NCBI GenBank assembly: GCA_964519415.1
Contig: CAZFJM010000001.1
Span: 34,294 to 86,038, forward strand
DNA from: Candidatus Woesearchaeota archaeon
GTDB taxonomy: Archaea; Nanobdellota; Nanobdellia; Pacearchaeales; GW2011-AR1
Direction of reading: 5' to 3'
Length of the DNA: 51,745 nt
In this document: positions 1 through 51,745 of the stretch, piece after piece
How positions within the stretch are numbered: the first letter of the stretch is position 1
How the letters are laid out: the number at the start of each line of letters is the position of its first letter
Notes under the pieces: generated by a model
Told to the model about the DNA's origin: nothing
The model's input: the letters and a program-made list of their open reading frames with translations, nothing else
The model's database searches: none
Made by a program: the position numbers and the translations under genes

Positions 1-176
1 AATTCATCTCCTGTTAATTCAACTCCATTTGCATCTCGCAAAATTACAGGCGCAACAGGTTCTGTTATTCTCCCTACATGTTTTACTATTTGAGATTGTT
101 TCCAACCCTCTATAGACATTCCTAAAGTATCTCCATAACCGCTGCCAACACAAGTCGCAATATATTTACCTATCAT
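1..176 (-). CDS. ADP-ribosylglycohydrolase (ARH/DraG) family protein, N-terminal fragment truncated by the window edge
   Basis: Own translation of the minus strand from ATG at 176..174 gives MIGKYIATCVGSGYGDTLGMSIEGWKQSQIVKHVGRITEPVAPVILRDANGVELTGDE-. The G-x-GD-x-LG-x3-E N-terminal pattern is typical of the ARH family. Its ATG overlaps the TGA of the upstream Nudix-like ORF (ATGA). It is absent from the ORF track because it is truncated. Confidence 0.45.
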   Translation of the reverse strand, partial: MIGKYIATCVGSGYGDTLGMSIEGWKQSQIVKHVGRITEPVAPVILRDANGVELTGDE

Positions 177-718
177 CTTAAATTTTCTCTCTTTAATTTT
201 TCATAAAATAATAAAGCCATAGTTTTTGCTCCAATTATTCTACCTTCAAGCGCCATCTGATAAACTTCTTGAAATGGTTTTTTCACAATATTTATTTTTT
301 CAGTATCTTCCAATCTTTGACCAACTTCTTCACTTTCACCCCTAGCTATAAACATATAGACAAATTCAGAATCATGTCCTGCAGAAGAAGCAACCTTTCC
401 TAAATATTCTACTTGTTCTTCTTTTATCTTTCTTCCACATTCCTCTTCTAAACCTTCAAGCATAACTTCTAAAGGACTTTTACCAGGCTTATCAAGCGTT
501 TCAGCAGGTAAACATAACTCCATTTGATCAATTGCAGGCCTAAATTGCTGAGTCATGTAAACCATGTCTACCTCATCAATATACAACATAATAGCCGCAT
601 CTTTTGAGAGAACTACATCGTATTTTATTTTTCCAAAAGGCCGTTTAATTAACTTCACATGCCCGCTATAAACTAATTCGTCTCCTTCTTTCATACCTGG
701 AATTTCTTTAGAAACCAT
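173..718 (-). CDS. Nudix-fold hydrolase-like protein (ADP-ribose pyrophosphatase-like) with a degenerate Nudix box
   Basis: 181 aa. LPAETLDKPGKSPLEVMLEGLEEECG aligns to the Nudix box Gx5Ex7REUxEExGU, but the RE pair reads EG while EExG is kept. It overlaps the nadE 3' end by 11 nt and sits in an NAD-metabolism operon. Confidence 0.5.
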   Translation of the reverse strand: MVSKEIPGMKEGDELVYSGHVKLIKRPFGKIKYDVVLSKDAAIMLYIDEVDMVYMTQQFRPAIDQMELCLPAETLDKPGKSPLEVMLEGLEEECGRKIKEEQVEYLGKVASSAGHDSEFVYMFIARGESEEVGQRLEDTEKINIVKKPFQEVYQMALEGRIIGAKTMALLFYEKLKRENLR

Positions 719-2627
719 TTTTCAAAATCTCCTGTTTTAATTTTTCAAATTTCTCTGATTTCAAATTAGGAAGAATACTTTCTCTAATATCATACCCGAA
801 AGCAGATTTACTAGTAAGAATAATTGGGGGGGCTTGAACTCTTTTGAAAACATTATTATTTAATTTATTAAAAAACCAAACAATATCTTCCACAAAAACT
901 TTAGGATTATTAATTTCCCAACGCTCTAACAACTCATTACTTACGCCTATATTCTTTGCTAAACTACCTTCTAAATACCATTCCATTATTTTTTCTATTC
1001 CAACTTTTTTATAATTCAAAACAGTATCAAGCAATGCACAATGATAACCGAATTTCATAGGATCAATTTGATTATTTTTTAGTTCTGCACTAGGTATTAT
1101 CTTTTCATTGCTAAATCTCCATAATTCATCTGGAAAAAGAATTGCAGGTATAACTTCATCCTTGTATACTTCATTATTTAGATATTTACACATTTGAACA
1201 ACTTCTGTTTTTGTAAGATCAGCTATAGGTGCAATTGCACCCCCGACATCCCCATATAAAGTAGCATAACCTAAAGCGGTTTCTACCTTATTACCATTAT
1301 TTGTAAAAAAAGCATTATATTTTCCAGCTAAATTTGAAATAACAGTAGTGCCTCTTATCTTTGCTTGAATATTTTCTTCATTTAATTCGCTAACTTTTTC
1401 GCCATCGAATTCCAAGAGACCTCTATTTAGAATTACTAGATCTTCAATAGGAATAACATTATATTTTATTTGTAATTTATCTGCTAAAGCTTTTGCAGCA
1501 TCTTTAGTCTTATTACTGTTATACTTTGTAGGTAAGTTTACTCCAATAACATTTTCCTTACCAAAAGTTCTTTCAAGTAAACAAGCTACGAGACTACTAT
1601 CAATTCCACCAGATAAACCAATCACAAATTTAGGATCACGATCTAGGCTAGTTATATCTTTCATGTGTTTAAGACCTTTAATTATAGCGAGATATTTTTC
1701 TTCAATAGTATTCTTTGTTCCTCTAACCAACTCCTCGCCAAACAAAATATCTTCATTTACTATAATTAATTCTTCACGATATAAAGATTCAGCAAATAAA
1801 ACCGGTTTTCCATTGGAATTATAAACTGTAGTCCCACCATCGAAAGTAATAATATTCTTGCCATTATTTTGTGCACCTATGCAATTTACATAATAAAACG
1901 GAACAAAACTCTCTTTAGATTCTGACTTCAGAAAATCAATTCTCCTATCTCGAGCAATATTTTTATTATGTGTCCAAGGCGAAGCAGAAAGATTAACTAT
2001 TTTCTGAGCCCCATTATTTATTAGGAACTTAGTTACATTCAAAATATCTCCATTGTCTCTATAGTCCTCACACCATAAATCTTCGCATAACTCAAAGCCG
2101 ATTGGAATATTTTTTCCTTCAACTTCAATTAAGAAAGGCTGTGCTAATTCTTTTATTGAAAGAGCATAATCTCTTGCCACCTCGTTAAGAGAAAAGAAAT
2201 ATCTTTCATCATCGAAGATTCTATAATTAGGAAGAAGAGTCTTTGGTTGAACTCCGTTAGGTAAAATAGGAACATCTTTTATTCTCTTAGCAACTTTTCC
2301 ATTTTGATAAACATAAACAGCATTATATTTTCTAACCCTTCCATCCTTATTTGGATGTCCTTCTTTTTTGTCAACATAAATATTACCAAATGCAACAGCA
2401 ATTCCATTAGAAGCTTCTAATATTTTTTTATTGAATTCCATTAAATCGAAGCAATATTCTTCATCTAGCCACTTATCTCCAATAAGATAACCACCAACAC
2501 ACATTTCAGAAAAGACAATCAAATCGACTTTTCCTCTCTTTGCTTCCTCAATTAACTCAAGCATTCTTTTAACATTTCTTTCAGGATTTCCAGCAACCAC
2601 TTCCATCTGAGCTAAAGCAAGTTTCAT
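708..2627 (-). CDS. nadE: Glutamine-dependent NAD+ synthetase (N-terminal CN-hydrolase/glutaminase domain + PP-loop synthetase domain)
   Basis: 639 aa. The N-terminal nitrilase-like region has FSEMCVGGY and GFELCEDLW (Glu and Cys triad contexts). The C-terminal domain has the PP-loop SGGIDSS. Length and two-domain order match long-form NadE. Confidence 0.9.
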   Translation of the reverse strand: MKLALAQMEVVAGNPERNVKRMLELIEEAKRGKVDLIVFSEMCVGGYLIGDKWLDEEYCFDLMEFNKKILEASNGIAVAFGNIYVDKKEGHPNKDGRVRKYNAVYVYQNGKVAKRIKDVPILPNGVQPKTLLPNYRIFDDERYFFSLNEVARDYALSIKELAQPFLIEVEGKNIPIGFELCEDLWCEDYRDNGDILNVTKFLINNGAQKIVNLSASPWTHNKNIARDRRIDFLKSESKESFVPFYYVNCIGAQNNGKNIITFDGGTTVYNSNGKPVLFAESLYREELIIVNEDILFGEELVRGTKNTIEEKYLAIIKGLKHMKDITSLDRDPKFVIGLSGGIDSSLVACLLERTFGKENVIGVNLPTKYNSNKTKDAAKALADKLQIKYNVIPIEDLVILNRGLLEFDGEKVSELNEENIQAKIRGTTVISNLAGKYNAFFTNNGNKVETALGYATLYGDVGGAIAPIADLTKTEVVQMCKYLNNEVYKDEVIPAILFPDELWRFSNEKIIPSAELKNNQIDPMKFGYHCALLDTVLNYKKVGIEKIMEWYLEGSLAKNIGVSNELLERWEINNPKVFVEDIVWFFNKLNNNVFKRVQAPPIILTSKSAFGYDIRESILPNLKSEKFEKLKQEILKNGF

Positions 2628-3280
2628 TTTAATCTCCCCTCAAGAACATCTTTAGTTGTTACAAATCTAACTTTATTAGCTTTCCATTTTTCTAAAACTA
2701 AATTTGTAGCTAATGGAGTTTGTGCTAAATGTGGTAAATCCTTCATAGCATCTAGTACAGCATAAACTTTTCTACCAGCTTCAATATTTCCCATTATTGC
2801 AAAGTCATCACAAACATTTAATGCGACACCATATACTATTACACTATTTGGATTTTTTAAATTAACAACTTCTTTTGTTAATTTGTTCCCAGCAAAGGCA
2901 TCAAATTGATTTTTGTAAAGAACAATATTCCTTTCTGTCCTAACTTTGTCTTCTTCATATTTTCCATCTCTACAATCAATTACATATGGATTAAAAGGAT
3001 CTGTTGCTGGAACAAACTTTGCACCCAATGTTTCTCGCTCACAATGCATAGGATAAGTACTTACAAAATTAGGTTCTCTACTTATTTCTGCATCTCCCCA
3101 AATATGCCAATCAGCAGTATTAATTACACCATAGTTATTCTCTCTCGCATGCTGTGTAAGTCTAAGCAAATTCTCTTCTATATCTCTTGCACCTGGAACA
3201 GCTAACTTTCCCCTATAAGAATCGTCATCTCTCATAAAGTCATATTGCGTATCTACATTCCAAAATATTATTTTTTCCAT
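2624..3280 (-). CDS. pncA: Nicotinamidase / isochorismatase-family cysteine hydrolase
   Basis: 218 aa. N-terminal WNVDTQYDF (catalytic Asp context) and YGVALNVCDDF (nucleophile Cys context). 4-nt overlap with nadE; its start abuts the pncB stop. Confidence 0.75.
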   Translation of the reverse strand: MEKIIFWNVDTQYDFMRDDDSYRGKLAVPGARDIEENLLRLTQHARENNYGVINTADWHIWGDAEISREPNFVSTYPMHCERETLGAKFVPATDPFNPYVIDCRDGKYEEDKVRTERNIVLYKNQFDAFAGNKLTKEVVNLKNPNSVIVYGVALNVCDDFAIMGNIEAGRKVYAVLDAMKDLPHLAQTPLATNLVLEKWKANKVRFVTTKDVLEGRLK

Positions 3281-4548
3281 TAGTATTTACACTCCTCAGC
3301 AATATATTTAGTAGGATCATAGCCGAAAACTTGGCAATACATAGACCTCTCTTCCATTGGCCCAGTTCCTTTTGCAAGATTATCACTAAGCTTCACAGTA
3401 GGTCTTCCATTTGCTTCTACGACCTTCATAACCAAAGAAATAGGTTTAAACAAAGGTTGGAAAGATATTTTTCCAAAGTCATTCGTTAAATCTGTTCCCA
3501 AACCAGCAACTTGTTTTATTCTATTCGGAAGATAATTATTTAAGGCCACAATTTTAGGAACATTTAGACCGTCGCTAGGAACAAATAACTTCTGTGTAGG
3601 GTCTATGCCTCTTTGCTCATAGAAATCTACCTGCCTCTTCTTAAATAAGAATGGATCTGCAGAGTCTTGTCTCATACCTTTCCATTGTTCTGCTTGTTCT
3701 TGACTCATATCTCTAAAAAAGAAATCAGTTCCAAAGGTGTCTGTTAAAGCGATACTTAAAGCAGTACCATATTCGTCAGTCCATTCATTTAATACAATAT
3801 TATGCGAAGCTCTAAGGCTCTCAAGAGTATTTGCCATCATTGCTGCCCTAACCATAAAAGTCTCATGAGCCATAGTCCCCATAGGTTTTAATCCATACTT
3901 CATAGCTAAATAAACATTAGAAGTCCCAACCATATTACCTGGAACTCTCGCCTTTAACTTACCCATTACATACTCTTGATTATCAAAACTTTCTCTTCTT
4001 CTTGTTCCAAATTCCATAAAGAAAGCAGTAGGATTTTGTTCAAATAATTTTATTTTTTCTTCCAAAAGTCGGTCTCTTTGTTCAGTTAAGTAAACTAATT
4101 GATCAGGAGTCATATTTCTTTTAAGTGCTCGATATAATAGCTCATTCTCAGTAGCTAAAGCCGGAGTTTCCCAATAGATTTCATTCTTCCATAAACCTTT
4201 TACTTCCATTTCAAAGTTATCATTTAAACCACAAGTAGACATTTCTAACTTATTAGCTAAAAAATCTAAATAGTCATCTTTGAAAATAGGTCTTGCATCA
4301 TCTAACCGTAGATTAGCTAAATAGTCCAATTCAGCAGTTGTAGGCCTTACATTTTGAATTCTATCTAATTCATGCCTTAATTCTCTTCCATCAACTATGT
4401 CCGCTAAACACACATCTTTTGTTCTATTTTTCGATTTAACTGTAACTTTCACATCTGGGTGTTGATGGAAGACATATTGCCCCATCGTAAGTTTATACAT
4501 ATCAGTATCTATGAAAGATCTTGTTGTTGGTTGATATCCTTTTTCCAT
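3280..4548 (-). CDS. pncB: Nicotinate phosphoribosyltransferase
   Basis: IDTDMYKLTM near the N-terminus is the NAPRTase hallmark, and length fits. The track ORF runs to 4569 only through a GTG. The first ATG (4548, MEKGYQPTT...) lies 21-31 nt downstream of a TATA-like element, so I place the start there. Confidence 0.85.
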   Translation of the reverse strand: MEKGYQPTTRSFIDTDMYKLTMGQYVFHQHPDVKVTVKSKNRTKDVCLADIVDGRELRHELDRIQNVRPTTAELDYLANLRLDDARPIFKDDYLDFLANKLEMSTCGLNDNFEMEVKGLWKNEIYWETPALATENELLYRALKRNMTPDQLVYLTEQRDRLLEEKIKLFEQNPTAFFMEFGTRRRESFDNQEYVMGKLKARVPGNMVGTSNVYLAMKYGLKPMGTMAHETFMVRAAMMANTLESLRASHNIVLNEWTDEYGTALSIALTDTFGTDFFFRDMSQEQAEQWKGMRQDSADPFLFKKRQVDFYEQRGIDPTQKLFVPSDGLNVPKIVALNNYLPNRIKQVAGLGTDLTNDFGKISFQPLFKPISLVMKVVEANGRPTVKLSDNLAKGTGPMEERSMYCQVFGYDPTKYIAEECKY

Positions 4549-4568
4549 GAGATAGTGTATAAAATACA

Positions 4569-4579
4569 CTATTTAAACC
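4569..4579 (-). promoter_or_regulatory. TATA-like promoter element for the pncB operon (GGTTTAAATAG on the minus strand)
   Basis: Lies 21-31 nt upstream of ATG 4548. The same spacing recurs at most operon starts in this window. Confidence 0.4.
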
Positions 4580-4630
4580 TTGTGGCGATAAAAGATATAT
4601 GTCTATACAAATTAAATATTCAAATTTGGA

Positions 4631-4801
4631 TTATTTTAATAATTTATCCGGTCTTTTTACTAAAGATCTCCAACCTTTTTTAACTATAACAGTATTCCCT
4701 TCTTGCAACTGTTTTTTACCTTTCGATTTTCTCTTTGCCAGAACAGCGTCTTTAGTAGCTAAAAACCTTGCTCTCTTCTTCACATAAAAACCCAAGCTCA
4801 T
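4631..4801 (-). CDS. Small basic protein (56 aa), unknown function
   Basis: Own translation: MSLGFYVKKRARFLATKDAVLAKRKSKGKKQLQEGNTVIVKKGWRSLVKRPDKLLK. It is below the track length cutoff. A TATA-like GGTTTATATTC (4822..4832) lies 21-31 nt upstream of its ATG, the same geometry as bona fide genes here. Confidence 0.3.
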   Translation of the reverse strand: MSLGFYVKKRARFLATKDAVLAKRKSKGKKQLQEGNTVIVKKGWRSLVKRPDKLLK

Positions 4802-4859
4802 AAATTAAGATAGAATATGGAGAATATAAACCTGACTAAAATAGAAAAAAGCTATAAGA

Positions 4860-5720
4860 TTATAACTTTTGAAGTTTTCTTTTCAAAACAGGTATATCTT
4901 GCTTAATTTCACTCAATCTTGCTTGATATTTTCTAACTCTGATGTTATAAACCAATTCAGATAGCTTATTTTCCTTATATCTCTCATTCTGTGTTCTTTC
5001 AATAAGTCTATTCAAGACTTTTTCTTCAACTTCCATCTTTGCAATTCTTCCTTTAAGAATTCGGACATAAATATAACCTGCAGAAAAATAAATAATTAAA
5101 CAAATAACTAAAAACAAGAAAATAATCCAATACAAATACCTATAAACAAAATTCTTTGCATTTTCCGTCAATAAATTAACAGTAGATATTTGTTCAAAAT
5201 CAGTCTCGAGTTGTAATCTTGCTTTGTCAACATAGCTAAAGGCATCAACATATTGTCCCTTGTAAAAACTGTCATTTGCAGAACTAATCAACACATCTGA
5301 AATTGAAACATCCACTCCTCTTTCTTTATATTCTACAGACTTCATATTTAAAGCAGTTATTGAATCGAAAATTTCATAGGTATCAAGTCTATATTGTGAA
5401 ATTAAAGAAGTATAGTACAAAACACTTGTATAACTGATATTTTTCCAACTAACCAATTTTAAAGCAGATTTAGCCTTTAACTTACCAGCTTCAGAAATAG
5501 AGGGATCACTTAAAATCTCAACATAAACTGCCTGTTGCATAACTATTTGAGCCTCAGAATATATATCATTAATATAGTCTACGTTAAATCCTTTCTCTTG
5601 GAGTTCATTAATAATGTTCAAAGAATTATTTAGAGAAAGTTGAGCATCATTAATGCTTTCATTCTGAGCAAATGCGAAACCAACTATAAAAATAAAACAA
5701 ATTAAAATACCTATCTTCAT
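4860..5720 (-). CDS. Signal-peptide protein with helical ectodomain, one TM helix and a cytoplasmic coiled coil; paralog of the C-terminal anchor region of the giant surface protein
   Basis: 286 aa. N-terminal MKIGILICFIFIVGFAFA signal. INELQEKGFNVDYINDIYSEAQ, FYKGQYVDAFSYVDKARLQLE and TM YLYWIIFLFLVICLIIYF match INSMKERGFNIIELEQLYSQARQ, AFDRGDYVTALERAKKADLLLRLE and YLYWPQILFVLIILVISL of the upstream 2926-aa protein. 4-nt overlap with that gene. Confidence 0.65.
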   Translation of the reverse strand: MKIGILICFIFIVGFAFAQNESINDAQLSLNNSLNIINELQEKGFNVDYINDIYSEAQIVMQQAVYVEILSDPSISEAGKLKAKSALKLVSWKNISYTSVLYYTSLISQYRLDTYEIFDSITALNMKSVEYKERGVDVSISDVLISSANDSFYKGQYVDAFSYVDKARLQLETDFEQISTVNLLTENAKNFVYRYLYWIIFLFLVICLIIYFSAGYIYVRILKGRIAKMEVEEKVLNRLIERTQNERYKENKLSELVYNIRVRKYQARLSEIKQDIPVLKRKLQKL

Positions 5721-8700
5721 TTTTTCACTCCTTTTGATTTAAGTAACTCATCAACTTTTCTTTTTAACTCTTGCTCTTTTCTCTCATTATGTTTATCTAA
5801 AAAAGAAAACCAAGATTCCTTAGGTTTAACATTACGTTTTTCCTTATTAATATCTACAATAAGCTTTTCATCCTCTATTTCTGCAAGACGATTATTCAAT
5901 AATTCAAAGCCTGTTCTATAATTGCTCTCAGGTATCTTCTTTTCCTTATAGAAGTCTTCTTGAATTTTTATTATCTCTTTTTCTACTTCTTTCTTTTCAT
6001 TATTTAAATCACTATCAAATTGCTCAGCAGATAAAGTTTTTACTCTTACATTTCTCAAATTAATTCTAGACTTTCTAATAATAGCCAAACGATTATTATA
6101 TTGGCTCAATCTATTATGATATTCAACAGAACTAATTTTACCAGAATAATAATTCTTTTGATTATCAGCAACAAATTTATTTAAATTATCTTCTTCGACA
6201 TCATAATCTCTAATCTGAGAAGAAATTCTTCTCTTGGAATATTGTGAATACGCAATTCTCAAAGAGATAACTAAAATAATCAATACGAATAATATTTGTG
6301 GCCAATATAAATAAACAAAAATAAATAAATTTCCTTTCTGTTCAAGCCTTAATAATAAATCTGCTTTCTTAGCTCTTTCTAAGGCAGTAACATAATCTCC
6401 CCTATCAAAAGCAGCATCAGCCATATTCAGAACATCTTCAATAGCGCTAGAATAAAATATAGTATTCTGTGTAGTATCTGACTTAACAACATTCCCAGCT
6501 AATAAATTAATGTCTTTAGGATTTTGTAATATTTGTCTAATTAAATCGATTAATCTTCTCGCTTCAAATGCTGTTTCTTTTAGTTTAATAACTTTAGAGG
6601 AGATATCATATGACTCTTTATTATGTTCATCAGATTCTAATTTTTGTCTTGCCTGTGAATATAATTGCTCTAGCTCAATAATATTGAACCCTCTTTCTTT
6701 CATAGAATTAATAGCCTCTTCTGCCAAACTTAATTCAACAAAACTTTCTTCTTTAGATATCTCTTGTATAACTAATTTAATATTTTGTGTCTCAACATAA
6801 GATTCACGACCAGTTGCACTAACTAAAGTTCCTTTTATTACTGCTTTTATAGTGTATTCTTCATAACTCTTATAACTTGGCGCAGATAAAAAGACTTCAA
6901 AAGAACCATTCTGACCATAAGCTAATCTTTCTATAAAAGAAGGACTTATCTTCAAGTATTTAGCAGGGAAACCAGTCAATTCAACACTAATATTTTCTAA
7001 AGTTTGATTAGAGTATTTATTTCCAAAAGTAATTATAAATCCTGTGTTATTTCCTCTAACAACTTCAACATTATTAGAATATACTATTGACTTTCCTCCA
7101 CCATTAGCGGAAGCACCGCCACTGCCACCACCAACAGAAGGTCCTGGAACTTCAACTACTTGAGTAACTGTTAAAGGATTTGTAATAGCAACAACTTTAG
7201 AGGCATTTGCAGAATCAGCATTCGTAGACGAAGCTAAAGCAATAACTGTTAAATTAGAATCGCTGATATTTGAAGAAACATTTATAGTGATTAAATTAGA
7301 TCCAGAACTTCCAACACCTAATGTTGCAGGGCCAGAAACCAAATTTCCAGAAACCAAATTGAATCCTTCAGGCAAACTCCAATTCAAATAAACATTTTGT
7401 GCATCCGCAGTTCCTAAATTTATAACAGTTGCAGAGAAAGTAACGTCATCTTCTCCACGAGTTACTCTAGAAGAATAAGTATCAATAGAAACAGATAAAT
7501 ATGGACCGCTTGCAGATTGAACATTTAAATTTCTCTCTATCACTTCTGTTCCAGCAGCAGAAGTTACTGTAATATTGAAAGGATACAATCCAGAAGTTAA
7601 ACCGGTCAAATTCACATACAATGGAACATATAATACTGTACCGCTAAGAGCCGTATAATTTTCAGTTTGATTCAAGGTGTTATTTAGATTAAATCTGCTT
7701 AATTCACTATCTGCAGAAATAGTAACATTATAATCTAATGAACTATCAGAAGTAGTATTTAATATTATATATCCAAGTTCATTTGAGGAAGTCCTTTGTG
7801 CATAAGTAAACGACACTATAGAACTAATGTTAGTAACAATATCCTGTGAAACATCTAAAGCAACTTCAAACGAATAATTTGCACTAATATTAGTATTACC
7901 TTGTGCATCAGTTGCATTAATATAGAAAGTCCAATTTCCAGCAGCCAAACCAATCAAAGTAGAATTATACTCTATTAAACTTGTATTTGTCATTAACTCA
8001 GAATTCCAAGAAGACCCATTATCATCACTGTAATAAACTTCAACTGAACCGATTATATAATCATCAGAAACAGACGCATTTACAGTAACATTTACTCCCG
8101 GATCCAAACTATTGAAATCTGTAGGAGTATAGCTAATACCGCTTAGCAAAGGATTTGTATCATCTAAAACTTGAACAGCACTGCTAGAACTATCATTTGT
8201 TCTTCCAGATAAATCAACTAAAAACAACTGAACAGAATAACTACCAGGAGTGTAGTTTCCCTCTGTAAAAAGATAATTTACACTTGCACTTGTTCCAGTC
8301 AAATCTATTTCTGAACTATTTACAAAACTTCCAGAGAAATTATAACTTAAGATGGCATAATTTAAACCCATAGCATCCGAAACCGAAGCAACACAAGTTA
8401 GATTCTTTGAAGCATTAACAGAAGAATTACAAATAAATGAACTTACTGCAGGATTATTCAAATCAGTGTAGATAGTGACATTTCTGCTACCCTGATTTTT
8501 GTTAGTTGAAGTATCATTAGCATAAAATTCAATTATATGCTCTCCTTCAGTCAAAGTTATTGTTTTATTCCAGTCTACCAAACTAACATTACCTAAATCA
8601 ACTAGAGATCCAGTAGCATTTCTATATCCTGCCCAACTAAGATTCTTGTCTGAAGTAATATTCAATAAGGTACTTGCAGAAGTATAATAAGTTCCATTTA

Positions 8701-11700
8701 ATGGACTCCAGATAGTAATTATAGGTTTAGCATTATCATTTAAAGTAATGTCTACACTAAAAGAAATATTTGCAATTCCTAAATTCCCAGAACTATCATT
8801 TGCATAATAAACAACTGTATGCAAACCATCTGATAAACTCGTTAAATTACCAGACCAAATTGTTGTTGAACTATTAGTCATTGAAACATTTGAATTATCA
8901 TCTATAGAATATCTAACCAAGAATGCAGCCTCTGAAGTTACAACAGATAATGAGATGTTATCAGTATTATATGTTTGATTTTGTGGATTAATAATTGTTA
9001 TCATTGGAGCAGTTACATCTGCAACACCAAAGTTTGTTGATGTAGAATTAATATTTCCAGCAGCATCAATTGCATAAAATATACAAGTATAATTTCCTTT
9101 AGCAACATTTAAGATAGTATAATTAGCATAACCAGTCGCAAATAAATCAATAGTATGATTAACAAAGCTACCGGTTGCATTCTCAGCAATCTTTACAGAA
9201 TTTAAGGAGAAACTATCAGTTACGTAAGCAGAACAATTTGCATTTTGATTTTCATTTACAGATGTTGCAGAAACAGAACTGAACTGAGGAGATTGATTAT
9301 CAAAATAAAATATTATTGTAGAATTACCTTGGTTTCCAGAACTATCATTCCCATACACTACCAACGTATTTGTAGAACCAGAAACAAATCCAGTCAAAGT
9401 ACCATTCCATAAAATAGAAGAGATGCTAGAAAGATTTGCAATAACACTTCCATTAATAGAATATCCTGCCCAAACTAAATTTTCATTACTTGAAATATTA
9501 AATAAAACAGGCGAAGAAGTTTTATAACTTGCATTAGTTAATGTAGAAGTTAAAACTGGAGGAACACTGTCAGTTACAGCTATAGTAAAATAAATTAAAG
9601 AAGAACTTCCTAAATTTCCAGAAGAATCATTTGCATAAAATATTACATTATGACTTCCGACACTTAGAGCATTAAGAGTTGTACTCCAACTTGTTCCAGA
9701 ACCAGATAAGCTAGAATTGAATCCACTATCTAAAGAATACCAAGCCGAACTTGCACTCTCAGAAGTACTAATACTTGCACTTACCGATGAACCACCATAA
9801 GTAGAATTACTAGGACTAGTTACTGTAATTGTTGGAGCAGTAACATCAGAAACAGTAAAGATTGCTGAAGTAGTATTTGTATTCCCAGCAGCATCAGTTG
9901 CATAAAATTGACAGGTATAGCTTCCCTTAATAACATTATATATGGTATAATTTGCAAAGCCAGTGCTAAACGTATCAATAGTATGATTAACAAAACTGCC
10001 CGTAGTATTTTCAGCTATTTTTACAGAACTTAAATTAAAACTATCGGTTATGTAAGCAGAACAATTTACATTTTGCGTTTCATTTACTGAAGTTGCAGAA
10101 GCAGAACTAATTCTAGGAGCTAAAGTATCGGCATAGAAGATAATACTTGTTGCACCAATATTTCCAGCAGTATCATTTGCATAAACTATTAAACTATTTG
10201 TAGACTCCTGCACTAAATTAACTAAAGTAGCATTCCAATTTAATATTGTGGTATTTGTCATTGAAACATTTGCAGTCCCATTCAAAGAATATTTTACCCA
10301 ACTAACATTTTCATTAGTAGTTACATTTAATGCAACTCCGCTCAAAGATTTATAAGAAGCATTAGCAATAGTATTTATGGTTACAACTGGAGGAACAGAA
10401 TCAGTACCAATAGTGATATTGAATGTCTTTGTTCCGGAAACTCCTACATTACCTGAAGAATCATTAGCATAAAAAATAAAGACGTAGGTTTGCAAGTTTA
10501 CTCCTGTAAATGAATAATTCCAATTAATGTTACTTGTATTGCCCATTGAAACATTTGCTGTTCCATTATTAAACCACGCAGCAGAAGCATTTTCATTAGT
10601 TACTAAAGATAAAAGTACAGAGGTATCACCATATACTCCTCCATTCGTTGGGCTTGTTACAGTAACAGTAGGAGCAATTACATCAGAAATTGTAAATGTT
10701 GTTGAAGTTGTATTTGTATTTCCAGCAGCATCTGTTGCATAAAATTGACAAGAATAAGTTCCTGCATTTGCTAATTTGCTTCCAACAATTACATAACTTG
10801 CAGTTCCATTTGATGTTAAAGCAATTGTATGATTTTCAAAGCTACCTGAAGAATTCTCTCCAATTATAACATTAGTCAAAGCAAATGCATCAACCCAAGC
10901 TATTGAACAATTAACAGATTGAGACTGATTTGCAGAAGGTGCTGAAGGATTAGAATATCTAGGAGCTATTGTATCAGAATAAAACGTTATTGCAGAATTG
11001 GCTTGATTATTACTCGTATCATTTGCATAAATAATAATCGTATTTGTAGACTCCTGAGTCAAACCAGAAAGAGTTGCATTCCAAGAAGTAGTTGAAGTAT
11101 TAGTTAAGTTAGTTAAGTTTCCACCGTTTAAAGTATATCCTGCCCATAATAAAGCTTCATTAGATGAGATATTCAGAACTAAAGAAAGACCCTTATAGCT
11201 TAAATTAGTTGGATTAATCATAGTAATAACTGGAGAGATAGTATCAGAAATTGAATTAACAGTGAAATAAATTAAAGAAGAACTTCCAATATTCCCAGAA
11301 GAATCATTTGCATAAAATCTAATATTATATCCAGCATTAGACAAACTTGTCAAAGTAGCATTCCAATTTGTTTTACTTGTATTACTCATTGAAACATTTG
11401 CAGCACCATTCAAAGAATACCAAGCAGCACTAGCATTCTCATTTGTCACCAAAGAAATACCGATACTATTTTGATTATACGTAAAATTACCTGGGCTTGT
11501 TACAGTAACAGTAGGAGCAATTACATCAGAAATTGTAAATGTTGTTGAAGTTGTATTTGTATTTCCAGCAGCATCTGTTGCATAAAATTGACAAGAATAA
11601 GTTCCTGCATTTGCTAATTTGCTTCCAACAATTACATAACTTGCAGTTCCATTTGATGTTAAAGCAATTGTATGATTTTCAAAGCTACCAGATGAATTCT

Positions 11701-14497
11701 CTCCAATTAAAACATTAGTCAAAGCAAATGCATCAACCCAAGCTATTGAACAATTAACAGGTAAAGATTGATTTGTTGAAGGCGCAGATACAGAGGAATA
11801 TCTTGGAGCTCTAGAATCTGCATAAAGAGTGATAGTCTTACTAGCTTGATTATTATTAGTATCATTTGCATAAATAATAACAGTATTTGTTGTTTCTTGG
11901 GATAAACTTAAAGTTGCATTCCAAGAAGTCAAAGAAGTATTTGTTAAATTAGTTAAGTTCCCGCCATTTAAAGTATAGCCTGCCCATCCTAATGATTCAT
12001 CAGAAGTTATATTCAATAAAGGAGTTAAAGTTGTATAACTTAAATTTGTAGGAGTTACTATTGTTATTGTAGGTGCAATAAGATCTACAGAAGCAGCAAT
12101 TGTAAAATATCTTACAGCAGAAACACCCATATTTCCAAAACTATCATTTGCATAATAAGTAATATTGTGTTGACCCAAAGACAAACTAGAAATTGTTGCA
12201 GTAAATTGAGTCATAGAAAGATTAGTCATTGTAACATTTGCAGCATCATCTAAAGAATAACCCGCCCACATCGTTATTTCAGAAGTTGTAATCTGTGCAG
12301 ACACAGAACTTTGAGTGTAAGTTGTATTTTGAGGATCATTTATTGTTATTGTTGGTCCGGAAGAATCGGTTGAATAAAATCCAGTCAAAGGATTTGTAGT
12401 TGCAGATTCATTCAAAACATCCATAATGTAAGCATACCAAGTATGTGTTGCAGTATCTGTTTCAGAAGCAAACCCGCAACTTAAATTTGCAGTTGCAGAA
12501 GCAGAACAATATTGGGTTCCAGTACATCCAGAAGAAGTTATTCCAGATGAATTACAAACATACAACTTCAGATTTTGACCAGAATCAGAATCAGAAGAAA
12601 CAGTTGTTATTGTTACAGTTGTTCCACCAAGAATAGAAACTGCATTATCACTTGCACTTGTAAAAGTTGGAAGTTGATTAATGTTTATTGTTTTACTTTG
12701 TATTGACTGGTTATTTCCTGCAGCGTCAGTAGAATTATATCTTAGATAATTTACGCCCCTTGTTGTAAAAGTAACCTGACCAGAATTATCAATTCCTAAA
12801 TTAGGAATGCAAGTATTAGCAGTATCTTTACAATATTGAGTTACTATAGTAAGTGAACTATCAACATTGTCTGCTTCAGTTATAGTCACGGAGTATCCAG
12901 AAGGTTGAACAGATGAAATAGAACTATCATTCGTTGTAGGAGCAGTATAATCTAAAGTAAAAGAAAGATCTAGATTATCACTTGATGTTTGAGAATTACC
13001 ATATTTGTCCTGACAAGAGATATATCGGTTGTATGCTCCCTGTGATGTTGTAGTAATTGAACAATTTGCAACACCACTACTATTTACAGAACAAGAAGTT
13101 CCAGAACTAGTATATCCTAAATCAGTTGTAAACCATTTACACAACATATCTACGGAACCATTAACCAAAACATCTGCCTTATTATCATTAACTGTATCAA
13201 AATAAGATGCAGCAGAATCTCCAGCAATACTAAGAACGGTCAATGAAAGAGTATTTGCAGAGATAGTATAAGTATAATTTACAGTAGAAGAATATGAAAC
13301 TCCATCATACATTCTACAATAAACTGTATAATTCCCTGCAAGCCTATTGGGCGTGTAAGTACAATATGGAAAATAAGGATTAGCCAAATTAGAAATATTA
13401 CCTGCAGAACACATAATATTGTCTATTACACTACTTGCCGAAACATCAGAGCAATAAAACTGTAGTGTACTATTACTTGAATCACTTACTCCATTTGCAG
13501 TAATATTCACGCTCGCACCAAGTCCTGAAGGATTAGGACTAACAGTTATATTTGAAATCGTAGGAGCAGCATCGTAAGAAAAAGTGATATTTGCATTTCC
13601 AACAAGACCACTAGTATCGTTTGACCAAACATACCAAGTATTGCTTCCTAAATTTGAATTCAATCCAGTTATATTTACTTGTACTCCAGAAGTACAAGAA
13701 GTAGTAATGTTTGTTCCATTAAAATTATACCAGCATTGAGACAAACCGCTTGTATCTGTAGAAGTAAAATTCAAAGTTGTAACATTGGAGCTATAAGTTG
13801 TATTTGTTGGATAAACTATAGAAACAGCAGGAGGAATAGCATCTGAAACATAAGTAACATTGAAGTATAAAGTATCGACGGTTAAGGTTTTAGCAGTTCC
13901 GCCTGATTGCTGAACCTGAAGTTTAGCCTTCGCCATAGTTCCAGAAGAACCAAAAAAATCACTACATGCCCAAGTTTCACTTCCAGTAACATCCAAACAA
14001 ATTTCTCCAGGATTTGCAGAGGAACCAGGATTACTACCTGACTGAACAATTGTGTAAGAAGCCCCGCCATCCGCATCAACTGCAACCGTTGAAGATGCAG
14101 CAGAAAGAGCTCCTCCAGCATTAGTCCACCACTCCCAACATAATCTTACATTTGTAATGGAACCACAATTTGTTATTGAACTATTAAATGCAGACATATT
14201 CACTCCCATATATTGATTATTTCCAGCAGTATTTGTAACAAAATTAGTATTTTCATTTAAATTTATAAGAGAAGGATTACAAGACAAAGAATAATTATCT
14301 GCTGTTCCAGATCTACTTTCATTATTACAACTCTGGATTGCTAAAACAGTATTACTTCCGCTCGCTGAAGGAAAAGCAAAAATAGCAAAAGCCCCTCCAA
14401 TCATAAATATTCCAAAAAGGATTATAAGAAACAGCGATAGAATTCTCACACGAGCACTTTTGTCGTGCATAGCTATAAACCACCCTTTTTTACGCAT
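5717..14497 (-). CDS. Giant modular cell-surface protein (2926 aa): N-terminal signal anchor, many Ig-like/adhesin-type beta domains, CARDB-like domain, Gly-rich linker, helical stalk, TM helix, cytoplasmic coiled coil
   Basis: One uninterrupted ORF. N-terminal hydrophobic anchor ILSLFLIILFGIFMIGGAFAIFA. Repeated Y-A-[TN]-D-[AS]-[AS]-G-N domain endings. Dense N-x-S/T sequons. SATVINLGTADAQNVYLNWSLPEGF is CARDB-like. GGGSGGASANGGG linker. TM FIFVYLYWPQILFVLIILVISL, followed by a K/E-rich coiled coil. Confidence 0.85.
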   Translation of the reverse strand: MRKKGWFIAMHDKSARVRILSLFLIILFGIFMIGGAFAIFAFPSASGSNTVLAIQSCNNESRSGTADNYSLSCNPSLINLNENTNFVTNTAGNNQYMGVNMSAFNSSITNCGSITNVRLCWEWWTNAGGALSAASSTVAVDADGGASYTIVQSGSNPGSSANPGEICLDVTGSETWACSDFFGSSGTMAKAKLQVQQSGGTAKTLTVDTLYFNVTYVSDAIPPAVSIVYPTNTTYSSNVTTLNFTSTDTSGLSQCWYNFNGTNITTSCTSGVQVNITGLNSNLGSNTWYVWSNDTSGLVGNANITFSYDAAPTISNITVSPNPSGLGASVNITANGVSDSSNSTLQFYCSDVSASSVIDNIMCSAGNISNLANPYFPYCTYTPNRLAGNYTVYCRMYDGVSYSSTVNYTYTISANTLSLTVLSIAGDSAASYFDTVNDNKADVLVNGSVDMLCKWFTTDLGYTSSGTSCSVNSSGVANCSITTTSQGAYNRYISCQDKYGNSQTSSDNLDLSFTLDYTAPTTNDSSISSVQPSGYSVTITEADNVDSSLTIVTQYCKDTANTCIPNLGIDNSGQVTFTTRGVNYLRYNSTDAAGNNQSIQSKTININQLPTFTSASDNAVSILGGTTVTITTVSSDSDSGQNLKLYVCNSSGITSSGCTGTQYCSASATANLSCGFASETDTATHTWYAYIMDVLNESATTNPLTGFYSTDSSGPTITINDPQNTTYTQSSVSAQITTSEITMWAGYSLDDAANVTMTNLSMTQFTATISSLSLGQHNITYYANDSFGNMGVSAVRYFTIAASVDLIAPTITIVTPTNLSYTTLTPLLNITSDESLGWAGYTLNGGNLTNLTNTSLTSWNATLSLSQETTNTVIIYANDTNNNQASKTITLYADSRAPRYSSVSAPSTNQSLPVNCSIAWVDAFALTNVLIGENSSGSFENHTIALTSNGTASYVIVGSKLANAGTYSCQFYATDAAGNTNTTSTTFTISDVIAPTVTVTSPGNFTYNQNSIGISLVTNENASAAWYSLNGAANVSMSNTSKTNWNATLTSLSNAGYNIRFYANDSSGNIGSSSLIYFTVNSISDTISPVITMINPTNLSYKGLSLVLNISSNEALLWAGYTLNGGNLTNLTNTSTTSWNATLSGLTQESTNTIIIYANDTSNNQANSAITFYSDTIAPRYSNPSAPSANQSQSVNCSIAWVDAFALTNVIIGENSSGSFENHTIALTSNGTASYVIVGSKLANAGTYSCQFYATDAAGNTNTTSTTFTISDVIAPTVTVTSPTNGGVYGDTSVLLSLVTNENASAAWFNNGTANVSMGNTSNINWNYSFTGVNLQTYVFIFYANDSSGNVGVSGTKTFNITIGTDSVPPVVTINTIANASYKSLSGVALNVTTNENVSWVKYSLNGTANVSMTNTTILNWNATLVNLVQESTNSLIVYANDTAGNIGATSIIFYADTLAPRISSASATSVNETQNVNCSAYITDSFNLSSVKIAENTTGSFVNHTIDTFSTGFANYTIYNVIKGSYTCQFYATDAAGNTNTTSAIFTVSDVTAPTITVTSPSNSTYGGSSVSASISTSESASSAWYSLDSGFNSSLSGSGTSWSTTLNALSVGSHNVIFYANDSSGNLGSSSLIYFTIAVTDSVPPVLTSTLTNASYKTSSPVLFNISSNENLVWAGYSINGSVIANLSSISSILWNGTLTGFVSGSTNTLVVYGNDSSGNQGNSTIIFYFDNQSPQFSSVSATSVNENQNANCSAYVTDSFSLNSVKIAENATGSFVNHTIDLFATGYANYTILNVAKGNYTCIFYAIDAAGNINSTSTNFGVADVTAPMITIINPQNQTYNTDNISLSVVTSEAAFLVRYSIDDNSNVSMTNSSTTIWSGNLTSLSDGLHTVVYYANDSSGNLGIANISFSVDITLNDNAKPIITIWSPLNGTYYTSASTLLNITSDKNLSWAGYRNATGSLVDLGNVSLVDWNKTITLTEGEHIIEFYANDTSTNKNQGSRNVTIYTDLNNPAVSSFICNSSVNASKNLTCVASVSDAMGLNYAILSYNFSGSFVNSSEIDLTGTSASVNYLFTEGNYTPGSYSVQLFLVDLSGRTNDSSSSAVQVLDDTNPLLSGISYTPTDFNSLDPGVNVTVNASVSDDYIIGSVEVYYSDDNGSSWNSELMTNTSLIEYNSTLIGLAAGNWTFYINATDAQGNTNISANYSFEVALDVSQDIVTNISSIVSFTYAQRTSSNELGYIILNTTSDSSLDYNVTISADSELSRFNLNNTLNQTENYTALSGTVLYVPLYVNLTGLTSGLYPFNITVTSAAGTEVIERNLNVQSASGPYLSVSIDTYSSRVTRGEDDVTFSATVINLGTADAQNVYLNWSLPEGFNLVSGNLVSGPATLGVGSSGSNLITINVSSNISDSNLTVIALASSTNADSANASKVVAITNPLTVTQVVEVPGPSVGGGSGGASANGGGKSIVYSNNVEVVRGNNTGFIITFGNKYSNQTLENISVELTGFPAKYLKISPSFIERLAYGQNGSFEVFLSAPSYKSYEEYTIKAVIKGTLVSATGRESYVETQNIKLVIQEISKEESFVELSLAEEAINSMKERGFNIIELEQLYSQARQKLESDEHNKESYDISSKVIKLKETAFEARRLIDLIRQILQNPKDINLLAGNVVKSDTTQNTIFYSSAIEDVLNMADAAFDRGDYVTALERAKKADLLLRLEQKGNLFIFVYLYWPQILFVLIILVISLRIAYSQYSKRRISSQIRDYDVEEDNLNKFVADNQKNYYSGKISSVEYHNRLSQYNNRLAIIRKSRINLRNVRVKTLSAEQFDSDLNNEKKEVEKEIIKIQEDFYKEKKIPESNYRTGFELLNNRLAEIEDEKLIVDINKEKRNVKPKESWFSFLDKHNERKEQELKRKVDELLKSKGVKK
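10649..10917 (-). repeat. Near-identical 269-bp patch, copy A (pairs with 11492..11760)
   Basis: Aligned by eye to 11492..11760 at an offset of exactly 843 bp with only a handful of mismatches. Flanking repeat sequence is clearly more diverged. Confidence 0.85.
11492..11760 (-). repeat. Near-identical 269-bp patch, copy B (pairs with 10649..10917)
   Basis: Same as copy A. It encodes the identical peptide ...AFALTNV-IGENSSGSFENHTIALTSNGTASYVIVGSKLANAGTYSCQFYATDAAGNTNTTSTTFTISDVIAPTVTVTSP. Confidence 0.85.
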
Positions 14498-14517
14498 AGT
14501 ATATTCAATAAATTTAA

Positions 14518-14527
14518 GTTTATAAAT
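14518..14527 (-). promoter_or_regulatory. TATA-like promoter element for the giant surface gene (ATTTATAAAC on the minus strand)
   Basis: Lies 21-30 nt upstream of ATG 14497, in the 51-nt gap after the ATPase stop. Confidence 0.4.
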
Positions 14528-14548
14528 GCTTTTAATGACGATAAAACC

Positions 14549-17095
14549 CTATTTTTTCCTAAACAATTCAGACCAGAAAACACATATGAAAGCAACAACA
14601 AAAGAAATCAACCAATCATTCAAATGTAAAATCTCAAATCCGAATAAATGCCTTAGGAAAGGCAAGTATATCGTCGCCAATAAGAATAAAACTGCCGCAA
14701 CAGTTAAAATCCAAAATGAAGTATTGTCAAATAAGGATTTGAAAAATGATTGCGTAGTAGACTTACTTACTATAATTAAGAAAATATTAGAAATAATTAA
14801 AGTTGCAAAACATAATGCTCTAGCCTCATTAAAATTACCAGTAAGACTTATAGAAGCTAAGAAAACACCGATACAACCTAAGAAAATCATAAATCCTCTT
14901 AAAACACTATACGAAAAAGATTTCCAATTTAAAATTGTTTCACGAGGACGACGAGGTTTTCTATTCATAATATTTTTTTCTTCCTTCTCCGATTCAAAAA
15001 CAACCGAACAAGCCGGATCAATAATTAATTCCAAAAATAAGATATGTGCAGGAAATAAAATTAAAGGATAACCAAATAGAACAGAAAAGAATGTTAACGC
15101 AACAATAGGAATATGAACAGCAAATAAATAATGAAATGCTTTTCTCAAATTATCATATATCTTTCTTCCCAATCTAATACCATTTACAATAGAAGTAAAA
15201 TTATCGTCTAATAAAACCAAATCAGAAGCTTCTCTTGCAACATCTGTTCCTCTTTCACCCATTGCAACACCAATATCTGCAGCTTTCAACGCAGGAGCAT
15301 CATTTACACCATCTCCAGTCATAGCAACAATTTCTCCGTTTGCTTTTAATGCATGAATTAATTTCAATTTCTGCTCTGGAACAACTCTAACAAACAAGTT
15401 TACCTTCCTAATTTTTTCACTTAACTCTTTTTCAGTCATGCTATTAATCTGCGCACCAGTAATATAATCTCGAGGATTCTTCAAACCGATTTCCATAGCA
15501 ATATTCTGTGCAGTCCCGGAATAATCTCCAGTTATCATTATTACTCTAACTCCTGCAGTATAACAATCTTGAACCGATTGAGCAACACCTACTCTAACAG
15601 GATCTTCAAATCCAACAAACCCAACAAATTCAAACTTAAAACCAAAAGGTTTTTCCGGAAGAGCTCCAACAAATTCAGACTTTGCAACAGCTAGAACTCT
15701 TAAACCAGTTTTTGTAAAATCATTCAATTTCTTAATTAAATCTCTTTTTTCCTTTTCAGATAATTTACATAACTCAAAAATTGCTTCAGGTGCACCTTTT
15801 GCTGCAACAAATTTTCTGCTCCGCTGAGCTGACCCTCGCAGGGATTCATTACTCTTCCAAACATGAGAAACAGCAAGGAAATCATGAGAAAGAGGGTATT
15901 CTTTGACTAATTCCCAAGAATCATGCCTATGGCTTGCATCTACTTTATCCTTAAACAAACTCCTTAATGCTTTCTCCATAGGATCAGTAGGATCTTTCTG
16001 ACTTGCCAAAATACCATAATCAATCAATTCGTGGAAACTCTCCGGAACGGACTCATGATTCATTGAATAGAATTTGTTATTTGAAAATAATTTAACAACA
16101 CTCATTCTATTTTGAGTAATTGTTCCAGTCTTATCACTACATAAAACCGTCGCTGAACCCAAAACTTGAATTGCTTTCTGTTTTCTAGCTAAAACATTTT
16201 TCTTCGACATTCTCCAAGCACCCAAACCTAAGAAAATAACTAAAACAACAGGCAATTCCTCCGGAATTATAGCCATTGCTAAAGTAACTCCGGCTAAAAT
16301 AGCATTAATTAAGCTATCTTTAAACAAAACATAAATAATTGTAACAAGAATAGAGAGAGCAACAGCACTAAATGCAACATAACGAACAATTTTATTAGTC
16401 TCTTTTTCTAAATTAGTTTTCTCAGGAGTAATTTTTTCTAAACTTTTTCCTATTTTTCCCATTTCAGTATTTACTCCAGTTCCTTTTGCAATAGCGACTG
16501 CCCTTCCATTTACAACCAAAGTTCCAGAATAAGCAAAACAAGTATTATCTCCTCCAGGAGTTTGCATCACAATCTTAAGATTTTTAGTAGGTGTCTTTCT
16601 TACTGCAAAACTTTCACCAGTCAAAATACTTTCATCTATAGAAAGATTACTAGAATCAACAATAATACAATCTGCAGGAACTCTATCTCCTTCTGAAAGA
16701 ACTAAAATATCTCCCGTTACTACTTCTCTCCCCGCAATTCTTTTTATTTCTCCATCACGATAAACTAAAGCTCTCGGACTAGACAGGTTCCTTAAAGCTT
16801 CCAAAGCCTTCTCCACCTTGTTTTCTTGATAAACAGTAATAATAATCATAAAGAAAACAAAACCCAAGAGAAGAATAGATTCTGCTAAATCTCCCAAGAA
16901 TAAATATAAAAGCCAACAAACAAGAAGCAGTAAAAACATAGGCTCCTTGAAAACATTTAAAACAATTGAAAGAAAGTTTCTTCTCTTCTCCCTAGGTAAT
17001 TCATTGTAACCTTTAGTTACTAGTATTTTATCCGCATCAGACTGGCTAATTCCATGAAGACTCAAAGAATTGATAGTTTCGATCACACTCTGCAT
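14549..17095 (-). CDS. P-type cation-transporting ATPase (P2-type, Ca2+/Mg2+-ATPase-like)
   Basis: 848 aa. Motifs: LTGES (actuator), CSDKTGTITQNRM (DKTGT phosphorylation site), MITGD, MTGDGVNDAPALK (hinge), IPEELPVV in TM4. It also has the N-terminal Cation_ATPase_N-type helix and about 10 TM segments. Confidence 0.9.
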   Translation of the reverse strand: MQSVIETINSLSLHGISQSDADKILVTKGYNELPREKRRNFLSIVLNVFKEPMFLLLLVCWLLYLFLGDLAESILLLGFVFFMIIITVYQENKVEKALEALRNLSSPRALVYRDGEIKRIAGREVVTGDILVLSEGDRVPADCIIVDSSNLSIDESILTGESFAVRKTPTKNLKIVMQTPGGDNTCFAYSGTLVVNGRAVAIAKGTGVNTEMGKIGKSLEKITPEKTNLEKETNKIVRYVAFSAVALSILVTIIYVLFKDSLINAILAGVTLAMAIIPEELPVVLVIFLGLGAWRMSKKNVLARKQKAIQVLGSATVLCSDKTGTITQNRMSVVKLFSNNKFYSMNHESVPESFHELIDYGILASQKDPTDPMEKALRSLFKDKVDASHRHDSWELVKEYPLSHDFLAVSHVWKSNESLRGSAQRSRKFVAAKGAPEAIFELCKLSEKEKRDLIKKLNDFTKTGLRVLAVAKSEFVGALPEKPFGFKFEFVGFVGFEDPVRVGVAQSVQDCYTAGVRVIMITGDYSGTAQNIAMEIGLKNPRDYITGAQINSMTEKELSEKIRKVNLFVRVVPEQKLKLIHALKANGEIVAMTGDGVNDAPALKAADIGVAMGERGTDVAREASDLVLLDDNFTSIVNGIRLGRKIYDNLRKAFHYLFAVHIPIVALTFFSVLFGYPLILFPAHILFLELIIDPACSVVFESEKEEKNIMNRKPRRPRETILNWKSFSYSVLRGFMIFLGCIGVFLASISLTGNFNEARALCFATLIISNIFLIIVSKSTTQSFFKSLFDNTSFWILTVAAVLFLLATIYLPFLRHLFGFEILHLNDWLISFVVAFICVFWSELFRKK

Positions 17096-17115
17096 AAAAT
17101 AACCAAGATGTTTTG

Positions 17116-17126
17116 CTTTTTATAAC
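17116..17126 (-). promoter_or_regulatory. TATA-like promoter element for the P-type ATPase gene
   Basis: GTTATAAAAAG on the minus strand, 21-31 nt upstream of ATG 17095. Confidence 0.35.
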
Positions 17127-17139
17127 TTTTCAAAAGGAA

Positions 17140-19701
17140 TTAAGGATAATACTGATGAGATTTGTTCTTCTTTCTACTTCTCTCAATCCCTTTTATCCAA
17201 AAATACTCTTCAATTCTCTTACCAAAAAATCTCCAAATAGCGAATGAAATTAATAAAACTATAATAACAGATAAAATTTCCTTCCAATATGAATAACTTA
17301 TATCCTCTATTTTTTCTTCAGTCTTAACTTCATTTGAAACTTCTGTTTTATTAGTTACTGGAACTTCTGCAACTTTAGGAACTATTTCTTGTATGAAAAC
17401 CATCGCCTTAGTTCCATTCATTCCGTCATATCTTGCCTTAACGTCATTAACAGAATCATTATTCAAATCAAATTCATATAAAGTTCCTTTCAGTAAATAA
17501 GCAGTTATAGGATTAGATTGAATTAATACTCTTGCTGTTGTTGAATTAAATCTCTGCATTGTTAATGTATGATTAACAGATCTAACAACAAATCTAATTT
17601 TATCAGTATACCTTAAATTAAAATTATTTCCTGTTGTAGGAAGATATTCATTAGAATAATAAGTTTTTGGATAATAAGTTGAAGAAGTATCTGTTTCTTC
17701 TACAGTCTCAGGAGTAGCATTAACAACGTAAGCTCTTGTATTGCTAGTATTATAATTATGAGTTGATCCATTACCCCAAGAAATCCAAGTATAATTATAA
17801 GTTCCAGTAGTTAAAGTTACAGAAACGTTGTAAACATTTGCAGATAAATTAGTTGCAGTATAATTATTGTTATTAATTGAAAGCAAAACAGTTCCATTTG
17901 TGTTAGCAAGAGTAATATTAAACCAAGCAGTTCCACTTCCAGAAAGAGTCGCATTGTTATCTTGAGGATTTGAAAATTGCGGATAATAAATATCAGAATA
18001 ATTCACAGTATAATTTCTAATAGAAGATACATTATGATTATGAGTTGATCCATTACCCCAGGAATGCCATTTGTAAGAATATGTTCCGTTTGTTGTAAAA
18101 TTATATGAGGCATTGTAAACATTTGCAGATAAATTAGTTGCAGTAATATTAGCTCCGTTTATTTCAAGCAATACCGTACCATTAGTATTCAAAACAGTTA
18201 CATTGAATAAACCTGTTCCAGAATTAGAAAGAGAAGCACTAGTATCATTATAACTTGAAAATTGAGGATATGTTGTATCTTCTTCCGATGTCGGCTGCCA
18301 TTGTAAAATAGGATATTCGTAAGAACCTGTACCCATAACCCAAATATCTGTAAAATCCCAACCAGTAAATGTTGATTGAGTTTGCATTTCAGTAGTATTT
18401 TTTCCATTCGCATCATTACAGCCAGAAGAAGCACTACCAACAAATCCGCACATAACCAATTCTATAGATGTATTAATATCCCAATACGAACCAGAGACTG
18501 TACGATTAGACCAACCAATAAAGCCACCAATATAATCTGTACCCGAAGCAGTTCCTGTTGAATATGAATTAGAAATATCTCCATTGGCGAAACCTACAAA
18601 ACCTCCAGTAAAATTCACTCCAGAAACATTTCCTGTTGCATATGAATCCGAAACTAAACCGAAAACACCCCCAATAAACCCGCCGATATAATTTGTACCA
18701 TTTACATTTCCTGTTGAGTAAGAATTAGAGATATTACCAAATATCTCGCCAATAAAACCACCGATATAATCGTCACCAGAAACATTTCCTGTTGAGTAAG
18801 AATTATAAATTATACCGCTATCATGTGTATAACCGGTAAAACCACCAACAAGGTCTCTTCCAGAAACATTTCCTGTGGAATATGAATAAGAAATATTCCC
18901 ATATGCGCTCCCAGTAAGACCTCCGACGTAATCCTGACCTACACTAGAGATATCTCCGGTTGCATATGAATTAGAAATAGAGGAATTCTCGTCAGCAAAC
19001 CCTACTAATCCACCAATATTAACTGCTCCAATACCTGAAACATCTCCGGTTGCATATGAATTAGAAATAGTTCCCAAACCCCAAACAGTTAAAGGTTCAA
19101 GTGCTCCAACCAAACCACCCAAAGCAGAAGGACTATCTCCATTTGCATTAATAGTTGTCGTTGAATAAGAATTAAAAACACTACCATAAAGATCTCCAAC
19201 AAGGCCACCCACATCATAATTTCCAGTAACACTTCCAGTAGAAAAACAATTGGAAATAGTTTCGAGATCAAATTCGCCCACCAACCCCCCGACATAACTA
19301 CCACCAGTAATATTAATATTTAATAATCCTAAATCTGAAATATTTCCCACAGCAAAACCAAACAACCCAACATAATCAGCAGAATCATTATTGATGTATA
19401 AATTAGAAATTGTTTTATTATTTCCTTGAAAAGTACCTTCAAAACCATTACCAGAATAATCTGCAATAGGCACAAATCCAGCTCCTGTTTGAAACGCTTC
19501 ACATCCAGCAGCAGACATATTAATATTATTACCCAAAGAATAATTTGCAGTTAAATCATTTCTCGTCTCATTTAACTCGGTACAATTAGTAATATTATAA
19601 GGATTCAAAAAACTACCATCACCGCCGCTGAAAGCACTAGTCAAACCAGTTGTAAAAAATAAAACTAATACGAAAACTAATAAACACCACTCTCTTTTCA
19701 T
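17140..19701 (-). CDS. Secreted, C-terminally membrane-anchored GLUG-repeat surface protein
   Basis: 853 aa. Signal peptide LLVFVLVLFFTTGLTSA. About ten repeats of the type SNSY[AS]TG-V-G---[YI][VI]GG[LF][VIT]G (GLUG motif), ending in SGSYWDINTS...FTGWDFTDIW. Two ~95-aa repeated beta domains, a Thr/Glu-rich stalk, TM ILSVIIVLLISFAIWRFF and a basic tail. Many N-x-S/T sequons. Confidence 0.8.
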   Translation of the reverse strand: MKREWCLLVFVLVLFFTTGLTSAFSGGDGSFLNPYNITNCTELNETRNDLTANYSLGNNINMSAAGCEAFQTGAGFVPIADYSGNGFEGTFQGNNKTISNLYINNDSADYVGLFGFAVGNISDLGLLNINITGGSYVGGLVGEFDLETISNCFSTGSVTGNYDVGGLVGDLYGSVFNSYSTTTINANGDSPSALGGLVGALEPLTVWGLGTISNSYATGDVSGIGAVNIGGLVGFADENSSISNSYATGDISSVGQDYVGGLTGSAYGNISYSYSTGNVSGRDLVGGFTGYTHDSGIIYNSYSTGNVSGDDYIGGFIGEIFGNISNSYSTGNVNGTNYIGGFIGGVFGLVSDSYATGNVSGVNFTGGFVGFANGDISNSYSTGTASGTDYIGGFIGWSNRTVSGSYWDINTSIELVMCGFVGSASSGCNDANGKNTTEMQTQSTFTGWDFTDIWVMGTGSYEYPILQWQPTSEEDTTYPQFSSYNDTSASLSNSGTGLFNVTVLNTNGTVLLEINGANITATNLSANVYNASYNFTTNGTYSYKWHSWGNGSTHNHNVSSIRNYTVNYSDIYYPQFSNPQDNNATLSGSGTAWFNITLANTNGTVLLSINNNNYTATNLSANVYNVSVTLTTGTYNYTWISWGNGSTHNYNTSNTRAYVVNATPETVEETDTSSTYYPKTYYSNEYLPTTGNNFNLRYTDKIRFVVRSVNHTLTMQRFNSTTARVLIQSNPITAYLLKGTLYEFDLNNDSVNDVKARYDGMNGTKAMVFIQEIVPKVAEVPVTNKTEVSNEVKTEEKIEDISYSYWKEILSVIIVLLISFAIWRFFGKRIEEYFWIKGIERSRKKNKSHQYYP
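17706..18273 (-). repeat. Tandem duplication of a ~95-aa domain inside the GLUG protein
   Basis: YPQFSSYNDTSASLSNSGTGLFNVTVLNTNGTVLLEINGANITATNLSANVYN...WHSWGNGSTHNHN versus YPQFSNPQDNNATLSGSGTAWFNITLANTNGTVLLSINNNNYTATNLSANVYN...WISWGNGSTHNYN. Coordinates were converted from aa positions and are approximate. Confidence 0.65.
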
Positions 19702-19721
19702 AAAATAATCAAGAATGAACG

Positions 19722-19731
19722 ATTTATAAAT
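19722..19731 (-). promoter_or_regulatory. TATA-like promoter element for the GLUG protein gene (ATTTATAAAT)
   Basis: Lies 21-30 nt upstream of ATG 19701, in the 42-nt gap after the hemerythrin-KaiC stop. Confidence 0.4.
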
Positions 19732-19743
19732 CTTATTTAAAAA

Positions 19744-21222
19744 TTAAACCTCTGAAAAAACTTCTTGTTCTGGATAAACAATTACGCCTTTAGAAGTAAT
19801 TTGCATTGCAACAATCTTTTTCTGATGTGCTGCGCCTCTTAACTTTAAAATCTCAATTGCATTCTCTCTAATATTTCCATGCTTCAAAGAATAAAGAACA
19901 ACAACACCATCTGCAAGGAATTCTTCTACTCCTGTCTGTGAAAATATAGTTGGAACCTGTTCAGTCTCAGTAATCAAAAATGAAGTTGCACCTGTCTTCT
20001 CTAAGAATCTAAATAACTGTTCAATATAAATCCTATAACTATCATCCTTTCCTGTAAAAGCAGAAGCAATAGCAGTTAAAGAATCAATAACTAAAAAATC
20101 GGGCTTAGCATAGTCTTTAGGCAATAAAACAGGATCAACATCAATCAACAACTCGCCTTTTTGCTTAGCCAAAAGAGCATCAACATTTCTAGTAATATCA
20201 AATGGATTCATTCTCATAATCTTTAATTTTCCTTTCTTAATCAATTCACGAGGATTCCAACCGAAACCTTCCATATGCTGAACAAGCTTTTCTTCATTTT
20301 CTTCTAAAGTCATATACAAACACCGATTACCTTCATTAGCTTTATTGACTAACGTTTGTAAACAAAAAATTGTCTTACCACTACCTGCGCCGCCCGCAAC
20401 AATAACAGAGTTCCCAACTGGCAAACCTTGTAACAATAACTCATCAAAACCCTCAACACCCGTAAAAGTATACTTAGTAGGATTTTTCTTAATGTCTAAA
20501 TAAGGAACCTTTGTCAAAGGACTTCTTTGCTCACCAATTAATTTTTCTCTAACTTTATCGGCAATATTTGAAATAGCACTTTCCTTTTTATTCTCTTTTT
20601 TAGGTAAACTGACTAAAGGCAGATCATCACTAACAGAAATCTTTTTCTTTGAAAGTTTTAATTCTGCCCAAATTTCTTTACTATAATCTTTACCTATTAA
20701 TTTTTTACTCTGGGCGTATTGATGGAAACCCTGATCTTCACCCAACATATGTTTTATCAACCAATCAGCCAAATAATTTCTAAGCTCCGTAAGCATTCCA
20801 GAAACATCACCAGTTAAAGTAACTTGGTTTTTTTCTCCATACACTTTTTTAACAAGTCTATTTTTGAAATCAATAAAATAAACAACCAGACTCTGATGAA
20901 CTTTTTGATGTTTTTTAAAACCAGGATATTTTATTTTTCGCATATATGCTTCTTCATATCCAAAATGTTCCGTAACATAAGACTCTAAAAAATGTAAAAC
21001 TTCTCTAATTTTATTTAGATCTTCACCTTCATGAGAAACACTAAGCAATAAATTAACATTCTTTACAAGATTTTGATGTTGCGAATCAATATTCTTTTCT
21101 TCTACAGACATATTCTTAGCCCATTGAATAGGCTTAGACAAATCCATTTTTACCTGGCTACTAGTCAACTTAACCTTCTTACTAGCAGCTTTCTTTGTAA
21201 CTTTTTTTTTCTTAACAACCAT
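19744..21222 (-). CDS. Bacteriohemerythrin domain fused to a single KaiC/RecA-like ATPase domain
   Basis: 492 aa. Lys-rich N-terminal tail. The hemerythrin region has IQWAKNMSVEEKNIDSQHQNLV, LESYVTEHFGYEEAYMRKIKYPGFKKHQKVHQSL and LADWLIKHMLGEDQGF (H, HxxxE, HxxxH, HxxxxD ligand pattern). The KaiC-like domain has FTGVEGFDELLLQGLPVGNSVIVAGGAGSGKT (Walker A), LYMTLEE and DFLVIDSLT (Walker B). Confidence 0.8.
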   Translation of the reverse strand: MVVKKKKVTKKAASKKVKLTSSQVKMDLSKPIQWAKNMSVEEKNIDSQHQNLVKNVNLLLSVSHEGEDLNKIREVLHFLESYVTEHFGYEEAYMRKIKYPGFKKHQKVHQSLVVYFIDFKNRLVKKVYGEKNQVTLTGDVSGMLTELRNYLADWLIKHMLGEDQGFHQYAQSKKLIGKDYSKEIWAELKLSKKKISVSDDLPLVSLPKKENKKESAISNIADKVREKLIGEQRSPLTKVPYLDIKKNPTKYTFTGVEGFDELLLQGLPVGNSVIVAGGAGSGKTIFCLQTLVNKANEGNRCLYMTLEENEEKLVQHMEGFGWNPRELIKKGKLKIMRMNPFDITRNVDALLAKQKGELLIDVDPVLLPKDYAKPDFLVIDSLTAIASAFTGKDDSYRIYIEQLFRFLEKTGATSFLITETEQVPTIFSQTGVEEFLADGVVVLYSLKHGNIRENAIEILKLRGAAHQKKIVAMQITSKGVIVYPEQEVFSEV

Positions 21223-21566
21223 TATTTCCTCTTCTTTACAATATTTTTAATTTTATTTTCTACAACTTCAAAGTTTTCAAAATTCTTAAACATAAAATAC
21301 AAACCAATAAATAAAAAAACACTTATGACTGTAGGTAAAATAATTCTGTCAGTATAAGATAGCCATCCGCCAAGATTACCAATAAGAGAGAACTCTATAA
21401 GTAAAGCTGTTACTCTTCTGAAAGTCATAAGGATTAAAGCAAAAGTCAAAGCAAGCCACCCCTTATTTAGTCTATTGAAAGAAAAAATCTTATAAGAATA
21501 ATAGACTGCAACTGCTTGAACAATAATTTGAAATACTGCAAAAAAAGAAGAAATAGTGAAAATCAT
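21222..21566 (-). CDS. Small 3-TM membrane protein, paralog 3 of 3 (C-terminal NFENFEVVE motif)
   Basis: 114 aa. YYSYKIFSFNRLNKGWLAL after TM1, FKNFENFEVVENK plus a Lys-rich tail. 4-nt overlap upstream and 1-nt overlap with the hemerythrin-KaiC start. Confidence 0.6.
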   Translation of the reverse strand: MIFTISSFFAVFQIIVQAVAVYYSYKIFSFNRLNKGWLALTFALILMTFRRVTALLIEFSLIGNLGGWLSYTDRIILPTVISVFLFIGLYFMFKNFENFEVVENKIKNIVKKRK

Positions 21567-21913
21567 TTTTTAGTTACCTTCCCATTAATTTTACCTTTAA
21601 CTTTTTTTTCTACAACTTCAAAATTTTCAAAATTTCTCAACATAGAACTGAAACCTATAATGAAACAAACACTATTTGCAATTCTCAATAAAGGATCATA
21701 AATATACCACAATGTGAAAAAAGAAGGAAAGAAACCATTACTTTGCAACAAAGAAGAAACTCTTAAAATAACAATAAAAATAAAACCCAATACAATGAAC
21801 AACCACGACTTATCCAACCTATCAAAAGAATAAATTCTATAAACTAAATAAGAAATATATATAGAGAAAATAAAAGTACTTGCCCAAAGAATAGATTCTA
21901 TACTGAAAATCAT
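21563..21913 (-). CDS. Small 3-TM membrane protein, paralog 2 of 3
   Basis: 116 aa. YLVYRIYSFDRLDKSWLF, LRNFENFEVVEKK plus a Lys-rich tail. 4-nt overlaps on both sides. Confidence 0.6.
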   Translation of the reverse strand: MIFSIESILWASTFIFSIYISYLVYRIYSFDRLDKSWLFIVLGFIFIVILRVSSLLQSNGFFPSFFTLWYIYDPLLRIANSVCFIIGFSSMLRNFENFEVVEKKVKGKINGKVTKK

Positions 21914-22245
21914 TTTTTACTTAACCTCTTTTTTATTTTAGATTTTAGATTAAAACTAACAAGCTCAAAATTTTCAAAATTATTTAACATAGACCATAAA
22001 CCAATAAAAATTAGAAGACTTATAAAGAGCATAACAGCTCTATCGAAAACAATATTTAATACATCTCCAGAATAATCATAATATAATTGAACCAATCGTC
22101 TTAATGCCTGTAACAAAAATGCTGCAACTATTGCAAGCCATCCTTTTGAAAGACGATTAAACTTATAAATCTTATAACTTAACCAAGCAGCAGCTAACTG
22201 AAGAACGAATGCAAGACCATCAAGTGCTAAAACAAACCAATTCAT
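21910..22245 (-). CDS. Small 3-TM membrane protein, paralog 1 of 3
   Basis: 111 aa. WLSYKIYKFNRLSKGWLA, LNNFENFELVSFN plus a Lys-rich tail. 4-nt overlaps on both sides. Confidence 0.6.
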   Translation of the reverse strand: MNWFVLALDGLAFVLQLAAAWLSYKIYKFNRLSKGWLAIVAAFLLQALRRLVQLYYDYSGDVLNIVFDRAVMLFISLLIFIGLWSMLNNFENFELVSFNLKSKIKKRLSKK

Positions 22246-22712
22246 TTTTTCTCAATTTTATCCGAAGATTGTTTAATTAAAGACATTAAATTCTCATTCA
22301 CTCCTTCATTCGGAAGAATAAAAATCAAATCTGCACTCCATTCGTGAGATCTAGATAATATAAAAGAAAAAAACTTAATCAAAATACTAGAGTCATTCTT
22401 AATAGCTAAATTAGTGATAGTATCAAAAACAATAGTAGCTTTCCCTTTGAAAGATTGCTGAGCTTGATTAATTGCAATGCTTATAGAAGTCAAGTTTTCT
22501 GCAGGCAAATATACAACATCATTAGAAGTAGAATCAGAAATAGTATCTAAGAAAAGACATTGTTTGCTTTTACAAATCTTATTAGTTTTCTCTTTAACAA
22601 TAGAATACGGTTTAGAAGAAAGAACTGAAATAATATTACCTTTCAAACTACTTATAACTCCGAAGAAGTTCTTATCAAGATTCTCAGATTTAGATAAAAT
22701 TAATTTAATCAT
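22242..22712 (-). CDS. P-loop-less KaiC/RecA-like-fold candidate, paralog C
   Basis: 156 aa. It aligns by eye with the 175- and 173-aa proteins below: FLDTIS~FVDCIS, NLTSISIAINQ~ALTELAIALN, TIVFDTITNL~LVILDSFSGL, FFSFILSRS~FMNSITARF. No GxxxxGK[ST] is present. The block order resembles a KaiC domain without Walker A; the fold assignment is an inference. Confidence 0.45.
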   Translation of the reverse strand: MIKLILSKSENLDKNFFGVISSLKGNIISVLSSKPYSIVKEKTNKICKSKQCLFLDTISDSTSNDVVYLPAENLTSISIAINQAQQSFKGKATIVFDTITNLAIKNDSSILIKFFSFILSRSHEWSADLIFILPNEGVNENLMSLIKQSSDKIEKK

Positions 22713-23527
22713 TGTTTAGTTGTCTCCATTAATTTAGCTTTAACATAAAAACTTAAAATAATTAGAATATATAATAAAACATATAACAAATCAATAGGAT
22801 GTCCTGTGAAATAAGAACCATTTGCACTAATCTCTGCAAAAATAAAATCATATACTAATCGAATAACTATTCCCAAACTTAAAATAATCCATTGCATACC
22901 ATATTTAACACCGCTGTAAAGCAAAGGCCACACCACATAAATAATCAACAATAAAACAATTAAGTCATAAACAATATACATATCTTGCAAGAAATGAGTA
23001 AAATCAAAACTACCCTCTGCTAAGTCCTCACTAACATCATAGTAAATCAAAAAACAACTTAGAAGAATACCAATTGCAAGAGCTACAAAAACCCCGTTCT
23101 CGTTTGATCTAAATCCTATCTTTGCAAAATATACTACTGAGATAATTAGGAAAAAATAACCTATTGCCCAAGATAAGTCTGGAAGAGATCCTAGTGGTAT
23201 TTTTTGACCGAATAAAGTCTCATAAACAAACCAAAGAATATCTCCAAATAAGAAGAAAAGAACGAACAACATAAAAAAGAGAGTAGCTTTTTTCTCTCTA
23301 GGAAAAGTCTCTGGAATCTTCTTATAAATTAACCAACTAGCTACGAAACAAATTAAAGCAAATAAAATTAAAAATAAATTAGAAAAAATATTATGTAAGT
23401 AGATAGAATCATGAAAAAATTTTCCAAAAATAAAAACTGCTTGAGTAATAAAAAGTATAATTGAAATGATAAACAATCTTAAAAAACACTTACTACAAAA
23501 TCCGGGTTTTGCTACTTTTTTCACCAT
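22709..23527 (-). CDS. Polytopic (about 7 TM) membrane protein, possible sensor or scaffold
   Basis: 272 aa, almost entirely hydrophobic helices with short loops. 4-nt overlap with the downstream KaiC-like paralog C. Confidence 0.55.
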   Translation of the reverse strand: MVKKVAKPGFCSKCFLRLFIISIILFITQAVFIFGKFFHDSIYLHNIFSNLFLILFALICFVASWLIYKKIPETFPREKKATLFFMLFVLFFLFGDILWFVYETLFGQKIPLGSLPDLSWAIGYFFLIISVVYFAKIGFRSNENGVFVALAIGILLSCFLIYYDVSEDLAEGSFDFTHFLQDMYIVYDLIVLLLIIYVVWPLLYSGVKYGMQWIILSLGIVIRLVYDFIFAEISANGSYFTGHPIDLLYVLLYILIILSFYVKAKLMETTKQ

Positions 23528-23565
23528 CTCAAATTATATAGACAATTAATCTTTTTAAATCTTTA

Positions 23566-24093
23566 CTAAATAGTAATAGTCTTATCCGAAAATAAAGACA
23601 TATCTGAAATCAATTCTTTTTTAGCTTCTCCAACAACCAAACAAATAGATTTTAAAGAATTCTTACGAAATCTTGCAGTAATACTATTCATAAACCTAAA
23701 AGTTATGAAAGGATCGTTATAATATGTCAAACCTGAAAAGCTGTCTAAAATAACTAATTCTACATCCTTTGGGAGACCATTTAATGCAATTGCCAATTCA
23801 GTTAAAGCTTTGGGAGAGCTAATATAATTACACTGTTTTGAAGGAACCTGTTCCATTGAAGAAGCAGAAATGCAATCAACAAAATAAAATTTTGAAGAGT
23901 CAATATTTTTTTCAACAAATTTTCTAATCCAAAAAGAACAAGGTTTATTTACAGTAACAATACAAATTTTTTTAAAACTTTTTTTTAAATCAGAACAAAT
24001 ATTAAGAACTGTTTCTTCAGGACCATCGCTCTTACAAACCAACACAACACTTTGATTCTCTTTCAAAACTTTCTTCAAATCAACAGATGCCAT
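23566..24093 (-). CDS. P-loop-less KaiC/RecA-like-fold candidate, paralog B
   Basis: 175 aa. CIVTVNKP..., FYFVDCISASS, SKQCNYISSPKALTELAIALN, LVILDSFSGLTYYND, FMNSITARFRK, ICLVV. No Walker A. Its start abuts the stop of the receiver gene with no gap. Confidence 0.5.
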   Translation of the reverse strand: MASVDLKKVLKENQSVVLVCKSDGPEETVLNICSDLKKSFKKICIVTVNKPCSFWIRKFVEKNIDSSKFYFVDCISASSMEQVPSKQCNYISSPKALTELAIALNGLPKDVELVILDSFSGLTYYNDPFITFRFMNSITARFRKNSLKSICLVVGEAKKELISDMSLFSDKTITI

Positions 24094-24462
24094 TTATGCT
24101 AGAAGTTTCTTCAACCTCCGTTTAAAATCGTCAATATCTACGATAGGTTTTTGGAAGTAATCCAAAACTTTTAACTTTTTAATAGCAGTTGTTCCTTCAG
24201 ACCCTAGTTGTATAGCCGTCAAAAAAGCAACAGGAGTATTTTTTAATTTAGAATCTGCTCTTATTTTTTCAAGAACTTCTCTACCAGACATCTGAGGCAT
24301 CATAATATCTAATAAAACCAAATCAAACTTTTCTTTATTTAAAGCCTTAAGAGCATCAAGCCCACCAGATGCAATTTTAGAAGAATATCCCATACCCTCT
24401 ACGAGCATCTTAACAGATGCAGTAATATCTTCCTCATCATCAACAATCAAAATTTTTTTCAT
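24094..24462 (-). CDS. CheY-like response-regulator receiver, stand-alone (paralog 2)
   Basis: MKKILIVDDEEDI..., DLVLLDIMMPQMSGREVLEKIR, ...TAIQ..., K-P. No output domain. The track ORF extends to 24492, but ATG 24462 (MKKILIVDD) parallels the paralog start MVKKVLIVDD and removes the 26-nt overlap. Confidence 0.85.
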   Translation of the reverse strand: MKKILIVDDEEDITASVKMLVEGMGYSSKIASGGLDALKALNKEKFDLVLLDIMMPQMSGREVLEKIRADSKLKNTPVAFLTAIQLGSEGTTAIKKLKVLDYFQKPIVDIDDFKRRLKKLLA

Positions 24463-24466
24463 AGTA

Positions 24467-24988
24467 CTAAATAATTTCAACTTTGTCAGCAAACAAAGCC
24501 AAATCCTCCATAATTTGCTTATCAGTATCGTGAAACAATAAATAAACTGCTCTAGTTTTTGTACTTCTTATCTTAGACATTAAACTATTCAATAATTGTA
24601 ATGTAGAAACAACATCATTAAAAGACAATAAACCAGTGATATTATCGAAAACAACCAAATCAAACTTTGGAAGATGATCATCAATAGCTATAGCCAAATC
24701 AACAAGAGATTTTGGAGAAGATAAATATAAACACTGCTTAGAAGATTTCTCAGCCATCAATAAACTAGAAGAAATACAATCAATAAAATACCATTTTGAG
24801 AAATCAACACCTTCGCCTTTCAATCTATCGGCTAGAACAGAATAAGATTTGTTTACTGTAACATATAAAACTCTTGTTTTTTTCGGAATTGACTTAAGAA
24901 AATCAAAAGTAAATTCTACCGGATTGGTATCTCTACATAAAAATACGGTATTTTTATTTTTCTTTATATAAGAATTAACGTCTATCAT
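24467..24988 (-). CDS. P-loop-less KaiC/RecA-like-fold candidate, paralog A
   Basis: 173 aa. VLYVTVNKS, WYFIDCISSS, SKQCLYLSSPKSLVDLAIAID, LVVFDNITGLLSFND, LLNSLMSKIR, VYLLF. No Walker A. 1-nt overlap with the upstream receiver gene. Confidence 0.5.
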   Translation of the reverse strand: MIDVNSYIKKNKNTVFLCRDTNPVEFTFDFLKSIPKKTRVLYVTVNKSYSVLADRLKGEGVDFSKWYFIDCISSSLLMAEKSSKQCLYLSSPKSLVDLAIAIDDHLPKFDLVVFDNITGLLSFNDVVSTLQLLNSLMSKIRSTKTRAVYLLFHDTDKQIMEDLALFADKVEII

Positions 24989-25359
24989 TAGGAAAGTATC
25001 CTCTTAATTTTTGTTTTAAATTCGTTCAAGTCGGTAATTGGTTTTTGAAAATATTCAACAGGTTTTAATTTTTTTACAGAATCTTTACCTTCTTCACTTA
25101 ATTGAACAACAGATAAAAATGCAACCTTTTGTTTCTTCATCTTTGAATCTGCTCTTATTTTTTCAAGAACTTCCCTACCAGACATCTGAGGCATTAAAAT
25201 ATCTAATAAAACCAAATCAAACTTTTCTTTTTTAAGTATATCTAATGCTGCTACGCCGTTATTAACTACTTTAGAACTAAACCCCATTCCATCTATTAGC
25301 ATTTTTACAGAAGAAGCAATATCTGCTTCATCATCAACAATCAGTACTTTCTTCACCAT
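24988..25359 (-). CDS. CheY-like response-regulator receiver, stand-alone (paralog 1)
   Basis: 123 aa. MVKKVLIVDDEADI, DLVLLDILMPQMSGREVLEKIRADSK, conserved K-P near the C-terminus. GAGGAA Shine-Dalgarno-like sequence just upstream. Confidence 0.85.
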   Translation of the reverse strand: MVKKVLIVDDEADIASSVKMLIDGMGFSSKVVNNGVAALDILKKEKFDLVLLDILMPQMSGREVLEKIRADSKMKKQKVAFLSVVQLSEEGKDSVKKLKPVEYFQKPITDLNEFKTKIKRILS

Positions 25360-25461
25360 TTTCCTCTTTTTATTTCCCTTTTGAAAAGGGTTCTTGTGCC
25401 CTCGCCGGGTACCATCTCTTAATTAATAACATATAAAGATTATATAAACCTTTTGAAAGAT

Positions 25462-27915
25462 TTATTTTTCCTTTAGTTCAGCCTCCAATTTAGCAATTTT
25501 TTTCTTTAATTCGACCATCTTCAATTCTCTATTAATTGCAAACTTATTAAATTTCTCAGCTTCCTCTGCTTGAACTTTTTCTAATTTTACTTTCTCTAAT
25601 TCTTCTTGAATCTTTTTTCTTTCAGAAATATCTAAGAAACAACCAATAATTCCAGCAATACTTCCATCTTTATTATAAAATACATTCTTAGAATAAATAA
25701 CCGGCCTTTCAACACCGTTTTTGTCTTTAATTTTATATTCGTATATTTGTTTAACAGGATTTTTCATCAATTCTAAATCTTTCTCATGATACATCTTTGC
25801 ATGTTCACTTGGCCATAACTCCATAACTGTTTTTCCCTTTATTTGTTCGGCTGTAACACCCATGACCTTTGTAAATTCTTGATTACAGCCCATATATCTT
25901 CCTTTTGAATCCTTATAAAAAGTTGGTAAAGGTATAGAAGAAAGCAAGGCATTTGCAAAATTATTACTTCTAGTTAGCTCTTCTTCAAGTTTTTTACGTT
26001 CAGTTATATCTGTAAATGCAACTACTATTCTATTCGGGGAATTTCTAAAAACAAAAACATCATAAGCTCCGGAGATTTCTCCAGAACTGTATTCAATAGA
26101 GGAGTCATGCCAAGATTTACCAGTTAAAGCTACATTAAGATAGGCCTTGGGAATTTTTGTATTTTTCAAACCAGGGAATGCTTGCTCAAGAGTTTTACCT
26201 AAAAATTTACTATGATCTATACCTATTGTTTTATCTGCACTAGGATTTGCCCCCATAAAGATTAAATTATTCTTTGAATCTAATTCATAAAGATACATAC
26301 TTATAGGGCTAAATTCAAAAATAGATCTAAACTTGTCCCCACTTTCTTTTATTTGTTCTTCTGCTTTTTTACGATCAGTAATGTCTATATTAGTACCAAC
26401 CATACGTATCGCCTTTCCATTTTTATCAAAGAAAGTCTGTGAATTAGCTTGGATATGTCTTATTTCCCCGGTTTTTGACATTCTGATCCTAAATTCAGGA
26501 CAATACTCTCCTTTCCCATTTATTGATGCCTGAAGCTCTTTCCATACACGAAGTCTATCTTCTTCAATAATCCACTTGCTCCACTCACCTGCGCCGCCTT
26601 TAAAGCCTCCAGGAGAAATACCATACATCACAGAGATATTATCGTCCCAGATTAAATTATCTTTAACAATATCCCAATCCCAAATACCAATATGTGCAGC
26701 CCTAGTCGCAATTTTAAGTCTTTCAGAATATTCTTCTACTTCCAACTCTGCTTTTATAATTTCATCAACATTTATAATAACACTAACAACCTGCTTTAAC
26801 TTTCCATTTTCAAAAACAGGATTAGCAGAATGAGAAATCCAATAAACTTTTTTATCTTTTCCAATAACTCTGTATCTAAAATTCTTAAAAGATTTACCCT
26901 TCAATACCATTGAAAGATGTTCAAAAATAGTCTTCCTATCTTCTGGATGGAAAATATCTTTACTTTTACCAACAAGATCTTCAGCCGGCCATCCAAAAAC
27001 ATCTATAGAGCTCGGACTTAAATAAGAAATAGTTTTATCCGGCAAGGTAAGCATCATAGTTGCCTTAGAGTTCTCAGAAATAAGTTTATACTTTTCTTCA
27101 CTTTCTTTTAATTCTTCATCTGCTTTCTTTTTTTTGCTAATATCCCTACAAATACTTATTATTGCCTTACTACTGTCAAAATTAATAAGTCTTGCATTAA
27201 CTTCCACAGGAATTTCTTTTCCAGACTTTGTAATATGTGCTGTTTCGAATATGGAACTTCCTTCTTTGAATACTTCTTTAATTCTAAGCGGAACATTTTT
27301 TGCAAATTTAGGAGAATCTACTTTTGTAGGAGATAACTGCAATAATTCTTTTTTTGTATAACCTAGTTTTTTACAAGCAGTATCATTAACTTCTAAAATT
27401 TTTCCATCTAAACTATGAATAAAAATAGAATCATTAGTACTATCAAATATAACTTTATACTTATTTTCACTTTCTTTCAATTTTTCTTCAGACATTCTTA
27501 ATTGAGTAACATCCCTATTACTTGCTCTAATTCCTAGATATTTACCTTTACTATCAAAAACTGGTTGACACCAATGATTAATATGTCCTATTTTTCCATC
27601 TTTCCTAATAATCCTAAAATTAACTTCTGCAGGTTTTTTATTAGAGTATACTTTCTTCTCATGATCTAAAAAGATTTTTCTATCCTCTGGGAAAATTATT
27701 CTATAAAGAAGAGGATCATCTTTCAAAAATTCTTCTCGAGAATAACCCGTTATACGTTTACAAGAAGGAGATGAATAAAGAAATTCTTTGTCAGGGCCCA
27801 TCCAATATTCCCAATCATAAGTATTGTCTGCAACAATTTTATACTTATCTTCGCTCTCTTTCAATTTCTCGGTAAGCTCTTCCCCACCCTTTTTTTTCAT
27901 ATTATTATCAATCAT
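25462..27915 (-). CDS. Multi-PAS (about six PAS/PAC) signalling protein with a C-terminal coiled coil and no recognisable output domain
   Basis: 817 aa. Six units are each introduced by a linker such as LKESEDKYK, LKESENKYK, LKESEEKYK, EEYSERLK, IKESGDKFR or EELTRSNNF, and are followed by PAC-like ...DIT[EDQ]RK.. endings. No H-box, HATPase, GGDEF or HTH seen. Confidence 0.8.
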   Translation of the reverse strand: MIDNNMKKKGGEELTEKLKESEDKYKIVADNTYDWEYWMGPDKEFLYSSPSCKRITGYSREEFLKDDPLLYRIIFPEDRKIFLDHEKKVYSNKKPAEVNFRIIRKDGKIGHINHWCQPVFDSKGKYLGIRASNRDVTQLRMSEEKLKESENKYKVIFDSTNDSIFIHSLDGKILEVNDTACKKLGYTKKELLQLSPTKVDSPKFAKNVPLRIKEVFKEGSSIFETAHITKSGKEIPVEVNARLINFDSSKAIISICRDISKKKKADEELKESEEKYKLISENSKATMMLTLPDKTISYLSPSSIDVFGWPAEDLVGKSKDIFHPEDRKTIFEHLSMVLKGKSFKNFRYRVIGKDKKVYWISHSANPVFENGKLKQVVSVIINVDEIIKAELEVEEYSERLKIATRAAHIGIWDWDIVKDNLIWDDNISVMYGISPGGFKGGAGEWSKWIIEEDRLRVWKELQASINGKGEYCPEFRIRMSKTGEIRHIQANSQTFFDKNGKAIRMVGTNIDITDRKKAEEQIKESGDKFRSIFEFSPISMYLYELDSKNNLIFMGANPSADKTIGIDHSKFLGKTLEQAFPGLKNTKIPKAYLNVALTGKSWHDSSIEYSSGEISGAYDVFVFRNSPNRIVVAFTDITERKKLEEELTRSNNFANALLSSIPLPTFYKDSKGRYMGCNQEFTKVMGVTAEQIKGKTVMELWPSEHAKMYHEKDLELMKNPVKQIYEYKIKDKNGVERPVIYSKNVFYNKDGSIAGIIGCFLDISERKKIQEELEKVKLEKVQAEEAEKFNKFAINRELKMVELKKKIAKLEAELKEK

Positions 27916-27938
27916 CTCAAATATTTAAATTATGCGAT

Positions 27939-29591
27939 TTAACGCTTATTACCTCCAAAATGTGATTTTCTAGGTAAACTAAAATAAAATACAGAACCTT
28001 TGCCAGGTTCACTTTGCACACCAATCTTCCCGTCATGAGCTTCAATAATTCCTTTACAAATTGCCAAACCCAAACCAGTTCCCTTTTGTTTTAAAGTATA
28101 TGATGCAACAACCTGTGAGAACGGCTGAAACAAAGTATTAATTTTATCTTTTGAAATTCCAATACCAGTATCAATAACCTTAACTAAAACCTTATCTGAA
28201 TTTTCTTGAGCTTCAATAGTTATTGAACCGCCCTCAGGAGTAAACTTTATAGCATTATTTAACAAATTATTAACAACCTGTCCAATTCTTTTAACATCTA
28301 TTAAAAGAGAATGCAATTGAGGGAGTTTAACAGATATACTAATATTTTTTTGTTTAGCAAGTGACTCATTGTTAGAAACAACTTGTCTAATTATATCAGC
28401 AACATTTGCTCTAATTGGGAAAATCTTCAAATTCTTAGATTGAATAACTGAAATATCAAGAACATCTCCTATTAATTGGTTAAGTGTTCTCATATTTCTA
28501 ACAATTAAATCAATACTCTTTTTTTGTTCAGCAGTAAGCTTCCCAAAATCACCTTCCTGTAACATTTGTGCCTGGATTAAAATTGGAGTTAAAGGAGTCT
28601 TAAGTTCATGAGTAGTAAATGATAAGAAATTATTTTTAAGTTTCTCTAAAGCTTTTAATTGGTGATATGCTTCATCAAGTTTCCCTTTTGACTCTTCTAT
28701 GTCTTCGAGAATATTAAGCGTTGCAATCTTTGCTTGATTTGCTTGACGAGTTCTTCTCTCCAAATCAAGTTGAGTATAGTATAACTCTCTTGTTCTTTCT
28801 CTAACTTTTTTTTCTAAATCTTCATGAGCTTCCTGTAATTGTTCGGCCATCTTATTGAAAGCAATCCCTAAAACACCAAATTCATCATCTGATTTTATAT
28901 TTGTTCTAACTTTAAAATTTCCTTTTTCTATTTGTTCAACTGATTCCCTAAGAGAAGTAATTGGAGAAGTGACATTATTTGAAATAAAAACCGCTGCTAC
29001 AAAACCAAAGAACAAGAATAATACTAAAAATAAAAGATCTGTTTTAAGAAGATTCTTTTCTCTAATAATTAATTCTTCATTTGTATAATAAAAAACCAAA
29101 AAACCTACTTTTTTATTTTCAATTAAAACTGGAACAGATACGACGAAATAACGATCTTTTTCAAAAAAATAAACATCCTCTCTTAAAACAAAAGAAAAAA
29201 GATCATCAGAAGAAAGACCTAAAAGCTCTCTAGGAAAAACACTATTCGTTTCAGTTAAAAGAATATTACCTGAAGAATCTATAAAATCAACTTCATCTAA
29301 ATTTGTAAACTTATCCAAAGTAGCTTTCAAAATAATTTTACCCTCAGATAAAACAAAAACATCTACATAACCATTCTTCTGTTCAAAATTATCAAAAGAA
29401 GACACTCTTTTGTTCAGTGCAAAAGTAAAATCTGCAGAAACAGTGTAAGCCCTATCCACCATATTACCTAATAAATAGGAACTAGTCTGATTATACTGAT
29501 TTATAAATGAAATTGCTTGTAAAAGTAAAACCAATAGAAAAATAAAAAAAAGAAGTTTATTACGTAAAGAATAAAAGCTTTTACGAGGCAT
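27939..29591 (-). CDS. Sensor histidine kinase (TM - extracytoplasmic sensor - TM - HAMP - HisKA - HATPase_c)
   Basis: 550 aa. Two TM helices flank a ~150-aa outer domain. HAMP: ITSLRESVEQIEKGNF...DDEFGVLGIAFNKMAEQL. H-box: FLSFTTHELKTPLT. N-box: NLLNNAIKFTPEGG. G-boxes: DTGIGI and GTGLGLAICKGIIEAHDGKI. Confidence 0.9.
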   Translation of the reverse strand: MPRKSFYSLRNKLLFFIFLLVLLLQAISFINQYNQTSSYLLGNMVDRAYTVSADFTFALNKRVSSFDNFEQKNGYVDVFVLSEGKIILKATLDKFTNLDEVDFIDSSGNILLTETNSVFPRELLGLSSDDLFSFVLREDVYFFEKDRYFVVSVPVLIENKKVGFLVFYYTNEELIIREKNLLKTDLLFLVLFLFFGFVAAVFISNNVTSPITSLRESVEQIEKGNFKVRTNIKSDDEFGVLGIAFNKMAEQLQEAHEDLEKKVRERTRELYYTQLDLERRTRQANQAKIATLNILEDIEESKGKLDEAYHQLKALEKLKNNFLSFTTHELKTPLTPILIQAQMLQEGDFGKLTAEQKKSIDLIVRNMRTLNQLIGDVLDISVIQSKNLKIFPIRANVADIIRQVVSNNESLAKQKNISISVKLPQLHSLLIDVKRIGQVVNNLLNNAIKFTPEGGSITIEAQENSDKVLVKVIDTGIGISKDKINTLFQPFSQVVASYTLKQKGTGLGLAICKGIIEAHDGKIGVQSEPGKGSVFYFSLPRKSHFGGNKR

Positions 29592-29592
29592 T

Positions 29593-30585
29593 TTAATCTA
29601 AGAAATACCCCGCATTTTCTTTAGTAACAATAATACCTGGAATTAATTTTTCAGATTTAACCATTTTATTATCTAGATAATCAAGAACTGTTTCTATACC
29701 TTCACGAGCCATCTGCTTAATAGGTTGAGCAACTGTTGCAGAAATTCTTCCACCATTTGCAATCTCTAAGAATACTTCTTGTAAACCATCAAAACCAACT
29801 AAAATAATATCCTTTCTATTATTTAACTCGGCAGCCCTCATAGCACTTAAAATACCAGGATCTGTACAACTAAATATTGCAGTAATGTTATTTGGTTTGG
29901 ATAATTCTTCACTTGCAAAAAGATAAGCTTTCTCTGCTTGCCAATCGGTATAATAAACTATTACTTGCATACCTGCACTCTCTGCTTTCTCTTTTACCCC
30001 GGTCTCTCTTGCAATACTATTTGGATGAGTTTTTTCACCGCATAAAATTAGAACAGTTCCAGAAGCATTAGTAGCCTTTACAATATAATCTCCCGCAAGA
30101 CGAGCACTTTCTAAATTGTCGGTAGCAATTAAACTAACAATCGCAGGACTTTTAACTGCAGTATCAATTGCAACAACAGGAATGTGTGCTTCATAAGCCC
30201 TGTCTAAAACTGTCATTAAAGATTGAGGAGAATTTGCTCCAATAATAATCCCACCAACCTTTTGATCTATTGCAAGATTTAAAGAAGCTATTTGCTCTTC
30301 AACAGAAGCAGTTTCAGGAGTTAAGTCCAAATAAGTTATTTTTCTTTCAGAAGCAGCCATCTCAGAAAATTTACCCATAGCAGTCCAAAAAGGTTGTTGT
30401 TCTCTTGCAAACCCTATATAGGCAATTATTTTATAAGAAGAAGTTGCAATAGAGCCGTCTTTAATATCTAATTTCAACGAATTTGGAACACTAAAATAAA
30501 TTTGAAAATAAAAATATCCAACAAAGAGTATAACAGAAACAAATATCAGTACAATATAAATCCAGTTATGACTCTTACCCATCAT
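29593..30585 (-). CDS. Membrane-anchored periplasmic-binding-protein (PBP type 1, sugar-binding-like) domain protein
   Basis: N-terminal TM WIYIVLIFVSVILFVGYFYF, then a RbsB/LacI-type PBP fold pattern (GGIIIGANSPQ, IPVVAIDT, TAIFSCTDPGILSAMRA, LVGFDG, ATVAQ). Its stop is 1 nt from the kinase start. The track start at 30588 is a GTG; ATG at 30585 is preferred. Confidence 0.7.
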   Translation of the reverse strand: MMGKSHNWIYIVLIFVSVILFVGYFYFQIYFSVPNSLKLDIKDGSIATSSYKIIAYIGFAREQQPFWTAMGKFSEMAASERKITYLDLTPETASVEEQIASLNLAIDQKVGGIIIGANSPQSLMTVLDRAYEAHIPVVAIDTAVKSPAIVSLIATDNLESARLAGDYIVKATNASGTVLILCGEKTHPNSIARETGVKEKAESAGMQVIVYYTDWQAEKAYLFASEELSKPNNITAIFSCTDPGILSAMRAAELNNRKDIILVGFDGLQEVFLEIANGGRISATVAQPIKQMAREGIETVLDYLDNKMVKSEKLIPGIIVTKENAGYFLD

Positions 30586-30633
30586 CACATCTCTTTGATA
30601 AACTAAGGATTAATATATATTTAAACCTTGCTC

Positions 30634-30660
30634 AAAAAAGAAAAAAAGAAAAAAAGAAGA
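30634..30660 (-). terminator. Oligo-T tract (minus strand) downstream of the Cys-rich secreted protein gene, archaeal-type terminator candidate
   Basis: The plus strand reads AAAAAAGAAAAAAAGAAAAAAAGAAGA, i.e. long T runs on the coding strand starting 13 nt after the stop at 30673. Confidence 0.45.
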
Positions 30661-30672
30661 AGTTATGCAAAA

Positions 30673-31035
30673 TTAAGCTAAAGCATATCTTGCAGTTTCA
30701 AAGAAATTATGCTTTATCTTTTTGCACTCATTCTTTGCCAACTTAAATTCTTTCTTGCACTGAGCTAAGTCAGTTTTATAGTCCTTACTACAGGTTTTCC
30801 TGTCGGAAGTACTATTCTTACAAGAAAAATACGTATCCTTCACTGAACGATAACAGTCATTCTTAACAACTGCATTCTGTGAAACACACTGTCCATAAGT
30901 AATGTTCTTTGCTTCTTTTACAGTAGCATTCATATCGGTAGAATTCTCTTCGGACTTTGCAGCCAAAACAAAAGAAAACATCAATACAAGCGCAAAACTT
31001 GCAATAAATGCAAATAACACCTTTTTAGTTTCCAT
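30673..31035 (-). CDS. Small secreted Cys-rich, Lys-rich protein
   Basis: 120 aa. Signal peptide LFAFIASFALVLMFSFVLAA and six Cys in the mature part. Own TATA-like element (31056..31067) lies 21-32 nt upstream. Confidence 0.55.
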   Translation of the reverse strand: METKKVLFAFIASFALVLMFSFVLAAKSEENSTDMNATVKEAKNITYGQCVSQNAVVKNDCYRSVKDTYFSCKNSTSDRKTCSKDYKTDLAQCKKEFKLAKNECKKIKHNFFETARYALA

Positions 31036-31075
31036 AAAATTAGAAGAGCCAAGAACTATTTAAATATTTGTAATT

Positions 31076-31495
31076 TTAAACTGCTTTAATTTTTTGTCCA
31101 AATAAATATAAGAAATTTTCAAATATTTTCTTTTGCTCTGCAGGGGTTAAATCTTTATCCAACATAGGATAGAACTTTTTATCTTCCAAAGCAATATGCT
31201 CTCTCATTAGCTTTTCGTACTTTTTAGCAGCAGAAGGATCTGTATTCATCGTAGATAAATATCCTCTTAAAGTTTCATGCTGTTCTAAAATATCTTTAAG
31301 TAACTTAAAATCTTTTTTACCCTCATAAAAAATCATTATAGCTTGTTCTTCAGCAGAAGCATGTTTGCTCTGAGAATCTCTTAATAATTCAAAAGCACCT
31401 TTCTTACCTTTAACAAAATCATCCAACAATTTGATCATCTTTCCGTGCTCAAGTTTCATCTTGACAGAAATTAAATCTCCTTTTACATCACCCAT
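31076..31495 (-). CDS. Hemerythrin HHE cation-binding domain protein
   Basis: 139 aa. Spaced H/E pairs: LEHGKM, SKHASAEEQ, EQHETLRGYL, REHIALEDKKFYPML. Own TATA-like element (31516..31526) lies 21-31 nt upstream. Confidence 0.6.
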   Translation of the reverse strand: MGDVKGDLISVKMKLEHGKMIKLLDDFVKGKKGAFELLRDSQSKHASAEEQAIMIFYEGKKDFKLLKDILEQHETLRGYLSTMNTDPSAAKKYEKLMREHIALEDKKFYPMLDKDLTPAEQKKIFENFLYLFGQKIKAV

Positions 31496-31573
31496 AAAAA
31501 AACTAAGAAGTTGGTTATTTAAATATCTTACTAATTCAGATATGTTTTTAAAGAAAGGATTTTATTAATTATC

Positions 31574-31696
31574 ATGGCAAGAGTAAATGATTTTGTTGAT
31601 CCAGAATACGACAGAAAGCTTGCAGAATATAAAGCAATGAAAGCAAGAATGAGGCAAGAAAACCCTCAACCTGGACAAACACAAAATAGAAAGTGA
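31574..31696 (+). CDS. Possible 40-aa ORF, unknown function
   Basis: Own translation: MARVNDFVDPEYDRKLAEYKAMKARMRQENPQPGQTQNRK. It fills an otherwise empty 270-nt gap. No other support. Confidence 0.2.
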   Translation: MARVNDFVDPEYDRKLAEYKAMKARMRQENPQPGQTQNRK

Positions 31697-31755
31697 ATTT
31701 CTACAATGAAAAAAAAGATATTAGTACTATTTGTAAAACAGTTTAATAAATTCAA

Positions 31756-31763
31756 AAGGAGGT
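31756..31763 (+). promoter_or_regulatory. Shine-Dalgarno sequence AAGGAGGT
   Basis: Ends 4 nt before ATG 31768. It is one of the few strong SD sites in the window. Confidence 0.55.
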
Positions 31764-31767
31764 AAAA

Positions 31768-31977
31768 ATGGAAAAAAATATCAGTAAACCAGACAGAACA
31801 ATAAGAGTTATAGTCGGCTTAGTAGCTCTATACCTTGCTTATTCATACAATGTTTGGTGGTTAGTACTTGCAGTGATTGCTTTAGCAACAGCAGCAATGG
31901 GAAAATGCCCGTTATATGCTATGTTCGCAAAAAAAAGCAAACCAGTTGCAAAAAAAGCAGTTAAAAAGAAAAAGTAA
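31768..31977 (+). CDS. DUF2892 (YgaP C-terminal-like) small membrane protein
   Basis: 69 aa. KPDRTIRVIVGLVALYLAY...LAVIALATAAMGKCPLYAMF matches the DUF2892 pattern (DR-x-R, two TM helices, C-P-x-Y). Lys-rich tail. Confidence 0.7.
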   Translation: MEKNISKPDRTIRVIVGLVALYLAYSYNVWWLVLAVIALATAAMGKCPLYAMFAKKSKPVAKKAVKKKK

Positions 31978-32019
31978 TTGCAAACAAATTTAAATTTATT
32001 TTTTATTTTATTTTAAAAA

Positions 32020-32364
32020 TTAAGGCCAAATTAAAACTTTGACTATCAAAGCTAAAACAATAGAAACAAATAAAGTCCAAATAGAATTAACTAAGACTTT
32101 AATGTACCTCTCACGAACAATAATTTCATCTCTATCAACCCATAATTCTCGGATAATACTCATAAATCCAAAAGCTGAAGAAACAAATAAAATAACTCCT
32201 AAAACAAATATTATTTCATAAAATAAAGAAACAATATTAAAATAACTTCCATTATTAAAAATGTCTCCTAACTGTTTTAAATAAGTATATCTTGCAGCTC
32301 GACCACCTATTACGAATGCAAATACCGAAAACATTATTTTCTTCTGAAGTGGTGTTATTTTCAT
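32020..32364 (-). CDS. Small membrane protein (3 TM), unknown function
   Basis: 114 aa with three clear hydrophobic helices. No recognisable motif. Confidence 0.45.
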   Translation of the reverse strand: MKITPLQKKIMFSVFAFVIGGRAARYTYLKQLGDIFNNGSYFNIVSLFYEIIFVLGVILFVSSAFGFMSIIRELWVDRDEIIVRERYIKVLVNSIWTLFVSIVLALIVKVLIWP

Positions 32365-32409
32365 AGAAATAAAGAGTTACCTTATTTTAAAAGCATTATT
32401 GTGATGAAC

Positions 32410-32847
32410 TTAAATTTTCTTTTTCATAATATATGCATGTTTAGAATATCCATTTTTCCCATAAAACTCAAGCGCATGCTCATTCTTACATCTAACAGTC
32501 AATCTAAACTCCTTAACTTTTTTATATTTCTCCTTAATAAAATCCTCGACAAATACCATCATCTCTCGACCTATACCTTTTTTATGAAATTTAGGCTCAA
32601 GCAAAACATGTTCAATTTCCACAGAATCCCCGTACGGATTTAAAACATAACCTATACACCCCACCAACTCTTTATCAATAAAATAACCAAAAACTTTTCC
32701 TTCCCTGAAAGTAAACTCAAAATATTCTTTTATTGACGCAGAATCCATCTTACCTAAAGAATCTTCAATGGGTTTGAAAGCAGAAATATTAAGTTTAACG
32801 AGTTCGGGAAGATAGTCCTTAGACAACTCTTTAATCATAGTATTCAA
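32410..32847 (-). CDS. GNAT-family N-acetyltransferase
   Basis: 145 aa. VEIEHVLLEPKFHKKGIGREMM gives the acetyl-CoA-binding Q/R-x-x-G-x-G/A motif in the expected position. ALEFYGKNGY follows. Confidence 0.75.
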   Translation of the reverse strand: MNTMIKELSKDYLPELVKLNISAFKPIEDSLGKMDSASIKEYFEFTFREGKVFGYFIDKELVGCIGYVLNPYGDSVEIEHVLLEPKFHKKGIGREMMVFVEDFIKEKYKKVKEFRLTVRCKNEHALEFYGKNGYSKHAYIMKKKI

Positions 32848-32849
32848 AG

Positions 32850-33830
32850 TTACTTTTTGTTTTTAATACTTTCTATTTTCTTACCAATTTCTTTAACAGG
32901 ACTAACAACATTACTTAAACCAGTGCTTTTTCCAAACTCCTTTAAAGGTTTAACAATTTTTTCAATATTCTCTGCAGCCTTATTACCAACAATAGATTCA
33001 AGAATATTTTGCCCAACTAATTTTTTAATTTCATCTATACTTCTTTTTGCAGCTAACTCTCCTGCACGAATAGCTGACTTTATTTTATCAAATTCTAAGG
33101 TACCTATATCCTCAATATAAACATTAACAACCAAATCAATTTTTTTATTAATTAAGTCATACTCTGCTAATATAGCTCCCTCTCGCTGAATAGAACTAGT
33201 AAACGTCTTTAAAATACTAGAGGCATTTTTTGAATCTCTTTTCTTAGTAGCTATTTCTCCCATAATAGGATCTTTATCATGAATAGCGTTAACATTTATT
33301 ACAATAACAATATCTGCTCCTGCCTTAGTTAAAACCTCACTAGGTATTGGATCAACAATTCCTCCATCAACTAATAATCTACCTTTATTTTCTACAGGAA
33401 CAAAGATACCTGGAAGAGAAATACTAGCACGAACAGCTTCAGCAACATTGCCTTTATTAAAAATTACCTCACGTTTACTTTTCAAATCGAAAGCAGTTAC
33501 AAATAAAGGAATTCTTACATCTTTAAATTCAATATCATCTATTTTCTTTTCCAACCAACGCTCGATCTTATCACCTTTAATTAATCCTTGACTTGGAAGA
33601 AGATTATAATCAAAGGCATTTTTCCAAGGTTTATCTAAAAAATCTTTTTCTAGCTTTTTTGCATTTGGCTCGGCAGAATAAATTGCACCAACAAAAGCAC
33701 CCATACTAGTACCTGAAATAAAATCTATAGGAATTTTATTTTTCTCTAAAATCTTTAAAACACCTATATGCGCTAATCCTCGAGCACCGCCGCCGCTTAA
33801 AGCTAAACCTACTTTTTTTCTCTCACCCAT
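32850..33830 (-). CDS. Patatin-like phospholipase
   Basis: 326 aa. LALSGGGARGLAHIGVLKIL (oxyanion G-G-G-x-R/K-G), GTSMGA (GxSxG nucleophile), LVDGGIVDPIP (DG[GA] catalytic Asp). Confidence 0.85.
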   Translation of the reverse strand: MGERKKVGLALSGGGARGLAHIGVLKILEKNKIPIDFISGTSMGAFVGAIYSAEPNAKKLEKDFLDKPWKNAFDYNLLPSQGLIKGDKIERWLEKKIDDIEFKDVRIPLFVTAFDLKSKREVIFNKGNVAEAVRASISLPGIFVPVENKGRLLVDGGIVDPIPSEVLTKAGADIVIVINVNAIHDKDPIMGEIATKKRDSKNASSILKTFTSSIQREGAILAEYDLINKKIDLVVNVYIEDIGTLEFDKIKSAIRAGELAAKRSIDEIKKLVGQNILESIVGNKAAENIEKIVKPLKEFGKSTGLSNVVSPVKEIGKKIESIKNKK

Positions 33831-33960
33831 AGTAATTAAGAAACAACAGCATTTATATTCTTTTTCTATATAAATACTTTAAACGGAGACATAGTCGAGG
33901 TTTAATGAATTTATGTTATAAAACATAAATACTTAAAAAGCATGAAAAAGGATAATAAAG

Positions 33961-34479
33961 ATGAACGGCCTAATCAAAAAAATAGGATGGCACGAACATT
34001 CACATAATAGGAATCATGAAAGACAAACTCATGAAAAACCGTCCTTTCATTCTTTTATTTTTATAGAAACACCTCATAAAAAAGGAAAAACCGGAAAATT
34101 TTATGTAGTAACCGAACCTACAAAACATACTTATCAACCAAAACTAATACTTAGGAGAAGTAAAAAGGAGAATCCATTTTTCCCAATCCTTGATCAAGAA
34201 AATTCAAGTCGGTATCTTGGGCATGAAGAAGAAGTTTGCCCTTATGTTAGAAACCCTCTAGTTAACAATCAAACCAAGCTAATCTATGGAACTTGCGGAC
34301 TAGATGGAGAACAATGCCCAGGACATGAAACATATTCCTGGGGAAAACCTTCTTGTTTAAAATATGCAGATTTCTTTAACCCAAGAAAAACAGTTACTCC
34401 AAAAATACCTTTAAGATTCAACAGTGAAATGTTTAAAGACAATTATTTGACCCCAGTTGTACCAAAACCAAAAGAGTAG
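33961..34479 (+). CDS. Hypothetical protein, His-rich N-terminus and four Cys
   Basis: 172 aa. No family recognised. A TATA-like element lies upstream. Confidence 0.4.
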   Translation: MNGLIKKIGWHEHSHNRNHERQTHEKPSFHSFIFIETPHKKGKTGKFYVVTEPTKHTYQPKLILRRSKKENPFFPILDQENSSRYLGHEEEVCPYVRNPLVNNQTKLIYGTCGLDGEQCPGHETYSWGKPSCLKYADFFNPRKTVTPKIPLRFNSEMFKDNYLTPVVPKPKE

Positions 34480-34514
34480 TTAATTATTAAAAGGACCGAT
34501 TCTTACAATATTAA

Positions 34515-35903
34515 ATGAAAGTACAAGTTTTAGGTGCTGCAAAAGAGGTTACCGGTTCATGTTATAGTATAACTTCTGAAGAAGATCAAATTCTAGTAGA
34601 TTGCGGAATGTTCCAAGGAAGTAAAGATCTTGAAAGATTAAATTATGAAAAATTTGGATTTAGCCCTAGAAAATACAAAGCTTTAGTTTTAACTCATGCA
34701 CATTTAGACCATTGCGGTAGAATCCCTTTGCTAGTAAAAAATGGTTTCAGAGGAAAAATTTATTCTACCGAAGCCACTAAAGCTTTAGCACAAGTAATAA
34801 TGACTGATTCTGCAAAAATAGCGTTTGAAGATGCAATTACTGAAAATAAAAGAAGAGCTAAAGAAAATCTCCCACCGAGAAAACCAATTTACACATTAAC
34901 AGACGTTACTGATGCAATGAAACTCTTTTCAACTTTAAAATATGAAGAGAAAGCAAGAGTTACTAAAAATATAGATTTACAACTTTACGACGCAGGACAC
35001 ATTTTAGGTTCCTCCTCTGCACAAATAAGTGTAAAAGAAAAAGACAAAACAAAAACAGTTGTTTTCTCTGGAGATCTAGGGCAAGAAAATTCTATCTTAG
35101 TTAAAAATACTGCACCAATACAAAAAGCAGATTATGTATTTATGGAATCAACATATGGAGATAGATTACATGATCCTAGAGACAAAAGAACAAGAGAACT
35201 AATTAGAGTAATAAAAGAAACATATAATCGCGGAGGAAAATTATTTATACCTTCATTTGCAGTTGAAAGAACTCAAGAATTATTATATAATATCGGCCAA
35301 TATATGGAAGAAGGAGCAATTCCAAAAATGCCAGTTTTCCTTGATTCTCCAATGGCAATTCGTTCAACAGATGTTTTCAGAAAATTTATGAGATACTTTA
35401 ATGATGATGTACAAGAAAGATATAAAGAAACAAATGATGTCTTTGGTTTTCCAGAATTAACCCTAACAAAAACCAGAGCAGAATCTATAGAAATTAATGG
35501 AGTTACTGAACCAGCAATTATAATTGCAGGAAATGGTATGTGTTCAGCAGGAAGAATTAAGCACCACATTGCAAATAATATTGAAGACGAAAAGAATACA
35601 ATTTTATTTGTTGGTTTCCAAGTTGAAGGAACTTTAGGTTATTGGATACAAAAAGGTGAAAAACACGTTCATCTCCTAGGAAAAGAACTTGAAGTTAAAG
35701 CAAAAGTTGAATCGATAGAAGGATTTTCAGCTCATGCAGATAAAGTAGGTTTACTAAAATGGATAAAGAACTTCGCACCAAAACCTAAAAAAGTTTTCAT
35801 CACACATGGAGATCTTGAACAACAAGAAGCATTAGTTAAAACATTAACAAAAGAAAAACTAGAAGCTTACATTCCTTCTTTAAACGAAACTTTAGATTTG
35901 TAG
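34515..35903 (+). CDS. Metallo-beta-lactamase / beta-CASP family ribonuclease (aCPSF2-like, no KH domains)
   Basis: 462 aa. LVDCGMFQG, THAHLDHCG (HxHxDH), DAGHILGS, ESTYGD, later GFSAHAD and THGD, giving the MBL + beta-CASP + RMMBL motif order. Confidence 0.8.
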   Translation: MKVQVLGAAKEVTGSCYSITSEEDQILVDCGMFQGSKDLERLNYEKFGFSPRKYKALVLTHAHLDHCGRIPLLVKNGFRGKIYSTEATKALAQVIMTDSAKIAFEDAITENKRRAKENLPPRKPIYTLTDVTDAMKLFSTLKYEEKARVTKNIDLQLYDAGHILGSSSAQISVKEKDKTKTVVFSGDLGQENSILVKNTAPIQKADYVFMESTYGDRLHDPRDKRTRELIRVIKETYNRGGKLFIPSFAVERTQELLYNIGQYMEEGAIPKMPVFLDSPMAIRSTDVFRKFMRYFNDDVQERYKETNDVFGFPELTLTKTRAESIEINGVTEPAIIIAGNGMCSAGRIKHHIANNIEDEKNTILFVGFQVEGTLGYWIQKGEKHVHLLGKELEVKAKVESIEGFSAHADKVGLLKWIKNFAPKPKKVFITHGDLEQQEALVKTLTKEKLEAYIPSLNETLDL

Positions 35904-35937
35904 ACATTTTTGTAGAAAAGTTTATAAATGTAGACAC
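35896..35937 (+). repeat. 42-bp direct repeat, copy 1 (ATTTGTAGACATTTTTGTAGA-N9-AAATGTAGACAC); its N9 spacer plus flanks form the Fic promoter
   Basis: It overlaps the last codons and stop of the beta-CASP gene (..GAT TTG TAG). Its spacer carries AAGTTTATAAAT, 22-29 nt upstream of the Fic ATG. It contains three TGTAGA(C) units. Confidence 0.8.
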
Positions 35938-35949
35938 TATTAGTATATT

Positions 35950-36894
35950 ATGTACATTGAAGAAAAGATCATCAAGGGAAAGAAAAAGTATTTCTTGGCG
36001 CATTCTTTTAGAGAAGAAGACAAAGTTCACAAAATAAGAAAATTAATTGGAACTGACTTAACAAAAGAAATGCTAGAAGAAAGAAAGAAAAAACTAGAAG
36101 TGTTAATTATAGAAGAAATTTCAAAATATAAAATTATTCAAGATCCATTGGATAAAGAACTCTCTAAAGACGAACTTTCTTTTATTAGAAAATTAGAATT
36201 ACAAGCAGACTTTAAAATATCACATTTATCTGAAAAAGAATGGGATGTCTTCTCAACTAATTTCACATATAACACAAATGCAATAGAAGGAAGCGAACTT
36301 ACTTCAAAAGAGGTTTCTGGAATATTAACGGAAAATAAATGGCCGGAAAAATCAAAAGAAGATATAGCCGAAGCTTATGGAGTCAAAGAAGCAATAAAAT
36401 TTATTAGAACGACAAAAGAGCATTTATCAGTCCAGCTATTAAAAGAAATACATAAAGAAGTTTTCAAAAATTCTAAAAGTTTTGCAGGAGAATTTAGAAA
36501 ACCAGGACAAGAAGTAGTTGTAATGTCCTCTTCAGGAAAAGTAGTACATGAAGGAGCACCGCAATCTAGAGTTGCAGGATTACTCCAAAATTTAGTAAAC
36601 TGGTATAATAACAATAAATCAAAATATCCAGGCATAATTTTAGCATCTGTCGTTCACAATCAGTTTGAAAATATCCACCCATTTGCAGACGGAAATGGGA
36701 GAGTTGGAAGAATAATTTTAAATAATATATTAATAAAACACAATCTTCCACCAATAGACATAAAATTAGCAAATAGACACGAATATTATGCTTGTTTGCA
36801 AGAATATGAAAATAATAAGAATCTAAGACCAACAATAGAATTCTTACTAAAGGAATACAAATCCACTAAAAAAGAGATTAATTCTAATTTGTAG
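35950..36894 (+). CDS. Fic-domain protein (AMPylase-type) with an intramolecular inhibitory motif (class II-like)
   Basis: 314 aa. Fic motif HPFADGNGRVGR (HPFx[DE]GN[GK]R). [ST]xxxE[GN] inhibitory motif TNAIEG N-terminal to it in the same chain. Confidence 0.85.
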   Translation: MYIEEKIIKGKKKYFLAHSFREEDKVHKIRKLIGTDLTKEMLEERKKKLEVLIIEEISKYKIIQDPLDKELSKDELSFIRKLELQADFKISHLSEKEWDVFSTNFTYNTNAIEGSELTSKEVSGILTENKWPEKSKEDIAEAYGVKEAIKFIRTTKEHLSVQLLKEIHKEVFKNSKSFAGEFRKPGQEVVVMSSSGKVVHEGAPQSRVAGLLQNLVNWYNNNKSKYPGIILASVVHNQFENIHPFADGNGRVGRIILNNILIKHNLPPIDIKLANRHEYYACLQEYENNKNLRPTIEFLLKEYKSTKKEINSNL

Positions 36895-36928
36895 ACATTT
36901 TTGTAGACACAATTAAAAATGTAGACAC
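36887..36928 (+). repeat. 42-bp direct repeat, copy 2
   Basis: It overlaps the last codons and stop of the Fic gene (..AAT TTG TAG). Identical 21-bp and 12-bp arms with the same 9-bp spacing as copy 1. It is followed by ATG plus only three sense codons (ATG TTT ATT CTT) and then TAA. Confidence 0.8.
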
Positions 36929-36990
36929 AAAACATTATGTTTATTCTTTAAACTAAACTTTAGAACTATAAAAATTATATTTTCTAAGAA

Positions 36991-37470
36991 TTACTTTGCT
37001 TCTGCAGGTTCTACTGTTTCTTCAATCTCTTCAGCATCAGCTTCTTCATCTTCTTCTTCGCCGTCAATCATTTCTAAAGAGTTTAAGATATCTAAAACTT
37101 GATCTAATTTTTTATTAAGTTGTTGAAATTGATCAGATGTAATTCCTGCACCAGATGAAGCAAGTCCACTTGGTCTATTTTCTCCTCTTTGGTTTCCGAA
37201 ACAATCACTGCAATAAACTGGTTTATCACCTGTTGGTTTAAATGGAACTTTACAATTTTTACCGCACTTTGCACAAACTGCATCGCACATTGGCATTTCT
37301 CTTCTATCTCTTCCGCCGCCGAATCCGCCTCTGCTTCCGCCGAAACTTCTTCCGCCACCAGATCTTCTATCATCTCCACCGAAGCTTCTGCCTCCGCCGA
37401 ATCCGCCTCTGCTTCCGCCAGACCGACCGCCTTCTCTTCTATCGTTATCGAATGATCTAAAATCTCCCAT
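36991..37470 (-). CDS. RGG-rich protein with a CxxC-x17-CxxC zinc-ribbon-like domain and an acidic C-terminal tail
   Basis: 159 aa. N-terminal GGRSGGSRGGFGGGRSFGGDDRRSGGGRSFGGSRGGFGGGRDRR, then CAKCGKNCKVPFKPTGDKPVYCSDCF (exactly C-x2-C-x17-C-x2-C), then DGEEEDEEADAEEIEE. A TATA-like element lies 19-30 nt upstream. Confidence 0.75.
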   Translation of the reverse strand: MGDFRSFDNDRREGGRSGGSRGGFGGGRSFGGDDRRSGGGRSFGGSRGGFGGGRDRREMPMCDAVCAKCGKNCKVPFKPTGDKPVYCSDCFGNQRGENRPSGLASSGAGITSDQFQQLNKKLDQVLDILNSLEMIDGEEEDEEADAEEIEETVEPAEAK

Positions 37471-37589
37471 GAATAATCAGAGAAATGAGGCATTATAAAG
37501 CTATGTAATTGGGTAAAAAAGAGCTAAAACTAAAACTACTTAAAAAAGTTCAGTTAAGTTTATTAATTAGACTAATTTAAATTAAAAAG

Positions 37590-38054
37590 ATGGAGAGAAT
37601 AACAAAATATTTTACTATTGTTTACTCAGTTTTGATACTGTTACTAGCATTATTTTATATTTCTGCAGAATTATATAACTCTGATATAAAAAATAACGTT
37701 CCTGAAGCAAAATATGATTCGCAAGGAAATCAATTAATCACACAAGTTCCAGAAGACACACCTTATTTTTTTCTAAAACAAACAATAGGTTTATTTACTT
37801 TTTTTGGTTTTCCAATTTTTATTATCTTTATGAGTGCGTTATACTTATATAAACAAAAAGAAGGTTATCTCAAGAGTTTGTTGCTTCCTGTTTCTTTTGT
37901 TTTACTCGTAGGAATAATAAGCTTTATTTGGGCAGTCAATTTTGCTAGAGGAGAAGAAGCGACATTACTCTTCTTTATAGTACCTATGCTAGTAATCACT
38001 TTAATTGTTTCATTAATTGTAAATGGGATTATTTTTGCAATAATAAAGCACTAA
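37590..38054 (+). CDS. Membrane protein (about 4 TM), unknown function
   Basis: 154 aa with hydrophobic helices. A TATA-like element lies 21-31 nt upstream. Confidence 0.45.
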   Translation: MERITKYFTIVYSVLILLLALFYISAELYNSDIKNNVPEAKYDSQGNQLITQVPEDTPYFFLKQTIGLFTFFGFPIFIIFMSALYLYKQKEGYLKSLLLPVSFVLLVGIISFIWAVNFARGEEATLLFFIVPMLVITLIVSLIVNGIIFAIIKH

Positions 38055-38055
38055 T

Positions 38056-39777
38056 TCACTTTCCTCTTTTCAGTTTCTCGTTCAAGTGCTTAAAGTATTC
38101 TGTCTGATGAATATTTGCCATCTTCTCAACAATTAACTCTGGCGTAGAATTTGCAAGTCTTCCAATTACAGGATTATGATCAACAATTAAATTAAACTCT
38201 GCATCAAGTCCTTTAGCCTCAATTCCATCAATTCTAGCATGTTTAGGTAAAACTTCCTTAATTTCGTAACCTAAATGAGTAGCAATAATCAAGAAACAAT
38301 TTTTATTAAGGAAATACTCAGCAGTAGAAGCAATTATCTTTCCAGCAACCCCGGGTTCAGTCACCGCTTCAATTTCATCAGCCAAAATCAAAGTTCTGTT
38401 TCCAGGTTTAATCTCAGACATCTGAGTAAGTAAGTTTTCAAACGCACCTTTATTCGCTGCACCTTTATTCTTAGCGAAATAATAAACCTCTTCAAAAATA
38501 GGCATATTAACTTCGCCATTTACAGGCAAGCCAATCTGAAAAGCAGAAATAAGTTGTATAATATGCTCTAATAAAGTAGTTTTACCACCGCTATTCGCAC
38601 CAGTCAAAATTGAACACCTATATTCTCCGGATAAATTAAAACTAATCGGCTGAGGATTATCTAAGAAGTAATTTTTAGAATTTGAAATATACAACTCTTT
38701 ATTTTCTATAGGAATAGAATTAACCGTTTCCATATATTTTGAAACACCGCCAAGAAAATCATTAACCAATATCAAATTTGAAATACGATTAAGTTTCTCC
38801 GGAATAGACTTTAAAACTTTGGCCTTAGCCTTTATTTCTTCAGCCAAATCAGTAAATTCGTTTGCACTTTGTCTTCTAATCAAATCGTCCAATTCTTTCT
38901 CATCAACAGAAACCGGAATAGCAAAATTAAAAATATATTCTGGAACTCCACTTTCATTAATTGCATCGGTGATAATTTTCTGAAATTCTGGAGGTAACTT
39001 CTTCTCTCCAAGAATCTTCATCAACGAACCGCCAGAAATACTAATATCTTTTATCTTGTCTTCAACTTTAGCATTTATCTCTTCAACAATTTTAGCAACT
39101 TCTTCACGTTTAATTATCTTAGAATTTAATTCTTCCAAAAAAGGAAATAAAGGAGCAACTTCTTGAATAATTTTCAAAATCTCTTCATCTTTAGAATGCA
39201 ATTTCAAAACCTCTAGATTTTCTCTCCACGCAGAAAGAGTCTCCAAATATCTTTCCAAATAAATATCTTCTATACTATCAATAAAAACAGACTGAGGTAA
39301 ATTTTCCAAGGCTCTCTGAAAAGCATCACAATCAATAACTTGCACAATATCATATCTTTCCAATTCATTCAAATCATACTCAGAAGATAAGAATTTAGTA
39401 GAACAACCAAACTCACTAAGTTTAACAAATGTATCCTCATTTTCCGTAACAGCAATCACTTCGTACTTTGGCGACCACATCTGTTTAGGTTTTTTTAACT
39501 CTTTCAAAAAACTATTATCCGAAGAAACTAAATTTCTAAAAAAATCCTGTCTCCTCCTAATCTCCGCAGAATTCTCAGTAAAAAAATGGCACTGCCATAA
39601 ATTAGAACTATCTGAAAAATTGAAATTAGATGAAATCTTAGTCAAAAACTTATTATGGATCAATTTCCCATCTTTAGTCTTGTAAATAGAATCAGAACCG
39701 CCATTCACAGAAGTTTTAAGCTTGTTAAATGGAGACAAATTGTTCTCTTCAATAAACTTGCAATAATCACCTATCAT
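38056..39777 (-). CDS. MutS-family ATPase (domain V-type ABC ATPase; no mismatch-binding domain recognised)
   Basis: 573 aa. ILTGANSGGKTTLLEHI (Walker A in MutS context), LILADEIEAVTEP (Walker B / DE..GT-like), IIATHL. The N-terminal ~380 aa is helical and unassigned. Confidence 0.7.
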   Translation of the reverse strand: MIGDYCKFIEENNLSPFNKLKTSVNGGSDSIYKTKDGKLIHNKFLTKISSNFNFSDSSNLWQCHFFTENSAEIRRRQDFFRNLVSSDNSFLKELKKPKQMWSPKYEVIAVTENEDTFVKLSEFGCSTKFLSSEYDLNELERYDIVQVIDCDAFQRALENLPQSVFIDSIEDIYLERYLETLSAWRENLEVLKLHSKDEEILKIIQEVAPLFPFLEELNSKIIKREEVAKIVEEINAKVEDKIKDISISGGSLMKILGEKKLPPEFQKIITDAINESGVPEYIFNFAIPVSVDEKELDDLIRRQSANEFTDLAEEIKAKAKVLKSIPEKLNRISNLILVNDFLGGVSKYMETVNSIPIENKELYISNSKNYFLDNPQPISFNLSGEYRCSILTGANSGGKTTLLEHIIQLISAFQIGLPVNGEVNMPIFEEVYYFAKNKGAANKGAFENLLTQMSEIKPGNRTLILADEIEAVTEPGVAGKIIASTAEYFLNKNCFLIIATHLGYEIKEVLPKHARIDGIEAKGLDAEFNLIVDHNPVIGRLANSTPELIVEKMANIHQTEYFKHLNEKLKRGK

Positions 39778-39816
39778 AAAACTAAGAAAAATTTAGGGTT
39801 TAAAATGATTTATATT

Positions 39817-40086
39817 CTAATAACGATAATTAGTTTGATTAACAACGCCTACAGCATCATCAGACTTATGCTGATAGTAATTAAATAACGCTTGAATATC
39901 TTTAAATTGAGGAGTCGGGCCTTCTAATTCTTCTAAAGTCTTTAATACCTTTGCAGTATTCTTAATGTGAGAACGAGCAGAATCAGTATGCCAGCCAAAG
40001 ATACCACAATGCAAAGGAAGACAAAAGTATAAATCACGTTTCAAAGATTTTTCAATTTTCTGAGCTTCTGTTAATTCTGGCGCCAT
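39817..40086 (-). CDS. Hypothetical small protein, third gene of a three-gene operon
   Basis: 89 aa; contains CLPLHCGIFGWHTD. Its ATG shares one nt with the upstream stop (TAATG). Confidence 0.45.
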   Translation of the reverse strand: MAPELTEAQKIEKSLKRDLYFCLPLHCGIFGWHTDSARSHIKNTAKVLKTLEELEGPTPQFKDIQALFNYYQHKSDDAVGVVNQTNYRY

Positions 40087-40334
40087 TATGCAATCACCCC
40101 GTCATGTTCTTTACGCATCCAAGAACCATTAGTTATTACAGAATCTCCATTATAAAGTAGGTTATTTGGACCTTCACGTGAAAGTTTATCTGCTGCAAAA
40201 CCAACAGTTCTGCCCATAGGCTTACCAACCATCATATAAGTAACATAATCACCAGAAGTACTTGAAACCCCATGTACTATAAAAGAAGTATCTAACTTAG
40301 GAACAGAAATAAGAATATTTTCAACGTTTCCCAT
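40086..40334 (-). CDS. Hypothetical small protein, paralog 2 (YNGDSVIT-GSWM motif)
   Basis: Start moved to ATG 40334 (MGNVENILISVPKLD...), which parallels the paralog-1 start MGLENIQNNLIIKMPRLG and gives a 1-nt TGATG overlap. The track start at 40340 is a TTG. C-terminal LLYNGDSVITNGSWMRKEH. Confidence 0.5.
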   Translation of the reverse strand: MGNVENILISVPKLDTSFIVHGVSSTSGDYVTYMMVGKPMGRTVGFAADKLSREGPNNLLYNGDSVITNGSWMRKEHDGVIA

Positions 40335-40600
40335 CAGCAAATCCTCGCTCCTCTTTTATGTTCTTTCATCCAAGAACCAGTAGTTATTACTGAGTCCCCA
40401 TTATATATTAATTCAGACCCTACAGAGTAATCTTTTACAAGTAACATAGATCTAAAAGAAATTTGTTTATCTTTAGAACTTGAAAGAGAATAAGTTGTAT
40501 AATCTTCAGTAAGTTTAATAGGATTTGAATTAACTTCGAAAGTAACACCTAGTCTAGGCATTTTAATAATAAGGTTGTTTTGTATATTTTCCAATCCCAT
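40334..40600 (-). CDS. Hypothetical small protein, paralog 1 (YNGDSVIT-GSWM motif)
   Basis: 88 aa. C-terminal LIYNGDSVITTGSWMKEHK. Confidence 0.5.
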   Translation of the reverse strand: MGLENIQNNLIIKMPRLGVTFEVNSNPIKLTEDYTTYSLSSSKDKQISFRSMLLVKDYSVGSELIYNGDSVITTGSWMKEHKRGARIC

Positions 40601-40718
40601 TTTCTTTAATATTTAACAAAGATATACTATTTAAATCTTTTGGTTGATACTACTACATAATAACATCAAAAAACAAACAACAGAAAAGCCTTATATATCC
40701 GAGTTTCTTAATTAAATT

Positions 40719-41564
40719 ATGAGAGTACGATATTCATTCTCTTCAAAGAGAACAGGCCATATTGAAAATATGGAGAAACAACGAAAGAAATATCCAGACA
40801 TAGTCGCAGAAATCTTAAAAGTTTCAGATATTATCTTAGAAGTTTTAGACGCTCGTTTCATTGATGACACTAGAAATACAGACTTGGAAGAAGCTGTAAA
40901 AAAAAGCGGTAAAAAGTTATTTTATATTTTAAACAAATGCGATCTAGTAGATTTAGCAGCTAAGAAAAAAGAAATGAAAGAAAAAGGGTTGTATCCTTAT
41001 GTTTTAATTTCGTGTACAACAAGAAAAGGAGCAAGAGAACTTAGAACAAAACTAAAAATAGAAGCTAAAAGAGTTGAACTACCTCACGAAGAAATGAGAA
41101 GAGTTCAAGTAGGAATTGTAGGATATCCAAACACAGGAAAGTCTTCTTTGATTAATTTTTTAGCAGGCAGCACAGCAGCTAAAGTTGGTGCAGAAGCCGG
41201 CTTCACAAAATCAATGCAAAAAATAAGATTAAGTGCGGACATTTTAATTTTAGACACACCAGGAGTTATTCCTGCAAAAGACTACTCTCATCAAAAACAA
41301 GATATGATTAGCCAACATGCAAAAATAAGTGCACGAGATGCAAATAAAGTAAAAAGACCAGATGTAGTAATCCAAACAATAATGAACGAATACGGCCCAA
41401 TTATAGAAAAATACTATGGAGTTGACGTTCACGGTGACGGAGATTTATTAATTGAAGAAGTTGGAAGAAAAAGAAATCTTCTAAAAAGAGGCGGGGTTGT
41501 CGATGAAGATCGTTCTGCTAGAGAAATTCTCAAAGACTGGCAAGAAGGAAAAATTAAAATATAA
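40719..41564 (+). CDS. Circularly permuted GTPase (YlqF/RbgA-YawG type ribosome-biogenesis GTPase)
   Basis: 281 aa. Permuted motif order: NKCDL (G4), then GYPNTGKSSLIN (G1), then DTPG (G3). TATA-like TTATATAT (40691..40698) lies 21-28 nt upstream. Confidence 0.8.
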   Translation: MRVRYSFSSKRTGHIENMEKQRKKYPDIVAEILKVSDIILEVLDARFIDDTRNTDLEEAVKKSGKKLFYILNKCDLVDLAAKKKEMKEKGLYPYVLISCTTRKGARELRTKLKIEAKRVELPHEEMRRVQVGIVGYPNTGKSSLINFLAGSTAAKVGAEAGFTKSMQKIRLSADILILDTPGVIPAKDYSHQKQDMISQHAKISARDANKVKRPDVVIQTIMNEYGPIIEKYYGVDVHGDGDLLIEEVGRKRNLLKRGGVVDEDRSAREILKDWQEGKIKI

Positions 41565-42002
41565 TTATTTATTTTCTTCTTTCACTTGAGCAGGTTTCCA
41601 AACATTCTCAATATAATTTTCTATTTCGTCTAAAGAATGAAAACTATGCAATTCAATATACTCATTATGGTGTGGACATTCATCAACTGAAAAATCTCTG
41701 CAAATCTGAGGTCTCTTCTCATAAATCTGACATAAATTATCTTCACCTAAATGTTCACAAGGAGTAAGAAATTCTATATTCCATGCACCTTCTTCTTCAA
41801 CAAAAACATTAACATTCTTATGACAAACATACCATTTGATTATATCAAAGTCTTCTAATTTTTCAGGTTTATCAATTTCAATAACAACATATCTACAACA
41901 ATTTCCTTTACAGCTAGAACAATCTTTTCCAGTTTCACAACCTTCCATCAAATGTTTTTCATTCTCAGGGCATTCTCCTTCTTGCAATCCTTCGTTTTCC
42001 AT
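41565..42002 (-). CDS. YkgJ-family cysteine-cluster protein (CxxCxxCC type)
   Basis: 145 aa. CSSCKGNCCRY and the later CQIYEKRPQICRDF are the two signature blocks of this family. Confidence 0.7.
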   Translation of the reverse strand: MENEGLQEGECPENEKHLMEGCETGKDCSSCKGNCCRYVVIEIDKPEKLEDFDIIKWYVCHKNVNVFVEEEGAWNIEFLTPCEHLGEDNLCQIYEKRPQICRDFSVDECPHHNEYIELHSFHSLDEIENYIENVWKPAQVKEENK

Positions 42003-42032
42003 AATTAAGAAATAAAAAGACTATTTATAAAA

Positions 42033-42740
42033 CTATATTTCTCCATTCAAATACTTCTTACGCTTCACTTCATCAAACTTTTCAATAGCATATCTAAGCA
42101 TTGTTCGTGGCATTTTCTTATAATGTTTCTTCAGAAAATTCTCTTCAACTTCTAAATTCCTTTTTCCTATTTCTCTAAGCATCCATCCTACGGCCTTATG
42201 AATTAAATCGTGTTTATCTTCAAGCAAAATCTCTGCGATTTTCAAAGCATCTTCAAACTTATTATATCGTATAAAAGTAAAGGTAGAAAGAATCGCAATT
42301 CTCTTCTTCCACAAATTATCCGAATTAGCAAACTCATACAAAACAGCCTTATCTTCATTCAATAAATGTTTACCAACTATATTTGGCGCACTCAAATCAA
42401 CCAAGTCCCAATTATTGATATTAGAATAATTTTCCAAATAAAACTGAAATATTAATCTTCTCTGATCAGTAAATTTTTCATACCTCATAACTAAAACCAA
42501 CAAAGCAACAAGCCTTTCTTCATGAAATTTACTATTCAATAAAACCCCGACCTCTTCCGAACTCAAATCCTTAAAATATTTCTTAACTAAATTCCTTTGA
42601 TCTGGAACCATAATTCCCATAAAAATATCGCCCTCACCATACTCTCCTTTTCCCGTCTTAAAAAATCCTTGTAGAAGTTTAGCTTTTTTAGGATTAGCCA
42701 GTAACTTCAACTCTTTTCTCAAATTACCAAGTCCAGCCAT
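42033..42740 (-). CDS. DNA alkylation repair protein (AlkD-like HEAT-repeat family)
   Basis: LANPKKAKLLQGFFKTGKGEYGEGDIFMGIMVPDQR and WDLVD...GKHL, ...IHKAVGWMLRE match the family pattern. The track start at 42758 is a TTG; ATG 42740 lies 21-30 nt from a TATA-like element. Confidence 0.75.
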   Translation of the reverse strand: MAGLGNLRKELKLLANPKKAKLLQGFFKTGKGEYGEGDIFMGIMVPDQRNLVKKYFKDLSSEEVGVLLNSKFHEERLVALLVLVMRYEKFTDQRRLIFQFYLENYSNINNWDLVDLSAPNIVGKHLLNEDKAVLYEFANSDNLWKKRIAILSTFTFIRYNKFEDALKIAEILLEDKHDLIHKAVGWMLREIGKRNLEVEENFLKKHYKKMPRTMLRYAIEKFDEVKRKKYLNGEI

Positions 42741-42792
42741 AGAATATTCACTCAACAAAGCTTTTTAAACGTTTAAACTATCGAAATATCAA

Positions 42793-42875
42793 GCCAACAT
42801 CGCATAGTGGTATTGCACGAGGTTGCTAACCTCGGCCCTTTACTGGGCCCCAGGGTTCGATTCCCTGTGTTGGCG
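42793..42875 (+). tRNA. tRNA-Ser(GCU): tRNA-Ser (anticodon GCU), type II with a long variable arm, no encoded CCA
   Basis: Folded by hand: acceptor GCCAACA/TGTTGGC, 3-bp D stem GCA/TGC with AGTGGTA loop, anticodon stem CGAGG/CCTCG, loop TTGCTAA, variable arm GCCC-TTTACT-GGGC, T arm CAGGG-TTCGATT-CCCTG, discriminator G. 83 nt. Confidence 0.9.
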
Positions 42876-42927
42876 TATTAAATAGAATTAAACATTTGAT
42901 TCTGAGCAAAAAGGCTTTTTAGAATTT

Positions 42928-43410
42928 CTAAAGAGATGCAACAATTCTTTCAAGTCCAGGAGAATCTAATGCTACTCCTTCTTTCAAAACAACATCAAAT
43001 TCTCTGTCACCACAATAAAACCCAAATTTCCCGCCAACTTCGTTTAAAGCAGCAACCCATTTTTCACGTTCAAGTTTAGAATCAACAGATAAAAAGTCCG
43101 TATAAAGAATACCACTTGAAATATATCTTAAATTTGGATCTTTTGAAAACCTGCCTGCATAAAGGAAAGTATCTATGTGTTCTCCAGAACCACACCCATT
43201 ATGAAGCCCAATATTACATAGAAAATATTTATCCTCAGGTCGGACAATATTTTTAACTGCCTTTAAAAAAACCTCATTTTCTTCATCAGAAAAACCCTCA
43301 AGCGAAACAATATCAGCAAGACTCTCTGCCACTTCAACTGAATACATCACTTCTTCAGCTATAGTAAATAAATAATCTCTTTCAGGCATAACTTCTGTTT
43401 CAATTGACAT
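42928..43410 (-). CDS. Hypothetical acidic protein
   Basis: 160 aa. No family recognised. A TATA-like element lies upstream. Confidence 0.4.
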   Translation of the reverse strand: MSIETEVMPERDYLFTIAEEVMYSVEVAESLADIVSLEGFSDEENEVFLKAVKNIVRPEDKYFLCNIGLHNGCGSGEHIDTFLYAGRFSKDPNLRYISSGILYTDFLSVDSKLEREKWVAALNEVGGKFGFYCGDREFDVVLKEGVALDSPGLERIVASL

Positions 43411-43492
43411 AGAACAAACAAATAATTAAAGATTATAAGGATTATTGTACTAAATTAACAACGCTTAAAAACAAACATCTCTAATAAATAAT

Positions 43493-44623
43493 ATGTCAAA
43501 AAGAGGAAAAAAGAACGTTTATCTTCTAGGAGCATCCAGCTTACTCAATGATATGGGTAGTGAGATGATTACACCAATTCTCCCATTTTTTATTCAATCT
43601 TTAGGCGGCGGAGGCCTAGCAACGGGTTTGATTAGTGGTTTAAGAGAGGGCATTTCAAGTTTACTAAAATTATTCGGGGGTTGGCTTTCAGACAAAAAAG
43701 GTAGCAGAATAGGAATCGTTTTCTTTGGTTATGTTATGTCTGCAATTTTAAAGTTATTTATTGGAGTTGCACAAACTTCCACACAAATTATTAGCTTTGT
43801 TTCTTTAGAAAGAGTAGGAAAAATTAGAGACGCACCCAGAGATGCAATAATTGCCAGAACGAATAAAGATCGTGGAAAAGCATTCGGACTGCATGAAATG
43901 TTTGACAAAGCCGGAGGAGTTCTAGGAACGATATTAGTATTAGTTTTATTCTGGGCACTAAACTTAGATTTCAGATCAATAACTTTAATTGCTGCAGGAA
44001 TATCATTATTTTCAATTATTCCATTATTTATGGTAACTGACACCAAATCTACGAAAATAAAAACAAACTTATTCCAAAGCATAAAAAAATTAGAAGCTAA
44101 CCTAAAGGGCATGATTCTAATACTTGGACTATTTGCAATCGTAAATTTTGGTTTAGCTATGTTCTTTTTATTAAGAGTCAAAGAAGTAACCGGCAGTTCA
44201 ATAGCTCCCCTATTCTTATATATCTTATTCAATCTTATGAATGCAATATTTGCAGAAAGAATTGGAAGATATTCTAACAGTTTTGGAAAAAGAAAGATTA
44301 TAATTGCAGGATATTTATTATTCTCCGCAATTTGTTTAGGATTTATCTTTGCTAATAGTTTATTATTAGTAGCAATATTATTTAGTTTATATGGAATAAT
44401 GAGTGCAATGACTGGGCCAGTTCAAAGATCTTTAATTGCAGATTTATCTGGAAAAGAAAAAGGTACAGCAATGGGTCTTTACTATTTCTCTATTGGATTA
44501 GCTACTGTAATTGGAGGAATAATCGCAGGTTATATATGGGATTTAAATACTAGCTTGATGTATTATTATTTAGCATCATTAAGCATAATATTCACAATTA
44601 TGTTTTACAAATATACAAAATAA
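43493..44623 (+). CDS. MFS transporter
   Basis: 376 aa, about 10-12 TM. GGWLSDKKGSRIG matches the MFS loop 2-3 motif (G-x-L-x-D-[RK]-x-G-[RK]-[RK]). Confidence 0.75.
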   Translation: MSKRGKKNVYLLGASSLLNDMGSEMITPILPFFIQSLGGGGLATGLISGLREGISSLLKLFGGWLSDKKGSRIGIVFFGYVMSAILKLFIGVAQTSTQIISFVSLERVGKIRDAPRDAIIARTNKDRGKAFGLHEMFDKAGGVLGTILVLVLFWALNLDFRSITLIAAGISLFSIIPLFMVTDTKSTKIKTNLFQSIKKLEANLKGMILILGLFAIVNFGLAMFFLLRVKEVTGSSIAPLFLYILFNLMNAIFAERIGRYSNSFGKRKIIIAGYLLFSAICLGFIFANSLLLVAILFSLYGIMSAMTGPVQRSLIADLSGKEKGTAMGLYYFSIGLATVIGGIIAGYIWDLNTSLMYYYLASLSIIFTIMFYKYTK

Positions 44624-44640
44624 AGAAAAAGAGCGATAAT

Positions 44641-45492
44641 ATGAAAAACGACATTCCAAAAATAGAAAAGGTGATTAAAGAAAAAGAGTGTATAGCCTTG
44701 CTTGCACCAAGTTTCATAGCTGAATTTGATTATCCAGAAATTATTATTGCACTAAAAAAACTCGGCTTCAAAAAAGTTACAGAACTAACATTTGGAGCAA
44801 AAATGGTTAACAGAAACTACCATGAAATTCTAAAAGAGAATAAAATGTTTATCTCAACAGCTTGCCCAGGAATAACATATTTTATTGAAACAAACTATCC
44901 TGAATTTAAAAATAATCTTGTAAAAGTAGATAGCCCAATGATTGCCACAGCAAAAATTTGCAAAAAGAATTTTCCAAAATACACAAGAATTTTTATCTCC
45001 CCATGCAGTTTCAAAAAACAAGAAGCAGAATCTTCAAAATATATAGATTACATAATTGACTATCAACAATTAAAACAACTATTCACGAAAAATAAAATTT
45101 CAGTTAAGAAAACTCCAAATGGAAACGTTGAGAAATTTGATTGTTTGTATAATGACTATACAAAGATATATCCTGTTGCAGGAGGACTAAGCAAAACAGC
45201 TCATTTGAAAGGAATTCTCAAAAAAAGCGAAGTGAAAATAATTGATGGAGTAGAAAAAGTAAGAAAATACCTTGATAATTATAAGAAGAAACCTGATAAG
45301 AAAATAAGATTCTTAGACATAAACTTCTGTGAAAATGGATGTCTAGGAGGCCCATTTATAGGAAAGGATAAAACTCCTTCTAAAAAAATGAAAAGAATCC
45401 AAGATTATATGAAATTCTCAAAAAAGGCTTCAATAAAAGAAAACAACAAAGGTTGGATAAAAAAAGCCGAAGGAATAAATTTTAGAAAATAA
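44641..45492 (+). CDS. Minimal [FeFe]-hydrogenase-like protein (H-cluster domain only, no N-terminal ferredoxin-like domains)
   Basis: 283 aa. LAPSFIAEF; L1-like STACPGITYFIETNYPEF...VDSPM (compare TSCCPGW...SP); L2-like ISPCSFKKQEAE (compare MPCxxKxxE); YPVAGGLSKTAH (compare GGVMEAALR); L3-like DINFCENGCLGGP (compare ExMxCxxGCxxGG). All four cluster-ligand Cys positions are present, but the first Cys of the CC pair is Ala. Confidence 0.65.
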   Translation: MKNDIPKIEKVIKEKECIALLAPSFIAEFDYPEIIIALKKLGFKKVTELTFGAKMVNRNYHEILKENKMFISTACPGITYFIETNYPEFKNNLVKVDSPMIATAKICKKNFPKYTRIFISPCSFKKQEAESSKYIDYIIDYQQLKQLFTKNKISVKKTPNGNVEKFDCLYNDYTKIYPVAGGLSKTAHLKGILKKSEVKIIDGVEKVRKYLDNYKKKPDKKIRFLDINFCENGCLGGPFIGKDKTPSKKMKRIQDYMKFSKKASIKENNKGWIKKAEGINFRK

Positions 45493-45675
45493 TTACTTAA
45501 CACTTATTGCGCCAACAGGACAAGAACTTTCTGCATCTTTAGCACATGTAGCATCATCTACTTTAGCTTTCTTAACTACGGACTTTCCGCCTTTCATTTC
45601 AAAAATATCCGAACACATAGAAGCACAAGCACCACAACCAATGCATAATTTTTTATCAACTTTAACAGTTACCAT
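45493..45675 (-). CDS. Small single-cluster ferredoxin
   Basis: 60 aa. CIGCGACASMC ... CP, the pattern of mono-cluster [4Fe-4S]/[3Fe-4S] ferredoxins. Its stop directly abuts the hydrogenase-like gene stop (convergent). Confidence 0.8.
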   Translation of the reverse strand: MVTVKVDKKLCIGCGACASMCSDIFEMKGGKSVVKKAKVDDATCAKDAESSCPVGAISVK

Positions 45676-45730
45676 TTAAACCTCCTTTAATAAATAAACA
45701 TAAGATTTATAGTTTTTAAATTAATCTATA

Positions 45731-46207
45731 CTACCTACTGTCTTTAGGAATATAACAAGGAGACTCGCCTTTACATTCTTTAATATGTTTTAAGAAAACA
45801 GGATAATTTGTTCCCATAAGCCCACTATTGAAAGAATCTCTTCCATGATCTTTCCTAAGCATATGTTCATAATGAAACGCAGGTAAAAGATGAGTTTTTA
45901 ACTCTTTATCAGCAGCATATACTTTTTCTGATTTTAAATTAGAAGGAGATATTTCGATTGAAGTAATGCTGAACTCCTCACTAGAAGAAAGAGAAGGACC
46001 AAAGATTTCAAAATAAATATGGCCCGCTTTGCCTTTCGCCCATATAGCACTGTTATATTGCCCTTCACCGACTGGAGCACTTTTAGCAAAAAAAGTGTCA
46101 TCTTGAAACTTTATACTATGATACTCATTCTTACTTCCACATCCCGTAAAAAATAAACTTCCTGCAGCAAAACAAGATGCCAGCACACTATTAAGTCCTT
46201 TATTCAT
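45731..46207 (-). CDS. Putative lipoprotein
   Basis: 158 aa. Signal plus lipobox-like LFFTGC. Confidence 0.5.
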   Translation of the reverse strand: MNKGLNSVLASCFAAGSLFFTGCGSKNEYHSIKFQDDTFFAKSAPVGEGQYNSAIWAKGKAGHIYFEIFGPSLSSSEEFSITSIEISPSNLKSEKVYAADKELKTHLLPAFHYEHMLRKDHGRDSFNSGLMGTNYPVFLKHIKECKGESPCYIPKDSR

Positions 46208-46241
46208 AAAAAATTAGATAAACTATTATTTATAAATATTT

Positions 46242-46760
46242 TTAATTACTCTTCTTCAACCACTTTTGTATTGCTTCAACAATAAATTCTCTCGGCTTGC
46301 CTTCAATATCCAAAACCAAACCATCCTCAAATTTAGAAACCAAATTATAAATAGATGTTACTGTCTTAGCACCAGAAGAAGGCTTTCTTTTTTCATCCCT
46401 AGCTATGCAAGTTTCCAAATCCGCTTTTAGAGTAACCACAATTGGATTCTCTTTAAGACTCTTGAAGAAAAAATCAATTTGATCTTTGTGATAGAAATTT
46501 CCCTCAATAACTACGCTATATTTGCTAAGATGCTTTTTTATCTCTGGAAGAATATCTTCTTGAACTGCCAAAAAATTAGCTACAGGAATACAACCAAGTT
46601 TTGGATCAATTCTATCAAAACCGGCTTCTTTTAATAAATCATCAATAAGATAAAGTTTAGCTCCCATTCTTTCAGCTAATATTCTACTAAGAGTAGACTT
46701 TCCAACTCCTAAAGGACCACGAATTATAATAACACCATTTCTCATAAAACTAAGAATCAT
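46242..46760 (-). CDS. P-loop NTPase / small-molecule-kinase-like protein
   Basis: 172 aa. Walker A GPLGVGKST close to the N-terminus. Size and layout match AAA_33 / nucleoside-kinase-like proteins. Confidence 0.55.
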   Translation of the reverse strand: MILSFMRNGVIIIRGPLGVGKSTLSRILAERMGAKLYLIDDLLKEAGFDRIDPKLGCIPVANFLAVQEDILPEIKKHLSKYSVVIEGNFYHKDQIDFFFKSLKENPIVVTLKADLETCIARDEKRKPSSGAKTVTSIYNLVSKFEDGLVLDIEGKPREFIVEAIQKWLKKSN

Positions 46761-46779
46761 TTAACCTTTTTAATTGTGC

Positions 46780-47574
46780 CTAAATCATTTCTTCAAAAAC
46801 ATCGGCTTTCTTCTGATAAAAGATACCTAGAGGGATCTTTGTATCTGGCTTAAGAGAATTATAATCAAACTCTTCAGCTTTTTTCATAGCTGCTTCAAAA
46901 TTTGTTTTATCATGTCCTTTCTCTTGTAAATTATACGTCTTCTCTTTATATCCCACATCATTATGGAAAATAACACAAGGCTGTATAACTTCGATGAAAC
47001 AAAATCCTTTATGCTTCTGAGCTTCTTCTAAAACATTTTGAACTTGAACAGGATCAGCAAAAACTCTAGCAACAAAACTTGCACCAGCTCCAATCATTAG
47101 CTTAATAGGATTAACTGGTTGTAATTTGACGCCTAAAGGGTTTGTTTTGTCTTTATAGCCCTTTTCTGTAACTGGAGAAGGCTCAGCAATAGTCAAAGCA
47201 AAAACCTGATTATTATGAACTAAATATTTTATATCTGAATTATATCTAGCCATATGAATTAAATGTTCCATCCCTTCAGCATAAGCATCACCATCACCAG
47301 AGAAAGCAAGAAGATTCAATTTAGGATTAGCAACTTTCATTCCCAAAGCGACGGGTAAAACTCTTCCGTGTAAAGAATTAACTCCTTGTAAATTCAAATA
47401 GTCGAAAATCTTCGCGTGACATCCAATTCCAGAAACCATTGCAAAATCATCTTTCTTCTTGCCCTGTTTAATCTGAGAATCTAAAAATCTCTGCACGCCA
47501 GCAAGTATCATAAAATTAAAACATCCCGGACACCATGTCGGTATTGCATTTGTTCGAATTGATTTACTGCTCAT
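46780..47574 (-). CDS. 2-oxoacid:ferredoxin oxidoreductase, beta (TPP-binding) subunit
   Basis: 264 aa. PTWCPGCFNF near the N-terminus and the TPP motif SGDGDAYAEG...NN. Confidence 0.85.
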   Translation of the reverse strand: MSSKSIRTNAIPTWCPGCFNFMILAGVQRFLDSQIKQGKKKDDFAMVSGIGCHAKIFDYLNLQGVNSLHGRVLPVALGMKVANPKLNLLAFSGDGDAYAEGMEHLIHMARYNSDIKYLVHNNQVFALTIAEPSPVTEKGYKDKTNPLGVKLQPVNPIKLMIGAGASFVARVFADPVQVQNVLEEAQKHKGFCFIEVIQPCVIFHNDVGYKEKTYNLQEKGHDKTNFEAAMKKAEEFDYNSLKPDTKIPLGIFYQKKADVFEEMI

Positions 47575-48077
47575 TTTAACACCTTCCCAAGTAAATAAGT
47601 ATCTATATATCTTCCGTCATCCGTAATCAATCCGCACTTCCTTTTACCTTCTATTTCAAGACCAAATTTTTTAGCCAATTTCCAAGAAGCTTTATTTTCA
47701 ATAGCACACTCTGCTTCAACTCGTTTAAATCCTCTTTTTTTAACTTCAGCTAATAAAATTTTAACCAAATTAGTAGCTATCCCTTGCCCTTGATAATCAG
47801 GATGAACTCCCCAACCCATTTCAGCTCTATGTCTTGTCCTTCCAGCCTTTTTAAAAAATGCAGAAACAGAACCAACAACTTTTTTTCCATCAAAAGCTAA
47901 AACAGAAAGATTATTGGAACTTTTTTTGTAACCGTCACGCATACCTAAAATTTTCTTTTTATTAGGAGCCACATTACCGCCATTATAAATCCAATTTTTC
48001 CTTTCAATTCCTTCCTTAATTAATTCAGCAACACCTTTTTCATCACCAACTTTAGCAAGCCTATAAATCAATTTCAT
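47571..48077 (-). CDS. GNAT-family N-acetyltransferase (RimJ/RimL-like) embedded in the OFOR operon
   Basis: 168 aa. WGVHPDYQGQGIATNL (acetyl-CoA-binding motif), AIENKASWKLAKKFGF-type C-terminal block. 4-nt overlaps on both sides. Confidence 0.75.
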   Translation of the reverse strand: MKLIYRLAKVGDEKGVAELIKEGIERKNWIYNGGNVAPNKKKILGMRDGYKKSSNNLSVLAFDGKKVVGSVSAFFKKAGRTRHRAEMGWGVHPDYQGQGIATNLVKILLAEVKKRGFKRVEAECAIENKASWKLAKKFGLEIEGKRKCGLITDDGRYIDTYLLGKVLK

Positions 48078-48283
48078 TTAATGCTCCTATTTATTCTAAT
48101 AGATAATATGATTAAAATAAATACATTTGCTAAAACAATAGGTTGAAATAAATTACGATAATTATCTAAAATCAAAAATAAAGTCGCAACCCAACATACA
48201 TACGGAAAATATTTTTCTGCTTTAAATAATAAAAGAGCATACGCTGCAACCAAAAAGATCAAACCAAGATAACCAATAATCAT
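48074..48283 (-). CDS. Tiny 2-TM membrane protein embedded in the OFOR operon
   Basis: 69 aa with two hydrophobic helices. 4-nt overlaps with the OFOR alpha stop and the GNAT start. Confidence 0.45.
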   Translation of the reverse strand: MIIGYLGLIFLVAAYALLLFKAEKYFPYVCWVATLFLILDNYRNLFQPIVLANVFILIILSIRINRSIK

Positions 48284-49812
48284 TTTAATCTCCTCCTAAT
48301 TTCTTCAGCTAATTCATCACTAAAAAAAGGTCTTCCATCATACCTTAAAATTTTATTTTTATCTTCAATTAACACGCCCGTCTTTTCAGCAACTAATCTA
48401 CTCAAAGGACTTTCAGAATTGTTTTCAACAACTAAAACTTTCTTAGCCTTGCCTATTGTTTCTTTAATTTGCTTTGTTGGAAATGGATTCATATATAAAA
48501 CTTGAACAAACTTAGCATCGATTTTATTCTCATTTAAAGCATCTAAAATCGCACCTTTAGTTGAACCCCAAGATAAAATTAAATTCTTAGAATTTTTATT
48601 TCCATAAACTTTAACCTGCTCAAACTTTTCAGACTCTTTTATAATTTCCTTTTCTTTTTTCATTCTAGCATCAAAGTTTGCCTTAATAACTTCAGCATCT
48701 TCAGTAGCAATATTTTCTTGTTTAGTATCTCTTTCATAACTATTAAATCTCTCTCCAACTTTCACAGAGCTCTTAACTTCTTTAATAGACTTCAATGATT
48801 TTTCTTTATCAAATAAAGACTTACCCTCTCCAAGATGTTTATCAGTCAAAACAATTGAAGGAACCCTATATTTCTGTGAAAAATAAAACGCATCATTTGT
48901 AAGTTTAACACTCTCTTCATTATCTCCCGGAGCTAAAACCATTCTAAAAAACTCACCATGCCCGGCATGTAAAGCCATATTCAAATCACCTTGTGAAGTA
49001 TATGTTGCAACACCCGTTCCAGGCCCAGGTCTTTGTGCCAAATAGAAAACTATTGGAACTTCTGCTTGTGCAATAAAACTCAAACTCTCAGCCATTAAAT
49101 CGAATCCACCCCCTGCAGTTCCAACCATAACTCTTTTCCCAACAACAGCAGAACCAACTCCAACTAAAGCTGCAGCAATTTCATTTTCAACTTCAATAAC
49201 TTTATGCTTATTCCCTTTGTCAAGTTGCATCGTTCCCAATTCCATCATCAAAGGAGTAGCAGGAGTCATAGGGTAAGCATAATATAAATCCAAACCAGAT
49301 TTAAGAGCAGAAAAAGCAGTAGCTTCGCTTCCATTAAATAAAGCTAATTTATGTCCAGCTTTCTTAATCTTAAATTTCAAAGAACGGCCATTATGTGCAT
49401 AACCTTCTTTTGCATCTTTCAAATTCTCCTCAAGTTTTCCATAATTCTTAAGCTCATTCTCTAAAATAGAAAAAGGAATTTCAAGAATCTTAAACAAAAC
49501 ACCTGCGAAATAAGTATTTCCTTTTCCCTGAACAAAATCAACAACAATTGCATCTTTAGCTAAATCTTTCTTATGCACCTTAGAAGTATTCTCATCTAAA
49601 CAAACCATCACATCAACTTTTGAAGTATTACTGTAAACAGGACTATCTGAAAAGCTAACTTGATTGAAATTATGTCCTCCTCTAATCAAAGACTGATAAT
49701 CTCTTGAATAAAAAACATAATATCCTTCTTTTAACAAAGCATTCGCAAGAAGCTCACTCAAAAAATTAGGGCCTTGTCCAGCCTTACCACCAATAAGAAT
49801 CTCGCACCTCAT
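48280..49812 (-). CDS. 2-oxoacid:ferredoxin oxidoreductase, fused gamma-alpha subunit
   Basis: 510 aa. N-terminal gamma-type IGGKAGQG...LIRGGHN, then alpha-type NGSEATAFSALKSGLDLYYAYPMTPAT. Confidence 0.85.
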   Translation of the reverse strand: MRCEILIGGKAGQGPNFLSELLANALLKEGYYVFYSRDYQSLIRGGHNFNQVSFSDSPVYSNTSKVDVMVCLDENTSKVHKKDLAKDAIVVDFVQGKGNTYFAGVLFKILEIPFSILENELKNYGKLEENLKDAKEGYAHNGRSLKFKIKKAGHKLALFNGSEATAFSALKSGLDLYYAYPMTPATPLMMELGTMQLDKGNKHKVIEVENEIAAALVGVGSAVVGKRVMVGTAGGGFDLMAESLSFIAQAEVPIVFYLAQRPGPGTGVATYTSQGDLNMALHAGHGEFFRMVLAPGDNEESVKLTNDAFYFSQKYRVPSIVLTDKHLGEGKSLFDKEKSLKSIKEVKSSVKVGERFNSYERDTKQENIATEDAEVIKANFDARMKKEKEIIKESEKFEQVKVYGNKNSKNLILSWGSTKGAILDALNENKIDAKFVQVLYMNPFPTKQIKETIGKAKKVLVVENNSESPLSRLVAEKTGVLIEDKNKILRYDGRPFFSDELAEEIRRRLK

Positions 49813-49856
49813 AGAAACAAAAGAAAAACCTATTATTTAAAAGTTGTGGAAGAGTG

Positions 49857-51107
49857 TTAACTCAATCCTTCAATAGAGTCAACACAAAGAATATTATTTT
49901 TCTTCAACAAATCTTTAGCCTTCTGAACAGACTTTCCACCTAAAAATACACCAATTACTTTCTTATTCTTATTTTCCTTACTAAATTCAATAATCTTCCA
50001 AGCTATATCTTCGTTATCAGACATACTCTGCGGAGTTACAATCACATACAAATTTTCAAATTTTAACTTCTTTATCTCGTCAAACGCTTTAGCGTAATCT
50101 TCAGACCGCGCAGTTCCTAAAATATCCATTGGCTTTTCAATCAAATCGATTCCTTTTCTAGATAAATGGTCAGAAAGCAAAACTCCTGCACCGCCCGCAT
50201 TTGTTAAAATAAAAGAATCACCTTGAGGCATTTTTACCTTTTCATAACTAATCTTCTTACCACTTGCCTTCTCAAACATCTCTAAGAAACTATCGCACTG
50301 AATAACTCCTGCCTGTTTGAAAACTCCTTTGTAAATTGCATAATCAGACGCAACACTTGCAGTATGACTTATCGCCGCTTTCTCGCCTACAGAAGAACTT
50401 CCGCCCTTAATTGCATAAATCTTTTTTCCACGCTTAATCGCCTTCTTACAAACACTAATGAACTCTTGCCCATCCTTAAACTTCTCAACATATAATACAA
50501 TAGAACTAGTATTCTTATCTTTTGAGAAATATTTAATGAAATCATTGAAGTCTAGATTCTCCATATTCCCCAAACTAGCAAAATTAGAAAACCCAAAGTC
50601 ACCATAATCAGAAATATAGCTCCATAAAGCTCCAGACTGACTAATAAACGCAATTTTACCATTTCTAGGCATAGTTGAAGCAAAAGTCAAATCTAACTTC
50701 CTAGAAGGATTACAAATTCCAAAACAATTAGTTCCCAAAAATTTCAAATCATATTTTTTAGCAATCTTAATCAACTTTTCAGGATCCTCTTCGCCTTCTG
50801 AAAACCCGGAACTAATAATAATCACATTTCTTGTCTTCTTCTTACCACATTCTTCTAAAGATTGAGCTACAAACTTAGCCGGAATTGCAATAACTGCCAA
50901 ATCAATATTTCCTCCGAAATCTAGAACCGACTTATAGCATTTTTTCCCAAAAAGAAAATCATGTGAAACATTAACCGGAATAACTTCAAGCTTACTAGCC
51001 AAAACTTTCTTCATTAAAATACCTCCGACCTTATCCAAATGATCAGATGCACCTATAATTGCAATCGTTCTAGGATTAAAAAAATCACTCAAATCTCCTT
51101 TTCTCAT
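49857..51107 (-). CDS. ADP-forming acetyl-CoA synthetase alpha-type protein (CoA-binding + ligase-CoA domains); no ATP-grasp beta part in the window
   Basis: 416 aa. PRTIAIIGAS (CoA-binding Rossmann), ISQSGAL, and AISHTASVAS (phosphohistidine-loop-like SHTG/A). Confidence 0.75.
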   Translation of the reverse strand: MRKGDLSDFFNPRTIAIIGASDHLDKVGGILMKKVLASKLEVIPVNVSHDFLFGKKCYKSVLDFGGNIDLAVIAIPAKFVAQSLEECGKKKTRNVIIISSGFSEGEEDPEKLIKIAKKYDLKFLGTNCFGICNPSRKLDLTFASTMPRNGKIAFISQSGALWSYISDYGDFGFSNFASLGNMENLDFNDFIKYFSKDKNTSSIVLYVEKFKDGQEFISVCKKAIKRGKKIYAIKGGSSSVGEKAAISHTASVASDYAIYKGVFKQAGVIQCDSFLEMFEKASGKKISYEKVKMPQGDSFILTNAGGAGVLLSDHLSRKGIDLIEKPMDILGTARSEDYAKAFDEIKKLKFENLYVIVTPQSMSDNEDIAWKIIEFSKENKNKKVIGVFLGGKSVQKAKDLLKKNNILCVDSIEGLS

Positions 51108-51140
51108 AGAAATTATTAATAAAGAAACTATATAAATGTT

Positions 51141-51422
51141 TTATGGACCTACTAAATGTCTAAGAAACTCCTTCATCTCAGGATCTTCCGGATTTGTCAT
51201 AGAATCCCAAAGACTATCAATATAATCAGAAGGAATATAACCAAACCTTTGACTACGTGTATCTCTTTCCGACTCTGCCTGAAGTTTCGCATCAGGACTA
51301 TCTAAATACGCAAGAAACCAATTACTAATACTATGGGAATTATATGCAGGATTTTCTCTAGTAGATCCAACTACTCCCACTCTTGAAGGCAATCCACTTT
51401 CCAAACCTAATGTTCCGACCAT
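51141..51422 (-). CDS. Hypothetical small protein (93 aa)
   Basis: I place the start at ATG 51422 (MVGTLGLESG...). The track extension to 51443 uses a TTG and reads into the promoter repeat. No family recognised. Confidence 0.4.
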   Translation of the reverse strand: MVGTLGLESGLPSRVGVVGSTRENPAYNSHSISNWFLAYLDSPDAKLQAESERDTRSQRFGYIPSDYIDSLWDSMTNPEDPEMKEFLRHLVGP

Positions 51423-51440
51423 AATAAAACAACACGTTTC

Positions 51441-51460
51441 CAAGTTTATAAATATTTATA
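51441..51460 (-). promoter_or_regulatory. 20-bp promoter repeat, copy 1 (plus strand CAAGTTTATAAATATTTATA; contains the 14-bp perfect palindrome TATAAATATTTATA)
   Basis: Identical to 51690..51709. It starts 18 nt upstream of ATG 51422. Confidence 0.55.
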
Positions 51461-51474
51461 CAATTAAGAAACAA

Positions 51475-51672
51475 TCAAGATTCTAAAATACTACTGCGTA
51501 AACCGAAAACTCCTCTATTTGTAAAAGGTTTATGAGCATAAATACCCTCTCCGCTTGAATGAACCTCAGAAGAAGGAATAGTATGTGCAATAACATAATC
51601 AATATCTAAAAGTCGGGTAGGTTCATAAGACATAGTAAGACGTCTAACTTCTACATGTGCCTCAGTTCCCAT
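51475..51672 (-). CDS. Hypothetical small protein (65 aa)
   Basis: I place the start at ATG 51672 (MGTEAHVEV...). The first 16 residues of the track ORF are a translation of the promoter repeat. No family recognised. Confidence 0.35.
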   Translation of the reverse strand: MGTEAHVEVRRLTMSYEPTRLLDIDYVIAHTIPSSEVHSSGEGIYAHKPFTNRGVFGLRSSILES

Positions 51673-51689
51673 TAACGTTAATACCTTTG

Positions 51690-51709
51690 CAAGTTTATAA
51701 ATATTTATA
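51690..51709 (-). promoter_or_regulatory. 20-bp promoter repeat, copy 2
   Basis: Identical to 51441..51460. It starts 17 nt upstream of ATG 51672. Confidence 0.55.
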
Positions 51710-51745
51710 TACACAGGCACCTATCAATTTGTATGCAACAATATA

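Follow-up and report, generated by a model that had tools for sequence, protein, structure and literature searches.

Thirteen consecutive minus-strand genes in the open reading frame (ORF) list fill positions 19744-30588 of the window (the whole 51,745-nt stretch of DNA analyzed here), and together they are a composite of two separable modules. One comprises a histidine kinase, a PAS protein and repeated pairs of a CheY-type receiver (REC) and an inactivated KaiC-like protein (iKaiC), i.e., HK-PAS-(REC-iKaiC)n. The other comprises a polytopic membrane protein, an iKaiC, mini-proteins and a hemerythrin-KaiC fusion (8TM-iKaiC-mini-Hr-KaiC), and several relatives carry both. The cluster is probably a hybrid, in which iKaiC adaptors link two-component input machinery of bacterial type to an archaeal KaiC ATPase hub. 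Its host, a member of the Woesearchaeota (DPANN), is a tiny symbiotic archaeon with an episymbiotic lifestyle.

The gene order is that of a periplasmic-binding-protein homologue (PBP), a HAMP kinase, a PAS-only protein, REC1, iKaiC_A, REC2, iKaiC_B, the 8TM protein, iKaiC_C, mini-proteins 1 to 3 and Hr-KaiC. A preliminary description of this DNA had counted 14 genes, but its account of the gene content was otherwise borne out by domain searches, with the exception of the helix number of one membrane protein. The tight packing it reported (gaps of 0 to 40 nt, overlaps of 1 or 4 nt and one leader of about 100 nt) agrees with the ORF list: genes overlap by 1 nt at 24988 (REC1 and iKaiC_A) and 21222 (mini-protein 3 and Hr-KaiC) and by 4 nt at 22709-22712, 22242-22245, 21910-21913 and 21563-21566, while the remaining junctions are gaps of 0 to 38 nt, except for 102 nt between the PAS-only and REC1 genes. 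All cluster genes do share the minus strand, as do all features described below, but this is nothing special, as nearly all of 173-33830 does so (all ORFs of at least 100 aa, bar one inside a P-type ATPase gene). As the whole 34-kb stretch is co-directional, strand and spacing alone define no unit, and the boundaries first given are arbitrary. Indeed, synteny in relatives extends the cluster upstream by two genes, encoding a 120-aa protein (30673..31035) and a stand-alone hemerythrin (31076..31495). Domain profile searches of the cluster proteins detected no CheA, CheW, MCP, KaiA, KaiB, cyclase or DNA-binding domain, consistent with the absences originally noted.

The stand-alone hemerythrin (139 aa; Pfam Hemerythrin, E 8e-8), which lies outside the boundary first drawn, contains HxxxE and HxxxxD motifs, and a syntenic 136-aa hemerythrin precedes the kinase in the related loci L011 and L014. 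The 120-aa protein has one N-terminal transmembrane (TM) or signal segment (hydrophobic residues 3-29), a Cys-rich region and exclusively sub-threshold Pfam matches; a gene for a protein of 120 aa occupies the matching position in L014. The membrane-anchored type I PBP (29593..30588; Peripla_BP_4, E 3.8e-48; N-terminal TM segment at residues 5-34) is encoded 1 nt from the sensor histidine kinase (27939..29591), in which two TM segments (near residues 8-34 and 180-209) are combined with Pfam HAMP, HisKA and HATPase_c domains and an H-box, HELKTP, at residue 328. We propose that the PBP is an extracellular co-sensor of the kinase; in relatives, a dCache_1 kinase takes the place of the PBP and kinase pair. 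The PAS-only protein (25462..27915; 817 aa) is cytoplasmic, with no TM segments found, and has no output domain. Its Pfam matches are to PAS families only, each over several stretches, and its length corresponds to about six PAS units followed by a C-terminal coiled coil. The proteins found at this position in L011 (658 aa) and L014 (933 aa) likewise contain only PAS domains.

REC1 (24988..25359; Response_reg, E 5.8e-19) is a single-domain CheY-type receiver: its sequence reads DD at residues 9-10, places the acceptor Asp within LVLLDILMP and retains the conserved motifs FLS and QKP. The second receiver, REC2 (24094..24492; Response_reg, E 3.2e-21), is 64% identical to it; its ORF begins at TTG, but translation more likely starts at the ATG at 24462 (MKKILIVDD). 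Of the three iKaiC proteins, iKaiC_A (24467..24988; 173 aa) matches DUF7504 with 31.8 bits (cutoff 27), iKaiC_B (23566..24093; 175 aa) is 35% identical to iKaiC_A, with weak matches to DUF7504 and FlaH, and iKaiC_C (22242..22712; 156 aa), the most divergent, matches DUF835 and DUF7090. All DUF7504, DUF835 or DUF7090 matches of iKaiC_B and iKaiC_C are below threshold. In a motif scan, neither a P-loop (Walker A) nor an EE catalytic pair was present in any of the three.

The preliminary description held that such P-loop-less proteins are KaiC-like, and fold comparisons agree: the iKaiC proteins are predicted to have a RecA/KaiC fold devoid of the P-loop and the catalytic Glu pair. The AlphaFold2 (AF2) model of iKaiC_A (pLDDT 86.3, pTM 0.85) best matched FlaH/ArlH (4yds), PH0284 (2dr3; TMq 0.73), KaiC and RadA in Foldseek (probability 1.00), and the iKaiC_C family aligned with the iKaiC_A family in hhalign (probability 99.7%, E 3e-25). 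Because the iKaiC families gave no significant match when their profiles were compared directly with a KaiC-domain alignment, the kinship with KaiC rests on the predicted fold, on Pfam cross-hits and on sequences that bridge the two groups. A 236-aa iKaiC relative in L071 matches KaiC (105 bits) as well as DUF7504, DUF7090 and DUF835. Among 62 non-redundant iKaiC genes, 19 come directly after a REC gene and 13 lie right next to KaiC.

Hr-KaiC (19744..21222; 492 aa) combines a hemerythrin domain (E 5.8e-12; 88.5 bits against bacteriohemerythrin NF033749, cutoff 84) with a single-domain KaiC-like ATPase (PF06745, 173 bits). As first claimed, it is the sole cluster protein in which a motif scan finds a Walker A motif (GGAGSGKT, residue 277), and this is accompanied by a TLEE catalytic pair and a VIDS Walker B. 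Across the cluster, the kinase keeps its H-box, the receivers their Asp pocket, KaiC its Walker A, EE and Walker B motifs and hemerythrin its iron ligands, all intact. Hemerythrin-KaiC fusions were found in 18 ORFs (about 14 without repeat copies of the same region); hemerythrin and KaiC are separate adjacent genes in approximately seven distinct loci, and in some KaiC homologues a winged helix replaces the hemerythrin N-terminus. Among solved structures, the ATPase domain most resembles KaiC CI (E 5e-48), and the hemerythrin domain is nearest to DcrH-Hr (E 1e-15), a sensory hemerythrin. Although the match to KaiC CI and the retained EE pair would fit a KaiC-based timer (clock or hourglass) related to the KaiABC oscillator of cyanobacteria, we consider such a function highly improbable. 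Hr-KaiC has a single RecA-like domain rather than the CI-CII tandem and reaches 109 bits where TIGR02655 circ_KaiC requires 546, domain searches found no KaiA or KaiB in the cluster, and sensor domains, not clock partners, dominate the neighborhood.

The second module includes two families of membrane proteins. The polytopic protein (22709..23527; 272 aa), initially labeled 7TM, has eight helices in its AF2 model (pLDDT 85.7). It represents an orphan family with no match in Pfam, NCBIfam or PADLOC, and its model had no significant match among PDB folds (best E 0.09). The family has only 12 homologues, all of 213 to 281 aa and none carrying a fused domain, with the conserved motifs GD..W, PD..W and YYTGHPxDLLY. 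Mini-protein 1 (21910..22245; 111 aa) has about three TM segments and an NFENFE C-terminal tail, as seen from conserved residues in the family alignment. Mini-protein 2 (21563..21913; 116 aa) is the most divergent paralogue, with 36 to 37% identity to the other two, and homologues of mini-protein 3 (21222..21566; 114 aa) are 54 to 100% identical and all 107 to 119 aa long. None of the three matches Pfam. Their family comprises 208 clusters, of which the best 150 are all stand-alone. A mini gene lies directly 3' of iKaiC_C wherever upstream sequence exists, except in L096 and L098; L005 shows two mini genes at a contig end, the contig breaking inside the first.

The gene-neighborhood survey found homologues of these genes co-localized, not scattered, in other genomes. 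REC-iKaiC gene pairs, kinase, PAS and (hemerythrin-)KaiC genes recur together in many related loci, and L014 retains whole-cluster synteny with the sensor swapped. The most informative relatives are fairly close (65 to 85% nucleotide identity), and part of the synteny may therefore be inherited rather than selected. A metagenome survey anchored on close KaiC homologues yielded 80 loci, 43 of them flanked by 6 kb or more of sequence. Within these 43, iKaiC (31 loci), kinase (23) and REC (19) genes were frequent, with at least one present in 35 and all three together in 18, in varying gene order and with varying sensors (dCache_1, dCache_3, PBP). No 8TM or mini gene occurred in any of the 80 loci (including the 43); this part of the cluster is an addition specific to a narrow lineage. 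L011 has five REC genes, a second kinase and split hemerythrin and KaiC genes; its two-component/REC/iKaiC block adjoins hemerythrin and KaiC despite the absence of the 8TM and mini genes. The best reading of these neighborhood data is that phosphotransfer and hemerythrin sensing converge on the KaiC ATPase, with the inactive paralogues as adaptors.

The modules also occur apart, which contradicts the notion of one indivisible supercluster. L013 carries kinase-PAS-REC-iKaiC-REC-iKaiC alone, after which come unrelated genes on the other strand, and L001, L004 and L008 carry the core module (8TM-iKaiC-mini-HrKaiC) without the two-component part. The modules therefore need not form one pathway. 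Furthermore, the 102-nt intergenic region (25360..25461) contains a BRE/TATA-like element, AAAG(A/G)TTTATATA, kept in four loci about 25 nt upstream of the ancestral ATG, with an extra 50- to 80-nt insert ahead of the ATG used in the window and L014. This element is a probable internal promoter of the REC1-to-Hr-KaiC unit and suggests at least two transcription units. Both observations, and a co-directional stretch that defines no unit, would suit two or more independent neighboring systems with no signal flow between them, the REC-iKaiC pairs of an ordinary PBP/kinase/PAS pathway acting on their own targets and the 8TM, iKaiC_C, mini-protein and Hr-KaiC genes forming a distinct KaiC module linked to the membrane. 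We regard this alternative as rather unlikely, since kinase, REC and iKaiC genes adjoin close KaiC homologues in such differing arrangements, the L011 block abuts hemerythrin and KaiC without the membrane module, and the iKaiC proteins of both modules are homologous and plausibly share one active KaiC partner.

Downstream, as judged from Pfam matches and from orthologues in related loci, lie genes for a GLUG-repeat protein (17140-19701), a P-type cation ATPase (14549-17095), a giant, 2926-aa Ig-like surface protein (5717-14497) and a 286-aa partner of the giant protein (4860-5720). These neighbors (4860..19701) are candidate targets of the cluster. Orthologues of the giant protein (49 to 50% amino acid identity) and of its partner (36 to 38%) directly adjoin the KaiC core, in different orders, upstream in L001 and downstream in L004; a homologous giant-protein gene lies downstream of the core in L008. 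KaiC is followed by GLUG and P-type ATPase genes in L023 and by a P-type ATPase gene in L015. Within 10 kb of distant mini-protein loci are a KaiC-like ATPase and a 1339-aa protein (L097) or a protein of >3100 aa (L098), and L096 contains T2SSE and T2SSF genes close by. Many giant surface proteins are encoded by DPANN genomes, however, and this proximity may thus be due to chance.

KaiC-like regulators acting through oligomerization or phosphorylation, ArlH and CirA, control archaellum- or pilus-linked motility (PMC10983859), and DPANN pilus clusters contain kaiC genes (PMC9563170). By analogy, and given that adjacency to the giant-protein unit is kept while its arrangement changes, the KaiC core (8TM, iKaiC_C, mini-proteins and Hr-KaiC) could be an ATP-driven membrane machine, or its regulator, that controls the cell surface, for instance the deployment of the adjacent giant Ig-like or GLUG proteins, pili or host attachment, the two-component part being only a lineage-specific input. 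This seems improbable, as the relatives showing the adjacency are closely related and the cluster itself has no secretion or pilus gene.

In the hybrid cluster that we favor, a ligand outside the cell bound by the PBP (dCache in relatives) and cytoplasmic signals perceived by the PAS-only protein would set the activity of the HAMP kinase, which would phosphorylate REC1 and REC2. Each receiver and its translationally coupled iKaiC would form a split REC-iKaiC response regulator, and receiver phosphorylation would alter docking of the iKaiC onto, or its incorporation into, the Hr-KaiC oligomer. The di-iron hemerythrin domain could feed O2, redox or iron input straight to the KaiC ATPase or autokinase state. 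iKaiC_C might tether the hub to the membrane via the 8TM protein and a hetero-oligomer of the three mini-proteins, which could serve as further input or effector; the membrane-associated assembly first suggested is thus putative. Domain searches recognized no output domain encoded in the cluster. The output might lie in the membrane module or in the neighboring genes for giant surface proteins, and in sister lineages with a winged helix for hemerythrin it could be transcription.

The system was initially not recognized as any described one. However, KaiC-like ATPases with inactivated KaiC paralogues were proposed as archaeal signaling hubs by Makarova, Galperin and Koonin in 2017, and the cluster belongs to this KaiC/iKaiC "signal-transduction hub" concept as relayed by Galperin 2018 (PMC5847659). 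The latter catalogues REC-iKaiC response regulators (REC-DUF835(iKaiC), iKaiC-REC and MEDS-REC), which the present system resembles, with REC and iKaiC encoded here by paired separate genes. One quorum-sensing screen yielded mutations in CirA and in QarA, a two-component response regulator (PMC13464002). The literature searched contained no earlier account of the Hr-KaiC fusion or of the mini-protein and orphan 8TM families. Overall, the favored reading would mean that a bacterial-type sensor kinase pathway is joined to a KaiC-type ATPase via degenerate KaiC "adaptors" in a conserved archaeal cluster.

The 13 consecutive minus-strand genes at window positions 19744-30588 form a real and conserved cluster, which is a variant of a known, still hypothetical kind of archaeal signaling system and is not categorically new. 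The preliminary description had counted 14 genes where the ORF list gives 13; nearly all of its by-eye component calls were confirmed by domain searches. In order, the genes encode a binding protein (PBP; Peripla_BP_4 domain and N-terminal transmembrane [TM] anchor), a kinase (two TM segments, HAMP, HisKA, and HATPase_c), an 817-aa protein with PAS domains only and a coiled coil at its end, two receivers (REC1 and REC2, 64% identical), each followed by an inactivated KaiC-like protein (iKaiC_A and iKaiC_B), a polytopic protein to which no family was assigned, iKaiC_C, three mini-proteins, and Hr-KaiC (19744-21222), a 492-aa fusion of a bacteriohemerythrin and one KaiC domain. Pfam and NCBIfam domain searches bore out the earlier statement that the cluster has no Che, KaiA, KaiB, cyclase, or DNA-binding domain, and no output domain is present in it. 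Overlaps of 1 or 4 nt occur at six of the junctions, and the others have gaps of 0 to 38 nt, with the exception of 102 nt between the PAS and REC1 genes; placing the REC2 start at the ATG at 24462 instead of the upstream TTG leaves a 4-nt gap at the REC2 junction. All ORFs of at least 100 aa between 173 and 33830 lie on the minus strand, bar one within the P-type ATPase gene. As co-directionality extends across this whole region, it is not distinctive, and the cluster boundaries are not set by strand. The one exception, a 181-aa plus-strand ORF (14526-15071), lies wholly within the opposite-strand P-type ATPase gene and is almost certainly spurious. The G+C content of the window is ~31%.

The region upstream of REC1 (window 25360-25461) was compared with those of three related loci (L014 9480-9625, L011 9550-9625, and L013 9380-9625), and a BRE/TATA-like element, AAAG(A/G)TTTATATA, is conserved in all four. 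In L011 and L013 it lies ~25 nt ahead of the ATG, a spacing that suggests a leaderless transcript. In the window and in L014, an insert of 50 to 80 nt, which includes a small CCCTTTT/AAAAGGG hairpin, follows the ancestral GAGATGGTA start, and the ATG used there is therefore further downstream. The element before REC1, near position 25430, suggests two transcription units, one comprising the PBP, kinase, and PAS genes and the other extending from REC1 to Hr-KaiC.

A neighborhood survey (locus comparison and flank counts in 43 loci) found homologs of the cluster genes co-localized, not scattered; scattering would have counted against the earlier description. The whole cluster is syntenic in L014, where a patatin gene, a stand-alone hemerythrin, a 120-aa protein, the kinase, the PAS protein, and two REC-iKaiC pairs precede a core of polytopic protein, iKaiC, two mini-proteins, and Hr-KaiC; a kinase with a dCache_1 sensor replaces the PBP and HAMP-kinase pair. 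At the same genomic position in L011 and L023, the kinase, PAS gene, and both REC-iKaiC pairs are kept, three additional REC genes, an iKaiC, another kinase, and a dCache protein take the place of the membrane module (polytopic protein, iKaiC_C, and mini-proteins), and hemerythrin and KaiC are encoded side by side as separate genes. The two-component/REC/iKaiC block occurs alone in L013, and the core alone (polytopic protein, iKaiC_C, one or two mini-proteins, and Hr-KaiC) occurs in L001/L006, L004, and L008.

A metagenome scan anchored on Hr-KaiC yielded 80 loci with KaiC domains 49 to 85% identical, and the flanks were scored in the 43 loci where they amount to 6 kb or more. An iKaiC gene was present in 31/43 loci, a kinase in 23/43, a REC in 19/43, and a PAS protein in 11/43; iKaiC, REC, and kinase occurred together in 18/43, and at least one of iKaiC, REC, kinase, and PAS in 35/43. 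The polytopic protein and the mini-proteins were found in none of these 43 loci, nor in any of the 80 KaiC-anchored loci. The widespread unit is therefore KaiC with iKaiC, REC, and kinase, PAS and hemerythrin being optional. Judged from these gene neighborhoods, the block of polytopic protein, iKaiC_C, and mini-proteins is a lineage-specific addition.

The two-component parts are complete by motif (Pfam and sequence reading). The kinase has a HisKA H-box (HELKTP at residue 328) and HATPase_c, and both receivers have an intact acidic pocket, acceptor Asp, Ser/Thr, and Lys, with the signature residues DD, LLD(I/M)MP, FL(S/T), and QKP read from the sequence. A chemotaxis (Che) pathway was rejected, as no CheA, CheW, or MCP Pfam domains occur in the cluster. 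REC and iKaiC are separate adjoining genes with a 1-nt overlap or a 0-nt gap, described as translationally coupled, and no ORF matching both was found in the 98 loci fetched for comparison. A REC gene lies directly upstream of 19 of the 62 nonredundant iKaiC genes, and 13 of the 62 are adjacent to a KaiC gene. In L008 (4648-6463), a 425-aa dCache_3-HAMP membrane protein without a kinase or other output domain and a 178-aa iKaiC of a fourth type lie downstream of the Hr-KaiC core, which suggests that HAMP sensors may signal straight to iKaiC proteins with no kinase.

Response regulators of the types REC-DUF835(iKaiC), iKaiC-REC, and MEDS-REC are listed in Table 2 of Galperin et al. 2018 (PMC5847659), and the described REC-iKaiC fusions come from Methanomicrobia, Thermoplasmata, Methanosarcinaceae, and Thaumarchaeota. 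Like the cluster, these regulators join a phospho-accepting receiver to an inactivated KaiC-like domain, which is presumed to serve as output or adaptor. However, they are single polypeptides, whereas two separate genes are found here, and the iKaiC here is DUF7504 rather than DUF835 or MEDS. By analogy, the REC and iKaiC pairs are a putative split counterpart of REC-iKaiC regulators, not members by architecture.

The three iKaiC proteins are small (156 to 175 aa), soluble, and stand-alone, and a motif scan found no Walker A in iKaiC_A, iKaiC_B, or iKaiC_C. Their earlier description as P-loop-less proteins of the RecA/KaiC fold held for iKaiC_A when its model was searched with Foldseek, and for the others by sequence. 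The AlphaFold2 model of iKaiC_A (pLDDT 86.3, pTM 0.85) matched FlaH/ArlH (4yds), PH0284, PH0186, KaiC, and RadA in the PDB (probability 1.00, TMq 0.6 to 0.73), with ArlH (4yds) as the best structural match. The Pfam model DUF7504 scored 31.8 bits on iKaiC_A, above the cutoff of 27, and 16.6 bits, below that cutoff, on iKaiC_B, which is 35% identical to iKaiC_A. The only Pfam scores for iKaiC_C were DUF835 (18.3 versus a cutoff of 33.1) and DUF7090 (16.9 versus 27), and its family aligned with the iKaiC_A family at an hhalign probability of 99.7% (E 3e-25). Comparison of the iKaiC_A and iKaiC_C families with a KaiC-domain alignment was not significant (hhalign probability <2%; the alignments are shallow), and the KaiC relationship was therefore taken from the predicted structure. 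The link between iKaiC and KaiC is thus structural, at the level of the model, and transitive. Relatives have subthreshold Pfam KaiC matches, and a 236-aa relative in L071 matches KaiC, DUF7504, DUF7090, and DUF835 together, bridging these families. At the place of KaiC's TLEE, the iKaiC sequence reads TVNK, and local alignment puts these segments together. A full-text literature search for DUF7504 returned no paper.

Hr-KaiC has a single RecA-like domain that matches Pfam KaiC (PF06745) at residues 254-486 with 173.4 bits (cutoff 26.6), with Walker A GGAGSGKT at 277, the catalytic Glu pair TLEE at 305, and Walker B VIDS at 378. Cyanobacterial KaiABC with SasA/CikA-RpaA resembles the cluster in linking a KaiC ATPase to a histidine kinase/response regulator pathway and in the contact of receiver-like (pseudo-receiver) domains with the KaiC system. 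However, the clock drives the kinase in cyanobacteria, so that the direction of the signal differs, and KaiC there has two domains. The KaiC domain here is single rather than a CI-CII tandem and scored 109 bits against a cutoff of 546 with the circadian model TIGR02655 (circ_KaiC) and 135 against 408 with NF006799; KaiA and KaiB, absent here, had no Pfam or NCBIfam match in any cluster protein or small flanking ORF. The clock reading was rejected on these grounds. A RadA/RadB recombinase reading of the ATPase was likewise rejected, as KaiC models score far above Rad models. By its sequence, Hr-KaiC is best placed as a member of the KaiC-like superfamily outside the clock KaiCs.

The N-terminal part of Hr-KaiC matches the hemerythrin models TIGR02481 (93.3 versus a cutoff of 51.75) and NF033749 (88.5 versus 84) and retains all iron-ligand motifs (H49, H86-E90, H105/H109, and H158-D163; pattern H / HxxxE / H / HxxxxD). 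Among solved structures, this domain is nearest to the sensory DcrH-Hr (E 1e-15). The hemerythrin domain of DcrH is an O2-sensing input appended to a signaling protein, which is a methyl-accepting chemotaxis protein there and a KaiC-type ATPase here. Fused hemerythrin and KaiC were found in 18 ORFs, or about 14 once repeat copies of the same region are removed, and hemerythrin is a separate gene directly upstream of KaiC in about 7 distinct loci. That the two are found both fused and split argues that they probably work together. In other close KaiC homologs (KaiC domain 62 to 72% identity), a winged helix stands in place of hemerythrin, with HTH_IclR at the KaiC N terminus scoring 38 bits in L060 and less in L043, L080, and L005. 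A full-text search for hemerythrin, KaiC, and archaea returned no paper. In L005, a 771-aa protein (584-2899) and a separate 410-aa KaiC (3187-4419) with a weak winged-helix-like N terminus stand in the place of Hr-KaiC. The N terminus of the 771-aa protein is 45% identical to the hemerythrin domain by BLAST, yet has no Pfam match, and a mini-protein of this locus is 97% identical to mini-protein 3 of the window. This arrangement points to recent domain shuffling at L005.

ArlH (FlaH) and CirA are the experimental precedents for KaiC-like regulators, acting in archaellum/motility control through nucleotide- or phosphorylation-dependent oligomerization and docking on a partner ATPase (PMC10983859). 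A Haloferax quorum-sensing screen recovered mutations in CirA and in the two-component response regulator QarA (PMC13464002). Both ArlH and CirA are also single-domain KaiC-like proteins. However, no archaellum or pilus genes lie within the cluster, the NCBIfam ArlH model scored 44 bits against a cutoff of 215, and the cluster iKaiCs, in contrast to ArlH and CirA, lack a P-loop and so would not bind ATP by that motif.

The mini-proteins have ~3 TM segments each, are 36 to 43% identical, and share a YKIxxFNRL motif after TM1, an RR pair, DR, and a C-terminal NFENFE tail. An exhaustive profile search assigned 208 clusters (50% identity, E ≤ 1e-3) to this family; the best 150 of these matches are all stand-alone proteins of 63 to 169 aa, with no informative fusion among them. 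Family matches in the genome collection all come from MAGs of "Candidatus Woesearchaeota" or of uncultured archaea; these and the 97% identical mini-protein noted above place the window in a Woesearchaeota (DPANN) archaeon. Wherever upstream sequence is available, apart from L096 and L098, an iKaiC_C-type gene is directly followed by a mini-protein gene, and a KaiC-like ATPase lies within 10 kb of all mini-protein loci except L007. L098 (9625-10888) has three tandem distant paralogs (127, 137, and 128 aa) beside a ParA/MinD-type ATPase and a >3,100-aa protein, with a KaiC-like ATPase 7 kb away and no iKaiC detected. Neither the mini-proteins nor the polytopic protein matched the Pfam copy used or NCBIfam. 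The mini-protein homolog P0003 bears the precomputed label PF28423, which is absent from that copy, and the family may already be a recent DUF-type Pfam entry.

The polytopic protein has only 12 detectable homologs, none fused to another domain, and its model contains 8 helices (pLDDT 85.7). Charged and aromatic motifs are conserved in the family alignment, and our own reading of these motifs suggests a 4+4 internal repeat. Foldseek returned no PDB match better than E 0.09. A rhodopsin/GPCR identity was rejected, the similarity being that of a generic helical bundle (TMq ≤0.53). Anti-phage defense was also considered and rejected: none of ten cluster proteins scanned with PADLOC had a match at E ≤ 1e-3, and the polytopic protein was likewise without a match.

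Window positions 4860-14497 encode a 2,926-aa Ig-like surface protein (Big_13, Big_3_4, HYR, and NPCBM_assoc) and its 286-aa partner, which has a signal peptide and a single TM segment, the two genes overlapping by 4 nt. In L001 and L004, orthologs of both directly adjoin the KaiC core, and L008 also has a homologous giant gene; gene orders differ among the three loci. The 2,926-aa protein probably serves the episymbiont as a surface adhesin. Very large proteins also occur in distant mini-protein loci, and giant proteins are common in DPANN genomes. The genes directly downstream of Hr-KaiC (14549-19701) encode an 853-aa GLUG-repeat protein, with TM segments at each end, and an 848-aa P-type cation ATPase; the same order follows KaiC in L023, and a P-type ATPase follows KaiC in L015. 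As candidate outputs, the adjoining giant, GLUG, and P-type ATPase genes are suggestive only, the relatives compared being close. Farther out, a NAD trio (nicotinate phosphoribosyltransferase, an isochorismatase-family protein that is likely a nicotinamidase, and a glutamine-dependent NAD synthetase with CN_hydrolase and NAD_synthase domains) lies at 708-4569. The upstream flank (32020-36894) encodes a conserved 114-aa protein, a GNAT acetyltransferase, a patatin-like phospholipase, a beta-CASP/RMMBL ribonuclease, and a Fic/DOC protein, and the patatin, 114-aa, and beta-CASP genes are syntenic in L011 and L014.

The preliminary description recognized no described system in the cluster. However, the concept matches the KaiC/iKaiC "signal-transduction hub" of archaea, proposed by Makarova, Galperin, and Koonin in 2017 (as cited in PMC5847659), and the REC-iKaiC regulators listed in PMC5847659. 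The hubs reportedly share with the cluster a single-domain KaiC-like ATPase amid paralogs with inactivated ATPase sites, neighborhood or fusion ties to sensor domains (REC, PAS, HAMP, and Cache), ties to membrane proteins, and an optional wHTH on the ATPase (here in relatives). In contrast to these hubs, the lineage here is DPANN/Woesearchaeota, the KaiC-fused input domain is hemerythrin, the iKaiCs are stand-alone proteins instead of DUF835 domains joined to a membrane region, and there are two membrane families (8-TM and NFENFE mini-proteins) without a match in the Pfam copy used. In the searchable literature, no prior description was found of the hemerythrin-KaiC fusion, of split REC/DUF7504 pairs in DPANN, or of the two iKaiC-tied membrane families.

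Starting from the observed parts, motifs, fold, and co-localization, we infer a route in which PBP (or dCache) and PAS inputs would set the activity of the kinase, which would phosphorylate REC1 and REC2. Each REC with its translationally coupled iKaiC would then act as a split REC-iKaiC response regulator, with phosphorylation altering how it docks on the Hr-KaiC oligomer or is built into it. Hemerythrin would provide an O2, iron, or redox input on the ATPase or autokinase state of Hr-KaiC, and iKaiC_C may couple the hub to the polytopic protein and mini-proteins. A further reading, rather unlikely, is a new membrane-embedded, ATP-powered device made up of the 8-TM protein, a hetero-oligomer of NFENFE mini-proteins, iKaiC_C, and Hr-KaiC. 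In this device, iKaiC_C would serve as a stator-like adaptor and the tails of the mini-proteins would provide docking motifs. It would control the surface or host-contact apparatus of DPANN episymbionts (the adjacent giant adhesin-like proteins), combining O2 sensing by hemerythrin with an extracellular ligand signal that a two-component pathway relays through REC-iKaiC pairs. If true, this device would give the archaeal KaiC signaling network its first defined effector arm.

The hub scheme of Makarova, Galperin, and Koonin (mBio, 2017) was reportedly predicted purely from comparative genomics, and to our knowledge the KaiC-hub hypothesis, widely cited, is almost untested beyond ArlH and CirA. 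The loci compared here display evolutionary plasticity in the swap of PBP for dCache sensors, of hemerythrin for a winged helix at the KaiC N terminus, and in the fused or split state of hemerythrin and KaiC. They also add two uncharacterized membrane-protein families, both genomically tied to KaiC-type proteins. Environment and host sensing by DPANN archaea is poorly understood, and the cluster is a compact, conserved test case and a good experimental entry to the KaiC-hub hypothesis. Because all parts are co-located (one kinase, two intact receivers, three iKaiC adaptors, and a single active-type KaiC ATPase with a putative O2/iron sensor), the link between two-component signaling and KaiC could be reconstituted with few small soluble proteins.

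Follow-up and report, generated by a model that had tools for sequence, protein, structure and literature searches.

The window, a 51,745-nucleotide stretch of DNA from a Candidatus Woesearchaeota archaeon, carries at positions 44641..45675 two genes: one, as judged from its sequence, almost certainly for a group E ultraminimal [FeFe] hydrogenase, and the other for a small ferredoxin. The hydrogenase gene is an ordinary further member of this published group rather than a separate variant. The combined reading, group E membership plus a fermentative role, is likely, as is an H2-evolving function in vivo taken by itself. The source genome is a freshwater metagenome-assembled genome of the Woesearchaeota type (GTDB Nanoarchaeota) of 0.74 Mb in 61 contigs, which is 80% complete; the G+C content of the window is ~31%. 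The features that bear on this reading are listed in Table 1.

Table 1. Features in and around the hydrogenase gene. Positions count from the first letter of the window and residues from the first residue of the hydrogenase or, for the ferredoxin cysteines, of the ferredoxin.
Feature	Position	Strand	Evidence
MFS transporter	43493..44623	+	MFS_1 4.4e-35; ends 17 nt before the hydrogenase start
Predicted group E ultraminimal [FeFe] hydrogenase gene, 283 aa, H-domain only	44641..45492	+	Intact ORF, PF02906
Ala22-Pro23-Ser24	44704..44712	+	Aligned to IAPAV of 7p5h_A; invariant in 25/25 sequences
Motif L1 STACPG, residues 72-77	44854..44871	+	CpI alignment: Cys75 = [4Fe-4S]H ligand C300, Ala74 at proton-relay C299
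Motif L2 SPCSFKKQEAE, residues 120-130	44998..45030	+	Cys122 = C355, Lys125 = K358, Glu128 = E361, Ser120 replaces M353
Motif L3 FCENGCLGGP, residues 229-238	45325..45354	+	Cys230 = C499, Cys234 = C503
Mono-cluster [4Fe-4S] ferredoxin, 60 aa	45493..45675	-	Fer4_13 3.1e-14; Cys11, 14, 17, 52, plus Cys21/Cys44
OFOR beta subunit	46780..47574	-	TPP_enzyme_C, PFO_beta_C
OFOR alpha/gamma fusion subunit	48280..49812	-	POR, POR_N, PFOR_II
ADP-forming acetyl-CoA synthetase (ACD) alpha-like subunit	49857..51107	-	By similarity; family of ACD-like neighbours in 8 loci

Profile search with the iron-hydrogenase large-subunit C-terminal domain model (Fe_hyd_lg_C, PF02906) matched residues 16-238 of the protein to positions 2-245 of the 245-position profile, with an E-value of 1.1e-39 and a score of 137 bits. 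It is the sole significant domain in the Pfam scan of the protein, which showed no accessory Fe-S, PAS, kinase or output domain, in agreement with the H-domain-only architecture proposed in an earlier note on this DNA. Among the NCBIfam models, the protein matches best the C-terminal half of the group B1 model, with 138.7 bits, far under its cut-off of 450, and the group A model gave about half of that score (65.8 bits). The structure predicted by AlphaFold2 from an alignment of 25 relatives is confident, with a pLDDT of 83.7 and a pTM of 0.85. Structural similarity search against the PDB using Foldseek revealed that the best 50 matches are all [FeFe] hydrogenases, including CbA5H, HydABC, CpI, DdH and CrHydA1, with a probability of 1.00 and TMq values of 0.69-0.77. 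HydA1 of Chlamydomonas reinhardtii (group A, M1), with a TMq of about 0.70, likewise consists of the H-domain only, and ferredoxin must dock directly at its [4Fe-4S]H. Compared to HydA1, which has 457 residues, the window protein is ~170 residues shorter, with shortened loops, and it lacks the proton-transfer residues that HydA1, as a group A enzyme, keeps. Comparison with two orthologues yielded dN/dS ratios of 0.05 and 0.07; the gene is under strong purifying selection.

Residue numbering was transferred by HMMER alignments to solved structures (CpI and the Thermotoga HydA chain 7p5h_A). The three H-cluster signature motifs and the GG-x-x-x-A helix noticed earlier are all in place, the helix as AGGLSKTA at residues 180-187, the four cysteines align with the H-cluster ligands of CpI, and the residues in contact with the CN ligands are intact as well. 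The cysteines would ligate the [4Fe-4S] cluster of the active site and, via Cys234, the 2Fe subcluster; the CpI counterpart C503 is the cysteine that bridges to the latter. Similarly, Ala22-Pro23-Ser24 presumably corresponds to the APS stretch of CpI beside the proximal CN ligand, as the alignment to Thermotoga HydA suggests. Throughout the 189 relatives compared, C75, C122, C230, C234, K125, E128 and S98-P99 (S323-P324 in the transferred numbering) are invariant, and the same ligand and contact positions are also invariant across the compared E-, C-, B- and A-type sequences.

The replacement of the proton-relay cysteine by alanine, already read from the letters in the earlier note, was confirmed by the alignment of Ala74 with CpI C299. 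The 189 relatives have Val (74), Ala (52), Thr (33) or Pro (30) at this position, and since none of them carries Cys there, the loss of C299 characterises the family as a whole and is not peculiar to the window gene. Counted by type, C299 is present in all A-type (10/10) and B-type (3/3) sequences, compared to 0/35 E-type and 0/28 C-type sequences. The methionine positions next to the cluster had been read as Ser and Phe. The first holds, with Ser120 at M353, a position occupied by Ser in 176 of the 189 relatives, whereas the second was off by one: the HMMER alignment places Asn228, directly before motif L3, at M497, and Phe229 replaces Ala498. Instead of the group A signature, TSCCP with C299 together with M353 and M497, the protein shows Ala74, Ser120 and Asn228, whereas CC, M and M stand at these positions in the group A-type genes found within the order. 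The proton route of group A is impossible in the window enzyme, as the family lacks C299, S319 and, usually, E282. The alternative path of group D, which involves E252 in TamHydS, was also considered and rejected, the aligned position (CpI V423 by our own mapping) being an invariant Leu183. An extra cysteine, Cys107 (44959..44961), lies in the helix that follows the SP motif and is shared by 179 of the 189 close relatives; it is missing from the CABMGN01 enzyme introduced below and present in only 16 of the 35 sequences of the wider clade.

Group E was defined by Greening et al. (Cell 2024; PMC11216029), who describe 30 sequences of H-domain-only [FeFe] hydrogenases with a mean of 286 residues and differing proton-transfer residues, known from DPANN phyla (Iain-, Micr- and Nanoarchaeota) and forming a monophyletic archaeal clade sister to group C. 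According to the same paper, the purified enzyme Fm of 'Ca. Forterrea multitransposorum' carries one [4Fe-4S] cluster and takes up synthetic [2Fe]adt, after which it displays H-cluster states in FTIR and both currents in protein film electrochemistry, with a bias to H+ reduction; a Nanoarchaeota group E enzyme, 'Na', was also expressed. Our literature search found nothing on group E beyond this paper. One of the two group E model genomes that it names is CABMGN01 sp902385635. The hydrogenase of this genome (L049, contig CABMGN010000008.1) shares 52% identity with the window protein over 278 residues, that is, over the full length, with an E-value of 7e-102.

The length of the window protein is close to the median of its 189 relatives (282 residues), and the family is large. 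A search of 5.8 billion proteins returned 978 matches, counted as clusters at 90% identity; the best 120 have 269-300 residues, and the named ones among these come from Pacearchaeota or unclassified archaeal metagenome-assembled genomes. In a scan of GTDB species genomes, 246 loci in 246 genomes were confirmed, and nearly all of the best 80 bear the titles Woesearchaeota, Pacearchaeota or Nanoarchaeota. When 1.84 billion cluster representatives were scanned in full, there were ~30 best matches mostly of 250-316 residues, plus a few shorter fragments and one protein of 4122 residues, followed in rank by proteins of 550-850 residues with the H-domain starting near residue 60. Four family members bear bacterial titles (Paceibacterota, 'bacterium' or Fusobacteriaceae): L018, on a 389-kb contig, L079, on a 237-kb contig, L068 and L073. 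These contigs are probably mislabelled or mis-binned DPANN.

Phylogenetic analysis placed the window protein in the same clade as the CABMGN01 enzyme. A first, careful tree combined 83 short proteins with ten hydrogenases of 552-576 residues that genomes of this order encode. All short proteins, the window protein and the CABMGN01 enzyme included, form one clade there with a support of 100/100, apart from the group A-type sequences. In a second, quick tree, the window protein falls into a short clade of 35 members (SH-aLRT 99) that is placed among sensory-type proteins, with the group A- and B-type sequences together elsewhere. This placement agrees with PMC11216029, where group E is described as sister to group C. 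The reference set of the trees was our own selection without Fm, and the link to this validated enzyme runs via the classification of PMC11216029 only.

Compared to the group E enzymes of CABMGN01 and Fm, the window gene is likewise H-domain only, with the four cysteines, altered proton-transfer residues, a DPANN host, OFOR genes nearby and no HydEFG, and nothing of substance differs except the local gene order. The common group E order is OFOR-alpha, OFOR-beta and hydrogenase on the same strand, whereas in the window the OFOR/ACD string is encoded on the other strand and terminates with the convergent ferredoxin. The earlier note had left a choice between the ultraminimal hydrogenases reported from DPANN archaea and a further variant. 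The identity and shared clade with the CABMGN01 enzyme decide for the former, and each of the supposed peculiarities is family-wide: the change of C299 to Ala, Ser in place of M353, and missing maturases.

The gene neighbourhood points to fermentation. The ferredoxin and the OFOR/ACD genes proposed from the letters were both borne out by profile or similarity matches, on one strand. The complete minus-strand string runs ACD alpha, OFOR alpha/gamma, a 69-residue membrane protein, a GNAT acetyltransferase, OFOR beta, a P-loop kinase-like protein, a 158-residue protein without a Pfam match, and the ferredoxin. Between the convergent hydrogenase and ferredoxin genes there is no intergenic base, and their stop codons abut (45490..45495, TAA then TTA), so that any terminator must sit inside the opposite gene. 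The layout of MFS, hydrogenase, ferredoxin and, further on, OFOR recurs in the closest relatives (L003-L005), and the position of the MFS gene upstream of the hydrogenase is confined to 5 loci, all from the closest relatives; it is possibly co-transcribed with the hydrogenase. The GNAT and membrane-protein genes between the two OFOR genes occupy 47571..48283, and the GNAT family is found in the same position in L004 and L005.

Of the 81 related loci compared, 44 have a member of the OFOR beta family beside the hydrogenase, on the same strand in 39 and within 300 nt in 21, and 36 have one of the OFOR alpha family. This is in line with PMC11216029, according to which OFOR genes are often found beside hydrogenase genes in Nanoarchaeota. 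The ferredoxin lies downstream and convergent in 8 of the 81 loci. In the source assembly, it is the only Fer4_13 match and the only small CxxCxxC protein, and no [NiFe] hydrogenase was found there.

Altogether, the OFOR/ACD/ferredoxin context, the single free ferredoxin and the lack of a [NiFe] enzyme make the reoxidation of ferredoxin with evolution of H2 the best-supported reading. Having no accessory clusters, the hydrogenase has to receive its electrons at the cubane itself, straight from a soluble carrier. We propose that the two-subunit OFOR would oxidise a 2-oxoacid to acyl-CoA and thereby reduce the 60-residue ferredoxin, that ACD would turn the acyl-CoA into acid and ATP, and that the hydrogenase would reoxidise the ferredoxin by reducing protons to H2. 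The ferredoxin is probably both the acceptor of OFOR and the donor to the hydrogenase. The partnership that the earlier note called obvious is plausible, but the adjacency on which it was based is kept only in the closest relatives.

Several observations weigh against this model. HydE and HydG are missing and HydF is unrecognisable, the proton-relay cysteine is lost as in low-activity sensory enzymes, and the ferredoxin adjoins the hydrogenase in few loci. Ferredoxins are usually acidic. The predicted pI is 9.7 for the hydrogenase and 8.6 for the ferredoxin; with both partners basic, charge complementarity is not evident and the docking mode is not obvious. In addition, the transcript record amounts to a single short contig. 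Several separate studies of fresh water and lakes have metagenomes in which the window stretch is found almost in full, and an exact 147-nt contig from one freshwater metatranscriptome falls inside the hydrogenase gene, a weak sign of transcription that could also stem from DNA carry-over. Two further metatranscriptome contigs, which match over only ~33 nt each, within the ferredoxin gene and near 46208-46240, respectively, were discarded as transcripts; their flanks are unlike the window, and they are therefore probably from other organisms.

The lack of maturases, first noticed for the window, extends to the whole genome. Profile search of the 80%-complete source genome gave no match to HydE or HydG, and for HydF only generic, weak GTPase matches of at most 51 bits. 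A GTPase at 40719..41564, a candidate for HydF with weak matches, is of the MMR_HSR1/RsgA type instead. Among the conserved neighbours in the 81 related loci, no maturase-like gene was found; the recurrent neighbours other than OFOR are, by labels that we assigned to their sequences by eye, presumably housekeeping genes (RNase Z-like, LSm, TFB, S8e, TatD and EamA). We also surveyed an even selection of 201 genomes of the order, 43 of which have a PF02906 gene above the cut-off. These genes comprise ~33 short frames of 280-320 residues (110-153 bits), so that about one sixth of the genomes carry the short, group E type, and ten long frames of 559-580 residues (~300-318 bits) with the canonical group A motifs TTCCPGW, MPCxAKKFE and EMMACPGGC (L088-L097, whose hydrogenases have 552-576 residues); one genome (G182) has both types. 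Neither HydG nor HydF exceeded the cut-off in any of the 43 hydrogenase-encoding genomes, the ten carriers of the long group A-type included. In the entire sample, HydG passed the cut-off in two genomes, neither with a PF02906 gene, and HydF in none.

The two HydG-positive genomes, G021 (L101, G021:C8:141000-156000; 5786..8450 (-) and 2823..4572 (+)) and G106 (L102, G106:C37; 3600..6282 (-)), carry a group-3-like [NiFe] hydrogenase and no [FeFe] gene. In both, HydG (562-565 bits) is followed by a fusion protein of 427-430 residues, with an N-terminal HypC-like part (47-49 bits) and a HydE part above the cut-off (267-268 bits), and in G021 this pair lies directly beside the [NiFe] small- and large-subunit genes. 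The arrangement hints that these HydG/HydE homologues may serve a [NiFe] enzyme, for which our literature search found no paper. Within the 201 genomes, [FeFe]-type genes (44 genomes) and the [NiFe] large subunit (13 genomes) never co-occur, compared to ~3 co-occurrences expected by chance.

Other readings were weighed alongside the H2-evolving one. There is a slim chance that the Woese/Pacearchaeota branch, which lies next to the sensory hydrogenases and lacks both the relay cysteine and HydEFG, obtains its 2Fe subcluster through a new maturation system or by uptake from the host, or that it uses a different cofactor state. A slimmer chance still remains for a cubane-only redox protein in vivo, loosely analogous to Nar1, in an organism that cannot make the 2Fe subcluster. 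The profile results for HydE, HydG and HydF would fit such a protein, as would the fact that group E activity is described in PMC11216029 for Fm after artificial maturation with the synthetic cofactor. However, the same paper reports that HydEFG is missing from most group E genomes and that H2-producing organisms without a full maturase set exist. Moreover, the residues that serve the 2Fe subcluster, K358 and S323-P324 across the 189 relatives and APS in 25/25 sequences, are invariant in a gene under strong purifying selection, which makes an empty pocket hard to explain.

Nar1/NARF-like scaffolds have an N-terminal cysteine cluster and have lost the 2Fe-contacting residues. A scaffold of this kind was rejected on these features: K125, S98-P99 and APS are retained, and no N-terminal cysteine motif is present, the only cysteine before C75 being C17, which is not conserved.

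The similarity to sensory hydrogenases suspected earlier proved real. The nearest relatives outside the group E clade are the H-domains of group C/D sensory proteins such as TmHydS and TamHydS. The relatives of 550-850 residues carry Fer4, the FeS domain PF04060, and PAS, histidine-kinase or sigma54-activator domains, an architecture of sensory group C type, and they too are without C299. In most members of groups C and D, Ala takes the place of this residue (PMC10407848), as it does in TmHydS and TamHydS. The window protein and the sensory type have in common a small or hydrophobic residue at C299, the loss of S319 and other residues in place of M353 and M497. A low-turnover regulatory hydrogenase that senses H2, like HydS of group C/D, would therefore be conceivable if it acted via a separate partner protein. 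Such a role is nevertheless very improbable. Whereas the sensory proteins possess an N-terminal Fer4 domain, a C-terminal FeS domain and a PAS, kinase or sigma54 output, the window protein has none of these; its conserved neighbours are OFOR subunits, often operon-like on the same strand, with no conserved regulatory gene; and Fm of the same group is biased to H+ reduction, unlike TmHydS.

A mainly H2-consuming enzyme that reduces ferredoxin with H2 from the host or the community is just as improbable: [FeFe] hydrogenases are bidirectional and Fm passes both currents in film electrochemistry, but the bias of Fm is towards H+ reduction, and the context is the oxidative, ferredoxin-reducing OFOR/ACD pathway, with no obvious ferredoxin-consuming reductive pathway in the window.

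Taken alone, the window gene adds one more member to a described family in which one enzyme, Fm, has been biochemically characterised. The family itself is far larger than the 30 sequences of the 2024 paper, with 978 clusters and 246 GTDB species genomes. The loss of C299 in all family sequences compared and the absence of HydG and HydF from all sampled genomes with a hydrogenase sharpen two questions that PMC11216029 raises for the family, namely how the enzyme is matured and how protons are delivered to its active site.
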